DNA of 64,000 nucleotides, taken from assembly GCA_021613535.1 (NCBI GenBank), contig CP075492.1, positions 13,888,001 to 13,952,000 on the forward strand, read 5' to 3'. The DNA is from Adineta vaga. Its lineage: Eukaryota; Animalia; Rotifera. The notes under the pieces are model-generated. The model had not been told where the DNA came from, made no database searches, and saw nothing but the letters and a program-made list of their open reading frames with translations. A program made the translations under genes and the position numbers. Within the stretch, counting starts at the first letter, position 1, and every line of letters starts with the position of its first letter. Shown in pieces: positions 1 to 64,000 of this stretch.

Positions 1-39
1 TTATAGTGAAGAAACAAAAACATTTGTTGCAAATATCTT

Positions 40-96
40 GAGCGTGGGTGTGGGTCAGGCTATACTCTCAAAGCACACCCACACCACACCCTCTAG
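40..96. repeat. Short hairpin element with telomere-like arms (copy 1)
   Basis: GAGCGTGGGTGTGGGT (40-55) and inverted CACACCCACACCACACCCTCTAG (74-96). It abuts the end of the gene fragment at ~95. Confidence 0.65.
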
Positions 97-615
97 TGTA
101 AATACAATTGTACAATTTGTTTGAATCCGATTAGCATCAGGTACACCAGTGCATGTATTAGCACATTCATCAACATCGTTAACATTAGCTGTTGATCCAA
201 CAGGCCATCGACATTTTAATATATCAGTTCCATCAAAATCAGACATTTGAACTACATGAACATGCTGTAAAGCAACTTCTTTATATACGATAGGTAGAGA
301 AACAGCAATAAAAAGTGTTAAGTCGACTAACAATAGCCCAATTTCTATTTCTACCAACAACAGAAAGAAAATGAAACACTGAATGCAATATTCACCCGGA
401 GCAACATCAAGACCAGCATTGAAATCAGTACAGAATGTTTGCGTACTCATCGCTGACCAAGAACCATGTACCAGATACACAATTCACCGAGCTTGCATCA
501 CCAGTCTTTAGAGTTTGTGCAACAATCATAGCATTAGACAAGCAAATGCACTACGACGCCATGAAAATCGTTCACGTACAATAATACGAACTGTGGCGCC
601 AGATAGATCGTCATT
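95..615 (-). pseudogene. Frameshifted, truncated fragment of a Cys-containing extracellular protein family expanded in bdelloids
   Basis: Pieces in shifting frames read SGATVRIIVRERFSWRRS / GDASSVNCVSGT / SWSAMSTQTFCTDF / SLPIVYK..HVHVVQMSDFDGTDILKCRW..DECANTCTGVP..NCTIVFTL. No start or signal peptide is visible, and coding similarity stops at the hairpin. Confidence 0.55.
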
Positions 616-942
616 GATTTCAAAGTAAATTGAAAAAAAATGAGATACATAGAGATTAACACGAAGCATTTATATTTGTATTTAAAAGCAGAGAAAAAAA
701 TGTTTTGAAAAAAGGTAGAGTAGGTATATAATAGGGCGTTGTTAACACTAATGCATCAACAAGGAGAAAAAAATGATGACAAAATTAATAATGAAACTGT
801 CGATATTACGAAACCATAAAGAGAATTTCGTTTGTTGTTTTTTTGTGATTTACATCTTAACGCTTTTTTCTTTCTTTTGATAACGTAAGATGTATACGTA
901 ATGGAAGTTGAAAAACTCTTGGTAAAATAGTTTAAATCATAT

Positions 943-3015
943 TTACGTATGTTCTTCCGAAGTTAAATGTTCAATTAATTTATATAATCTATTTTCATCA
1001 TGAATCTCCATTTCTTCCCAATATTCACATGCACTATCTTCTAAATACGTCAGTGTTTCTGCATCATATTGATCCAATGCAACCGCTTTTTCAAAACAGA
1101 CTTGCCAACGATGATAATGTCTATCATTCATCAAAGTAGTCATTTGTTTATCTACATTATGTTGTTGACTGTCAAGAAGAAATTTGATCACAACATCAGA
1201 ATACGATGCATAACTTGCAATATCCCAATGAATATCAGCAGGCAAAGGATCTTGAATGTAATCACCTGTGCCTAATGAAAGTACACATATATGTTCTCTA
1301 TCATAGCCATATTCGAGAGCTTTTTCATACGCAGCCATTGTTGGATTATTCACTTGTACACCACCATCAGTATAGCATATACCATCGAAATTATGTGGCT
1401 TAAAATATGTTGGTGCAGCTGTTGTTGCCATGAGAACATCTACTATAGATGTTGACTTGTAGTTGTAATTTCTAGTAAATAAATGCGTATAAGTATCACC
1501 AAGTCGAACAGCGGGTATAACAATATCTGTTAAACAATCACGTAATAATGTCTGACGAAAATACTTTTCAAACAATGTTTGTTTACCAGTTGAGGAATAC
1601 TTCGTCGCTAATGATGGTGAAAAGTTGCGATAGCTAAATCTGTGACGATTCTTCTTAAAAAATATATGTTCACCATGTGTTTTATAGATTTCAACTAATT
1701 TTAAAGCATTAATATCAGGCTCCGTTAAACTACCCGCTTTAGGTAAAGATAAACCAGCAGCAATAATAGCACCTGTAGATGTCCCAGCCATCATTTGAAA
1801 CATCGATGAGCACGATCGATTAGTTCGATGTTCTAATTTCGATAACCAAATTGCAGGTATTATTCCACGGATACCACCACCATCGATAGATAATATATTG
1901 TATGATCTGTAATCCTTTTTATAGTTTCCACATTCAAAATGCTGTACTATCGTATCATTTGAGTTGCTTTGACCAATTAGTTTATTAATTATTAGTTGTT
2001 CTTTCTTAACTTCATCATTCTCTGGATCTGCAGCGATTGCAAACAAAATGCTTCTTTGAGCAGCAATATATCTTCTATCTTGTCTTTGATTTGTTTGTAG
2101 ATTAATAGATGATGGCCGATATTTACGTTGTGCAATAGCATATAAATACCAAAATTCAGCAATTTTTTTCTCATTCAATTTTTTTATTTTATTTTTCAAA
2201 TTTGTTAACACTTCATTTGCTTGACTGTATTTACTCAATTTAATCAAACATCGGGAATAGAGTAATGAATTATATAGATCAAGTTCATCAAATGATCTCA
2301 GCTTCATAAGACGTTTATAAACTCGATGTACAGTTTTCCATTTTGATAAAGAAAGTAAATGTTGATGAAATGATACACATTCGGTTTCTTTTACACATTT
2401 TAAAATCAATATACTATATAAGATTATTTTATGTTCAATATCAGCATCTTTTTGTAACGATAATTTCTTTTTAATAAGATTAATATAATTATCATCAGTG
2501 ATGAATATATCAACGATCGTTCGAGTTGATTGGTCATATGTATAGTAAATCGTCTTGAATAAATTATGATTTCGGTTCATAGGTTTGAGAACATGACCAT
2601 GCGGATAATGTTCTTCGATATAACATTGTTGAAAAGTGACTTCATTTTCTCCAATTAAATATGGTAAGTATTGAGTAAACGTTGTGTATTCTTCATCATG
2701 CAACCAGCTGTATATATCCTCACTGATAGTTCTATTGATTTGGTTATTACAAATAATATCTTGAAACTTGCGTCCTGATTCATTTTTATCTCTGGTTAAA
2801 GTATACTGAAACCAATCATTTACATTTTCAAAATCACATTGTACATTAAAATCATATCTGCACACACGTGTACAACTTGTAATTATATTGGTTCTTAACA
2901 ACATTTTTTTAATGAGATAAGGACTCACTGTAATGCTAGCAGTCTCGTTAACTGCCAATCTATTCGCAGATTGTATAACTTCATTTACGTTCGAGTCTTG
3001 ATAACCTTTTGCCAT
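943..3015 (-). CDS. Patatin-like phospholipase with N-terminal helical/TPR-like region (~690 aa, no intron seen)
   Basis: Oxyanion loop SIDGGGIRG, nucleophile GTSTG, AAPTYF and catalytic DGG are all intact. TPR-like helices (LYSRCLIKLSKYSQANEVL; AEFWYLYAIAQRK; AIAADPENDEV) lie upstream. First ATG is 3015; the ORF track began at TTG 3039. Confidence 0.9.
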   Translation of the reverse strand: MAKGYQDSNVNEVIQSANRLAVNETASITVSPYLIKKMLLRTNIITSCTRVCRYDFNVQCDFENVNDWFQYTLTRDKNESGRKFQDIICNNQINRTISEDIYSWLHDEEYTTFTQYLPYLIGENEVTFQQCYIEEHYPHGHVLKPMNRNHNLFKTIYYTYDQSTRTIVDIFITDDNYINLIKKKLSLQKDADIEHKIILYSILILKCVKETECVSFHQHLLSLSKWKTVHRVYKRLMKLRSFDELDLYNSLLYSRCLIKLSKYSQANEVLTNLKNKIKKLNEKKIAEFWYLYAIAQRKYRPSSINLQTNQRQDRRYIAAQRSILFAIAADPENDEVKKEQLIINKLIGQSNSNDTIVQHFECGNYKKDYRSYNILSIDGGGIRGIIPAIWLSKLEHRTNRSCSSMFQMMAGTSTGAIIAAGLSLPKAGSLTEPDINALKLVEIYKTHGEHIFFKKNRHRFSYRNFSPSLATKYSSTGKQTLFEKYFRQTLLRDCLTDIVIPAVRLGDTYTHLFTRNYNYKSTSIVDVLMATTAAPTYFKPHNFDGICYTDGGVQVNNPTMAAYEKALEYGYDREHICVLSLGTGDYIQDPLPADIHWDIASYASYSDVVIKFLLDSQQHNVDKQMTTLMNDRHYHRWQVCFEKAVALDQYDAETLTYLEDSACEYWEEMEIHDENRLYKLIEHLTSEEHT

Positions 3016-3172
3016 GAAAGAGTTCTTAAAAAAAGACAAAAAATCTTACAAAAAAATGCGTCTATACCGTCATAATAGCTAATGCATATTTGTCAGCGTT
3101 CGTTTTTTTTTTTCGTTTCTTATCATCATTAGAGTCTTTTCAGTAATACGTTAGCCGAATCTGTACAAAAAT

Positions 3173-3856
3173 TGTTATATCGTAATCGTGTACTACGAGC
3201 TTGCTGTATATATACGAACAAATTATATCATTTTTTTGCTGATTCGTTTTTACTGCCTAGTGATTTCATTGTTAGCGAAGACGAGCGTCCTCGTTATTGT
3301 TTCGCTCTTCCTCTCTATCGAATCACGTCGGGATACATTCCTCTTTATCCTTCTGCTCATGTAGTGTTCCAGACTTCTCTTTCGTTTTTGTTTTTCGAGA
3401 AAGAATGCTATCTTCGATACCATAATTTCTCCCTTTTGCTTGTTCTTCTTCCCATGTGTGTGCTCGATACAGTGTACGGGGGTAATTTCTGCTCTTTGTG
3501 CTTTTTGATATACATCCCTCCAGAGCCCTGCGGACTGGCTCACAATAATACGATGTACGAAGTAAATACACCAGTACATTATTCCTTCTTTTTCTTTTCT
3601 TCTCTTTAAGCACATACTACCTTCTCTTTTCTTCATATTGTAACGCTACAGAAACTATTCCTCTAGCGTTCTATATACGACACTTGATATACACATATTT
3701 ACACCTCTTGTAACTTCTTCTCTCTATACGAACATAAGACAATAGTCATGGGACCGCTGTCTTTTCTTTCTTCTTCGGCGGACGTATGATAACATACATC
3801 CGTTATTTTCTCGACTATTGTAATGTTGTTATACTATGAATAAAGCTTTGTTACCA
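3173..3856 (+). mobile_element. Possible solo LTR
   Basis: ~680 bp of compositionally distinct CT-rich intergenic sequence starting TGTTAT and ending AATAAAGCTTTGTTACCA (TG...CA, poly(A) signal near the end). The overlapping ORFs look non-coding. No clear target-site duplication. Confidence 0.35.
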
Positions 3857-4037
3857 AGAAAAAAAACTAATACGTTAAGCAGTAAAACTCCATGATTCAA
3901 GTGAGCTGTTCATGCAGATTTTATATTTCTATTTACGGATCATGATACAATTACAGTGTTGATATATAGGTAAAATTGCTTCGTCTGAGATAATCTTGCA
4001 CCATGTGGTGACACCATGTATATGTAGAAAAATTCTT

Positions 4038-5629
4038 TCACAAATGGAATGAAAATTGACAAAAAATCAAACTGAAAACTATGAAAACATTAAAAGAAAT
4101 AATTCTTGTAGCTTGAGAAGTAGTTAAATTTTGTTTTGGTAATAATTCGTAGACATAGAGCAAGCGAGTAACTTCTCGTCGTGCGGTAATTAAAGCACCA
4201 TGTGAATAACCATAGTTGTCTGTACTTGTCGCTTCACCAGCAAATAGCAAACGACTTTGAATTGGTTCGGACAAACGAAAAGGATCTTCATAGCTTTGAT
4301 TGATTGAAATGTATGCATATGAACCATGAGAAAATGGATCAGCATTCCAATTACTCATATAAATTTCCGTCGGTGAAGGGATAACAATATGCGGAAACAT
4401 TGCTTGTAAACTTGTTTGAATTTCTTTGACTATTTCATTTCGATTTTGTTGCCATATTGATAAAGAAATTGAATTACCAGCAATAGTACACAATAAGACT
4501 TGGTACACCATTCCATTTGTTTGCACTAGCCCAAAATCTTAATTCACTTGAATTAATTGATGGTGGTCGAAAGAAATAAAAATTAGTAGTATTCCACCAA
4601 GGTTGATCCCATAATAAATAGATTTTTTCATAATGACCAAATCCTATTCGATCAATCGCATTCAATTTCCATTGCGGAAGTGTTGGATAAAACTCAATTC
4701 CTTTGGATTTTAACACTCCTAGCGGAACTGTTAGTAGAACATAATCTGCTCGATATATTTGTCCATCTTCAGTGAAAACATGAACAATATTATCAGTATA
4801 ATTTATTTTTGTTACGATTTGATTTAAACGAATATCTTTGAGATCTTTTGCTAAACGATCAGTAATTGCCATATAACCTGCATCACAGATAACAGGTTCT
4901 TCACCATAATTTACAGAAGTAAGATCTAAATAACCTTTTGCACCAATAGCTTCTAATTCTGCTCCTTCTCTATCGGCAATTGTAAAATAAGCAAAGTAAT
5001 ACAGTGCATCATGTTGTTCTGAAGAAAGATTTCTTTGTTGAGCAAATAAATTAACGTAATATGCAAATGAAACATTTGATGATGCTGATCTTGTTTGTTC
5101 GCGTACAAAGGCAGAATATTCAACATACCAATGCTGGAGAGTAAGAAGAAAAATACTATCAGTCGATGGACCCAATCCAAGAAAATCATGTTGTCCTGTA
5201 GTACACGTAGGAATATTCACTTCTCGAATGTAGTCCCATATTGGATTCGTTAATTGACCAGATGGAATTGAACCGCGAAGTCCATGAATAAAGCGTGCTC
5301 CCATATCAAGCATCAGACCATTTTTCGATCGAATAGAATGGACTCGACCACCTGTTCGATTTCGTGCTTCTAAAACGATCGTTTGAATTCCATTCTGTTC
5401 TAATAGACGAGTTGCTTCTAAGCCGGCTATACCAGCACCAATGATTAATACCTTCGTTGACATTGTAGTTGATGTCTCTGATGACTGTTTAACCTAATTT
5501 AACACAAATAAACAGAAACAAGGTTAATCAGTGTGATTATGACTGCGTATCTATGTTTACTTCAGAATGAAGCTGTTCAGTATAACCGTAAGCGTATGCA
5601 CAAAAGAAGAATAACTGTAGAATTAACAT
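4038..5629 (-). CDS. Secreted, probably membrane/GPI-anchored flavin-dependent amine oxidase (polyamine oxidase/LAAO-like); one frameshift near 4497
   Basis: Signal exon 5629-5561 (MLILQLFFFCAYAYG...), intron 5560-5494, spliced in frame to KVLIIGAGIAGL..LEARNRTGGRV..DMGARFIHG. C-terminal W..DPFSHGSY and LFAGEAT..HGALITA motifs, then a hydrophobic tail. The two ORFs join with a small shift at ...NGVPS/LLCTIAG. Confidence 0.85.
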
Positions 5630-6321
5630 AGTGTTGTCGAGATTTTAACAAATGATATCTAAATAGACTTAAAGTTCAAAAAGTATACTACGATGTAATA
5701 TTGTGTCGATTGGTATGTATATGTCAGGTAGAATGATTTGATCTTTCTCGACGAAGGAAAGAAAAGAAGAAGAAGAAGAGAAAATTTATGTGTATTTTTA
5801 TCACCAATGATTTATAACGCTTCGTTGCTCTTGTAGAGAAAAAAGCCGACGGATAAGTGTATAAGAAAAGCAGAATATGTATTGTACAAGTTCTATTTGT
5901 TTTTTTTTGTGTTATCGCAGAAGTTTGGAAAGCTTACAACAAGAGCATGTTATTTTTATTTTTATCATGCATAATGAAAAAACAGTAAAAGAGCATAAAT
6001 TATTCTTTGTTGCAGTTTTATGACTCTCCCTCATATAAATCAAGTCGAGGGAGAATAAGAATATTTTACAAACAAATCATTTGATGTATAGGCTATCTGG
6101 CATCCTACTCCTCCTCTTTTTCATCTTTTCTTTGATTTTATTCTAAATGTTTTGGTTGACATTACACTACTTCGCATTTGTTACAGACTTATATTAGATG
6201 ATGTTTAAGTTTTTGCGAAAAAAGGGAAAAAATACGTCAAGAAAAAATTTTCCCCAAAAAAAAGAGGAAAAGAGGAAGAAGGAAGGCAATGTACAGGCAA
6301 AAAATAATGAATCAATTGTTT

Positions 6322-7299
6322 GAGAGAGATGAATGTGGATGCCGGTATCATGTTTGTATGCACACTCTCACCTACATCCGCAATACGGTCGGTAGTAATT
6401 TATATTTGTATATTCCAACTTGTTGGAAAAAAATGTGTTCTTTTGATATATTGATAGACATACTAGTCATACTTTGATGACTCAACTTGAATTCAATTTG
6501 AATTTTTCTACTCGTGAAAAAGTAGTCTTCGATCCTATTCGCTTGACTGTCAGGGTAGGGAAAGATATGCTACGTGCATAATTTGGAGCGTTATAATAAG
6601 TCTTATTTTTCAACACACAGTTAGATCTCTTTATCGCACTATAGTCAAATATAGTATTCATGATAAAGTCTATTCTATTCTGTTATTGGCATTTCATTAT
6701 TTCTTAGATTTTCTCTATGATTTTAATTTTATTGACAACTGTTTTTATTCAATCCATAGAAGCTTACAACGGCGCACAAAGTGGCGATATCAATATTGTT
6801 AAGACATTTCTTAGTCAGAATCCATCTTATAAAGATCGACCTTTAATATATGGATATACTTTGTTGTACGTAGCAACTATGAATAATCATCTTGACATCG
6901 TTAAGTATTTAATTGAAGAAGCTAAATGTTTAATCGATGCTCAAAATCAAGATGATGTGTATACAGGGATCGATACAGCTTTGCATGTGGCATGTGTCAA
7001 AGAGCATGCTGATATAGTTCGTTATCTTCTCGGTCACGGTGCAAATTGTTATTTAGAAAATAAGACAAAAGAAACACCAGGAATGATTGCTAGAAATTCG
7101 TCAGTGCAGTACGATATTTTTCGTGATCATCTCGTGCTTGATTATACTAAACAATGTACGAATAGAATTGAGTTACCAACCATGACAATTACAAATGAAT
7201 TATCATCAAAAAATTATGATTTAAGTTCTGTTACACATAACTGTATTTGGGAATATAAACCATTAAATGAACAACATTGGAAATATTTTGATGAAAAGG
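6322..7299 (+). repeat. Partial, internally deleted duplicate of 11472-12943 (upstream region plus ankyrin-coding part)
   Basis: Direct alignment by eye. The upstream block (GCCGGTATCAT...CAACACACAGTTAGATC) is shared, three internal deletions are present, and the ankyrin-coding block is near-identical up to GATGAAAAGG. Confidence 0.95.
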
Positions 7300-7397
7300 G
7301 TGTGGGTGAAGGTGACGGTATAATAACAAGCGAAACACCCTCACTCTCTCAAGATATAAAAATAATTTCGGAATGTTTGAATGTTGTAATAAATTGA
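6717..7397 (+). CDS. Truncated ankyrin-repeat-only paralog (226 aa) of the 11999 gene; may be a pseudogene
   Basis: Ankyrin motifs GYTLLYVATMNNHLDIVKYLIE and DTALHVACVKEHADIVRYLL plus the start of WWE. The tail (GVGEGDG...) is encoded by the hairpin element. Confidence 0.55.
   Translation: MILILLTTVFIQSIEAYNGAQSGDINIVKTFLSQNPSYKDRPLIYGYTLLYVATMNNHLDIVKYLIEEAKCLIDAQNQDDVYTGIDTALHVACVKEHADIVRYLLGHGANCYLENKTKETPGMIARNSSVQYDIFRDHLVLDYTKQCTNRIELPTMTITNELSSKNYDLSSVTHNCIWEYKPLNEQHWKYFDEKGVGEGDGIITSETPSLSQDIKIISECLNVVIN
7298..7353. repeat. TGTGGG hairpin element at the 3' breakpoint of the duplicate
   Basis: GGGTGTGGGTGAAGGTGACGGTAT...CACCCTCACTCTCTCAAG. Confidence 0.7.
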
Positions 7398-7717
7398 TAT
7401 GTACGATTTGTTTTAATTTTTTTTTTTGTTTTTCTATAGATCTTTCTATTTAACATTTGAAATAAATGAGAAAAAAGTATTAGACTTTCCTTTAATAAAT
7501 CATTTCTCTGATTATTACAGATCAATATAATATGATGATAGAAATATTCAACTTGGTTGGCTTGTGCTCTCATATGTGTTTCTTTGTTCAACTGATCTAT
7601 TCGTGTAAAACCAAGCAACGTTGGTAAATGTACATCACCATTAACTGATTAGATTTTCATTACTTATGCATAAGTGGTTAAATTGTACTAATAGGATTTC
7701 GATAAAGAGTCGCCAAT

Positions 7718-7785
7718 AATTGAGGATTTAGTTGCAGAATTTTCGGTATTTGAAATATGATGCCCTCGCACCCTCGTCCTCAATT
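7718..7785. repeat. Degenerate hairpin element of the same family
   Basis: 9-bp terminal inverted repeat AATTGAGGA / TCCTCAATT, internal CGGTAT, and a C-rich arm CCCTCGCACCCTC. Confidence 0.45.
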
Positions 7786-8170
7786 TAGTCTTCAAGTCCT
7801 AACGAAAAGGTGACACAATATCGATTACAAACAGTTAAGATCCTTTGTGAACTAATTTCTGTTCTATATTCTCAAGAATTTATACAAAAAATAACTGTTC
7901 AATTAATAAAAACTGCTTTATATTTATAGAAATTATTTCTTATCTATAGTTTAATTAATTGATGAACACTCTGTTTATTTGAATATTTTATTCGACGTTT
8001 ATTCATTCGTTTCTTCTCATTTTTACATTTTTTCATTTCAATATTTTTCTCCGTCATTTCTCGTTTCGATGCTTTTTCAGTCATTCGACTATACAAACAT
8101 AGGTAATCAATAAAGCAAGAGAATACATAAATGAAAATAGCGATTAAACGAAAGGAAAGAACATACAACG

Positions 8171-9943
8171 ATGAACATGAAATGTTCGGACGTTCAACTA
8201 ACAGATCTACCTGATGAAATACTTCAAATGATCTTTAAAAAATTGACGAATATCGAAGTGCTTTACTCTTTATTGGATGTTAATAAACGACTTCATAGTT
8301 TAGCCAATGATTCTTTTTTTACTGAACATTTAACATTTCTGGTACATTCGGTGAATGGTGTCAAAACTACAATAGATAGTTCAATGCTTGATTGATTTTA
8401 CAGAGAAATCCTACCTAATATTCATTCAAAAATCAAATGGCTTAATCTCGAACCATTATCTATGAGAGACATTTTATCTGCAACTGATTATCCTAATTTA
8501 CATGGACTTACTCTGCTTCATATTGAGCGTGAAACAGATTTATGTTTATTTGCTGGTAAGTTGTTTCAATTATCATCTTAACTCATGAATAAGGACAGAT
8601 CATTGCACATCGACTGTTTTCATAGATTCGTGCGGCATAACTTTCTATATTGTTTTAGATTGTGCATTCAAAAATCTAATTACAAAATTAATCATTACAA
8701 TGAATGAATATGATTCGTCGAAACAAAGATTAGATTTAACTTCTATTGTGTGTGATGAAATTTTTTCTATATTCGTAAACTTAATCTATTTGAAAATTCA
8801 ATCATCTCATGAATGGTATTGTAATACTATTGAACGATTAAGTTTCGACCATTCATCTCCAACATTTGCTTCGTCAACTTTAACAGAATTGTATGTCACT
8901 TTAAGAGATTTTACCGATTTACTTTATTTGCTTGATGGTCGGTTGAATCAACTTCGTACATTACATGTAATGGCTATTTATTTTCTTGTTGATTCATCTG
9001 AGTCCATTAGAAAGGTATAATAATTAATTATATAAAGACAAGATAATTATTTGACATTTTCTCATTCTAGGATGAATTGGTTAATCTAAAGACTTTCTCA
9101 CTAACCAGTAGATCAGTAATATTTCGTTATGAGAAAACACTGGTGCCACTTCTCCATCGAATGACACATCTTGAAAAATTATTCTTGAATGTTTGCATCG
9201 AACGTGAAACTCTTCATGGATCATTTATTGATGGGAATAACTTGAAGAATAATATAGTGAATTATATGCCAAGATTAAATAAATTTGTGTTCAGTATTCA
9301 TTCTAATGTAATTCATTCCAATAGTTTGTTAAACATACCTTCCAATGATGATATTCAACATACATTCAAGGATCTTAAAGATTATCAAGTTGTTTCATAT
9401 ATTCATTATTTTCCTAAAGACAAAATGATTCAATGTCATATCTATTCATCTCCATATTCTATGGATAGTTTATATCGTCTTACCAATAGTTTTCCAGGTG
9501 GATTGCTTGAATCTGTTCACAATGTCTATTTATTTGATGAAAAACCTTTTGAACATGAATTTTTCATTCGAATTGTTCAAGCATTCCCATATCTTAAGAC
9601 ATTATTGATAGAAAATTATTCACCACAAAACTGCAAAGAGTGTTTACAATCCAATGAAAATGATCAAAATTTCGAAATGATCAAATATCCTTATCTTAAT
9701 CTGCTTATTCTTCATGGTTCTCACAAAGATTATTTGGAACAAAATCTAGATAATAACAAAACATGTTTGTTAAATGATATTAATCTTTATGTTCACTATG
9801 GTACTCTTCAAACAGTAACGCACAATTTCATAAGATCTTTGACACGAATCAATTGCGAAAAAATCACATTTATCAATGATATTAGAAAATCTAATATTCC
9901 AGAACATTTTCATGATTATTTTTCTCGTATTGAAACGTTGTAA
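8171..9943 (+). pseudogene. F-box/LRR-like protein (bdelloid-expanded family) with an in-frame TGA at 8393-8395
   Basis: F-box LTDLPDEILQMIFKKL. Coding continues past the stop (SMLD*FYREILPNIHSKIKWLNLE). Introns 8556-8658 and 9015-9070 splice in frame. Family motifs FSIHS, CHIYSSPY and DEKPFEHEFFIRI present. Confidence 0.8.
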
Positions 9944-10020
9944 CTTGTATTGTTCAATTGATGATGAAGATAACATTAGCATCTCAAGGATGTCGCTCAG
10001 AATATCACTGAAGTAAAGTT

Positions 10021-10108
10021 CTGATGGTGTGAATGCGAGTGAATAAGTATGAATATGGGTAGCTTTTTACATATCAGTCTCACCATCACATACACCCACC
10101 GCCTCAAG
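10021..10108. repeat. Degenerate hairpin element of the same family
   Basis: CTGATGGTGTGAATGCGAGTG...CTCACCATCACATACACCCACCGCCTCAAG, with the shared CTCAAG end. Confidence 0.45.
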
Positions 10109-11470
10109 ATGAATTGTTTCCTTCATGGAATCCATAATTAAAGACGCGTTAAAAGTATATTCTGTTTGAACATCATCGACTATATTTACCAACAAAGCAA
10201 TCAAAATAAGTTTTCTCATATGCATGTTTTTCTCCCATTAGAAATGTGCATCATGATGAACAAATGTATTTCTTCTTTTTGCTATTTACTTGTTCGTGAA
10301 AGAAAAATTCGGAACTTTTCTCAGAACGCCTTTTTGTGCTTTTATCGAATCAAAAGTGGGAAATTTTATAAATCGTTGGTGTAGAAGATTATTAATATTC
10401 TGAAATTTATCGTTATTGTCTAATTATACTGTTTATCAAACGGATGCAATTCTAAATTAAATTTTATTAACGAAGATAAAATACTAGAGATCAGAGTGAT
10501 CTGATAGGAAAAGTATTTATTAGATAATTTACTCCAATAATCACATTTATATCTTGCGCATAGAGCTTAATCACAATATTATCAAATCTGCTTCATAGGT
10601 AGTCATTTTCCGTATATAGAGCTCGATTGATTGAGCATCCAATTCTATAGTACAAAATAGTTCGGCTGGAAACAGCGTATCCATCAAATAAATTACAACA
10701 ATACAATCTACAGATACTGGCAGTCAGTACAAAAGACAATCAGTTATATTTGTAACAGTTCATATTCTCCTTCTCAAAAGAATATGATCATTATTTTTAT
10801 TCATAAGCATCGAAATAGTTTAACTCACAAACACATGAATCTTTCTTAATTAAAATGAATTTATTGAATACAGAGCAATACAAATTATTTTTGTCTTTTC
10901 ATACAGAAGATTTCAACATCACGATGAAATATTGTCAAATATTTGTTTTGTCAATAAGTGGAAATTTTTGTTGCATAGCAGTCGGTAAAATTAACGGTAA
11001 TTTCCAACTTTATTATTGTTTATATAATGAGTACAGCAAAAATAATAAATGTGTTAAGAAATTTTCGTTCGTATTTTGTTAAATATTGAAACAAACAACA
11101 CATTTTTACAGTTATAAATGTGACGAGAATGTATTTCGATTAGCTAAAAGCTTTTCTCTTCAACTGAAAACTGTTGGAAATTATCCACGTTTAGTTACTC
11201 ACCATTATTTCGTAAAGTTTTATAATATATTAAAAAATAAGGTTCACTAGACGTTACATCGAATTTTTCATTCTTGCTCTGTTTTCACAGTATAATGATC
11301 ATACGCTGGACTACTAACTTCATTTTGTGTAGAAAGTTGATCTCCAATTTCAAGTAGGTCACAGGTTATCGATTATGACTGGAATCTCAAAATAGACCAG
11401 AAATTTTTAAGACAGACATGTAATTCCAACTTTGGCTGGGCAAAATTAGGATTCGAAAATAGGTTAGAAC

Positions 11471-11535
11471 TTGAAAGAGTGTGGGTGAAGGTGCCGGTAT
11501 CATATTTATATGCACACTCTCACCTGCAACCTCAA
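11471..11535. repeat. TGTGGG hairpin element at the start of the duplicated source segment (degenerate copy at 6322-6383)
   Basis: TTGAAAGAGTGTGGGTGAAGGTGCCGGTAT...CACACTCTCACCTGCAACCTCAA. The left arm nearly matches the 7298 copy. Confidence 0.7.
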
Positions 11536-11998
11536 TACGGTCAGTAGTGATTTATGTTTCTGTATTCCAACTTGTTGGAAAAAAATGTGTTCTTTTGATA
11601 TATTGATAGACATACTAGTCATACCTTGATGAGTCAACTTGAATTTAATTTGAATTTTTCTACTCGGGAAAAAATAATCTTCGATCCTATTTGCTTGTCT
11701 GTCAGGGTAGGGAAAGATATGCTACGTGCATAATTTCGAGCGTTATAATAGGTTTTATTTTTCAACACACAGTTAGATCGTTAGAAAAGTAGATAAATAT
11801 GCTCTTATCATAGTTTGACAAACATCATTTTTGTCTCTAAACTGTCTTTGATATTGTTCTTTATCGCACTTTAGTCAAATATACTATTCTATTATTTACG
11901 ACCAAAACCTGTCCAACTTGGTAAGGAATCTTTATATATTGATCATGTTACTTAAAAGTAATAGAAATAAAGCTTGCAGAGTTTTTTTTCTATTGTAG

Positions 11999-14900
11999 AT
12001 GATGAATTCCACATCATTTTCTGATGAGCTTATAAAAGCTTGTAAAACAATATCAACTCTTATTCATTCAAATATGGATAAGATAAAAGAATTAACGAAG
12101 GATGTTGACAATGAACAAGAATCAATCAATGAATCAACTTTGGCAAAGGTTATTAATTCAGAAGAGTTTTGTTTATTCGCACCATCCGATGAAGTCAACG
12201 CATTATTCATACAGACTGCAAAAGACATAGAAAATATCATCCATCAATTAAAGTATATGCCCAATCACGAGGAGATGACATATCATTATCTCTTAGATTT
12301 CCTTTATGATTTTAATTTTATTGACAATTGTTTTACTCAAACATTCACCATGGATGTTCTTTCGACATTTGAACAAAAAGTAACTGTTTTTATTCAATCT
12401 ATAGAGGCTTACAACGGCGCACAGAGTGGTGATATCAATATTGTTAAAACATTTCTTAGTCAGAATCCATCTTATAAAGATCGACCTTTAATATATGGAT
12501 ATACTTTGTTGTACGTAGCAACTATGAATAATCATCTTGATATCGTTAAGTATTTAATTGAAGAAGCTAAATGTTTAATCGATGCTCAAAATCAAGATGA
12601 TGTGTATACAGGGATCGATACAGCTTTGCATGTGGCATGTGTCAAAGAACATGCTGATATAGTTCGTTATCTTCTCAGTCACGGTGCAAATTGTTATTTA
12701 GAAAATAAGACAAAAGAAACACCAGGAATGATTGCTAGAAATTCGTCAGTGCTGTATGATATTTTTCGTGATCATCTCGAGCTTGATTATACTAAACAAT
12801 GTACGAATAGAATTGAGTTACCAACAATGACAATTACAAATGAATTATCATCAAAAAATTATGATTTAAGTTCTGTTACACATAACTGTATTTGGGAATA
12901 TAAACCATTAAATGAACAACATTGGAAATATTTTGATGAAAAGGAATCTGCTAAATTAAATTCAGCACTACGTCATGAAACCAATATAACTATTAAAATA
13001 GATATTCAAGAACAAACATATCCTATGTCAATGATGACATTTCTTATAGAAGATGTTACTCAGAAATCAAAACGAAATGCGAAATGGATTCGATGTCGTG
13101 GATCAAATCTATATAATTTCGATGTTGTATGTCTTTGGCAAATGATGCTTACCATTCATCCTTCTGTCACTGAGCCCTCACATAAAGAAGCGCAATCAAA
13201 ACCAATCGATATACCAGCATTGTTCAATTCCGATCAATTAAAATATCGTCTGAATTCATGGTATAAAGCAGATGAACTCACTAGTAGATCCTTCGATGAA
13301 GCAATTAATCAACGTCTCCGATACCTCACGATTGATACACATCTATTTGGAAAAATTAAAGTCAATTTGGAATTATTTTCTTTCAATAATGAAAATGAAA
13401 CAATTCAAGGATATATTCGATGGATACCAAAATTTGCTTATATTGATCTGAGGACAAAACATATCACACTGGTCGATAATTTTCAAGTATTTGATCTTCA
13501 GAAGAACCCACCGATACCTTTACTTAGTAAAGTACTTCGAAACTTTGCGTCGATACCCGACGAAAATACTGATTCAAATGAAACGAACAATGAAACTCTC
13601 GCTGATAATGATCCTATGTGTGATGTTCCAGATCGTTACATTGATAATGTTACAGAAGATGGAGATGACGAGATTGACGATAGATCAACATCAATTACAT
13701 TACCTACAATAGATATCGAACAGAACGATGAAGCTGGTGAAGAAACGACTTTCGACGAAGAAAACTCAAATGATTCATCTGTACTAGAAAATCTTCAAAA
13801 CAGTATTCGACAAAACAATGTTCAGTTGGATCGTGAGCGTGCTGTGATAAATCAACTTCAGCAAAGCATTGATCGAGAGCAGGTTCTTTTAAAAGATCTT
13901 GAAAAGAAGAAAAAAGATATTGATCAAAAAGAATCATTAATTCGACAGTTATGTGATAATTTATCAAATCCACTAGTATCAGAAGAACTCCTAGAACTAC
14001 AAAAAGAATATGCCAAGCAAGAGAATATTTTGAATTTCAAAAAAGAAGAAATTAATCAAATTAAACAACGTTATCAGAAACTTGAAGAGAATCTTACAAA
14101 TGCACAGAATAGACTTCGACAATTTGAGAATTGTCGTGAAGCTGAAATTAAAGCTGAAAAAGATTTGATCAAGATGACATACAACATTCCTGGTACTGAA
14201 TATCTTCAATTACAATCAACGATGGTTGAAATTCATTTGAAAACATTATGTTTTCCAGCTAAATCAGCGATACATGTAAACAATATTCGAATTCATTCAG
14301 AAATCCATGAAACAATCGATCATTACCGTATCTGGACTTTAGAAGCTTATCCTATTCATCATAAATTTATGAATGGTATTTGTTTTCGAATTGAACAATT
14401 TATTAAACAAATAGTAAAAGAAAAGAATTCTTATCGATATAAACTAATCTCCAATATTCGTTCATTTATGCAGAGAATTCCGAATGTTAAATTGCAATGT
14501 AGTACAAAGAATTGGAAACTATTTTTAGAAAGCTTTCAAACTTTAATCAATACAACTCGAGACGCATCTTGTCAACAATTTCATGCTTTCATAGGCAAAA
14601 TTGCGAAAACTTTTCTTAATGATATGGTTCAAAATGACCCCAGTTGGCGGAAGAAATTGTCAACAGAAACGAATAAATATCTAGTAGACCATGATTTTAT
14701 GAAATCAATCGAAGACTTAAAACTCAAAGCTTTTCAGGAATTTATTAAAAAAATTAAAGAAAGAGTTACACACAACAATAAATATGTAAAAAATTCTATC
14801 GATATTCTAGGTTATATTTCTTGATTATTAAACAAAGATAACGTTCCTTTTTCTTAATTGTAGACGAACATTTACATCGGTTACAAAATGTACTGGAATA

Positions 14901-17900
14901 TGAAAAATTCTACTCTGGTCACCAACCTCATCATTTTATGGCATTATCGTCTTTAATTCATCGAATTCATCTTATCTTCCAATGTTTTCAATTAAAATTA
15001 CCTTTATTTGAATCATCTGTCGGATTATTACAGAAAATACGTGAAAACATAGTGGTTGCCATTTCTACTGCTACGGGATCAGGTAAATCAACTCTTGTTC
15101 CACCGTTACTTATCGCTGATGGTTTTGATAAAATATTTATTACACAACCACGCCGATTACCATGTACTTTGTTATCCAAACGAGTCAATTCTAGTATGGA
15201 TAGCAATGATTTAAGTGGCTGGGCCGTCGCTGGTGCTCGTTCGAAGAACGTTGCACGTGCGCCTATTCTCTATTTAACTGATGGATTACTTAAAGAATAC
15301 ATTCTATATCGCGAACGCTTTCTGATCAATCAAGCAAAGATAAGCAGATCTGGACTTGTATTTTTTATTGATGAAGTTCACGAACGGTCAATTAATATCG
15401 ATCTTTGTCTTGCATTAATAGCTCGATTTCTTGAAAAGAATCCGTCTATTTATGCAAAAGTGAGAGTAATCATTTCTTCAGCCACCCTCGATCCATCCAT
15501 TGGGCGAATCTTTCGTCCATTCGGATTGAACGAAATGAATTTAAAAATATCCATTCTTCATCCGGTTACTGTCAAACCGGTTTGTACAGAAAATATTATT
15601 GAATTAATTGGTCGATTGAATGAACAGCTCGAATCAGATGATCAAATACTTTGTTTCGTTAAATCAACATTGGAAGTAACAGAACTCATCAGATTATTGA
15701 AGGTAGTGAAGAACTTATCAGCTTTCCCGTTAATTCAATCGCAATCATCGAATGAACAACAGAAACTTATTGAAACAAAACACATATTCTTTTCAACAAC
15801 TGTTGCAGAAACATCTTTGACTTTTCGATCACTGAAGTTTGTGATTGATACTGGTCTTATTCATATGCCTATTTATGATCCATCAAATGATACAACTGAA
15901 CTGCAAGAACTGAATGCAGCTGAATCAACAATTAGACAACGACGCGGACGACTTGGGCGAACACGATCCGGTGAATATTATCCATTGTATGTGTTCAATC
16001 CTTCCGAAAAGAAATTCCCTATTCCACAAATATGTCAAACAGAATTAGTACAAGTCGAGTTTTCTCTTCGTCGATCACCATTAACATGTGGATTAGATCA
16101 TTTGAAAAAATGGTTGCCAAATCCACCTAATAATGAAGCTATTGATGCCGCAAACAGACGTTTACAACAATTTGATATTCTTGATATAAGCAAAAACTTT
16201 ACACCAACTGGTACATCTATTTCAAACTTACCAGATTTTGGTAGTATAGCAATGAGTAAAGCAGTATTGGCAGGTTTAGAAACATATAACTGTGGTCGCG
16301 ATATCATTCGATTAGCTGCTATTCTAAGTGTACTGAATACGTCATCCCCTCTACGACATATTCCTCAGCTTTATACGAAAGCCGAAGGAGATTTTATGAC
16401 ACTACTTAACGTGATGGATGTTATTGAAGCTGAACGACTTACACAACCACCACATCTTTTCGACGTTGATGAAGTTTGTGAAAGAATTGGTTTGAAAAAA
16501 ATAAGTCATCATATCAGACGTGCAGTTATACGGTACAATGCATTCCAAAAATTTTTTTCTCAACCATCACAATATCAAGCTGCATCTCAGTCGTCTACAA
16601 AGGGTAACTGGGCACCAATCGCTCGTGCGCTTCTAGCCGGTTACTCCGATAATGTCTATCTATCATACGCAGAAATTCAAGGTAAGAAACATCGTTTTAT
16701 TCGTTATACCGTTTCCAATAGTTCATCAAAAAAACAAACTGCTGTTCTTGATAAAGCATCTAAACTTTCACGTCCGCTTGGTGCTCAAACTGTTGCATTA
16801 GTGATTGCTCGTGATATCTTTGTGTCGAAAGATGTACGTGATCGATCAGTTATTTCATTTCTTGGAGAGATTCAACCAGAATGGCTTGATCAAGCTCTTG
16901 TACGTGAAATTGAATTAACAAATGAAGAAATAAAAAACTACAATGAAGAAATCAAGATTAGTCCAGGGTTTCACAGTGTTCTTGGTAATGCTAATTCGAA
17001 TTTACAGGGTGAAAAATTAGTCTTATCTGGACAGGCTAATCATGTACTTGCAACAGAATTACATATTAGAAAGACACTTGTCGTTAAGCATACAACATTA
17101 CTTATAGAGAAAAATGAAACTGATACATCATTAAAACAAAATGTCAAAGATCTTATTGAGTCATTACATATTTTTGATCCAATGAAATGGCGTTGGAAAG
17201 CAGAAAAACAGGTGAAAATAATTTTTCTTACAACCGAAGAGCAAGGTGAAATTATCGTGAAAGCTCGTGATAAAGACTTTAAAAAAGTGCGAAAGGAACT
17301 GAATTCCTTTGTTCGATGGCTTCGGTATTGCAAATCGTTACATTTAGATACTGGTATATATCCTCGTCGGTATATTGATCCTCAAACAAAAAAACCTACA
17401 TCAGATATTGAAAGTCGTATCAAACGCGTGACGGACGACACACTGACTTCAGTTAATCACTGGCAAAGTATTCGAGGTGTAGCAGCCACAAGAGAAACCC
17501 GAATGGAAGTGGTAGCATGGATAGCAATTTGTATTTTTCATTGTAAATTAGAAGGTGGTTTTGTTCGTGACTGGATTGTTGCCAATCAATCAGCGCGACC
17601 TTCTCCATCGATTCTAGTTAAGGAATGGGTACAATTTCAAAATTATATTCCAGCTATTGATAAAGCATTAATTCCATCCGATCTCGATTGTCACTTGCCT
17701 TTAGATCATCCATTTGATATTGATCAATTTCTCGATGAGACTCACAAATATAATATACAAACAGAAGTATATCGACAAGATTGGCGGTATGTCTTACTGT
17801 TTGACCGAGATTATCCTACTGGTCCATTCACAATGGATCTTATTGAACCTCATGTTGCACTTACACAAAATCGGATTGATTTCGATGTAAACAATTTGTA

Positions 17901-18739
17901 CGTGATGCGTGGATTCTGCAATGAATTAGGTCAACGAGTTAATCTTCGTGATCCACCATTTTCTATGGATCTGGAACAAATTGTTGAACAGATCAAAAAG
18001 AGACAGTTTCGTTTATTACGTCCTGTTGGCGATGGTATAGTGGAACAGCGTCTAGAAAAGATGCATACACGTGGTTGGCAAAAAGTTGGCAATGATTTGA
18101 ATTATATTCCACCGCCTCATAAAAATCACAAATTTGTGTTAGATCCACTTCCTCCAACCTATGATCTTTATAAAAAAATAGAAAATGAAATGAAGACAAT
18201 TTCAAACATAACTATCTTGTCTATTGAACAAATTCGTAATCCAACTGTCTATAACACTTATCATACAAAGAAAATATTGATTACTGGTCAATGTTCAAAT
18301 GGAGATCCCAATGAACGTTATTTATTTCACGGTACACATACTGAAAAAGTCGAAAGTATCATGGAAATGGGTTTCGATGAGCGTTATTTCTGTTCCGATG
18401 GTTTGTATGGTAAGTTAAAATGTTTCTATATTTGATACCGTACAACACTTTTCTTAATGTTTGTTTTTGTCTTCAGGTCGTGGAGCTTATTTTGCTGATA
18501 AACCGACGAAATCGCATAAATATACATATCCATCTGCAACAAATCCTGTTCATAAAATGTTTTATAGTCTCGTCACACTTGGACAGATATTTGACAAAGC
18601 AATGTCAGATAGATCTTTGCATTCTGCACCGGAACATCATCATTCTGTGCGTGGTTTAGAAAATCTTGATGAGATTGAATATATTGTCTACAGTAGTGCA
18701 CAAGCTATACCATTTCTGCTCATTACTTACCAAGCATAA
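11999..18739 (+). CDS. Multidomain ankyrin-WWE-coiled coil-DEAH RNA helicase-nucleotidyltransferase-PARP protein (2206 aa)
   Basis: Exons 11999-14810, 14864-18409 and 18477-18739 splice in frame (GT-AG, phase 1). Helicase motifs: TATGSGKST, TQPRR, TDGLL, DEVHER, SAT, STTVAETSLT, QRRGRLGR. NTase: LEGGFVRDW..PSDLD..RIDFDVNNL. PARP: LFHGT, YGRGAYFA, EIEYIVY..QAIPFLLITY. Confidence 0.92.
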
Positions 18740-19010
18740 TAAACACTCGTTCGTTTTGGCATATTAACGAATGAAAAATTATGCCTGCCGTCAATAACAA
18801 TAACTGTTTCAATGTATTGCAAGCTATTGAAAGATATCAAATTAAACAAGAAAAAATGAGAAAAAATTCGCATTCGCTTCAAGAAATAATTAATACTTTA
18901 TTCTTATGTACTGCTGTCGATAAAGAATAAATGAATAAACATACATAAAACTCCAAAATTTAAACGTCTTGATATTCTTCGAAGTCATAGATATGCTTCT
19001 AGCAATAGTA

Positions 19011-22000
19011 TTAGTTCATTCCAATGATGATATCGACAGGATTGTTTGCTGAGTTTATATCATACCAATCGATTGTAACCAAATTGAATGTACTTGACGT
19101 ATGATTTGTTAGAAATTCCTGAAGCATCAAATTCGTTTCCGATCCTAATTTTTTTGGCAACATTGTGGATGTATTTTTGTGAAGATTATCAACTATATTG
19201 TCGAAAATATCTATGATCTGTGGTGTCTGTATCCAACTTATATGGTACATAGATTTCATATTTTTCCTAAGCCCTTGACTTTCGAGTTCTATGAGTTCTG
19301 TAAGACTATTGACACCATTTGAAGCGATCTCCCATCTTCCGGAATCTGCAAATCCTCTAGTATTGATAACTGTATCTTCATAATAGTAATCGTCGGTATG
19401 GTCAGTGTTAAGAACGATGACTTTTGGGGTTGTAATTTGCGAATCATTAGTAGTAATGGAGGAAAGAGTGACATCTTTTAAGTTTTGAAATTCATAAGAC
19501 TTGTGTCCAATAGAATTTTCAGGCATATAAAGGTATGGCTTGAGATGATTTTGAATGATTGCTGTCACTCTCGATGGAAGAGTTTTAGGATCGATACCAA
19601 AGTTAGTATGTGAAATCAAAAGAAAAATTAGCTCACCGGATGTAGAATGAGCGTCGAGAAAATTTCTAATTTGCCGAAGTATATCATTCAATTCAGGACC
19701 ACGAAGTGCATGCTGAATGTAGAAGGATCCATCTACATCATAGTAAACTCGGAAGTCAAAGAATCGTATACCATCATCAAGTTGTTGTCGAATGGTTCGA
19801 TTTTGTGAAATAGATATTCGAAGTGTGGTATCAATGATGTAATCTAATAAGGTACGTCCAACATAGATCTTGTCTTTACTAAACGGTAACTGACCATTCG
19901 CAGGTGCAAAATCAGCACTTAGATTCCATAGAAATTTGATATTTCCATAGGTGATCTGAGAGAGTTTTCGTGTTAACCCATAAGATCCAGAATTGTGAGT
20001 TCCAGGAATTTTTAGCTGCGAAAGTGTCTTTGACTGTATCTTCGGAGTTGACATCCAACGACTGTAGTTAGTTTTTGTTTGTTCGGTTTTTCGAGTTGAA
20101 ACATAAGATGATCTAATCGATATCGATTTCTTGCTAAATACATTTCCGCTCAGAGTTGCGTTAATAAGTTTATTGATAGCCATGTTTAATTTGTCGATGA
20201 GGATGTTGTTGTATTTGACATTGAGTGTACTTGCCAAATGATAGGGTGTATCAATGAGTTTAAACCAGGTAGAGAAAAATGTTTGTATAAGACTAACTAA
20301 ATCTTTGTTGATTTTGAAATTTTCAACCGAGAATGCTAACTTGGTTACTATACAAGAAAATCCGTGAATATCACTGATTTTGACTATAGCTTGTGTCAAC
20401 ATAGACATGCCATCGAGAGTTATATTAAAATTTATATTCATGCTATGGTACACTATGGATCCAGAGATTTTGCCACGAAGATTGAGGATCATATTGATGT
20501 ACCATTGTTCATTGTTTTCATGATATTGAGTCGGTGACAGTGCAGCATACTTGCAGCGGATCGATTGTGGAGTAAGATCGAGTTGTTTAATAATTAATTT
20601 TGTATCCTTATTCAGATCTAAGTGAAGTGGATTGGCAGACACGTATGCGACGATAGCTGGTAGATTAGCAGTGATAAAACTATTGATCAAAGGCGGTAGG
20701 ATATCAGGACCTCCGAAGAAGTAAAATGAGTAATCGATTTCTTGATCGAATGGTTTGATAGGAGCAAGTAATACTCCTGTCTGACCTTCTGATCCGAATA
20801 AATTCGCATTGGTAACATAGTTTCCTTGTCCTACATTTACCTTTATCGTATTGGAGCCGTACGAAATATCAAAAAACGACTGAGACGTTTCAGTACCAGT
20901 ACTAATATACGACACGGGACTGGTTCTACTCGCTTCGATGGTTTGACTAGGGAACGTATGTTTCATATTCATATTTGTCGATGTCGTTAATACCAGCGAT
21001 TGTGAGTAATCATTAGTAATGGTCATAGATGCACGTGAGATTTGCATCATTGCCATTTTCATACTTCTTGTTTGCATATAAGTTTCTATATAGAAAAAAA
21101 GATGAATTTACTGATTTGGATTGGTTTTCTTACCTGGTAAACACGAATGACCATAAAACTCGAATTCGGAATAGTGTACTCCACTCTCAATTCCTCTTTT
21201 CGATACAACCAGGACTCGATAACTTCGATAACGTCGAGTGTTATTCAACATTTGAAGAGAACCTGCCTTGCCTCGACCTGGATCAATATCAAGTCCACTT
21301 GATCCATCATATATCAATGTCCAACTTTTACCTATCGTTAAGGAAGAATTATCAGCATTACTTCCTTCAAGTGTTACTCTGACTGGATCTCGATTTGGCT
21401 GATCAGTTGCAGTGGTAAATCGAAATCCAGTGACAATACAAATACCAACATGAAGTGTCACATAAAAGCCTGTATTTAAGCCACTTCTCAGACTACTGAC
21501 ATTAGCTGAATTTGATCCAAAACTTGTATATTTAGTATAAATATTGCGATCGAAGATAGTGGATTCTATTTCATATGATGGCATTTGTCCTTTTTCATGA
21601 CCTATTGAAGTTGAAAAACTATTTCTTCCTGCTCTGGTACTCCGAATCGATGATATACTGCTATTTAGCGTGTCGATATAATGATCTAGAAGGAAAGTAG
21701 AACACAAGTGTAACTATATACTAGTGGTTTGGAACAGATACATACGAATAGGAATGGCACAATCAAAACCGGTCCAACCTGATTTGCATTTACATATACC
21801 AAATTGAAAGTAAGCACTGTCGACACACGTTCCATGTGCAGTATCTGTGCATTGATTATAACAGTATACTGGATTCGATAAATAGCGATCAACGACAGAT
21901 TTAATCAATATAGCTTTTTTAGAAATATACATATCAGCAGGAAAATATTGATTAGTTAAAAGATCGGCAATGCTAGAGATACCAACTTTCGTAATGACAG

Positions 22001-24078
22001 GATTATTCGGTATCGAATTATACCAATCTTCTAACGAGCGTATTGAAGCTTATAACCTAGTATTCTAGGACTACTTTTTGTGAAGTACATATCGTAAGTA
22101 TTATTTGGCAGTTTTGTTTGATTTACCTTTGTTTCGATCAAGAAGATTTCTTTTGCAACGCTTTTCAACCATGTCTCATCTGATGTATTAAATCCATTTT
22201 GTTCTAATTTAATACGATCGTTTTCTTTAATAATAATCGTTTGTTGTACAATACTACCAAGTTGAAGACTTCTAATATATGTATAACCAAAATAACCAAT
22301 GATAAATTCACGAATGTATCTTTCTACAGTTTCATTAAATTCACAACATGGCATGTTCTCAATTACATATCGAAAATCATTCGATAGTTCAAGTGTTGAT
22401 TCAGTAAGCGAAAGATGAATCGATGACTTGTTGACCGAAGTGAAAAGTATTGTAGAATTGTCTTTGATGATCATATCGACCGCAAAGTGTATTCCTCTCG
22501 CGTAAACATAAGAAAAAGAGATTTCAATAGATTTTGTATCAACGATTTTGCTTGTACTCTCTTTTAAATCACGTAATGTTTTGATAATCTGTGTTTCAAT
22601 ATTAGCATTTTCAGGTATGGATTTGTTGACATAAGTTTTCTTAGATGGAACAGAATACGTAAAGTTAAAGATAGGTAGACCAAAACCTTTTCTTTGATAG
22701 ACTTCTGTATAACATATAGGGGAGTCTTTGGATGGATTGTAGCCAAGACCAAGTTTATTCTTTTTTTCAAGTTTGACTTTTGAAGTATATAGCTGTTGAC
22801 GAATAAGTGACCATGGATCCATTGACAACTTCGCTATAATAATCAAAAGTTGTATAGATCATTTAAATCGAAATCTAATAAATTCCCTTTGTCACTTACG
22901 TTCCGATAGAAGACAAGCACTATTGTCAATATGAAATTTTTGAACACGATTGTTACCAACATCGGCAACGTAAAGATTTCCTTCGAGATCGAATGCCAAC
23001 GATTTTGGTCGATTCAAATGCAACGAAGAATTGCCAGATTCATCTTTAATTTTACTTCTAGTTAAATAATTTAAAAAGAAATTCAACTTTTATTACTTAC
23101 TTGAAATACCAGAAATAACTTCTCCTTGCGACTCTCCTTCTTTCCATCGAAGAATTCTGTGATTGATCGTATCAGCAATATAGAGAAAACCATTTATGTC
23201 GACTATAATATCGTTCGGTCGACAAAGTGTAGCGTTCGATTGATCTACTTTTCCAGTTTGTCCAGCAACAGTAAAGCCACTCGTTGTATTTTCCGTCCAT
23301 TTCTGTATGCGATGATTATTTCACATCAGTTATGTATATCTCATTTAAATTATTAACATACAAAGAATATGGATAAGAAAGTGTTTCATTCGAAGATCCA
23401 TCGATATCTGTTATTCCAGCTATAGTGATTGTTATATTCGTATTACTATTACATTTAATGATCTGAGAACGGTAACGTTCGACAATATAGAAATCTTGTT
23501 TTTCTGAATCAAACCATATACGAGAACATTGATTGCATTGACAATTGATCTTCTCTCCTTCAGTTGCATTTTCTAACCAACGTGTAATATTTCCATCGTC
23601 AGAAGTTGTATAAAATGTTCCATTCTCATCGATGAAAACAATAGAATCGAGTTCATTCCATAACGTCCGACCGATAAGAGAATCGCCTGGAAAAACTTGT
23701 AATCGTGTTTTATCATTGTAACGATCGACAATATACAATGTATCAATTCCGATAATTGCAATGTTTTCCAAATCATTGAGTTTTGTATTTAATTCTTCTC
23801 CTACCATCGTCTCACCGGTACGATTCCATTTCGAACAGGATCTAATTTGAGGCGATATTCTATTGACAAGTTTGAATGAAGTGAATTGTCCTAATTTGAA
23901 TGGCAGAAATATAGATGAAAAATATGAGGGAAATAAACTCACTTGTTTGTTGATTTGATAGAGACTTCGAAGATAATTTATCAACAATTGAATTGATACA
24001 AGTTGATCGTATGACAAAGATATTCATAACGATAGATATAACAAATAAGAGATCGTTTGCTAGTACGATAATCTTCAT
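19011..24078 (-). CDS. Secreted NHL-MACPF-EGF-discoidin(F5/8)-like-PI-PLC fusion (~1600 aa); 2-3 frameshifts, possibly a decaying copy
   Basis: Introns 23942-23891, ~23100/23096-23058, 22899-22834, 21745-21686 and 21133-21086; all but the second verifiably join in frame. NHL: LAFDLEGNLYVADVGNNRVQKF. MACPF: LGYNP..SPICYT, YFGYTYIRSLQLG, WYNSIPNNPV. EGF: CKCKSGWTGFDC. PI-PLC X: IPGTHNSG, QLDDGIRFFDFRV..QH. Frameshifts near 23320 and 22050. Confidence 0.8.
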
Positions 24079-25565
24079 TTCAATGCAATATGATTTGAAG
24101 TTTATGGAAATAATGAATGATAAAACCTCAGAAACCTATTCTTTTCTTTTCCTTCTTTATCATCTAGAAGAAAAAACGATACTTTCTTTTCTTTCCTTTT
24201 CTTTATTGAATTATATGCGATAAAAGAATACAGTTAATGTAAGAATATTCATCATTACACTAGATTCTTATCAGCTGTCAGTATCTATACAATTTTCCAT
24301 GAATACTTATATGCAATCATCAATAATAGATATGGCTACAAACTTGTTAATGTTAGTTTTATTCTTCAACTGTTATTTGCAGATAATAAAAGTTTTTTTT
24401 TCTTAAGATTGAAATATTAAACATGATTGATTCGTTTGTGCAATGAAAAATATGTGTACGATGTTAGAATCATAGACAAACGATTATTTGTGATCAAATG
24501 TTTTTCGATAAATAAAGACATAATTGAAAATGTGGGTCTATTTATTTCGTTCTTTCTTCACTACGAATATCATTCTCTAAAAGTTAATGATGACATATGT
24601 ACTTCAAGGTTTTTTGCATAAAATAGGTATAGAAACAATTTAGAGTACTGTCTTTTTTTTATTGTTGACGTAAATTCTTTCTAGAAGAGAACTTAAAATG
24701 CGTAAATTGTAAGTTAAGATAGTATTTTAATATAAACCGCGTAATTTACAGAGTGTGATAATAGATATCACCTGTATATTTATTTTGTATGGAATATATA
24801 AGGAACAAGGTAAAAACATTCGTTTTTTAAAACTTAAATATACATTGTATTATTTGTTATTTTGTTTATCAACATCATGGGAAACCATATTTCAAAAAGA
24901 AAGAATAGCTACAATTTTCATAGTGAATCGCATCCTAATAATCGAAAATATTCACTATTTGCTGACGATTATGGTTTGTTTGTTATATTCTGAATGAAAT
25001 ATTTATTCTGTGTTGTTTTCTAATAGATCTGTCCTCATCCGATTCCGATTATACTATCAGCGACACCGGTAAATGACGAAGTATATTTATAAGACAATTG
25101 TCTAAATGAAAGTTTCTTTCATTTAGAATTAGAACAAATTCGTTCCGTATGTTATTTTATTAAAATAGTTTAAAATGTATTCTTTTCGATTTGTATAGGA
25201 GGCACGCCGTTATTCATTTAGTATACTTCCTGCTACTTTACCTTTACTATAATTATTTTTGTTTTATTTTTCGATGATATAAATTAATAGAATTGTCATC
25301 TTGTTTTTATATTAACTGCGTGTTATACATACTTTGTACATAAAGATTTGCCATTTTTTTCCTTCTAAATTGAATAAAAATCACTGAAATAATAGGACAC
25401 CTTTCGAGTGAGTACAAATGAACTTTTATGAATTAATCAATACAACGACAAACATTATTAAAATGAATCACTAAAACTTTATTGTTAATCAATAATCAAA
25501 GAAAAAACAAATGGTAATATATTTTATATGTATTAGAAATAAATCTTTATTTTTCATACTCGACA

Positions 25566-28271
25566 ATGCCACAACGCAGTTCTTCCCTGAACACGAATGT
25601 TATTCACGTATATAAAAAACTAGCAATCGCTTTGCTTTTGTTCTATTAGACTTATATTTAGATCTCTCGGATCAATTGTCCGACAAATATTATACAATCA
25701 AATAGTCTTCATAGTTCGAATAAACCAAAAGTGAAAAAAGTTTGTCGACATCGTTCTCTCTCGCATGTATTATCATCATAAACATTCGTTTAAAGAAATA
25801 AATCATTTTTCTATTTGTTTTTCTTTTTAAAACAGCGTAGTGTTAAAAATCAAATAATTCATAGGCGGATTAATGAAAACAAAGGATCTGATCGAAGTTT
25901 TAAATCTGGTGTTCCCAAATCATTTCAAGGAGAAGTATGTTTTAACTACGATAGAGACACAGTGATTTGTCACCATGAAAATAAACTTAATTAGACACCA
26001 ATGACTTCAAAATCTGAACAGAATGCCGACTTTAATGATGGAATAGACAATAATACTTATCAACGATTTCAATCCTTAGTAATAGTATTCATCTGATCAA
26101 AAAGTGATGTTTTATGTGATGTGAATATCGTTTAGAATTCAATTGCGCTTGATAGAAATACTCATAGCTGTCAAAGAAATAATCAAATCAAAGAGAATAT
26201 TAGTTTTCATTTGAATAGAAGCAATCGTTTCATTTCGTTGGCTCATAGTTCGTCTGCTGCAAGTACCACTCAAGTATGATGTATGACGTTGTCGACGATC
26301 CGTTAAATTAGTTTTATTTTAGCAAACAATATCAACTGATATTATCAATCATTCTAATGTAATTACTTAGTATAGCAATTTTAATCTCCGATTATATTTT
26401 ATAGAGGGATATTTCGATGAAATCGCGCAATGAAATTTGCTATTATAGAAAAAAACAAGAAGAAAGACGGCGTAGATCTAAACGGTAATATAAATAAAAC
26501 TATTAATTGTTGAAATGGTCAATAGTTCTGGATTATCTTTCATTTTAAGATGTGGATGTTGTGGCTTTCATTGGCTCTGTTCACCTTGCTGTATTCTATG
26601 CTCAATCGTTGGTGTTGTTCTATTATCAGCAGCAATAGCTGCAATAATTGTTGCTCTCGTTATGAATAAATCAAAAACGACAACTACACTAAGTACAGGT
26701 TAGTTCAAATAATAACTTGATGATATTTCTAAACGAATCCTACTACGTACATAACTCTCTGTCATCATTTTCGTTTATAGCTTTCATAAATAACGTAACT
26801 TTATCGACTGACACAAGTACTACATCGGTATCGAGCTACGCGACGAGTAATATAGAGACTGCAACAGCAGAAAGTAGTACAACAACAACAACGGCTCGCA
26901 AATGTGGTGCTTCGTGTTTAAATCAATCATGGATTGATGTTTCGAATACAATAGCAAAATGGGAATTTGAAGGTTCATTTACAGATTCAGCGAATAATTA
27001 TAGTACAGTTGCAACATCAAGTGTACCAACTTTCATTTCAGAAGGATATGTTGGTCAAGCAGTATCATTTAATGCAACACTGCGGCAAGCTCTCTATACT
27101 TCATATATACCTTTAAGGAATATTAGTTTCACTATTGATGCATGGATCTATCAAAATGGAAAGCCAAATCCAACTGACTACAATATTGCTGGTATGTGTC
27201 CATCAATGACGACAAGAAACTGTCTTCAGGTTGGTATACGATCTCAAAAACTGTATTTTTCATTTTGGCTACCCGATTCTATGGGTGTAACAACGATTCA
27301 AACTAATCAATGGTTACATACTGCTTTTGTTTTTGACAAGACATTAGATGCAATGATCACTTATCTAAATGGTTTTGCTGATAAAATTTTGAATACTAAT
27401 CAAACATTACTATGTTCAACAGGAAATTTTACAATTGGTATAAATGCACTTGTAAGAACTCCAGACAATACCTTTCAGGTATATAAACAAATCATTACCA
27501 TTGTGTACTTGATTCGTATTGTTATTGTATATATATTTGTAGGGTTATATTGATAATTTATCAGTTTCAGGACGAGCAAAATCGTCCTGTGAAGTTCTTG
27601 AAATTGCTACGCTTGCAGCTCGTTTTCATTTTGATAATATTTCACCATTAGATGATTTTGGTCCCAATCAAGTAGATAAAATCGCTTCAAATTATGTTAT
27701 CAATCCTGGTTTCATTAACGAAGCTATATCATTTTCTGGAACATCGACTTCATGCTTTCAAACATGGGGTTTCACTTCATTTGGTATTATGAATAAAGAA
27801 TTCTCGTTTGCATTTTGGATTAAACCTCAATTACTCTCTGGTACCCTTATTCATCTATCGACATCATCACTTGGTACAGGAACAACATGTTTTCCTTTAC
27901 TAGCATTTGCTTCGAATGGATCTATAGTTGCACAAGTTTTGTTGAGTAATGGAGTTATCATTTCAGCTGTAGGTCCTCTATTACCCACTTCATCATCATG
28001 GATACCTATTGTTCAAACATGGAGTTCCAATAATGGATTAAAATTATATGTGAATAACACACTTGTAAGTTCTATTGCAGCTACGACATTTTTTACCAGT
28101 AATTCTTCTATAAACTATTTGACATTGGGTAATTGTTTAACTGGTTGTGGCTCGTGTACCAATGGACTTATTGCTTCATCAGGTCCATTTTTAGGTTCAA
28201 TTGATGAATGGTTAGTCTTTAGTCGAGAACTTAATGAAGATGATGTATGTGCTCATTACAATACTCGATAA
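25566..28271 (+). CDS. Type II membrane protein with Thr-rich stalk and two LamG/pentraxin-like (concanavalin A fold) domains
   Basis: A chain of seven short 5' exons splices open from ATG 25566 into Cys-rich RCGCCG..SPCC, a TM helix and a TTTTT stalk. Then SFTIDAWIY, WLHTAFVF, FQ|GYIDNL, FSFAFWIKP and GSIDEWLVFSREL. Confidence 0.8.
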
Positions 28272-29577
28272 TGTGATGAATACGTTTTTAACTATTATTT
28301 TAAAGACTTTGTTATACAAGATTTTCCTTTTCTCTGATTTACTTTAAATAATTATTTTCATTTTGAGGATGAAAATGTATATGTTTTTTCTACATTGTCA
28401 GTTGCAATCTCGGTATCGTATTTCTAAGAAGTTTTTGCTCTATTTTATTATCAATCAATAATCTCCTTTGTAAAAAAATTCAACTCATATTAAATAAAAA
28501 CAACGAATTTGTAGAGTAAAGGAAAACCATGGTTTGGGTTCTGTTTGATTGAATATATTATTTGTATCAAAATTTAACATCGTACTAGTCGATTATATTG
28601 TTTCGTAATTACAGTTTGGACCTTTTTTTCCTGACATTAGACATACACATAAAACACCCAAAGGGAAACATAGAATACAAATTAACAGACAACATAATAC
28701 ATTTAAACAGCTCGTATGTGATTGTAAAATACCTATCTTAAAACAATAAATTTCTATATAGCTAAATATATGTGCTCTAACAATAAACTTACATGACATG
28801 ATGGACAATCACCTATTGGTCGATGTATAACTATCGGTGTATATTTAATATCGGATTTCGATACAGTTACTCAGTTAGGTAGTTCATTATGAACTTGTTG
28901 TTGAGACGACATCATTGTATGCTTTATTGAAAAAAATATACTTGAACGATAAATGAGTAGATACTCGTAATATAACTTGTAATGATCAAATAAAACAGAG
29001 ACGTTTATCTTATAAAAAATCAATGATGAAATATACAATAACACATTGGTGCACACTTTGAAATGCAGTCTTATCTAGAATGGCTCTGCGTTGGATAAAA
29101 TATTCCCGTTCTATGGGATGGGAAAATGATCCCATTCCATCCAATTCCACGTGAAGTCATGCGTCTATATTTAGAATTATGATGATACTGTCGTTTCATT
29201 ATCAGATATTGTAATTATGTACATATTTCTCTTGTTCACTGACATTCTGATCTACATCCATGTATCGTCAATAGCCAAGAATTACTTTCATTTTTAATCA
29301 TTTGTTTTATTGATATTTGTACCTTATCTTTTCTTTTTATTTTGTTATTTATCTTGAAATTACTGAAATATGTTAAGTTTTATGTCAGAAACAATTTCAA
29401 AGTTACTAGAAATCGTAATTTAACTATACGCGTTGAAAAGAACAAATCACAAATACATATATGAAATACTTTAGTATTAGTAATGAAATAACATGCACCC
29501 TTGAATCTGTCCAATCTTAAGATTTCAGTCATACGAGAAAATGAAGCATATAGTTGTCGTTAGTTGACTGTTCATTT

Positions 29578-29628
29578 TTGAAAGATAGATGTGGGTGTGG
29601 GCATCATATTCATTTTCATACCCTTAAG
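29578..29628. repeat. TGTGGG hairpin element (shortened copy)
   Basis: TTGAAAGATAGATGTGGGTGTGGGCATC...ATACCCTTAAG; same TTGAAAGA start as the 11471 copy. Confidence 0.5.
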
Positions 29629-29943
29629 GCTTTCTCTTTTCTCTAATTTACTTCAGACCAAGAGGGAGAAATTGGTTCTTGACGGTTCTAAATAGCTCCG
29701 TAAGAAACCGTCGGTATCTCTCGAAAATCATTAGGAACTATAAAGATCCGAAGAATTAAGAAATGATTTTCTCGTTTGGTTTTTGCGCACATATTAGGCC
29801 GTATGTACGACGAAATTACTGAGTCAGTTGTTGACGTCAATAATTGATCACACATATTTTCATATATACGCAAAATAACGAACGAAGTAGAGTATAGGCT
29901 CTTTATAAATACCTTCCTTACCTGAATCCGTTTTCATCTAAAT

Positions 29944-30956
29944 ATGTTTCGCTTATTCTATATATTTTGTTTTTCTTTCGTTCTTTTTTCACACGAATCA
30001 ATTCAACAACAATCTTTGCCATACACAGCTGGTTACCGCTCATCGTTTAGATTTCATCAAACAGGCAACATTAATCTTCTTATTTCGGCACCACATGGAG
30101 GTACTGTAATGCCCTATGATGTACCTGATCGAACAATCGGTGGATGTCTTCGTACATCAGGTCTAAATGCTGGTGAATGTACATGGTTCTTCAATGATAC
30201 ATGTTCTGACGGTAATATCTGTAATACAACAACTGTGCGAGATACGCAAAGTGATGAATTTGCCGAAAATGTAGCAAATGAATTAAATAAAACCTGGGGT
30301 TATAAATCATATGTTATTATTGGTACATGGAGTCGTAAAAAAGTTGATTTTAATCGAGAAATTGACGAAGCAACTTTAAATCATCCTGAAGCGATTGCTG
30401 CTTATCAAGCCTATCATGCATTTATCAATCAAACTGTAAATTATATTCATAATAATTACGATACAGGTCTTCTGATTGATATTCATGGTCATGGACAAGG
30501 AAAGTAAGTTTATAACAAAAAGATTTTCAGATATTCCTTATTTCATGATTTATTTAATTTAGTTATACTATGGCTGGATATCTTTTGAGCGGTCAACAAT
30601 TGAATCAAAATGATCTCAATGTCCTTCGAGTAACAACATCGATCGAACCACTATGTGGAACCGATCGTAACGAATGTATTCGTGGTCAATCTTCATTTGG
30701 TACAATACTTGAACTAAATGGACTTGGTATTGTTTATCCATCATTTGCAAATCCAAAACCTGGTAATCGCGAATTTTTATCAGGTGGTTTCATCACACGT
30801 AACTATATTTCAAGAATTAATGCCATTCAAACTGAATTACCTAATGGTATACGTACAGCAGCAAATCGCGTAGATAATGCGAAAAACTATGCACAAGCTA
30901 TCATCGATTACATGGAGATGAACAATATATTAAGAAATGCGACTGCTACTGTCTAA
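29944..30956 (+). CDS. Secreted N-formylglutamate amidohydrolase-like (Zn-exopeptidase fold) protein
   Basis: Signal peptide, then LLISAPHGG, RKKVDFNRE, YH, LLIDIHGHG, SGGFITR and IQTELP. Intron 30504-30562 joins the two ORFs in frame. Confidence 0.8.
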
Positions 30957-31215
30957 CTGTAACTTATCTCAAAAGATTTGACTAAATAAAATCAATTGAG
31001 GATAAGGACGTTTTTCTATATCTTCACATTATTGTATAATCATATTGATATGGATAAGAACTAACACAAAAGAAAGAGACTATGTGAAATAACATTGAGT
31101 TTCTTTCCTTTCTTCTTCTTCTTCTTCTTTTTAAACAACGAACAATATATTTACTTGATTGTGCGCGGTGTACTTGGTTTTTTTCCTCGTATACACACGC
31201 AGTATTTTGAAACAA

Positions 31216-32883
31216 ATGAATATCGAATCAATGGAGCATTTACCTAATGAAGTATGGTTACTTATCTTCGAATATCTACACCAAGTGGATATTTTGCATG
31301 GATTTTTAGACATAAATCAACGTTTTCAATGTGTAATCCAACCTTATATTCATCATATCGATCTGAGTAATGTTTCTTTTACACAATACAATCAATTCTG
31401 TGACTGTGTATTGCCAAAATATCATGATCGTATCCATTCTTTGAAGTTAGAAAATCATAATCAATTCAAATTATTCAAAGAAAATATTTTGAAATTGACA
31501 AATACTCTCGAATCTCTCACATTAGATAGCGATGATTTATATCAATGGAAAGCTGACAACGATCAAACAGAATTCTATTTACAACATTTGAAGGATTTCA
31601 AAAAACTAACTGATCTTCAATTTATTGGACAATTTACTCCTATAATAGAGTCCAAGTTATTCGGTTATATTAATCAAATATCAACATTAGAAACATTGAC
31701 TATACTAACTGAATCAATTAATCGTTTTCAATATGATAAGCAATTCATTCTGCAAATGCCAAATTTGAAGGTGATCAAAATAAATCTCATCGATTTTACT
31801 GAATTAACTTATCTTTTAAACACGCCTAGTCAAATTCAACAAATCTACATATCTATACGTAACGCTCGAATTCTTGACAATTTCGATACAATGATTAAGG
31901 ATAATGTCTCATCATTACAGAAATTACACGTAGAATTCGGCACATTATATACAAAAAATGTATCCAATTGCAAACTTGTTGAACTGTTCGCATGTTTTCG
32001 TGATCTTTTTCACAAATTTCAAATAAATTTGCAATCATTTACACTTATCATGTCATTAGAAATGTTCGAAAACGAAACAACGTCTTTTGATCTAAAACAA
32101 TTTACTTCAATTCCTTCCTTTCAATACTTAATTCATACTTTATCTCAACCAAAATCGTTCGATGATTGGCAAAATATTCAACAATTACCAGATGATACCT
32201 ATCTTCTGCATACATCTCCTCGTCCAGTTAGTTTTATAGAAAACCGATTTCCACAGTATTATTCTAGATCATGCGTTCTCAACGAAACATCGTTATCATC
32301 AATACGACATAATACATATTATCTTACCATAAATTCAGATTACAATGCAACAATTTCATTTTCATTCAAATTTGTTAAACTACGAAAACTAGCTGGTTAT
32401 TGTCTGGGAACTTCTACAAAGAGAATGTTATTTCATACAATTGTTCTATTATCACCGAATTTAAAATATCTTCGTTTAACGAACAATCAACCGAAGGAAC
32501 TTCGAGAAGTTTTTGAATTATGTAACAAATCATTAAAGAAAATTATTCTATTAGAATGTGGTGGTTATGGATTATATTCAACATTTTTTGTTCACATTGG
32601 AGAGTTTATGCCACATTTGAAATATTTGAAATTATTCTATGCTAATCATACAAATGAATTGTCGCCAAAACTCGTGATCGATCATATACAACAGTATTGT
32701 TCAAAATTGAAGAAATTATCTTGGATTAATTTGCAGAATAGTCTTCAAATGAATCAAAGTACCAGAGAAACCTATGAAGAATTTATTCAAGTATTAAAAG
32801 AAAAACAGAAATCTAAAATCATTTGGTTTACTTCGGAGATTTTCATCTTGCCTTATGAGCATCATACAAATGTTTGGTTTTAA
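31216..32883 (+). CDS. F-box/LRR-like protein
   Basis: First ATG 31216; F-box MEHLPNEVWLLIFEYL..DILHGF..INQRF, followed by LRR-like LxxLxL repeats. Confidence 0.85.
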   Translation: MNIESMEHLPNEVWLLIFEYLHQVDILHGFLDINQRFQCVIQPYIHHIDLSNVSFTQYNQFCDCVLPKYHDRIHSLKLENHNQFKLFKENILKLTNTLESLTLDSDDLYQWKADNDQTEFYLQHLKDFKKLTDLQFIGQFTPIIESKLFGYINQISTLETLTILTESINRFQYDKQFILQMPNLKVIKINLIDFTELTYLLNTPSQIQQIYISIRNARILDNFDTMIKDNVSSLQKLHVEFGTLYTKNVSNCKLVELFACFRDLFHKFQINLQSFTLIMSLEMFENETTSFDLKQFTSIPSFQYLIHTLSQPKSFDDWQNIQQLPDDTYLLHTSPRPVSFIENRFPQYYSRSCVLNETSLSSIRHNTYYLTINSDYNATISFSFKFVKLRKLAGYCLGTSTKRMLFHTIVLLSPNLKYLRLTNNQPKELREVFELCNKSLKKIILLECGGYGLYSTFFVHIGEFMPHLKYLKLFYANHTNELSPKLVIDHIQQYCSKLKKLSWINLQNSLQMNQSTRETYEEFIQVLKEKQKSKIIWFTSEIFILPYEHHTNVWF

Positions 32884-33662
32884 TAGACATCATATATATA
32901 TAGCTATATTCGTGAATGATTGATAGAGATTTTAATAAAATCTTCATAAGATGGTGGTAGTGAACTCGAGAAGGAAATAATTCTGTATAAGATGGTAGAC
33001 CAACAAGTCTATAAAAAGCAGTAAGATTAAAACTGACTCTTGAGTTTCATTATGAAATCTTGTTGTTAGATTCGTTCGACTTTGACGTGAGACAAAGAAA
33101 AAGGATTGAAGAAAATGTATCATGTAAAGTTGGGATGAAGATTTAGACGCGAAGCAGAGGCAAACACAACACCTATATCCTCGATAATCGAATGTATAAC
33201 AATTTGATGTTGTTTAAACTATATTAAAATCAACTAGATCACTTAAATGTTATATTTTGAATAATAAAAGTGACGATCATTCTTGATGACTAATCATCAC
33301 AACTTTTCTTTATTTTTTTTTATAGTTATTTACTCAATTGTTCGCCGTATTAACATTGCAAAAATCTGAGAACAGATGAAATTCATGTACGCAAATTACC
33401 TTTTTGTGATGAATAAAAACGTTTTTTCATCGTGTTGGACAAAATTATGACTTAAACAGTTAAAGAAAATGAAAATTATAAGTCTATTCTTCATTGAAAG
33501 AAAAAGAAATTTCATTCGGCTTTCTACTTTTTCTTAATCGTTCTTTCAACTACAGTTGCTTTTCAAAAGTGATTGTAAGGAGGTTATTTATATCCAAAAC
33601 ATATTCATACTGTATGTATTTCAAATGAATTTACTCTGTTTTATCGCTATAGATATCGAAAA

Positions 33663-34820
33663 ATGCTTAATCATGTGTTTTTTCTGATCTGCGTTCAACA
33701 AACTCTTGCTAACATTCCTAATTATGTACATTTACACACATCTGAAGAGATTATGGAAACGAACTATGTTATATTACATAAACTCAATCTTTGTAAAGAT
33801 TTTCAATATACTAATAGTCAATTATTCATTGCAATTAAATCTTCGACAAAAAACTCTCATCAACGACAATTGGTTCGACAAACATGGTTACCTGAAGTTC
33901 TACAATATCACATTCCGTATGTATTCGTTTTAGGATCAACAAATGATGGAGAATTGTTAGAAAAACTTCTCGAAGAAGATAAACAATATCATGATTTAAT
34001 AATAGGAAGATTCGTTGATGATTATTATAATTTAACATTAAAATCAATTTTTACACTTACTTGGACAAAAGTGTATTGTCCAACTCGATGGCTTTTATAT
34101 ACAGATGATGATGCGATTATTAATGTTGAGAATATTGTTCAATTTATCGCTTCCGTCAAAGATCTATTGAATCGAAATGTGTTTTGTGAGAAAGGTCCAC
34201 GTCGTGTTCATCGAGAATTTGACAGTAAATGGTATGTTCCCGAATCAGTATGGCCAAAACAAAACTATCCTGAGTTCTGCTATGGATGGGGTTATTTAAT
34301 ACCATCGAATACTCTACCGTTATTACAAAATATGTTGGCTGATAATAAAACGAAACCAAAACTATGGATAGAAGATGTATTTGTCACTGGTATTGCTACT
34401 AAAGCTGCTGGAATCAAAGTGGTTCAAGCAGCATTTGCATGTTGCAATCTTCGTTATCGGCATTTATTCAAAACAAATATGGTTTTAGGACAAATGGGAA
34501 AAGACGAAGACTTTCTCGAAAGTTGGACAATGGTTCAAGGAAAAACAATCTTATCTCAGAGAAAAGAACCGAAATACTATATCACTAAGAATGATATTTC
34601 AAGTTTTGATAGGAACGGACTCTTAATGGGAACATCAAAAGTAATAAATGAAACATTACTAAACACTTTACCAAGAATAAATTACATGAGCTCAAGCAAT
34701 CGTTCGTACTTCTGGCATGGTATTCTAGTGATATTATTTGTTATTTTATTGTATTTAGGACTCTCACAGCAAATTCTACTGAGACTCATCGAAAATTTGT
34801 TTAATATAGAAAATGCTTGA
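33663..34820 (+). CDS. GT31 beta-1,3-galactosyltransferase-like protein
   Basis: RQLVRQTW, FVLG, DDYYNLTLKS, YTDDD, SKWYV, YPEFCYGWGY and WIEDVFVTG motifs. Confidence 0.88.
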   Translation: MLNHVFFLICVQQTLANIPNYVHLHTSEEIMETNYVILHKLNLCKDFQYTNSQLFIAIKSSTKNSHQRQLVRQTWLPEVLQYHIPYVFVLGSTNDGELLEKLLEEDKQYHDLIIGRFVDDYYNLTLKSIFTLTWTKVYCPTRWLLYTDDDAIINVENIVQFIASVKDLLNRNVFCEKGPRRVHREFDSKWYVPESVWPKQNYPEFCYGWGYLIPSNTLPLLQNMLADNKTKPKLWIEDVFVTGIATKAAGIKVVQAAFACCNLRYRHLFKTNMVLGQMGKDEDFLESWTMVQGKTILSQRKEPKYYITKNDISSFDRNGLLMGTSKVINETLLNTLPRINYMSSSNRSYFWHGILVILFVILLYLGLSQQILLRLIENLFNIENA

Positions 34821-35054
34821 ATGCGTAATAGGATAAATTTCCGTGTTATGAAATTATATGAGTAATGTCCAAGCACGTCATCAACATGCGTGTGTTCTTT
34901 TCTTTTCGAAGCGTAACTATGAATCATATTTCTTTTTTCAGTGTTTCTATAGAGGTATGGATTTCATCTTACGTATGCTGTTATTCATTTTTTCACCATC
35001 ACTATATTACATTTAAATCTGAATCAAAACTATTGATTCAAGCAAAACATAAAA

Positions 35055-35823
35055 ATGTATATTTTAATTCGTCTTTGTCTAACTATAACTATTGCAGCAG
35101 CTCTTATTCATTGTCAAGGAGCTCGTGGTGGTGGTGGTGGTGGATCCAGAGGAGGAGGTAGTAGCTACAGAGGTAAATACACCGAATAGTTCTCATTTTT
35201 TTGACATAATTTTTTGTTAAAATTTAGGTGGTTCTCGAACTGGTGGTAGTCGATGTACTGGTGACGATTGTAATCGAGCAGGTATCATTGCTGGTAGTGT
35301 GATAGGTGGTATTTTTGGTCTACTTGCTATTATTTTTGGTTCTATATTCTGTTATCGTCGATGTAAAGGAAAGCCATCACGAACTAATTCAGTATTTGTT
35401 GCTAAGATGCCTTCTGATAGAAATCAACCGTATTCCAAAGCTTCTTTTCAAACAGGTATGTGGTCTAGTCGTTATCATCAGTATAACCGATGGCATGGAC
35501 CTCATCAGTTATCATTAACATTCGATTCTTCAATGTTAAAAATAGATGGAAACGGAACAGATGATGTTGGTGAATTTACGATCACTGGACTTTATTCTTT
35601 TCAAACGAATCGAATGACTTTAGACAAATTGTATAAGTCAGGTACAGGGAATATCATGGAGAATTTTGGACATAAAGTGACTATACAATTGGATTGGAAT
35701 GCAGAACTTAATCAGTTCGAAGGTACATGGTATGTTCAAACGAAAAAATATCGTGGAGAAGATAAATTCGAATTGAAATTGAATCAAGCCATAGAATTAT
35801 CTGATGAAAAATTAAAATATTAA
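35055..35823 (+). CDS. Small single-pass membrane protein: signal peptide, RGG/Gly-rich ectodomain, cytoplasmic beta-rich domain
   Basis: ATG 35055 MYILIRLCLTITIAAALIHCQGARGGGGGGSRGGG. Intron 35173-35227 splices in frame into the TM segment IIAGSVIGGIFGLLAIIFGSIFC and the 35299 ORF. Confidence 0.8.
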
Positions 35824-36559
35824 TTCTGTTTTTTTATACAATAAAAATTGTTTATTAACAATATTACTCTCGTTTTTCTCTTATAGCCGTATGAAGAGAA
35901 TTATTTTACTCATTTGACATAGACTGATTATATTCCTTATTGTCAGGTCAAGAAAGTAAAAATATGATAAATGCACTTTTCGAACAAGAAATTTTTACTC
36001 GATGAATGCTATCGTCAATCATGACGCAGATGTAACAACTGTGAAGGTTATTAGCACATCAGCATATCTCATTAGCCATATTATTCTACTTTATACTGAA
36101 GGTTTTCTCATACACAAATAAGTTATCTTGACATATCTACTTTGAATGAAAAAAGAACGGTTTTCTCTAAATATTTATGTACGTCATCAACTATTTTATT
36201 AGCAATATTTGATAAAAAAAGATACTGTGTTGCTAATTATTATGATTGAGTCAATTTAACGTTATTTGTTTGCAACGGAAATGTGACACTCACCCTAAAA
36301 ATAAAGAATACCATCATATGATAATTTACAATCACGTGTAAAAAGAATTCTCGCATAATCAGATTTAATTCACATTTTTTGAAAGACTATCAATTAGACA
36401 TACACTATATAATCAGCTTGCATTTTCTCCATATAAATATAAAAACTGTCTGAAATATTTTTTTTCATAAACTTCGAGACAACATTGAAACGAATCATTT
36501 ATGATATTTATATTTTATCTTTGACAAACATCTCTTCATTCATTAACTGACTCGAAAAT

Positions 36560-37528
36560 ATGTCATCAGCTGCATACTTACCTTTACTACAACGACATTT
36601 GACACGTTATGGAATGACAACTTATAACGCACTTGGCAATATAGGTTTACTATTCAATATGATGGTTTTCGTTTGGCCAGCATACCGTCGAAATCCTTGT
36701 TCAATCTATATATTTGCAGCATCTTTATTTGGTTTAATTGGTTTGAATGTTTCTACCCTACCAGTTATATATGCATTAGATCATCCTAATCCATCAACTG
36801 CATCTGTTCAATTTTGTGAATTACAATTCTATTTTCGTCATTCATTCAATCAAATGATGCGGACATTCTTCATATGTGCATGTATTGATCGATATGCTAT
36901 ATCAAGTAATCATACTCGCATTCGATCATTTAGTCGATTTCGAATAGCCATTTATATTGTTATTTGTGTTCCAATCTTCTGGTTCATATTAGCCATATGG
37001 CCATACACATTAAATTCACTTGAAAATGGTCGATGTGGTGGAAAACGAGGCTTATCGGCTATTATCTTATCTGCATATATGGTAATTATTGTCGGTATTA
37101 TTCCATTAGTATGCATGATTCTCTTTGGTGCATTAATGTTTAGAAATTTAAGAAATATTCGTGCTCGTGTTCGTCCAAGTACATCTATTGATTTGATTAT
37201 ATCCCGTGTTCATAAGCGTGATCGAGATATGATTAAAATGTTATTAATTGAAACCGTATGGTATGTTATTACAATAGCACCATTTGCAATTAATCTTTTA
37301 TATCAATCAGCTACTCAAACAGTGATTAAAAGTATGGATCGACAGCTAATTGAATCGTTTAGTACTTATTTTAATGGAACGTTCTTGATTTATATGAATA
37401 ATAGTCTGTCATTTTATATTTATATTTGTGTATCAAAATCATTTCGATCACATGTGAAAAAATCATGTTTCAAACATTGCAAATTGATTTCAAAACAATC
37501 AACACAAATGAATACAAGTATCATATAA
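36560..37528 (+). CDS. Class A (rhodopsin-like) orphan GPCR
   Basis: Seven hydrophobic segments, GN in TM1, CIDRY, and a TM7 FYIY..SKSFR motif. Confidence 0.88.
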   Translation: MSSAAYLPLLQRHLTRYGMTTYNALGNIGLLFNMMVFVWPAYRRNPCSIYIFAASLFGLIGLNVSTLPVIYALDHPNPSTASVQFCELQFYFRHSFNQMMRTFFICACIDRYAISSNHTRIRSFSRFRIAIYIVICVPIFWFILAIWPYTLNSLENGRCGGKRGLSAIILSAYMVIIVGIIPLVCMILFGALMFRNLRNIRARVRPSTSIDLIISRVHKRDRDMIKMLLIETVWYVITIAPFAINLLYQSATQTVIKSMDRQLIESFSTYFNGTFLIYMNNSLSFYIYICVSKSFRSHVKKSCFKHCKLISKQSTQMNTSII

Positions 37529-38145
37529 AAACATTGTATATCATAAACTATACAGTTGTAATAAATATTTTATCGTATAATGTTGTGTCGTAAAGTTTCT
37601 TATGAATGTATTTGATTTTTAAATGTGCAACAGAAACGTTTTGATATTATAAAGATTTCTCTACAATAAAATGAGTTAAATTTTCACATTCTCATTCTAT
37701 TAAGTATACTAATATAAAGAACCAATAAGAAAGTAAAATACTGATGGATTTTAGTCGATAGATAAAACTTTCTTGTAAATATGTATCTAGTAATTCCATT
37801 CTCAATATATCTGGAATCATCGTATTCTAGAAAAAATAAGTCATCAAGTTTGTCTTGAAAACTAACAGTATTTTCATCAAAAAACAAAATCATGAAATTA
37901 ACAGAGATCTATCGATATGGCCTGTCATTATTTTTAGAGATGGTTGAGGTGGGCAACTAAAATTTCATAGTCAATTTTCAAAACAAATATCTGACTGATT
38001 GTTTATCTCAATACAAGTTTGTTTCTTCATCCTCTATAACAAATATTCGTAAAATTTCAAACTAATCCATAATAATTATCAATCCGAAAAAAATATATAA
38101 AAGCAATTATAAAAAGATAAGCTTATTGATCGATATACCAAAGCA

Positions 38146-39692
38146 ATGAAGATATTTTCATATAGTATGAAATATAGCGCGATGATGTTCGTATGTTTAT
38201 TGAGTGTGTTGAATATAATCTTTATTCATGCACAAGATCCAATCGGTTTGAAAGTACCTGCTTCAAAACGAGGTCTTCTTTTAGGAGCAGCTACTTTAGT
38301 TAGATATTTACGTCCGAATGTTGATCAAGGTCAATATATTTCTAATCTGGTTAAAAACTATCATTTAGTTGTACCTAGAGTTGAAATGAAGCCTTGACAT
38401 ATATGGCGCAGAGGAAATATATACAATTTTACAGATGCTGATTGGCTTTTGGATGCCACACCGAATGAAACAGGTTGGATACAAAAAAATGGCATGCAAT
38501 TGCGTGGCCATACTCTTATTTGGGCGTATGATATGCGGCTGCCAAAATGGTTACTTCAAGAGGAAGCATTGATGACTCCAGTTCAAGCTAAGAATCATTA
38601 AGAGATTACATGCACGCTGTTGTTGGTCGATATCGTGGTAAAATTCTCTGGTGGGATGTAATTAATGAATTAATTTCTGATTATAGTAATACACGACCAT
38701 TTCGTGTCCGAGATTCATTATGGTATCGAAAACTAGGTATGGATTTTGTTAAATATGCTTTTCAATTTGCACATGAAGCTGATCCTGATGCGCAACTTTA
38801 TTATAATGATTATGGTATTGAAGCGGGAGGATGGAAAGCAGATAAAGCTCTTGAAGTAGTTCGTTGGTTAAAATCAGAGGGTGTACCAATTCATGGTTTT
38901 GGTATGCAATGGCATATAAATATATCGAGAAATGTAATTCCCGGAGATATACACTATCAGACAGCATAACGTTTTATTGATGAAAAGGTTCGTTTTATGG
39001 TTACTGAATTAGATATAGCTGTTCCAATGCGTGATGGATTACCTATTAATCCTGATGATATACAAAAACAAGCGACACTCTTTCGTTCAATTTTACAATA
39101 TACTCTTCATTTTTCTTCGCAATCTCCTATATTTGGTACATGGGGTTTTACTGATCGTTATAATTGGTTACCAGCAGCTTCGAATTATACGAAAGGTAAT
39201 GCTTTATTATTAGATAAAAATTATCAACCAAAACCATCATATTGGCAAGTACAAGAAGAATTGGCTCGTGTACTTCTTGATGGTATTTATCGTATTACAC
39301 CTAAAACACAAGTTGATAAATGTCTTGGTACTTCGATGAATAGCACATCTAGAAGTATAAAACTTTTTACTGGAAATTGTAATAATTTAAATCAAAAATG
39401 GAATGTTACATGGTTAGTTGATGGAACTTATCGATTAACAACACGTAATGAAATTGATCGTGCTCTTAGTGTTAATAATGTAACTTCACCCAATGCTCCT
39501 GTTCAAACAACTAAATGGATTGGTGCTACAAATCAAGGATGGGTTCTTACAAATTTTGGAAATAATTTATTTAGTATTGTACCACGAACAGCTTGGCAAC
39601 GTCCATTATCAATGTATCAAACATCAAACATAGGTATCGTCAATGATACAAACAATAATCTACAAAGTTGGCTCTTTACTCTAACACTTTAA
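38146..39692 (+). pseudogene. GH10 endo-1,4-beta-xylanase with C-terminal ricin-B/CBM13; intronless, three lesions
   Basis: Signal peptide, EMKP, LRGHTLIW, WDVINE (acid/base), YYNDY, GMQWH, VTELD (nucleophile), WGFTD and QxW repeats. Lesions: TGA 38395-38397, 1-nt deletion near 38597, TAA 38967-38969. Confidence 0.88.
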
Positions 39693-39752
39693 ACATGTGT
39701 CCTTCTCTATCAATTAACATGAACTAAAAAGACTGTTCTTTTTTTTTGTTAA

Positions 39753-42700
39753 TTATAGAGTTGTAATAATAACTGAATTTAATTGAGGAACATAAGTGGC
39801 ATTGATGTCATCTTGTATATGATTTCTAACAATTCTTTGACAAATAATACATTTTGTATTGCCAACAGATGGTCTGGAATGTGATTCCCAACATTGAGCA
39901 CATGATACTTTATGTCCACAAGGTGTGAAACGTACAGCACGAAGTCGATCTTCACACATCATACATAGTTTCGTTTCTGTTTTTTGTTCAATAGTTTTTA
40001 AATCTGACACTAATTGAATTGCATCTGGTCGATCGTTAGGATTGTAACTGAGACATCGACGAATGAGATCTTCATAAGGTTTTGTGTATTCATCTAATTT
40101 TGGATTTGAACGAAATAAATCATCTAGTTGCTTTTCTTTAACAACATCAAGTCGTTCATAATTACTTTTAGGTAACATTTCGTATAGAAAATGTCCAAAT
40201 GAATAAATATCAGCTGCAGTACCATCATAAGTAGCGAAACTAGTATCTTGAATAGACTGTCTAGCAATTATTTCAGGTGGTATCGGTGCTGTACCCAAGA
40301 TAGTATTACCAGTGAATCCAAATTTGGCTGTACCAAAATCAATGAGATAACATTGTTCATTCTCATCGAGCATTACATTACTTGCCTTTAGATCTCGATG
40401 AACCATTTCACGACGATGAAGTTCAGCAAGTGTTGTAGCAACAGTAAGCGCAAAATTAACAACACGAGTAAACTCGATATGAGCCATATGTCGAATTAGG
40501 TATTGTTGCAACGACATTGGATATTTTGGCATTATTAACCATAGTTCTCGTCGATTATCATCTAAATTATTTTCATAGGTATAAAGAAGTGGAACAATAT
40601 GATCGATATATAGAAGAGTTGCTGCACGATGTAAATGTGCTTCTAATGCAACCATTTTATCATCATTAACTAATGGACGAAGTAACTTTTTCACTGCTAA
40701 ATTATTGTCGGTATGCCATTGTGCTTCATAAACCCCATAGAGACTACTTCGCCCTAATTCATCACCAAGAACAGGACGAATACCATTTCGTTTATGAAGT
40801 TCTATAGCCGCTAATAACTGACATTCAATTTTGGCAAATGTACCAGAAAAATTCGAAATCATATTGTAACGTGTGTGTTGATCGGCTAGATGCTTTTGAA
40901 TATAGATATAATTTTTTTTTGTATTTTTATTGAATAATTTTCTTTGTTCTTCTACCCATGAATATAAATTATGGTTAAATGTATCTTTTTGTTTTTTGAT
41001 TTTTTCCGATAACTCAGTTAAATAGTGATCTGCAAGTTTATGTCGTCCAGTTTCATTCGATAAAGTAGCATAAGTATCCATTGCGTCTAACAATTTATAC
41101 GCATCATCATCATCACCTTTCTTAATTTGTGTATCAATAAATCGATTATAGATATCTTTTCGATAACTACTTAAACGTATCGGTAGACTACGCCAAAAAC
41201 GCGTACATCTCAAGGGTAAAGTGATAAGATTATCAAAAAATACATTGAATAGATTCGTCTTTTGTAATACATCAATAGATAATTCATTTAGAACATGTCG
41301 TTGAGCAACTGTTAGTAATTCATTTTTACGTTGACCACGTTGTACTTGAAAATGATTAGCAATTAAAGTTGTTACTTGATCTCGTTTTGCATTAATGACA
41401 TTATTTGCTGCTACTTTGATGATCTGCTCTCGAACAGCTAATTGAATGTAATCTTGAATACGTTTTGATTTGTCTTGTAATAGTGCATCAATACGGTCAC
41501 CTGTACGCGTAATTAGAGTAGCTTGATTTACAATTTGTTCTTTAAGTTCTTTAAATAATCTATCAATATTGACCATTAAATCATCAATTAATGTTGGTAA
41601 TAACTGTTTATATTCATTAAAAAAGCGACGACCCCATTCGAATGATTCATTACGCAGAGTATAATTGGGTCGATGTTCGTACTGATGATGATGTCATGAA
41701 ATCAAAATAATCATCGATCGTTGCAAGTATATCACGTGCTAGTACAAGTGTTGGCATTGAATAGGCTTCAGCAGCAAATTTCACAATACGTCGAAAACTA
41801 CTTGTATTAATCATATTGGTATATGTTTCCCATGGATCAAAATCTCTTGGTATTGTACAGATATCGAAACATGTCGATTCATCGACAGAACTCGGTAAAC
41901 GACCGAGAACTTCACTTGCCATTTCATGTCGTCGAAGAAGAAGTTCATAACATTTTTGTCGTTTTTCACGTAGCGTTTCATTGAAAAGTTCGATAGGAAC
42001 ATTCTCAGGATCATCATCAAGATAATAATCATTGGCAATTGATATACAATCAGCTTTTGTATTTAAAAAAAAGACAGAAATACGTTCCATAGAACCAAGT
42101 GCATGTTTCATTGCTAGAAAACAACTTTTATCCGTATCACTAATCGTCGCATTATCGTAGAGAAAAACTAATGTTGGTTTAATACGTTTTACTAATTGAT
42201 GTAAATTATCCGTTAGAATTTGTTCACGATTACTTGAAAGAAAGCCAGGTGTATCATAAACATCAATACCTAAAGCGAGAGTATGTGAAGGAAGTGAAAT
42301 TTCAACAAAACATTTCGTCCATTGAGTAAACTCAAGTGATTCTTCATTAATATTATCTGGTCGTTTAACATGCGATCTTATCGCATTGGTAACACCATTC
42401 CAATCCCAATCATCTTGGCTATTGAAAAATGATGATAGATCATTGTCAGTAAGGAGATGAATCTTTTCATTCGTATCATAAACACGGCAACGTGCTTGAC
42501 TACTTTCTGCATATGTCAATTGAACGATACGTGCTGTTACAGATCCTATATCCGATGGTAATATATTTCCTATACTAAGAAAACGTTGAATAAATGATGT
42601 CTTTCCACATGAATTCGGTCCAAATACAACCAAAGATGGTCGATTGGTATTAGCATGTTCATCGATGATAGTGTCTGCTACCTGTTGAAAACGATTGTTT

Positions 42701-42986
42701 ATATTTTCATCACCATCATCATCATCATCAAGATGATCACTAGTATTTGTTGTTAACAATGTAGATTTCGAATTATTTTTAATCTAAGAAAATAAGAACA
42801 GGTTTATGTCATTCGTTTTCTAATTCTTGACAAGATAGTTACACTAGATCGATCTATATCTCGAAGATTTTCTAGGAATTTCAGACGTAATTGTTTAAAT
42901 TCTTTTGCATTTCGACAAACATCTGCTTTTAATTGATACGCACAAGAAAGTGATGTTTTAATATCGGGATCATCATGGAAATTCAT
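39753..42986 (-). CDS. Dynamin-like GTPase-protein kinase-RING fusion (DSTYK-related); one frameshift near 41662
   Basis: Intron 42842-42784 is in frame. G1 GPNSCGKT, G2 VTAR, G3 DTPG, G4 NTKAD. Kinase AVK, HRDLKASN, DFG, GT, DIYSFG. RING CMMC..PCGH..CAQC..CIIC. Coding continues across the frameshift (TLRNESFEWGRRFF). Confidence 0.85.
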
Positions 42987-43024
42987 CTAAAAGAAAAAAT
43001 GAAGACACACATTTCTATTATCAA

Positions 43025-45703
43025 TTAAAACATATCCATAATAAATTTCAGTTTTTTATGTGCGAAATCAGCAGTTATCGGTCTTTCTCGACTAGCATGT
43101 AAACATTTTACAATAAGGTCATAGAATTCTCCAATAATTGCTGTTACTTCTTCACTACGTGCAGCTCGTTTATGAAGAATTTGTCCAATTTCACCAAAAC
43201 CTCTCATATCATCATTCATTCCATCGACTGTCCCTGCTGGATTATGACGCATACTCATATCACACTCGCCATTCCAATTACCCAAATCAATTAATCTAGC
43301 ATGATCATCTTCAGTTAAAAGTATATTATTTAATATAACATTTCGATGTACAAGTTCATTTCCATGCATTACAATTAATGCATCAGCAAGATCAATCATC
43401 CATTGAAGAATTTTTCTTAAAGAAATTGAAGTCGTTGATTGTTCTAAAAATGTATTTAAACTACGTGATATTGGTGGAAAAATCATCCATAATTCTGAAG
43501 TTTCATCATTAATATAATGTTCGTATAGATAATGTATATTAACAAGAGTTGGATGATGTAAATTGACTATTCTTAAATGATAATGTGCTTCATAATAAAC
43601 AGCATATGCTTGATCAACAGTTGGTTGAGTAAGTTTTTTAATAACTAAATTTTTTTCTTCACCCCAATCACCTATGAATGTACTAAACATCGTCGATGTT
43701 GTTATTTCCTGACGAATTTTTGGTAGTTGGTCACGAAATTTTGCCATATCTTGTGCTGCACAAAGTTTACATTCGATAACAATCAATTGTGGAACATATT
43801 GTTTTAAACATTTCAATGTTATTTGATGAGAACTTAATAATGGTGATGCATCTTTATAATGAATTTCAATCAATGATTGTATGACACCTCTTTGATGATC
43901 ACTCCATAATTTAATTGCTTGTTGCATTTTATGACGTTCTTTTTCAATGACAAATTCCATATGCAATAAATATTGACGTACAAGAGATTTAATGTGTTCT
44001 TCCCGATCTCTAGCATCAATTAAAGTTTGTTGTTCGAATTCGTTTCGTTGAGAATAATCTAAATTCTGTAATGTTTGAGCACATTTTATAATTGGTATCG
44101 AAATTGTATTCACCATGTATAATACTATCGTACCGATCGGTCTTTGATCAGAATGATCACCTAATAACATCGTTGCAAAATCACTCATTTCTTGTACACC
44201 TAATGCATTAATTAAAATTTCATTGAATGCAGCACCTCGTGTTAAATTACTATTCGATGTAATATGTTCGAATATGTACCCCATGAATTTTCTCATTGAA
44301 TCGTGAATAGCTGGTTTGAGAATTTGAAGATTGACCGCCGTCTGAATTGTACGTTGAAGTGAGTCGAATGGGGCAAAAATTTTTACAAATACATCGACAA
44401 CTGTTTCACGTTCTTGATTGAATCGTTCAAATATATTTGTGAAGAGATTCTTCAAAAAATCTTCTGTATATATTTTGTAGGCTTCGAAGAAAATCTTCTC
44501 CCAATTTAAAGCATCATATTGTAATTGTATTAGACGTTCGGATGTTTGATAACTTGTTATATGAAGTAGACTAAAGAATGCATCGATTATTGGTAATATT
44601 AATTTACAAATACGCGTTGCAATTGTTAAATCATTATTAGCTACAAATTGAACAATTCGTCCAATGGATGTTTCATTTAACAATGGACCGTATGGTTTCA
44701 TTAAATGAGAATTCACACTAAATAAATCAAAATATTCACATCGATCAACTGATTTTGGTAAGCCTTCTAAATGATCATTGGCAAGAAATGGAGCACGAAG
44801 TAATAAATCATATCGTCGAGCTCGTTCTTCTGCTAATATGGAAATAAAGTCATCGATAGTCATACCTTGTTTAAATTTTAACATTTGATTGATATCAGCT
44901 TTAGAATTCAGAAAGAAAAGACTTGTTGTATCTAAATCAGATAGAGCAGTTTTCATTGCAAGAAAACAACCACGTGTTGCATCATCTGTCGTTGGATTCG
45001 CGTACATGAAGATGATCGTTGGATGAATTAATTCGACTAAATCATGTAAGATATCTTTGAGTACAGGCGCATCGTCGAGAAGAAAACCAGGTGTATCATA
45101 GATATCAATTCCTAGGGCGAGCGTTGGTGAGGGAATATGAACTTCAACAAAATATCGAGCCCATTCTGCAAATTCTTCCGATTTTTCATCTATATTTTCA
45201 GGTCGTTTAACATATTTAGCTAAACTACGAGCAACACCCATCCAGTTAGGTTTTTCACCAGTGAAAAATTCTGTAAGTTTAATTTCATTTTCTGCTAACG
45301 TTGCATCTCGAAGTGATTTTCGAATTCGAATACACGCTTGATCACTCGGAGCATAAGTAAGTTTTGTAATTCGTGCTGTAACAGGACCATCACCGGACGG
45401 TAAAATCTTTCCAACATCTAAAAATCGATGTAAAAATGCTGTTTTTCCACTGGAATTTTCACCACAAAGAGCTAATTGAACTTTATCGGAAGTAATACGA
45501 ACATTTAATTGTTCAATACGCGGTCCTTGAATCAATGGAAATAGAACCTCACGAAATGCTGTTAAATCTTGAATTCCCGAATTTGTTAACAATGCTTGGC
45601 GTAAATTAAGAAATTCATTCACATTCTTTCGTACCATATCACGAATATGTGAATTTATTTGTATAATAGTCTGTAATTTGTGTGTATAATGATCTGTTGC
45701 CAT
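43025..45703 (-). CDS. Dynamin-like GTPase-pseudokinase fusion (892 aa), paralog of the downstream gene
   Basis: G1 GENSSGKT, PVTARI, DTPG and NSKAD. The kinase fold has HRN instead of HRD, DLG instead of DFG, and no Gly-rich loop. Confidence 0.88.
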   Translation of the reverse strand: MATDHYTHKLQTIIQINSHIRDMVRKNVNEFLNLRQALLTNSGIQDLTAFREVLFPLIQGPRIEQLNVRITSDKVQLALCGENSSGKTAFLHRFLDVGKILPSGDGPVTARITKLTYAPSDQACIRIRKSLRDATLAENEIKLTEFFTGEKPNWMGVARSLAKYVKRPENIDEKSEEFAEWARYFVEVHIPSPTLALGIDIYDTPGFLLDDAPVLKDILHDLVELIHPTIIFMYANPTTDDATRGCFLAMKTALSDLDTTSLFFLNSKADINQMLKFKQGMTIDDFISILAEERARRYDLLLRAPFLANDHLEGLPKSVDRCEYFDLFSVNSHLMKPYGPLLNETSIGRIVQFVANNDLTIATRICKLILPIIDAFFSLLHITSYQTSERLIQLQYDALNWEKIFFEAYKIYTEDFLKNLFTNIFERFNQERETVVDVFVKIFAPFDSLQRTIQTAVNLQILKPAIHDSMRKFMGYIFEHITSNSNLTRGAAFNEILINALGVQEMSDFATMLLGDHSDQRPIGTIVLYMVNTISIPIIKCAQTLQNLDYSQRNEFEQQTLIDARDREEHIKSLVRQYLLHMEFVIEKERHKMQQAIKLWSDHQRGVIQSLIEIHYKDASPLLSSHQITLKCLKQYVPQLIVIECKLCAAQDMAKFRDQLPKIRQEITTSTMFSTFIGDWGEEKNLVIKKLTQPTVDQAYAVYYEAHYHLRIVNLHHPTLVNIHYLYEHYINDETSELWMIFPPISRSLNTFLEQSTTSISLRKILQWMIDLADALIVMHGNELVHRNVILNNILLTEDDHARLIDLGNWNGECDMSMRHNPAGTVDGMNDDMRGFGEIGQILHKRAARSEEVTAIIGEFYDLIVKCLHASRERPITADFAHKKLKFIMDMF

Positions 45704-45824
45704 ATTTCAATCTACAATATAGTGTTAGCTTGCAAAACGTGTTTTTTTCTCTACTCTTATACAAGTAGCGGTTAACGTTTATCTTTGACAATGATTGTGA
45801 CGAACAAAAAAAATGAAAGGTAGT

Positions 45825-45849
45825 TATATATATATATGTATATATATAT
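45825..45849. repeat. Imperfect (TA)n microsatellite
   Basis: TATATATATATATGTATATATATAT. Confidence 0.6.
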
Positions 45850-46567
45850 TTATCAACGCGCAGAATAAACTACCAAGATAAATACGTTGCTTTTGTTTGT
45901 TTTTGTAAAACGCAACAATTCTTTAACGAATTTGTTAATCATAACAAATGTGATTTTTTCAAATGCTTATTGTCAATGCATGAGATGGCGAAATTGATGA
46001 AGAATGATCATGGCAGAGAGGAAAAGAAAAAAGAAATTCATTCTTATAATTATTCTTTTTCTGTGATGTTAAAAATGTTTCATATAAGAAACTTTTTACA
46101 ACATCGCAATTTCTCTTAGTTTTGCATCGAACTAAACAAAAAAAAATCCTTCCGATTAGTAAAGTACACACATTTTTTGTTGAATTATCAAAAAATGGGT
46201 GAAAATAAATCACCGAAATATATCGATTGACGTCAATGATATCTTTTTCTTGACAGATAGAACTATTTTATTGTTGATTTTCCTTTGTCCTAAATTATAT
46301 TTTATTGTATTATACAAATATTTTAATAAGATCAAACATCTTCTCGTTTCTACTAACTTTTCTTGGACAACATTAAACTAATAGAAACAACCTTGAAAGA
46401 TTTCTTTGTATACAAAGCAATCGATTGAAATGTTTTAATGGCCATAAAAAATGGACAAGTCAATGATGAACAAAAGAAATATAAAAAGAACGTACTTATC
46501 AGTTTTTCTCTCAGTTGACTTTCTTTGATTATTGTATACTACAAGGACAGCATTTCGTTTGATCAAA

Positions 46568-49500
46568 ATGAGATTTATTGCAAGCTTGAAAATATCGATC
46601 ATTTTAATGATCATCAGGCATGTTTCAAGTAAGTACTGAATTCTTTTTCATTAATCCATATGTGTCTGTATAATTAATCATCTTTTGGTATTTCTAGCAC
46701 TTTCCTATAATCGACCAAAATTCTGCTGGAATTCGTCACGATATGCATCGTGGAGTTCTAGTGAAGAAGTTTTTGCAGCAAGCAATATAATCAAAAAAGA
46801 AGCATTCGATATTTTTATCACTACAAACAATACAATTTATGTTGTTGAACGCGAAGGGAAACGAATTATTGTATGGAATGAAGGGATTGGTACACCGATA
46901 CAAAATATCTCCCGTAATGGAGAGATTCCATTAAGTCTTTTTCTTTCAACATCCAATGAGATTTATATTGGTAGCAGTTCGTCAACTCAAGTTAATAAAT
47001 GGACATTAAATTCATCAACTTCTACTCCAATTATGTATACATGTAACAGATGTTACGACATATTTATTGATATTAATGATAATCTTTATTGTTCAATGAC
47101 ATATAAACATCAAGTTGTGAGAAAATCATTAATTGATAATAAATACGTATTTACAATTGTTGCTGGTACAGGTATTGCTGGTAAAAGTTCTAATATGTTG
47201 AAATATCCTTCTGGAATTGCTCTTGATAATAATTTGAAACTATACGTAGCAGATTGTGGTAATGATCGCGTACAATCATTTTCGTACGGACAAATAAATG
47301 GGATTACAGAGGCAGGAGGTACACCTGTGCCAATCAAGATAAAACTTTCATGTCCATATAGTGTGGTTCTTGATGCCGATAATAATCTTTTCATCGTCGA
47401 ATATTATCAGCAGCGTCTTATTGGATCCGGACCAAATGGTTTTTACTGTATTGCTCGTTGCTCCATTACATGGAGTCTAGGGCTTCTATTCGGTGGATTC
47501 AAACAATTCTATGTTCCACGAAGTCTTAGTTTTGATAGCCATGGAAACATATTTGTTCTTGATAGTGGAACTCAACAAATACTAAAATTCAGTCTTCAAA
47601 CAAATCTGTGCAGTAAGCTTTTAGAAAATAAGAATATCTTTTTAAATGATTTACAATGCATCTTCTTCTAGACAGTAATGATGTATCAACAGCAAGTAAT
47701 GATAAGAAAACACTTTTCATTTATCAATTAAAGCATGTAAAATTCTATTTCGTATAGGTCTGTTAACTACTACACCAGCATTGACTACCCAATTAAATTC
47801 GATAGCCACCTCTGAATCCCCAATAGGTATAAGTCTTTTTAAATAATCAAATTAAAAGCTTAGTTTTTCGTAATAGTTGTGTCCTACAATCGACCCATAT
47901 TCAATGTATTATCATCATGGAAATCAGAAGCAACTACTTTTGCGGATAAAGTGAAGATTGGAGACTTTCCAAATGGTATTTTTATTTCTACGAATAATAC
48001 AATTTATGTTGCAAATCGTGAGAAAAACCAAGTTTTAAAGTGGATCAGTAGCAGTTTAACACAGATTGCTATTTCTGATTTAAAAAATCCATATTCTCTT
48101 TTCCTTACAACAGATGGTGATCTGTTAGTTGATAATGGTCGAATGAAGAATCGTGTGAATAGATGGATATCGAATCCGTCTAATTCGGATTCTGTTATTT
48201 TTGTTCCGAATGGATGTTATAGTCTCTTTGTTGATATTATCAATACACTTTATTGTTCATTACGCGAAGGAAATCAAGTTATAGCAAAGTCATTAGATGA
48301 TAATTCCAGTACAACGACCGTTGTTGCTGGTATAGGTTGCAGTGGATCTGCTTCAAATATGTTGAATGATCCACGTGGAATTTTTGTTGATACTGCTTTG
48401 AGATTATATATTGCTGATGCTTCGAATAATCGAATTCAACTTTATGAATCAGGACAATTCAATGGAACTACTGTTGCAGGACGTTTATCTGTTAGTGTGA
48501 CGATCGTACTTAATTTTCCCACAGGTGTTGTTCTTGATGGTAATAATTATATGTTTATTGTGGATGCTGGAAATCATCGTGTTGTTGGATCAGGACCAAA
48601 TGGTTTCCGATGTGTAGCTGCATGTACGGGAAAGTCTGGTAAAAAATCCAATCAATTAGATACACCGCGAAGTCTTAGTTTTGATAGCGATGGAAATATG
48701 TATGTTGTTGATTCTGGAAATGATCGAATTCAAAAATTTACTTCATTACGTAGTAACATTGGTAAGTAATCAATAAAACTCAGTTAGATATTCGTCTCTC
48801 ATAGATTTCAAGATTTTTATTTGATTTTTTGGTAAGAGAAAGATTATAGGCACTTTGTTTCTTCTAGTTGCGTCGTATAATCAACCGAAATTGAGTGCAT
48901 CAACATCGTGGAATCCAAATGCCATCACTCTTGCCGATTCCACAACAGTTGGCATACAGCCCATTGGTATATTTATTACTACGAATAACACGATTTATGT
49001 TGGTGATCATACAAATAAACGAATTCAGTTATGGTCAAACGATACTGTTAATTCAACACAAATCAATTTTCCTCATATGGATCCTCTGTATGCTATTTTT
49101 ATTACGACGAATGGTGATATTTTTATTGGTAACGGAAGTAATAGTGGTCAGGTAATAAAGTGGACTTCAGCTACCAATACTACGGATGTTGTTATGAATG
49201 CAAGTGGATGGTGTTATGATATTTTTATTGATATTACTAATAATCTATATTGTTCATTAGGCGCTGAGCATCAAATTATAAGAAAATCGTTAGATAATAA
49301 CTTGAGTATAGAGAAAGTTGCTGGCACAAGCGGAAATGGTTCTACTGCAGATATGCTTAATAAACCTCATGGAATTTTTGTCGATAGCGATTTGAATTTA
49401 TATGTAGCTGATTGTTTTAATCATCGTATTCAATTCTTTCAACCAGGACAGTTAAATGGAACTACAGTTGCCGGTATTGGTTCTACCAATGTGACAATTA

Positions 49501-52500
49501 CATTAAACCAACCATCCGACATTATTCTTGATGGTGATAACTATCTGTTCATTGTCGACAGAGGAAACCATCGTGTTGTTGGATCAGGGCCAAATGGTTT
49601 TCGATGTTTAGTTGGTTGTTCAGGTTCAGCAGGTTCAGCATCGAATCAATTACAAGATCCGTATACTGTTAGTTTTGACAGTAACGGTAATATATTCGTC
49701 GTCGATTATAATAATAGTCGAATTCAAAAATTTATCTTATTAAATGAAAGTTTCGGTATGTACAATAAAGCTGAAATTTCTTTTCATAATGTTATTGAAT
49801 ATTTTAGTTCCATCGTATAATCAACCAAAAATATGTGCTAATGCATTTTGGAATCCTAATGCAATTACTATTGCAAATAATTCTACAATAGGATTACATT
49901 CTCGTGGTGTATTCGTAAATGTTAACAATACAGTTTACGTCGCTGATTATTCAAATAATCGTATTCAGATATGGATTAATGATACATTGAATCTTACGCG
50001 CACAATTTCTGGTGGTTTAACATCTCCATATTCTCTTTTCGTTACGATCAATGGTGATATTTATATTGATAATGGAGATGCAGTTGGTCGAGTTGATAAA
50101 CGAACATTACTTACAAATACAAGTGTTCCGTTCTTGTATACTAACGCTGCTTGCTACGATTTATTTGTTGATATTAAGAATATGCTTTACTGTTCAATGG
50201 CTGGTCGTCATCAAGTTATTAAAAAATGGTTATATGATAGTTCGAACACGACGACTATTGTTGCTGGCACTGGTATCAATGGTTCTGCACCAAATATGCT
50301 TTCTAATCCGCATGGAATTTTTGTTGATATCACTTGGAATTTGTATGTAGCTGATTATTACAATCATCGCATTCAATTCTTTGAATCAGGACAATTGAAT
50401 GGAATTACAGTACAGGCACTGGATCTTCAAATTTTACAATTACACTCAAGACTCCAACAGCAATAATTCTTGACGCTGATAATTACATGTTTATCGTTGA
50501 TAACAATCATAATCGTGTCATTAGATCAGGACCCAATGGTTTTTATTGTATTATAGGATGTTCTAATGTATCGGGTTCGGCATCCAATCAGCTATCGAAT
50601 CCACAGTCGATGAGTTTTGATAGTTATGGAAACTTGTTCATTGCCGACTTTGGAAATAATCGAATACAAAAATTTCTTGTGTCGACAAATTCTTGTGGTA
50701 ATATTTTATATTTTAAATGACGGATTTTATCTGAAAAAACTTTTTCTTTTAACTATTTCAGCATGTCTTTCACCGACGATCACACTCAATCCAAATACAA
50801 CGTCATTATCATTGCCAGTTCAATATCGGCGCAGGCAAGATTTTACAATAGCTCCACTTATTCAATTAAATTGTAGTAGTTCATTAGTCATGACTACTGG
50901 ATGGACAATCAAGCGTTGTAATTCATCTTGTTCGTATCAAATGCCATCTGATCCATTGATAATAACTACATTAAGTGAATTATATATTCCAGCACGAAGT
51001 TTACCGTATGGTTTATATGAAATGAAACTGACAGTGACCATGACTCAAATACCAAGTCTATCTTCAACCATTACTATTTATGTTGAAATCATTCCATCAA
51101 GTAAAACTGCCAATTTGATTCAATATGGAGTATCATTGATTACTCGTAGTTATCAACAAGATCTTCAATTAGATCCAGGGAATTATTCGACGGATCCTGA
51201 TGAAGAAGTTTTCAATGCTAGTGTAAGTTTTCCTTTTTTTGAAAATAGAATTTTCATCTCTTCTTTTTCTTCTTGTTAATTATTATTACATAGGAATGGA
51301 ATTATAAATATTACTGTCGAATTTATAATTCCTATCAATTTCCAAATATCCTAGGTTCATTGTTGACCATTGACGACATGAGAAATGATTCCTCAAATCC
51401 ATCATGTTTATCTAATCGAACAGGATGGAGATATGAGAATTCTTTCAACTCATCATTTACGATTCTTGCTGGTTCACTCCAAACCAATTTAACATATCAA
51501 TTTATGGTTCAGATGGAAAATCGTATAAGTTCAAGTATCCTAATCAAAGGTTATGTTCTTGTTCGAATTGAAAATCTGCAGCCACATCGAATTCTAATTG
51601 GGTAAATTCTTTTATATTTATTTTCGATAAGGGAAACTTTTGAATTTTCTAGTTGTGTAATAACAACTTTGTGTGAATCAAATGTAGAATTTCAAATTAT
51701 TAATCCAACAACACAAGTCGCTTTGTTTTCACTATGTGATGGAAATTGTATCACAATTGAAAGTATTACATGGTCTGTTTATTCTGGAGAATCGGATTCG
51801 TCTTCAACGACCGTTGAATGGACATTATTTGATCAAACAACTGCTATTGAAGAATTATGGTTCTTTGGTAAGTTTCAACAAGAATGCTTTTTCATGTGAG
51901 AGAGAAGATTTTATTAATTGTTTTAGGTATAAATACAAGTAATTTTACTACGACAAATCAATTGTTTTTATCCAATCCACAAACTTATTTTTGGCGATTT
52001 GAAGTTACTTATCATTTTCTAGAAGGAACTAGTTTAAATGCCGTAGATTTTATTATTAATGAACCACCTTATGATGGTTCATGTTCAATCGATCCTCTCA
52101 ATGGTAAAACAACTAGTCTCTTTACTATTACATGCTCAGATTGGATTGATGACGATGGAATCAAAGATTATACTGTTTACGGTATGTGCTTCGATCTTTC
52201 CTTGAACAAAAACAAACTTGGAAGCTTTTTTTTTCTATTTAGCTTGGACAAATGATTCGATCACTTTAATGACTATTGCTTATTCTACAGTCTCATTATT
52301 TCAACTCCTTTTACCAGCTGGAGGTAATCAAACATCATCTGTTTATCTAACTATTCGTATACAAGATCAATTCAATAGTATGGTTGATTTTAATCTGCCG
52401 ACCATTACTGTCATATCAGACACAGTTGCCATTGCTGATTTAATTGATGCTATTGAAAACTCAACTGAAGAACGATTATCAAATCCAATTGTTCAATTAC

Positions 52501-55500
52501 TTGCTAGTGGAAATCAAAATCAAATTGGACAAATATTGACATCGGTTTCACAAAGATTCAATCAGATGAATGATGATAATGTTGATAAAGCTATTTCAAG
52601 TAAATGTGAATATCATTAACTTTAATTTTATCATAGTTATTCGATTTTAGACGGCATTCCAACTGCCAGTATATCGATATCATCACTAACAGCTGAAAGT
52701 AAACAGCAAGTAACATCAACATCATGGAATCAATCTGCTTTGGATGAATATAAAAAAGAATTGAATTCTCGTGCAACTGCTCGAGATTATCTCATTACAT
52801 TCACTAAAGAATTGAGCATAAAAACATCGAATAATATTAAATTACAAGCTTCGTCATTAGCTCAACTAACTAAAGCAACAAATGAATTGACACGAACAGC
52901 TTTAGTAAGATTTCAAAGTCTATTAGTTTTCTACTAAAATTCAATTTCGATTTAGACAATTGCGTCCAGTCGATGTTATCAGTTGGCAATGACTTTAGAT
53001 TCAATGAAAACGAAAACCGCCTATGAAGATGTTCAACTTGCAGTAACTGATCTTCTTCAATGTGCCACAAATCTTTTAAGTGTAATGTATTCTTCATAAA
53101 TACAAATAGCGATCATATTTTGACTATATTTAGGCTGTAAATGGACCATTACAGCAACGAACAATTATTCTGGATTTAGATTCATTTCGAGCGACAAAAC
53201 TACCAGATGATTATGATACTAATCTCGAATTCGATTGGGCCAATCCAAGTAAGATCCTATTGTATTTCATACTATCGATATTCTTACTATGAAATATTTA
53301 GATTTGTTTGCTGCCGGTGATGATTTTTCATGGGAAACAATACAAAAGAATCGAAATGTGTATTATCAAAAGCATTTAGCGAATCAAATCAAAAGTCAAA
53401 TGGCTGCTCTCACTTCATTATTGACTTCTACATTGAATATTCATCTAAATATTGGACAAAATTTCAATATCGAGACACCACAAATAATGATGTCGTTACA
53501 AGCGATACCCAGTCAATCACTTTCAAATCAATTCACGAAACAAATCGGCAATGGTCAAGTTCGATTTCCTGAAAATCTCACTACATATCTTTTTAACAGT
53601 AGTGAAAAAGTTTCCATTCGAGTACGTTTCTTATTCATTTGTGACTTTCTTCATCGATGATCTTTTATTTTAGTCTATGATGGAACCATTAGCATCATTT
53701 GGAAATTCTGCATCATCATCAAATACAAATTTATCAAGATCAATATCATTTTCTCTACTTGATCAGAATCAAAATGAAATTCCATTTCAAACAATGGCAA
53801 ATGAATCTATTGAAATCGTTATTCCTCGAGATCCCAATCTCATCATTCCGGCAATGGTCTTACAAAATGTTACGGCAACCTCAAATTCAACTTCTCTTCA
53901 TCTTATCTTTGATTTGCATTATTTAAATCTCACAACTTCACTTCCCATCTCAGTTCACTGGGAAATTCAACCGATGAACACAGGTATCGCATATTTATTT
54001 GTCTATAGATTCGATCAAATACCACAATTAAGTAATTCTATCAATCATATCGATGGATGGACACTCCTATGTCCTTCTGCATTGGCAAATAAAAGTATAT
54101 ATACCTATTATCTTGATAATCAACATACACTAGGTCATCAATCAGTGATCTTTGGTTTACGAGAACTCGACGCAACAGAAATCAGTCAAAGTTGCTCGAA
54201 TTCAACGATCACTGACCCTCCAATTACCAATGAACGAATAAATTTCACTTCAAACTATCAACTGAGAGTTTATACATCAGGTTGTTATTATCTCGACAAA
54301 GACAATCAATGGAAATCCGATGGAGTCTTAGTTGGTCCACTCACAAATCACAGTCAAACACAATGTTATTCTACGCATCTGACAACTTTTGCAGGTGGTT
54401 TTGTTATTTTACCTGAAACAGTCGATTGGAGTTATGTTTTTGCGAATGCTGATTTTACAAAGAATCTAACTGTTTACTTGACAGTGATTTGTGTTTGTGT
54501 GATCTATATTATTTTGATCATCTATGCACGTTACTATGATAAGAAAGATGTAGAGAAATTAGGTGTAACAGTGTTACCTGATAATCACAAAGATGCTCAA
54601 TATTTTTATCAAATCATTGCATTTACTGGTCAACGAAAGAATGCTGGAACAAAATCAAATGTAAGATTATTAAAGAAAGATGATTGTCTATAGACTTTTA
54701 TCATCTATAGGTTCATTTTGTAATCCATGGTAATGATAATGATACTCATATTCGAACATTTGCTGATCCACATCGTCGAATTCTTCAACGTGGAGGTGTT
54801 GATGCATTTCTCATGAGTGTTCCTAAATCATTGGGTCTATTGAATTGTATTCGTATTTGGCATGATAATAGTGGCAAAGGTTCATCATCATCATGGTTTT
54901 TGAAATATTTGATTATTCGTGATCTGCAAACAATGGAAAAATATCATTTCATTTGTCAACAATGGTTAGCTGTTGAAAAAGATGATGGAAAAATTGAACG
55001 TGTTCTACCTGTCGCAAGTGAACTGGAAAAACGTCAATTTTCCTTTGTACTAACTAAACGAACCTATCATAGTGTTTCGGATGGTCATTTGTGGTTTTCA
55101 ATCTTTTCTCGACCACCCTCAAATCACTTCACACGTGTTCAACGATGTACATGTTGTTTTGTTCTTTTCTTTGTTTCAATGTTTTTGAATATCATGTATT
55201 ATGATCTATCGAATGAAGCAAAAAACACTAATTCAACAAATACAGCCAGTTTATCTTTCGGTTCACTTTATATTACTCCTCAACAAGTATGTAATATTGT
55301 TTTATCGATTGATTTTTATTGTATCTTATATGTATATTTAAGATAATTATTGGTATTATTGTTGAATTTTTTGCATTGATTCCAAGTTTATTACTTGTCC
55401 AATTGTTTCGACGTCTTCGTTCTCGTCAAAAACGAATTTCACCAGTATTTCAAGCTTTATCTAAAGTCAATCCATCTTCAAAAGCTCATGTTCATCAGAA

Positions 55501-57868
55501 AAAACGTTCTCGAAAGTCATCGTTAACTTTTCCATGGTGGTGTATTTTTATTGCTTATGGCTTATGTACACTCTTAGTTGGTCTGTCAATTCTATTTATC
55601 ATTGCTCGAGGTATTGAATTTGGTGATGTAAAAACACAAAAATGGTTAGCATCAATTGTCAGTGGCTTCTTCTCTTCAATTCTGCTCACTCAACCATTGA
55701 AAGTAATATTTGATTCCTCTCAGATTTGCATAAAATACATCTTTTTATTGCAGATTATATCAGTGGCCATCTTCTTTGCTTTTTTCTGTGGAAAATCAAA
55801 TGATGATAAAGAAGCTAGTGAATTACTAGATGACGATCAAATAGCTATAAAAGCTGATGAAGAATATCTTCATACGATTCAGGTTTGTCTAAAGAATTTC
55901 TGAGTTTGATTGATATAGAATGTATGTTTGTAGGAGAAATCTTCATTGACTCATCAATCTCCAATTCGTGCTAATCGTTTGAATAAAAGTGAAGTTATTC
56001 ACGCTCGTCATTATCGTATAAAAGAGATTGAAATGTGGTCAGTTATGAAAGAAGCAATGCTGTATATATGCTTCATCGCAGTTCTCTATGTGGTCATTTA
56101 TTCCAATCGTGATTCCAGTGCATTTTATCAAGTTGATCATCTTCGAAAATATTTTCTCAACACTAGACAGACTGATTTAGATTATACAAAAGTTTGTCTT
56201 ATTTTTTCTTTCAAAAGATTTTCTTTTTTATAATGCAAATCATTTAGATTTCGACAATTGATCAATACTGGACTTGGTTGGAGAATAGTTTTGTTGATAA
56301 TCTTCGTGCACAAGAATGGTATAATGGTGAACCACCTCGAAATCTGACTGGTTTCATCAATGATAAATCACATCGACTGATTGGATGGGCAACGATGAGA
56401 CAGTTGCGAATGAAAACAGTACTATGTGAAAAACAAAATGTCATCGCTTCTACATGTCAAAATGATTATAGTTTATTCAATGAAGATAAATATTCTTATG
56501 GAGTAGGATGGAAATATACCACAACGAATAATTATAATGCATCCATTCGTCAAGCATTCATTTATCAATCTGCTGATGCATTAGATACCTATGTATATAC
56601 AGGAGATCATGAAACGTATGGAGGTGGCGGTTATGTGTATGAATTTCGTGGTCGTTTATCTGATCTTCAAGGTAATCTTTCTCAACTTCATCAACTTCAA
56701 TGGATTGATGATCAAACACGAGCTGTAATAATTCAATTGACATTGTACAATCCCAATGTTCAACTCTTCACTGCTGTTACTTTTCTTGCAGAATTTCTCT
56801 CATCAAGTGGAGTTTTTACTAGTGCTCGTTTTCAACCCATTAGTTTCTATGGTAATTTCACTTCTGTAAATGAAAATAAAAAAATAATCGCTCTTCTATT
56901 TTGTAGCATTCACATCAGTTTATCAATTAGTATGTACGATTGTTTATATGATGTTGATTTTATATTTCATTTGGATTGAAATACGATTGTTCATGCAAAT
57001 GAAGTCGAAATATTTCCATCGATTTTGGTCTTATGTTGAAGTTGGAATTATTGTTTGTTCGTGGACAAGTGTTGGTATTTTTATTTGGCGATACAAAGAA
57101 AGTCAACGAATCGGAAATGTTTTTAAAGAAACGAATGGATATGCGTATATTAATTTGCAATTAGCTTCGTATATTAATGATGTTTTAACATTTTTATTTG
57201 GTTTCTGTTGTTTTTTTGGTACAATTAAGTTCGTGAAATTTTGTCGTTATAATCAACGTCTATGTTTATTTATTCAAACTCTTCGATATGCTGCAAGACA
57301 ATTACTATCATTTACAATGATGTTTTCTATTGTCTTTATGTCATTTCTTTGTCTCTTTTATTTACTATTTTCTTCGAAATTAATTGAATGTTCAAGTTTA
57401 TTGCATACAGCACAAATGTTATTCGAAATGACATTAATGAAATTTGATGCACATGAATTGAGTGGAGCTGCAGCATTTTTGGGTCCATTTTCTTTTAGTT
57501 TATTCATATTTGTAGTTGTCTTCGTATGTATGAGTATGTTTTTGTCAATCATTAATGGAGCTTTTGCTCGTGCAAGAGAAAATGTCGATGATCGGAAAAA
57601 GGAATTGTTTTCATTCATGTTGGAAACATTTCAACAATGGATCGGTATGAAAAAAACAACGGATAAAGATTATTCACTCGACGACATGCATATGCAATCT
57701 ACGAATGCAATCAATGGATTTTCGGATAAAATCGATGAATTATTAGGAGCAATCGATCGAGTATGTCAAAAATGATTTGAAGGGAATATCACTTCTTATT
57801 TCATTTATTTATAGATTTATATAAGTCAAATACGAGACAGATCAAAATTACAAGAAACAAAAGTTTAA
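46568..57868 (+). CDS. Polycystin-1-like (PKD1L/REJ family) receptor-channel with four N-terminal NHL beta-propellers; one frameshift near 50413
   Basis: Signal exon at 46568, four NHL exons, REJ-like region, GPS CYSTHL/TTFAGG, TM, PLAT (YQIIAFTG..AGTKSNV; IRIWHDNSG..WFLK), HLWFSIF..FTRVQRCTCC, TOP domain (LRAQEWYN; WIDDQTRAV..LYNPN) and channel TMs. Last exon 57815-57868. Confidence 0.9.
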
Positions 57869-58544
57869 TTCACACTCTATTCACTCAATTCCATGAACTA
57901 TTGATGTATATTCATTTCAAATGCTTTTGTAACAAAATAATGCGCTCATTATTTTTTCTGCTTACAATATCTTCTTTTTTTTTCAAGTAAATTCTGTTGA
58001 AAACAGGAGAGAATGAACTGACTTGATTATGGTTGCTCATATTGAAACAAAGAAGCTATTCTCATTGATTTTATCTGAGAAGAGATATACAGATTTCACT
58101 TCTATTTTCAGTAATCGTTGAACGTCAAATATGACGGTTTAACTACAACAATGACGACGACAGAATTTTTCATATTTTGCGTATGAATGTAATCTTAGCT
58201 TCTCTTTCAATTATTCACGATCGTAGAGTGTTAAAGTAATGAATAGAATTTATTATATCTGTCAGCAATAGATTCTAAAATACATTTTTAATAATTTCAT
58301 TAATGTATGACGCAGGTCTTGTATTATAATTTAGATTTATTGAGATAACTGTTCTTTTGGCTACAGCTTGCAGTTCAATGTTATTTTATAGAAAGAAATA
58401 ACTTAGTAGTACGAAGAATATCTTTGAAATCCAATCTGTTTTCTTTCTCATTCTTATCATTACAGAATATTTTCATAGTAATATTGTGGGAAAATAAATG
58501 AACTTTGAAGAACAGAGTTTAACAATCTATAGATTATAATCATA

Positions 58545-59492
58545 ATGACACTATCTTTTCATACTCGTTCATGGTTTCTTCTAATTCCTTTGATTCCATC
58601 GACTATTGTCAGTATCTTTAGTTTTTATCATTTGTTAAAAAATCCAATGCTTCGTCATGCTCTGCACAATCATGTTGTTATTCTTCTTTTGTTGTTTGGT
58701 CTTATCGAAGAATTTACTGATGTTATATGGCATATATACTATTATCAAACAAGAACTGCATTATCATCAACACCAGCATTTTGTCTCGCTTGGGTATATT
58801 GTAGTGCTGTGGCGTTCATATCTGTTTATTGCTTGATGTCATGGGCATCAATCGAACGACATATTCTAATCTTTTATCCAACTTGGTTTGTAACGAAAAC
58901 GAAACGTTTGCTCTATCATTATCTACCTTTAAGTATGTGCATTATCTGGCCTGTAACTTTTTATACTACCATGCTCATCATTCTACCCTGCGATATTCCC
59001 TTCAATTACAACATCCGATTATGTAATCGTTATGCATGTATTACAAGTATTCGTTGGATATCTGCATGGGATAGTATTGTTCATTATATAATGCCTGCGT
59101 TTATCATCGTTAGTTTTAGTATCGCACTTTTCGTTCGTGTTTTATATCAAAGATATCGTGTTCGTCGAAGAATTGATTGGATGAACTATAAAAAACTCGC
59201 TGGACAGTTATTACCAATATCAATACTTTCCCTTTTGCTAGATCTTCCTCCAATGACTTTATATTTTTGTTATTCACTTGGTCTTGCACGAACTGTCGCA
59301 GCAGACTACTATAGTGACACTTTATTTTTAACTTACTGGATTGTATTATTTACACCATTTGCAATTGTTATAGCAGTACCTGAATTGCGAACAAAATGTA
59401 AAGATGTAGCCTTCTTCTGGCGAACAATGCATACCGTTGCTCCACAAGTAATAATGAACTTACGAACAAACGATAGACAAGTACGATACTAA
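58545..59492 (+). CDS. Class A orphan GPCR
   Basis: Seven TM segments and a WASIERHILIF motif. Confidence 0.88.
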   Translation: MTLSFHTRSWFLLIPLIPSTIVSIFSFYHLLKNPMLRHALHNHVVILLLLFGLIEEFTDVIWHIYYYQTRTALSSTPAFCLAWVYCSAVAFISVYCLMSWASIERHILIFYPTWFVTKTKRLLYHYLPLSMCIIWPVTFYTTMLIILPCDIPFNYNIRLCNRYACITSIRWISAWDSIVHYIMPAFIIVSFSIALFVRVLYQRYRVRRRIDWMNYKKLAGQLLPISILSLLLDLPPMTLYFCYSLGLARTVAADYYSDTLFLTYWIVLFTPFAIVIAVPELRTKCKDVAFFWRTMHTVAPQVIMNLRTNDRQVRY

Positions 59493-59609
59493 TTTTTAAT
59501 ATAAATGGAAAAGAAAAGTATTCTATGCCTGTTGTCATCTCTACTATTTGAATAAACTGACGAATATTTATTTTAAAAAAGCGGTATCTTTATATCGATT
59601 AGTCATCAA

Positions 59610-62600
59610 CTAATTCAAATAAATCTTCGTTTTTCTGTTATCAATTTGTGTCAGTTCCATTTGTTGACTACTTTCTATGTTTAAGATCCATTTTAAAGGA
59701 AATCTTTGACTAATTTTAGTTTTTCCAAAATCCATTCGATATCCTTTAGATGGTAAAACAAATAGAATGAAGCCAAGTATTTGAGGAGCATATGAAAGTA
59801 AATAAGCAGGTAGAAGAGTATGTCGTTGCCATGTGGATAATTCTGAACACGCAAGACTAAATGATAGAATCGTTTGTGGAATAGCACTAAGAATAATAAT
59901 AATAGGTGTCATATATAATTCTTTTTTTGTATTGAACATTATCTTAAATATTTGTCGAAAAGTTGCGTCACTTCCAGCTACTTTTTCTCGACTTCGTGTT
60001 ACTAAAATAATGAGAATTGTAATAGCAATTGTTTGAAGTGCAAATGTTCCAAGATAATGTAAAAGTGTATTAGTACGATTGTACATTGACATGAATGAAT
60101 ACTCGAAATTGATGACACATTTATCAACGATAAGGGTTGTATATAAGATATTAGGAATATGCATAATTCCTAAAATAATTAAAGTAATAATACTTATTCC
60201 AATGGCTATATTTGGTCGTTTGAATAAGACTGAACTAGGAAAAAGAATCGTTTGAAGACGATCTAAAGTAATCCAACTAGTGAGCCAAAATGTTGCTCGT
60301 GTTGATACAAATAGTAAATAAGAAATCATTTTACAGGTGATTAAATTTAATTGATAATGCCAAGTAAAACCACCGAGAATATGAATAAATTTGAAAAGTA
60401 AAAAGAATAGAGCACATTGATTGAGAATAGAAACAATATACAAATAAATACCTACTGTTACTTTACGTGATTGTGGTCGTTTAAAAATCACAATCGAACA
60501 TAAATTAGTAAAGAGTCCAAAAAGGAAAAGAAATGTAACAAAACATGTGTAAATTATTTGAATACTTAATCGATCATTAGCGAGTAAAGAATCCAAAGTA
60601 AATCCGAATGCATATGCAGTATATTCACATCGACGACCATAGGAACATTTTGGACAAATGCAGAGAAAGTCATCTTGGTTCTTAACATCACCTCGAAGAC
60701 ATTTTCCATTCGATAAACAAAAGTTACATTGATCCGCAGATGAATCAAGACCAAAACAATCAACTCGAATATGATTATATTCACATATACATAGATAATT
60801 ATCATCATGAAAACACAACAATTTACGATTAACTTGACATAAACGATGATATTTGAAGACTGCTGTCTTAGTTGTATAATCTGTAGACAAAAAAAATGAT
60901 ATTTGTTTGTGATATATATTGTAGACTTACTTTGCAAGAATGGTAATGACATAGCATATGGACAATGTCTGGGAGTTGAATTGATATTGATACTAATTTT
61001 GTTTTCTTGAATGTATATAATGTAATATTTAGACTGTATTGAATGATCGTATAATTTTAGAACAGCAAGAGATGGTGCGACAGTTTTAGTATGATGAAAT
61101 CGAATAGAAAGCGGTACACCACTGATGACTTGTTGATTTTGAAGGAGAAGATGTAAATCATGGGGATGTACATCATAAAGTTGGATTATAGAAGCCACGG
61201 CATGATTGGTTATATTTAGATTGATTTGAATAGTAAATTTGCTTTTTTCACAATATTCTCCATGAAAGTTTGCAGAACAGTTACAAGTAAATGGTCGTTG
61301 ACCACTCGGATCATTTCTTAGATGACAAGTTCCGTTATTATGGCAAGGATGCGAAAGACATTCAGCGTGAAATAAATAACAACGTGGTCCAAAATGATGA
61401 AGAGGACAGATACAAAGAGAATTATTAGTGTTCGTCAGTTCTCCACGATCCATTGGTTTACATAGAGCATTTGGAGAACAATACGAAGAGCATGCTGCAT
61501 GAAACTTTTCACAGTTTTTACCATAGAAACCACTTTGACAAGAACACGAGAAATGAGGATATTCATGATTAAAAACAGGTCGACAGATTGAATTGGAAGG
61601 ACAAGATGTGTTGTTAACCGAACAAGGATTCATACTAACATTTCCATACCATGCAGGGAATTTGAGAACAGTAGCGAGACGAAATAAAGGTAAAAAATCA
61701 AAATATATTGGATAGAACCATGATCCAAGTTCAACAATTTGATTACTTTCAAGTTGATAAATAACAAATCTAACTGAATATGGATGATTATTGATAATAT
61801 CAGTACGATTGAAATGGCGCCTTCTCGTTTTCTCTTGCATCTCGTTTGATATTGAATATAGGAGATAGAATTTATGTTTCATATAATTATCAAGCTCTAA
61901 TTCACTATTGATTTCAAATTCATGAAAATCAATTGTTCGTTCGAAATAAAGCAACGAAGCAACAATCTTGAACCAATGGAATTTATTTGTCTGTACAAAT
62001 GTAGGTAACGAAGTCAGATCGAAATGTGTAATCACTGTTACATGATCACTGAAATATTCACACCATTTACCATAATATGAAGGTGGACAAAAACACACAA
62101 AGTCTTTTCCTTTGTATGCGATGGCAATACCTCGATTACATGTGTATGAATGTGCAATATCTGTTTTTATTCGGGCCATACTGATGATTGGGGACGACAT
62201 GTTAGAATGTTTCGAAACATTTTCACTACTGGATTTTTTTATTGATGATTGATCTTGGAAAGGAAAGATTGTCAAAGATAAGTGCTTGAATCTCCTTTGA
62301 CTTTCTTTATTGTGTCTATACTTATATTTCATATTTCCCATATATTCATTGGGAGAACACCAATATTCATCTTCCCCATATTCACAATTATGTCTGCCAT
62401 TACAGCGAGCGTTCTCTGCACATGAATTGTCGAAACATGTAACATCCATTTTGCCGGAACACTGCTCAGTATCGCGTCTGTGATGGCATAAAATCTCGTC
62501 TTTACATGCCGACAATTGGTTTTCGCATAATGATTCAATATTTAAACACTGTTGGTTTGGGCAACGAAAAGTATATCCAAGCATCGATCCATCACAACTT

Positions 62601-64000: not shown

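Follow-up and report, generated by a model that had tools for sequence, protein, structure and literature searches.

A spliced gene of the bdelloid rotifer Adineta vaga joins a DEAH/RHA helicase, a predicted nucleotidyltransferase and a PARP domain in a single protein

What might a protein do that carries a DEAH/RHA helicase, a nucleotidyltransferase-like domain and a PARP domain on one polypeptide, and is such a protein encoded by a single gene? The question arises in a window of 64,000 nucleotides of the Adineta vaga genome (the whole stretch of DNA that was analysed), in which a sequence-only reading had described an intact three-exon gene and had ventured that its product might sense foreign RNA, tail it or synthesize a signal, and amplify the response through ADP-ribosylation read by its own WWE modules.

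The locus is a functional, spliced bdelloid rotifer gene, and its three-exon, 2206-residue model stands as that reading had it (Table 1). The open reading frames 11999-14824 and 14938-18435 and a frame at 18461-18739 are joined via GT..AG introns into exons with intact frames that sum to 6621 nt (2206 codons and a stop). Both introns are precisely skipped by contigs of two public runs, X8 and X9, with one X9 contig joining 14810 to 14864 and contigs of both runs skipping intron 2; the possibility, raised earlier, that the exons are separate transcripts is removed by these transcript-like contigs. The intact frames, together with the junctions, rule out a pseudogene or mis-joined reading frames. 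By assembly search, the exon 2/3 region is single copy and intron-containing; an intron-less copy is absent, ruling out, for the assembly, a retrocopy as the origin of the joined form. The alignment of the Rotaria orthologue P0001 starts at residue 2 of the exon-1 product, and expression is apparently low, with X8/X9 contig depths of 2-5.

Table 1. Features of the helicase-nucleotidyltransferase-PARP gene (positions in the window).
Feature	Position	Strand	Remarks
Exon 1	11999-14810	+	937 codons + 1 base; ORF and splice donor read in sequence; N-terminal region, ankyrin repeats, two WWE modules, acidic linker, coiled coil, helical region
Ankyrin repeats	12419-12706	+	Exon-1 residues 141-236; Pfam Ank_2 E 1.2e-15, Ank E 4.8e-14
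WWE module 1	12887-13102	+	CIWEYK to WIRCRG; Pfam WWE E 0.04 in this copy
WWE-like module 2	13130-13432	+	CLWQMM to IRWIPK; W/W/R pattern kept in paralogue alignment
Acidic low-complexity linker	13541 to ~13777	+	By composition
Coiled-coil-like stretch	13778-14173	+	E/K/Q/L/R 55-68%, Pro/Gly absent; by composition only
Intron 1	14811-14863	+	53 nt, GT..AG, phase 1; absent from one X9 contig
Exon 2	14864-18409	+	DEAH/RHA helicase, OB fold, two KH-like modules, nucleotidyltransferase domain, first PARP half
DEAH/RHA helicase	14983-16893	+	RecA1, RecA2, winged helix + ratchet, OB fold
Helicase motifs (starts)	GSGKST 15076, DEVH 15370, SAT 15478, QRRGRLGR 15937	+
OB fold	16588-16893	+	End of the DEAH/RHA helicase
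Two KH-like modules	16891-17328	+	Exon-2 residues 676-741 and 739-821; conserved GXXG loop absent
Pol-beta-fold nucleotidyltransferase (predicted), class II type	17413-18120	+
Nucleotidyltransferase motifs	GGFVRD 17554-17571, DLD 17680-17688, DFDVN 17878-17892	+
PARP catalytic domain, N-terminal half	18133-18409	+	PARP14 E 4e-8, PARP15, tankyrase-2; Pfam PARP 25 bits
H-Y-E	His 18328-18330, Tyr 18488-18490, Glu 18677-18679	+
Intron 2	18410-18476	+	67 nt, GT..AG, phase 1; interrupts the PARP catalytic domain; absent from X8/X9 contigs
Exon 3	18477-18739	+	Second PARP half; stop 18737-18739; AATAAA 18738-18743
PARP domain, C-terminal half	Exon 3	+	Pfam PARP E 1.3e-9; tankyrase alignment E 4.5e-8

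The amino-terminal half contains, in the domain order first described, the ankyrin repeats (Pfam Ank, E down to 1e-15) and the WWE-like modules. In this copy, the WWE match (PF02825) reaches 14.8 bits, below the cut-off of 21.1, whereas Pfam WWE is matched by 8 of 11 aligned paralogue regions (best E 2.3e-12) and the paralogues match WWE_5 and WWE_2 in the second module; a WWE profile searched against the PDB found no WWE structure and nothing relevant. The helicase, which had been called complete, possesses motifs I, II (DExH), III and VI, matches Pfam Helicase_C and DEAD, and is placed in the DEAH/RHA type both by Prp43, DHX15 and HrpA (approximately E 1e-31, residues 43-524) and by the C-terminal winged helix, ratchet and OB fold of these helicases. 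Two KH-like modules between the helicase and the nucleotidyltransferase had been overlooked; their predicted RNA binding is doubtful because the GXXG loop is absent.

The region on which the nucleotidyltransferase claim had been staked, 17480-18090, adopts a Pol-beta fold in the structure model, with the heads of class II CCA-adding enzymes and poly(A) polymerases nearest; the best structural matches are with enzymes of RNA 3' ends rather than with DNA polymerases. The hallmarks of the Pol-beta superfamily (a G[GS] turn, DxD on the next strand and a third carboxylate) are present: in domain numbering, GG 48-49 follows strand 45-47, D90 and D92 lie on strand 90-94, and D142, D156 or D158 are candidates for the third carboxylate. 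The GG, RD and DxD residues and two or three more acidic residues are near-invariant from rotifers to protists. GGFVRD, DLD and DFDVN are present, the latter two where they had been placed (~17680 and ~17880) and the first at 17554-17571 rather than 17548-17571, but the class II spacing (GGxVRD, about 10 residues, DxD) is not: unlike in class II enzymes, the GG-to-DxD gap spans about 37-40 residues and includes a beta-hairpin. Neither RRD (motif B, RRDxxxNA) nor EDxxR (motif D) is seen, the latter in agreement with the reported lack of an EDxxRRD templating motif, and DFDVN is more probably, at low confidence, the counterpart of the FEVTT strand of CCA-adding enzymes than motif B. The PolyA_pol HMM (PF01743) does not match this protein at E up to 10 and matches one of 41 family members (E 0.073), and neither the single sequence nor a 41-sequence profile of the domain has a meaningful match in the PDB. 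Alignment by hhalign gives E 6.5e-4 with a probability of only 28% against class II CCA-adding/PolyA_pol, and E 0.0025 with a probability of 12% against the rotifer's own CCA enzymes, a thin match that hints at residue equivalence only.

Compared with class II CCA-adding enzymes and poly(A) polymerases, the rotifer domain also lacks the body and tail domains and is fused to a PARP domain. Since the genome retains separate, canonical CCA-adding enzyme genes elsewhere, the helicase-nucleotidyltransferase-PARP protein is not the housekeeping CCA-adding enzyme. In BFVD, the best structural matches (E 6e-8, TM about 0.5) are giant-virus 'NT pol-beta-like'/RING proteins, among them those of Fadolivirus, Klosneuvirus, moumouvirus, mimivirus (L685) and pithovirus PolyA_pol-head proteins. 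The only Pfam family matched is DUF5769, by 30 of the 41 members (best E 7e-6), below cut-off and with partial profile coverage; its HMM matches neither the A. vaga genome nor the control genomes, and a literature search found no paper on it. That family is likewise uncharacterised, and a PARP or helicase context is not known for the viral proteins. TENT5/FAM46, the MenT and AbiEii toxins and phage Gad2 have no significant sequence match and differ in domain context and taxa, and a scan of viral contigs with the family alignment gave four pattern matches, none of them confirmed.

The halves of the PARP domain on either side of intron 2 were scored apart, and database homologues were used to compare the whole domain. 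Against PF00644 (cut-off 26.7 bits), the exon-3 piece scores 38.4 bits and the exon-2 piece 25.0 bits. The H-Y-E residues (His in LFHGT, Tyr in GAYFA, Glu in EYIVY) are kept in relatives, and the Glu aligns with the catalytic Glu of tankyrase (AEYVIY); the triad does not prove polymer formation. The label 'tankyrase-like' holds for H-Y-E and for the C-terminal half, which is nearest to TNKS1/2, including the HHSV and EY(I/V)xY motifs, but not for the N-terminal half, which is nearer to PARP14/15. Tankyrases share ankyrin repeats and an H-Y-E PARP domain with the rotifer protein but have five ankyrin clusters and a SAM domain, whereas the rotifer protein has a single Ank_2 stretch of only about three repeats, no SAM domain, and a deletion of the zinc-binding loop in the alignment; tankyrase identity is ruled out. 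The vertebrate antiviral PARPs (PARP14, PARP9-DTX3L, PARP12 and ZAP/PARP13) have in common with it KH-like and WWE-like modules upstream of PARP, the absence of a PARP1-type helical domain, and a multi-copy, diverged family. Unlike PARP14/15 and PARP12, in which the third H-Y-E position is Leu and Ile, respectively, the rotifer protein retains the Glu; it lacks macro and CCCH domains, and adds the helicase and nucleotidyltransferase. Catalytic-type residues of all three enzymes are conserved.

The A. vaga genome holds at least seven full-length paralogues, which are diverged (35-58% identical). Relatives are present in further bdelloids as well as in an amoeba, in Euglena and in a marine protist, and among animals the family is seen only in bdelloids in the named sources. 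Its constant core is the nucleotidyltransferase fused directly to the H-Y-E PARP domain; a DEAH/RHA helicase, its OB fold and a pair of KH-like modules usually stand ahead of this core, and in bdelloid members ankyrin repeats and two WWE modules are placed first. Two relatives, P0053 and the possibly truncated P0067, carry the helicase and the nucleotidyltransferase-like domain, with PARP absent. Public annotation labels relatives only as 'PARP' or 'hypothetical', and our literature search found no paper describing the helicase-nucleotidyltransferase-PARP architecture, in keeping with the earlier remark that no such protein had been characterised. The nucleotidyltransferase is a member of an uncharacterised family overlooked by public annotation.

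As a plausible function, which we put forward tentatively and at somewhat under even chances, the protein would serve RNA surveillance or defence by tailing RNA 3' ends and coupling this to ADP-ribosylation. Single-stranded RNA would be engaged by the part comprising the helicase, OB fold and KH-like modules, and the nucleotidyltransferase would extend the RNA's 3' end without a template, marking the RNA and providing a single-stranded landing site for the 3'-to-5' DEAH motor. Targets of ADP-ribosylation by the PARP domain would be the protein itself, proteins nearby or the RNA end, and binding of this mark by the WWE modules would hold or gather copies. The logic would be that of the TRAMP complex (Trf4/5, Air1/2, Mtr4), in which one RNA is handled jointly by an RNA tailing enzyme of Pol-beta fold, an RNA-binding module and a helicase of 3'-to-5' polarity. 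The likeness would be one of function only: the TRAMP activities reside on three separate polypeptides, the helicase is Ski2-like and not of DEAH type, the tailing enzyme is class I-type, and ADP-ribosylation is absent. Because the copies are many and diverged and the distribution is patchy, the protein may be engaged against viruses or transposons or may serve RNA quality control after stress. Counted against this reading are the weak sequence links to known nucleotidyltransferases, the atypical GG-DxD gap, the GXXG loop missing from the KH-like modules, the apparently low expression, and the lack of any credible match among the PADLOC defence models.

Alternatively, the protein could be a PARP of the DNA-damage or desiccation response: at breaks, its helicase would act on DNA or on RNA-DNA hybrids, its nucleotidyltransferase would extend DNA ends in the manner of a terminal transferase, and PARP signalling would bring in repair factors. 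As a group, the PARP genes of A. vaga are reported to be induced by irradiation and desiccation (PMC10809525), an observation compatible with action on damaged DNA no less than on RNA; 17 'PARPs' are counted as radiation-induced. We consider this unlikely, as the Pfam scan found no PARP-type zinc finger, WGR, BRCT or PBZ domain and the top structural matches belong to RNA 3'-end enzymes. It is improbable, too, that the nucleotidyltransferase-like domain is no polymerase and instead binds ATP, NAD+ or ADP-ribose to gate the adjacent PARP: the near-invariance of the GG, RD, DxD and further acidic residues is predicted by catalysis rather than by mere binding, and P0053 and the possibly truncated P0067 keep the domain where there is no PARP. 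A sensor that responds to RNA binding by synthesizing a diffusible signal, either a nucleotide or a short oligonucleotide, in the style of OAS, cGAS and CD-NTases, with PARP and WWE as output, would share the fold superfamily of OAS and cGAS and could use the helicase and KH-like front end; yet cGAS appears only at Foldseek rank 42 (TM 0.16), the top-ranking matches are heads of class II enzymes, which extend RNA primers, and the Pfam scan shows no evident receptor domain for a signal of this kind, so that we give this version little credence. Least probable is an unannotated housekeeping enzyme of, for example, tRNA or rRNA maturation, which the nearest relatives (CCA-adding enzymes and Prp43/DHX15-type helicases) would suggest but which accords poorly with the separate canonical CCA-enzyme genes, the many diverged paralogues, the bdelloid-only distribution among animals in the named sources, and a PARP fusion untypical of housekeeping proteins.

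Within the tailing and ADP-ribosylation reading, a bolder idea, which we regard as a long shot, is that the adjacent nucleotidyltransferase and PARP domains build a hybrid mark on one nucleic-acid end: an RNA end may be both tailed and ADP-ribosylated, nucleotides may be added to an ADP-ribose hydroxyl, or NAD-linked RNA may serve as PARP substrate. If true, foreign or damaged RNA would carry a tag of a new chemical kind, which the WWE modules would read, and this innate-immune logic would be common to bdelloids and several protists, with a relationship to enzymes of giant viruses.

The individual domains are familiar, but we found no described case of a DEAH helicase, a primer-extending-type nucleotidyltransferase and an H-Y-E PARP in one protein. 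If the three activities are coupled on RNA, one enzyme would link 3'-end tailing to ADP-ribosylation, and the emerging role of PARPs in nucleic-acid immunity would extend to invertebrates and protists. The structural tie to giant-virus proteins raises the question of gene exchange between virus and host. Papers on radiation and desiccation resistance have counted all bdelloid PARP-domain genes as base-excision repair factors; a sizeable share of this bdelloid 'PARP expansion' may instead belong to the present family, with RNA as its proposed target.

The domain at 17413-18120, which lies between two KH-like modules and the PARP domain of the gene at 11999-18739, is assigned here to the Pol-beta nucleotidyltransferases. 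Sequence searches of solved structures with this domain found nothing, and Pfam detected DUF5769 alone (E = 8e-4). An exhaustive HMMER search of 1.84 billion representatives identified 149 relatives. In a 41-sequence alignment (domain numbering), Gly48, Phe50, Arg52, Asp53, and Asp92 are invariant, Gly49, Asp90, Asp156, and an Asp or Glu at position 142 are each conserved in 39 sequences, and Asp158 in 36. The AlphaFold2 model from this alignment (pLDDT 94.3, pTM 0.92) was compared with the PDB using Foldseek, and the top matches were solely Pol-beta nucleotidyltransferases (best E = 4e-4), the list containing class II CCA-adding enzymes, FAM46/TENT5, Cid1, and GLD-2. Giant-virus proteins, some annotated 'NT pol-beta-like' or 'Poly A polymerase head', match more strongly in a structure search of a viral library (E = 6e-8), and the ESM Atlas returned PolyA_pol, Gad2, and AbiEii clusters both by shape and by features. 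At the sequence level, 14 of the 41 members match the phage family phrog_1614 'nucleotidyltransferase' (best 1.3e-5) and 30 match DUF5769, while profile-profile comparison aligned GGFVRDW to the GGxVRD of bacterial CCA enzymes (E = 6.5e-4, probability 28%). The Pol-beta fold proposed for this region in the sequence-only reading is thus supported by several independent lines: the model, Foldseek, the ESM Atlas, the viral library, and the sequence-level matches.

Strict membership of PolyA_pol was considered and rejected, as the family HMM fails and both motif spacing and motifs B and D argue against it. In contrast to class II CCA/PolyA_pol enzymes, GG and DxD are here ~37 residues apart with a beta-hairpin between them, and motifs B and D are unrecognisable. 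Ordinary CCA-enzyme genes are present elsewhere in the genome, which was searched as a 100.8-Mb assembly in six contigs with the window at 13,888,001-13,952,000 of contig 3. Two adjoining CCA-enzyme-like genes, L014 and the far more diverged L015, lie at 7035195-7037477 of contig C4 (assembly G000), and a third copy (L013) is on C1.

The gene's own searches were run on separate exon pieces, and whole-domain comparisons rest on database homologues. Besides the ankyrin repeats, Pfam detects helicase domains and, on either side of intron 2, PARP. Prp43, DHX15, HrpA, Prp16, and DHX8 match residues 43-524 of the DEAH/RHA helicase (E = 1e-31 to 1e-24), and motifs I, II (DEVH), III, and VI are all intact. 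The WWE score of the gene itself is under the Pfam threshold; among 11 aligned paralogue regions of the genome, in which two WWE-like modules are seen, 8 match Pfam WWE (best 2.3e-12). Downstream of WWE, an acidic linker is followed by a stretch without Pro or Gly and rich in Glu, Lys, Gln, Leu, and Arg, read from composition alone as a putative coiled coil. Exon-2 residues 530-860, modelled on 19 relatives (pLDDT 82), form three parts, an OB fold and two KH-like modules (16891-17328), the latter absent from the earlier reading. The GXXG loop of these modules is not conserved, making canonical nucleic-acid binding by them uncertain. The PARP domain had been described as tankyrase-like, which holds for its second half (tankyrases closest, E = 4.5e-8), where the Glu of EYIVY aligns to the tankyrase catalytic Glu, but not for its first half, for which PARP14/15 gave the best match (E = 4e-8); the domain lacks the tankyrase zinc loop. 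Most relatives retain the catalytic triad H-Y-E, among them those of an amoeba and of a marine protist.

Features of the gene and its neighbours.
Feature	Position	Strand	Detail
Patatin-like phospholipase, upstream neighbour	943-3039	-	E 1.6e-26
Flavin amine oxidase fragment, upstream neighbour	4474-5463	-	E 1.2e-42
Ankyrin repeats	exon-1 residues 141-236		Pfam
Intron 1	14811-14863		53 nt, GT..AG, phase 1
Intron 2	18410-18476		67 nt, GT..AG, phase 1
Downstream neighbour, weak PI-PLC-X match	19011-21077	-	E 0.0014

In sequence of ~30-38% G+C, open reading frames at 11999-14824 and 14938-18435 and a frame ending at 18739 are linked by two short introns. The summed exon length of 6621 nt equals 2206 codons plus the stop, in agreement with the three-exon, 2206-aa gene first read. 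Among public-run contigs compared with 12850-18800, intron 1 is skipped at its exact borders in one contig of run X9, and intron 2 likewise in contigs of X8 and X9; these runs carry no record as RNA, depth is low (2-5), and none of the contigs singly spans the whole gene. Spliced RNA is the simplest source of these contigs, because the assembly's only copy of the exon 2/3 region contains the intron. X8 and X9 contigs with only 0-2 differences in exon 2 differ over 18476-18800 (exon 3 and the 3' UTR) at 12-14 positions (~4%) and by an insertion of 2 nt, which could reflect allelic variation, a different strain, or chimeric assembly of the contig. At 14045 and 15374, contigs of X1, X2, and X9 diverge into unrelated sequence, one of them (2243 nt, depth 30) sharing merely 24 nt. 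Since 15374 falls within the DEVH motif, these breaks are probably assembly joins to other transcripts.

Part of the 5' region of the gene is duplicated in tandem at 6340-7397, where 6340-6627 resembles 11492-11779 (93%) and 6737-7036 resembles 12382-12681 (97%), with ~490 nt absent between. The 226-aa reading frame of this duplicate (6717-7397) shares 93% identity with residues 129-315, which span the ankyrin repeats and half of WWE 1 (its first half), and diverges afterwards; either a pseudogene left by truncation or a new, short gene would fit.

The genome holds at least 12 matches to the nucleotidyltransferase domain, and at least 7 loci, in which a same-strand WWE region precedes the domain by ~4.5 kb, are full-length paralogues, 35-58% identical. 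Proteins of 1000-2480 residues collinear with exon 2 have the architecture Ank-helicase-domain-PARP or helicase-domain-PARP. The nearest full-length relatives are from Rotaria, and named sources comprise Rotaria, Didymodactylos, Adineta, the amoeba Stenamoeba, Euglena, and an MMETSP transcriptome; the domain also occurs, in many cases together with PARP, in more than 200 additional short relatives from bdelloids or metagenomes. In proteins not cut short, PARP nearly always follows the domain. P0053 (2140 aa, ENA) is a relative without PARP; besides a WW domain and a helicase, it has the nucleotidyltransferase domain, placed at the extreme end of the protein. An intron-less 1965-aa helicase-domain-PARP relative occupies 6001-11898 of L042, a 36-kb contig of ENA ERZ21831265, which has ~55% G+C and tightly packed same-strand genes, one encoding WWE and an Exo_endo_phos nuclease; its source may be a protist or a giant virus.

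In the library searched, no paper on this architecture or on DUF5769 was found, and public annotation labels relatives 'PARP' or 'hypothetical', e.g., 'hypothetical protein [Adineta vaga]'. The gene is classed here as encoding a multi-domain enzyme of the PARP family whose unannotated nucleotidyltransferase is probably active. DEAH/RHA helicases move 3' to 5' along single strands. RNA 3'-end nucleotidyl transfer is the best-supported predicted chemistry, because the domain's neighbours in structure are enzymes of RNA 3' ends, the helicase belongs to this 3' to 5' tracking kind, and active-site-type residues are kept in all three enzymes. A DNA-damage role is a rival that draws on the reported response of many A. 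vaga 'PARPs' to radiation and desiccation (PMC10809525). The nucleotidyltransferase domain could otherwise synthesise a signal nucleotide or act as a non-catalytic regulatory module, and a housekeeping role of the gene is a further alternative. We tentatively prefer a TRAMP-like logic, by analogy, with an ADP-ribose mark in addition: the nucleotidyltransferase would tail the RNA 3' end with the helicase acting alongside, as in TRAMP, and the mark, once added, would be bound by the WWE modules.

Follow-up and report, generated by a model that had tools for sequence, protein, structure and literature searches.

A bdelloid gene links an animal-type MACPF domain to a likely microbial aegerolysin-fold/TULIP/PI-PLC cassette

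The minus-strand locus 24078-19011 of the window, a 64,000-nucleotide stretch of the bdelloid rotifer Adineta vaga, raises the question of whether one protein combines a perforin-type domain with a phospholipase C (PLC), and what such a protein would do. The locus is likely one intact gene of six exons and five introns with a predicted product of ~1,590 residues (Table 1). Its pieces lie in the same order as in the 1601-aa A. ricciae protein P0001 (55-66% identity, tblastn), and the coordinates and junctions given in an earlier note hold. The hydropathy of exon 1 peaks at 2.59, starting at residue 3, the N-termini of P0001 and P0172 resemble that of exon 1, and the protein is predicted from its sequence to be secreted. 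Since one gene joins a perforin-type domain, a PLC and two predicted lipid binders, our main reading, to which we give a probability of about one half, is a single, probably secreted protein that likely attacks the membranes of microbes eaten or fought. Microbial membranes are the presumed target.

Table 1 Exons, introns and domains of the gene, in window positions
Feature	Position	Strand	Description
Exon 1	23943..24078	-	ATG and hydrophobic, signal-peptide-like N-terminus
Intron 1	23891..23942	-	52 nt, GT-AG; skipped by an X16 contig
Exon 2	23101..23890	-	Bulk of NHL beta-propeller; window-only frame break near 23320
Intron 2	23044..23100	-	57 nt, GT-AG; acceptor picked by homologue match; without RNA cover
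Exon 3	22900..23043	-	Final NHL repeat; Pfam NHL E 3.5e-7
Intron 3	22834..22899	-	66 nt, GT-AG; acceptor shared by NCBI model P0002; without spliced RNA
Exon 4	21746..22833	-	Contains MACPF and EGF-like domains
MACPF domain, animal type	21864..22753	-	In exon 4; window-only frame break near 22048
EGF-like domain	21753..21863	-	Pfam EGF_Teneurin E 2.7e-4, under cut-off
Intron 4	21686..21745	-	60 nt, GT-AG; skipped by an X16 contig
Exon 5	21134..21685	-	Conserved 183-aa domain
Intron 5, fusion junction	21086..21133	-	48 nt, GT-AG; skipped by an X16 contig
Exon 6	19011..21085	-	688-aa ORF, runs to stop codon
Aegerolysin/actinoporin-fold beta-sandwich	20703..21041	-	In exon 6; predicted structure
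TULIP (BPI/LBP/Takeout-like) barrel	20148..20699	-	In exon 6; Foldseek on predicted structure
Bacterial-type PI-PLC barrel	19011..20072	-	In exon 6, to stop codon; structure matches and residues

The unity of the gene depends on its junctions. Contigs of X16, which is RNA by guess with no run recorded as RNA, skip introns 1, 4 and 5 exactly; at intron 5 the shorter side of the contig measures 94 nt. Spliced joints of this kind occur in none of the four DNA runs. A loose end in X19 at intron 4 matches the following exon, and X20 contigs, taken as DNA or unspliced, run through introns 1, 3 and 5. Splice support from RNA-like runs thus concerns introns 1, 4 and 5, and no one record covers the whole gene. 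The earlier note had staked the fusion on intron 5; this intron is skipped in RNA-like contigs and spliced in none of the four DNA runs, and the gene is one spliced unit over its last two introns. The 688-aa exon, which the note thought might persist as a free-standing PLC, is instead spliced onto the exon upstream.

The window also contains two frame breaks, not the 2-3 frameshifts first counted. All four DNA runs carry a one-base indel relative to the window at each break, at full depth, and the break near 23320 is also missing from an X16 contig. Short-read contigs from four studies show neither break, so both are likely errors of the assembly and not the decay of this copy that the note had read from them.

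The same linkage is found in relatives. Besides an intron 5 that is never spliced, the note had named the lack of any homologue linking MACPF to PI-PLC as what would undo it; 11 of the 56 mapped proteins carry both in one model, and the order from MACPF to PI-PLC is conserved in bdelloids. Four models have all seven domains at full length (P0001 and P0172 of A. ricciae, P0175 and P0178 of A. steineri). Many bdelloid models end before the PLC, with truncated or split ones in A. steineri and Rotaria. In the bdelloid contig L002, which has no intron 5, exon 5 and the cassette (exon 6) are stop-free and in frame over 838 codons. Between the window and L002 and L001, dN/dS is 0.15-0.31 in every domain (0.22-0.23 in MACPF) at dS 0.6-1.5, and by these estimates the gene is under purifying selection. 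A chimera that is dispensable or decaying and retains little function is therefore very improbable and already largely refuted: the truncated models, the domain losses in L001 and L002, an Asn at one active-site position of the PLC and a low RNA depth over the gene, which is not an expression measure, would fit it, but the selection ratios, the full-length models in two further species, the spliced transcript and the absence of the window breaks from the DNA runs do not.

Pfam detects NHL, EGF and PI-PLC-X in the window pieces, the latter two under their cut-offs. The NHL propeller is identified by the Pfam repeats together with the propeller fold modelled for the homologue P0007, whose NHL-MACPF-EGF-exon 5 model (23 close sequences; mean pLDDT 43.9) is good only in the propeller. 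Weak Tachylectin and PMM matches on exon 2 were rejected. The exon-5 domain is 63-78% identical among bdelloid copies, models at pLDDT <30 and has no match in Pfam or the PDB; the discoidin label was confirmed by no tool, and the domain, judged only by its motifs, is a candidate for a discoidin/CBM32-like fold.

The cassette is modelled at pLDDT 92.5 and pTM 0.91, which suggests that its three domains are packed as one rigid body. What had been regarded as a linker before the PI-PLC is predicted to be two folded domains, a beta-sandwich and a TULIP barrel. The sandwich matches Cry34Ab1 (Z 10.5, rmsd 2.8 over 110), the OlyA/PlyB pore entry 9do6_A (8.6) and RahU (8.2), these three over 110-113 residues, and actinoporins tie with them (8.0-8.4); the xylanase inhibitor TLXI, a non-lytic fold, scores similarly at 8.3. 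No Pfam family matches the sandwich alone or three stand-alone N-halves at E up to 10, and the sandwich appears to be a relative of the aegerolysin family at the level of fold only. A loop Trp present in most fungal sandwich domains is missing from bdelloids. The TULIP barrel, with a curved sheet around a long helix, matches at least seven TULIP families, among them Der p 7, Takeout, LBP, JHBP, BPI, SPLUNC1 and SMP (Foldseek E 3.5e-5 to 4e-4), at a high rmsd of 7-13, and is folded within the cassette; weak leads for the fungal homologue P0018 are also in the TULIP superfamily. From these predicted folds, the sandwich may bind lipids and the TULIP barrel may hand them over.

The PLC has a single X-type barrel and shares it with the metal-independent Listeria PlcA, Bacillus and Staphylococcus PI-PLCs (Z 22-24; Listeria 23.8, Bacillus 22.8) far more closely than with Ca-dependent and eukaryotic PLCs (13-14.5), which supports the bacterial type assigned to it earlier. 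Pfam PI-PLC-X scores 18.7 bits in the window against a cut-off of 23.1, which P0011, P0168 and P0202 exceed. Of the active-site residues of bacterial PI-PLCs listed in a passage of PMC9572076, His32, Arg69, His82 and Asp274 all have equivalents here. The PLC residues noted in the 688-aa ORF are His361, Asn362, Asp441, Arg443, His456 and Asp670, of which His361, Arg443 and His456 were assigned by Bacillus alignment and Asp670 by family conservation; both catalytic His residues are thus present, as had been noted. Unlike the bacterial enzymes, the rotifer PLC has a ~45-residue insert after the first His, is only 17-20% identical, is preceded by two extra lipid-handling folds and carries Asn (Asn362) at the Asp33 position. 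This Asn is found in the window and in 12 of 12 bdelloid-type copies, in contrast to Asp in all 17 other cassette members checked. The activity of the PLC may therefore be lower or altered; our literature search found no account of an Asp33-to-Asn change. Bacillus PI-PLCs release GPI-anchored proteins (a further passage of PMC9572076), and the cassette may likewise cleave PI or GPI anchors.

Exon 6 is matched over its full length by fungal and soil-bacterial proteins at 27-43% identity, annotated only as PLC-like or hypothetical. In these fungi and soil bacteria, unlike in the rotifer gene, the aegerolysin-fold/TULIP/PI-PLC arrangement is a protein by itself. The 688-aa cassette was likely acquired by bdelloids horizontally, from a microbial origin. 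No MACPF lies near the stand-alone cassette genes in the neighbours scanned. A prokaryote genome scan with one query protein, covering close relatives only, gave one locus, and our tree is a quick version that leaves out 10 near-identical or gapped rows. In L008 and L009 the cassette is present as two ORFs. This split and the stand-alone microbial cassettes would suit a polyprotein, cleaved after secretion in flexible basic linkers into a MACPF half and a cassette or PLC that act as separate partners, and a pore could admit the freed PLC to the inner leaflet, the still unproven self-delivery that the earlier note had put forward. Basic residues do occur in the low-confidence stretches on either side of the cassette and the PLC (residues 1-9 and ~310-330). 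However, the pTM of 0.91 speaks for one packed body, and we consider such cleavage improbable.

The MACPF domain bears on how much of the main reading, membrane attack, involves a pore. Pfam MACPF is weak in the window pieces (E 0.06), but 8 of 11 homologues exceed the cut-off (E 1e-8 to 1e-15); these homologue matches and the signature motif place the domain in the MACPF/CDC superfamily. The signature region FGxxYIxxxxLGG aligns with complement C8 beta (E 0.09), and the closest Atlas clusters are C8 beta and C9, whose scores of 0.83-0.88 are a lead only; the hits also include a BRINP cluster at 0.79. The domain looked short to the earlier note, and it indeed has in-frame gaps of 10 and 8 aa compared with most homologues, gaps of this kind being seen in the window, P0004, P0011 and P0174. 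The hairpin regions are 42 and 53 residues long in the window and 50 and 53-57 in most homologues, and the second Gly of the Gly-Gly hinge of most homologues is Ser in the window. L002 is short by ~60 MACPF residues, including the second hairpin region, and in the bdelloid contig L001 the domain is absent, with 156 nt separating the NHL and exon-5 matches. MACPF is thus labile among bdelloids. None of 24 hairpin segments exceeded shuffles in beta-amphipathicity (p 0.26-0.83; no positive control; 12 of 13 rows scored, L002 being left out as it has no motif).

These features lend themselves to a secreted lipid-cutting enzyme, serving digestion or the shedding of GPI-anchored surface proteins, in which MACPF is a non-lytic scaffold and forms no pore. 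BRINP, astrotactin and Torso-like are non-lytic MACPF proteins, and the BRINP match, the losses and gaps described above, the Gly-Ser hinge and the hairpins devoid of amphipathic signal all agree with a scaffold, as does the PLC being among the best conserved domains (72-76% identity to P0001, MACPF 55-66%). Against it, most homologues retain full-length hairpin regions and the Gly-Gly hinge, the top Atlas matches are complement proteins, and lytic MACPFs are known to pair with the aegerolysin fold. We regard the scaffold as possible but less probable than membrane attack. Within the latter, the support is stronger for the lipid-cutting core, and perforation, itself unproven, seems to be an accessory role.

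In the attack that we favour, the cassette, likely a microbial loan, would dock on lipids and handle them, its PLC would cut inositol lipids of the microbial membrane, and oligomerisation, perhaps together with pores, would come from the perforin-type domain. A more elaborate one-chain machine, in which a complement-type MACPF aimed by the acquired aegerolysin fold forms a pore while a TULIP-fed PLC digests the membrane, is a tentative proposal; if true, it would be a pore-former with its own lipid-degrading enzyme, reinventing in one gene what fungi do with an aegerolysin/MACPF pair and Listeria with a pore plus a PLC. A C-terminally tethered PLC would presumably stay outside the pore unless cut off.

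Aegerolysins are the membrane-targeting partners of fungal MACPF pores. As in ostreolysin A/pleurotolysin A with pleurotolysin B, an aegerolysin-fold sandwich here occurs together with MACPF. Unlike in the fungal pairs, both lie on a single chain, the MACPF is of animal type with EGF, Pfam aegerolysin does not match the sandwich, whose identity is only 4-8%, and a TULIP barrel and an enzyme come next. Such pairs are lytic according to a passage of PMC10975569. The earlier note had drawn a parallel to Listeria LLO and PlcA; because of the aegerolysin-fold and TULIP domains, the fungal pairs are closer. Listeria encodes its pore-former and its PLC in separate genes. Complement C8/C9 and perforin share the succession of MACPF and EGF, C8 beta aligning at the motif and C8/C9 being the nearest Atlas clusters, but in the rotifer an NHL propeller lies upstream and an enzyme cassette downstream, and the hairpin regions vary or vanish between species. 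Pomacea PV2 pairs MACPF with a candidate binding module, to our knowledge with no enzyme domain, and plant jacalin-MACPF fusions likewise pair MACPF with a candidate binding module. An excerpt of PMC5536079 gives MACPF and PI-PLC as separate entries in its list of jacalin partner domains.

Our literature search found no description of this gene or of a chain of MACPF, aegerolysin fold and PI-PLC, a combination on a single chain that thus has no match there. PMC11258130 (Nowell 2024) says nothing of MACPF, perforin or phospholipase, and searching 12 of its 16 supplements gave no domain match. The gene is a clear example of an animal immune-type gene to which a likely foreign, microbial cassette has been joined by splicing. 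Purifying selection has maintained it in both Adineta and Rotaria, and it bears on how bdelloids employ foreign genes. It also brings out an aegerolysin-fold/TULIP/PI-PLC family of fungi and bacteria that had not been described. With MACPF present, absent or shortened in natural variants, the role of the pore domain is directly testable.

The gene's architecture is real, spliced and conserved. Its six exons lie in AT-rich, eukaryotic DNA with short introns, are separated by five GT-AG introns of 48–66 nt each, and are collinear with the A. ricciae protein P0001 (1601 aa). Contigs of the sequencing run X16, which is RNA by automated guess, skip introns 1, 4 and 5 of the five introns, with 94 nt on the short side at intron 5, and a loose end in another run, X19, is compatible with intron 4; spliced contigs cover neither intron 2 nor intron 3. 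Since such joints occur in 0/4 DNA runs from four studies, the X16 joints are splices. Because exon 4 encodes both the EGF and the last part of the MACPF, the chain of exons 4, 5 and 6 is supported junction by junction, with no one molecule spanning it. In L002, a metagenome contig that is bdelloid by its genes, intron 5 has no counterpart, and a single stop-free frame of 838 codons runs through exon 5 and the cassette. The earlier note, which read this junction as joining the MACPF part to the PI-PLC, is borne out on both of its refuting conditions: the splice is seen, and 11 of the 56 proteins mapped by domain link MACPF and PLC within one model.

These 11 models come from A. vaga, A. ricciae, A. 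steineri and Rotaria sp. Silwood2. Models with the same architecture, for which the earlier note proposed a search, do exist: four of the 56 mapped proteins carry all seven domains at full length. Many other models are shorter: those of Rotaria sp. Silwood1 terminate in exon 5 or past it, and some of A. steineri within the cassette; these are automatic predictions and may represent either true alleles or errors. Compared pairwise with L002 and L001, the window has a dN/dS of 0.15–0.31 in every domain.

The 2–3 frameshifts ascribed to the NHL/MACPF half come down to two breaks in the window, at each of which contigs of all four DNA runs carry a one-base indel relative to the window at full depth. 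At the upstream break, the indel is present in both haplotypes, and an X16 contig concurs. Since every DNA run differs from the window there, both breaks are likely assembly errors, and the gene is likely not a pseudogene. One DNA run is maybe the window's own sample, and the runs therefore represent three to four independent studies. P0002, an A. vaga "hypothetical protein" and the nearest database protein, is a gapped automatic model that bypasses both breaks via apparent false introns. Its 91–98% identity assigns the window almost surely to this bdelloid rotifer.

Coordinates of the gene, its relatives and its surroundings (cassette residues refer to the 688-aa ORF of exon 6)
Sequence	Position	Strand	Feature
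Window	24078–19011	−	Gene under study
Window	22833–21746	−	Exon 4
Window	21685–21134	−	Exon 5
Window	21133–21086	−	Intron 5
Window	21085–19011	−	Exon 6 (cassette)
Window	near 23320		Frame break
Window	near 22048		Frame break
Cassette	residues 13–125		Sandwich
Cassette	residues 127–310		TULIP barrel
Cassette	residues 336–688		PI-PLC
L001	1–3174		Bdelloid-type copy
L002	3323–7729		Bdelloid-type copy
L008	2–1960		Cassette, two ORFs
L009	3375–5501		Cassette, two ORFs
L004	5368–6609		ORF neighbouring cassette
L010	3774–4229		ORF neighbouring cassette
Window	943–3045	−	Patatin-like phospholipase ORF
Window	6708–7397	+	Contains ankyrin-like segment
Window	11999–14824	+	Contains ankyrin-like segment
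Window	11999–18435	+	Two long ORFs
Window	38970–39692	+	Xylanase-plus-ricin-like ORF
Window	39753–45706	+	Tandem ORFs
Window	46655–57775	+	NHL propellers, polycystin-like parts

The AlphaFold2 model of the last exon (64 sequences) has a pLDDT of 92.5 and a pTM of 0.91. What had been taken for a linker ahead of the PI-PLC is modelled as two folded domains, an aegerolysin/actinoporin-type sandwich and a TULIP barrel, neither with a Pfam match; the architecture is richer than the first reading. The sandwich matches Cry34Ab1 (Z 10.5), a chain of an OlyA/PlyB pore entry (8.6), RahU (8.2) and actinoporins (8.0–8.4). Since an unrelated xylanase inhibitor also reaches Z 8.3, these matches show fold, not function. 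The barrel matches Der p 7, Takeout, LBP, JHBP, BPI, SPLUNC1 and an SMP domain (E 3.5e-5 to 4e-4), all of which we take to be TULIP proteins. The PLC domain is bacterial-type, as first assigned: its match to the PI-PLCs of Listeria (Z 23.8) and Bacillus (Z 22.8), at an rmsd of about 3 over 258, far exceeds that to calcium-dependent and eukaryotic PLCs (Z 13–14.5). Besides the two catalytic His residues recognized earlier, the catalytic Arg and Asp are retained. At the Asp33 position, the window and 12/12 bdelloid-type copies have Asn, and 17/17 others have Asp. The architecture is apparently undescribed, as full-text literature searches, which cover only a minority of subscription journals, listed no paper on the protein or its architecture. 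Apicomplexan aegerolysin-HEPN fusions appear in passages of PMC3710099, and the passages seen of a study of fungal bacterial-type PI-PLCs (bioRxiv 10.64898/2026.07.28.741319) mention no aegerolysin, MACPF or rotifers.

By profile, the MACPF assignment is firm (above cut-off in 8/11 homologues), in contrast to lytic ability, which is not. Most homologues have hairpin regions of 50 and 53–57 residues and retain the Gly-Gly hinge. Relative to these, the window MACPF, rightly described as short-looking, contains two gaps, of 10 and 8 residues, and its hinge is Gly-Ser. The L002 copy lacks about 60 MACPF residues including the second hairpin and has a MACPF about 90 residues shorter, and the L001 copy passes from NHL to exon 5 and the cassette across a 156 nt gap, without MACPF or EGF. 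Beta-amphipathicity exceeded shuffles in 0/24 hairpin segments, in a run without a positive control. In the main rival reading, which is less likely, the MACPF is a non-lytic scaffold for an enzyme that cuts lipids. We consider that the protein may be a secreted effector against microbial membranes, with a probability of about one half. Such an effector would dock on lipids through its sandwich and use the TULIP barrel to extract or present them; its PLC would cleave PI or GPI anchors, and its MACPF would form oligomers and, in some lineages, also pores. Self-delivery would require one more step, since the tethered PLC would remain outside the pore unless cut off.

The entire cassette is also found as stand-alone proteins of about 630–750 aa with 27–43% identity; an organism name was available for 6 of the 25 looked up, all six fungi. 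It is one ORF in one Actinomycetota genome, adjoins a HET gene on the fungal-looking contig L004, and is split into two adjacent ORFs (sandwich + TULIP; PLC) beside TonB and SusD genes on L008 and L009. Among the named cassette matches there are no non-bdelloid animals, most matches carrying no name. A quick tree of 32 rows places the bdelloid copies in a single clade (support 100), which joins the actinobacterial clade and two unnamed proteins with support 88; the tree does not fix the donor. The cassette was likely acquired horizontally. The MACPF-EGF half is closest to complement C8 beta and C9 clusters, which is a lead only. Given a microbe-type cassette and a complement-like half, the gene is likely an animal-microbial chimera.

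Podospora and Orbilia have stand-alone sandwich + TULIP proteins of 320–340 aa. The ORFs neighbouring the cassette on L004 and L010 have no Pfam match and resemble each other by eye; that of L010 carries an HFLTD-type motif, of a type known from proteins of the zinc phospholipase C or P1 nuclease kind.

Around the gene, the two long plus-strand ORFs converge on it, ending about 580 nt from its stop, and appear as ankyrin and coiled-coil by eye and as DEAD helicase + PARP by Pfam. The ankyrin-like segment, about 190 aa, occurs twice in near-identical form. By eye, the tandem ORFs look like dynamin-type GTPase plus protein kinase, with a RING-like end in one of them, and the patatin-like and xylanase-plus-ricin-like ORFs are candidates for foreign origin. 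The several NHL propellers, followed by the polycystin-like parts (also by eye), are 27–37% identical to the NHL of P0001.
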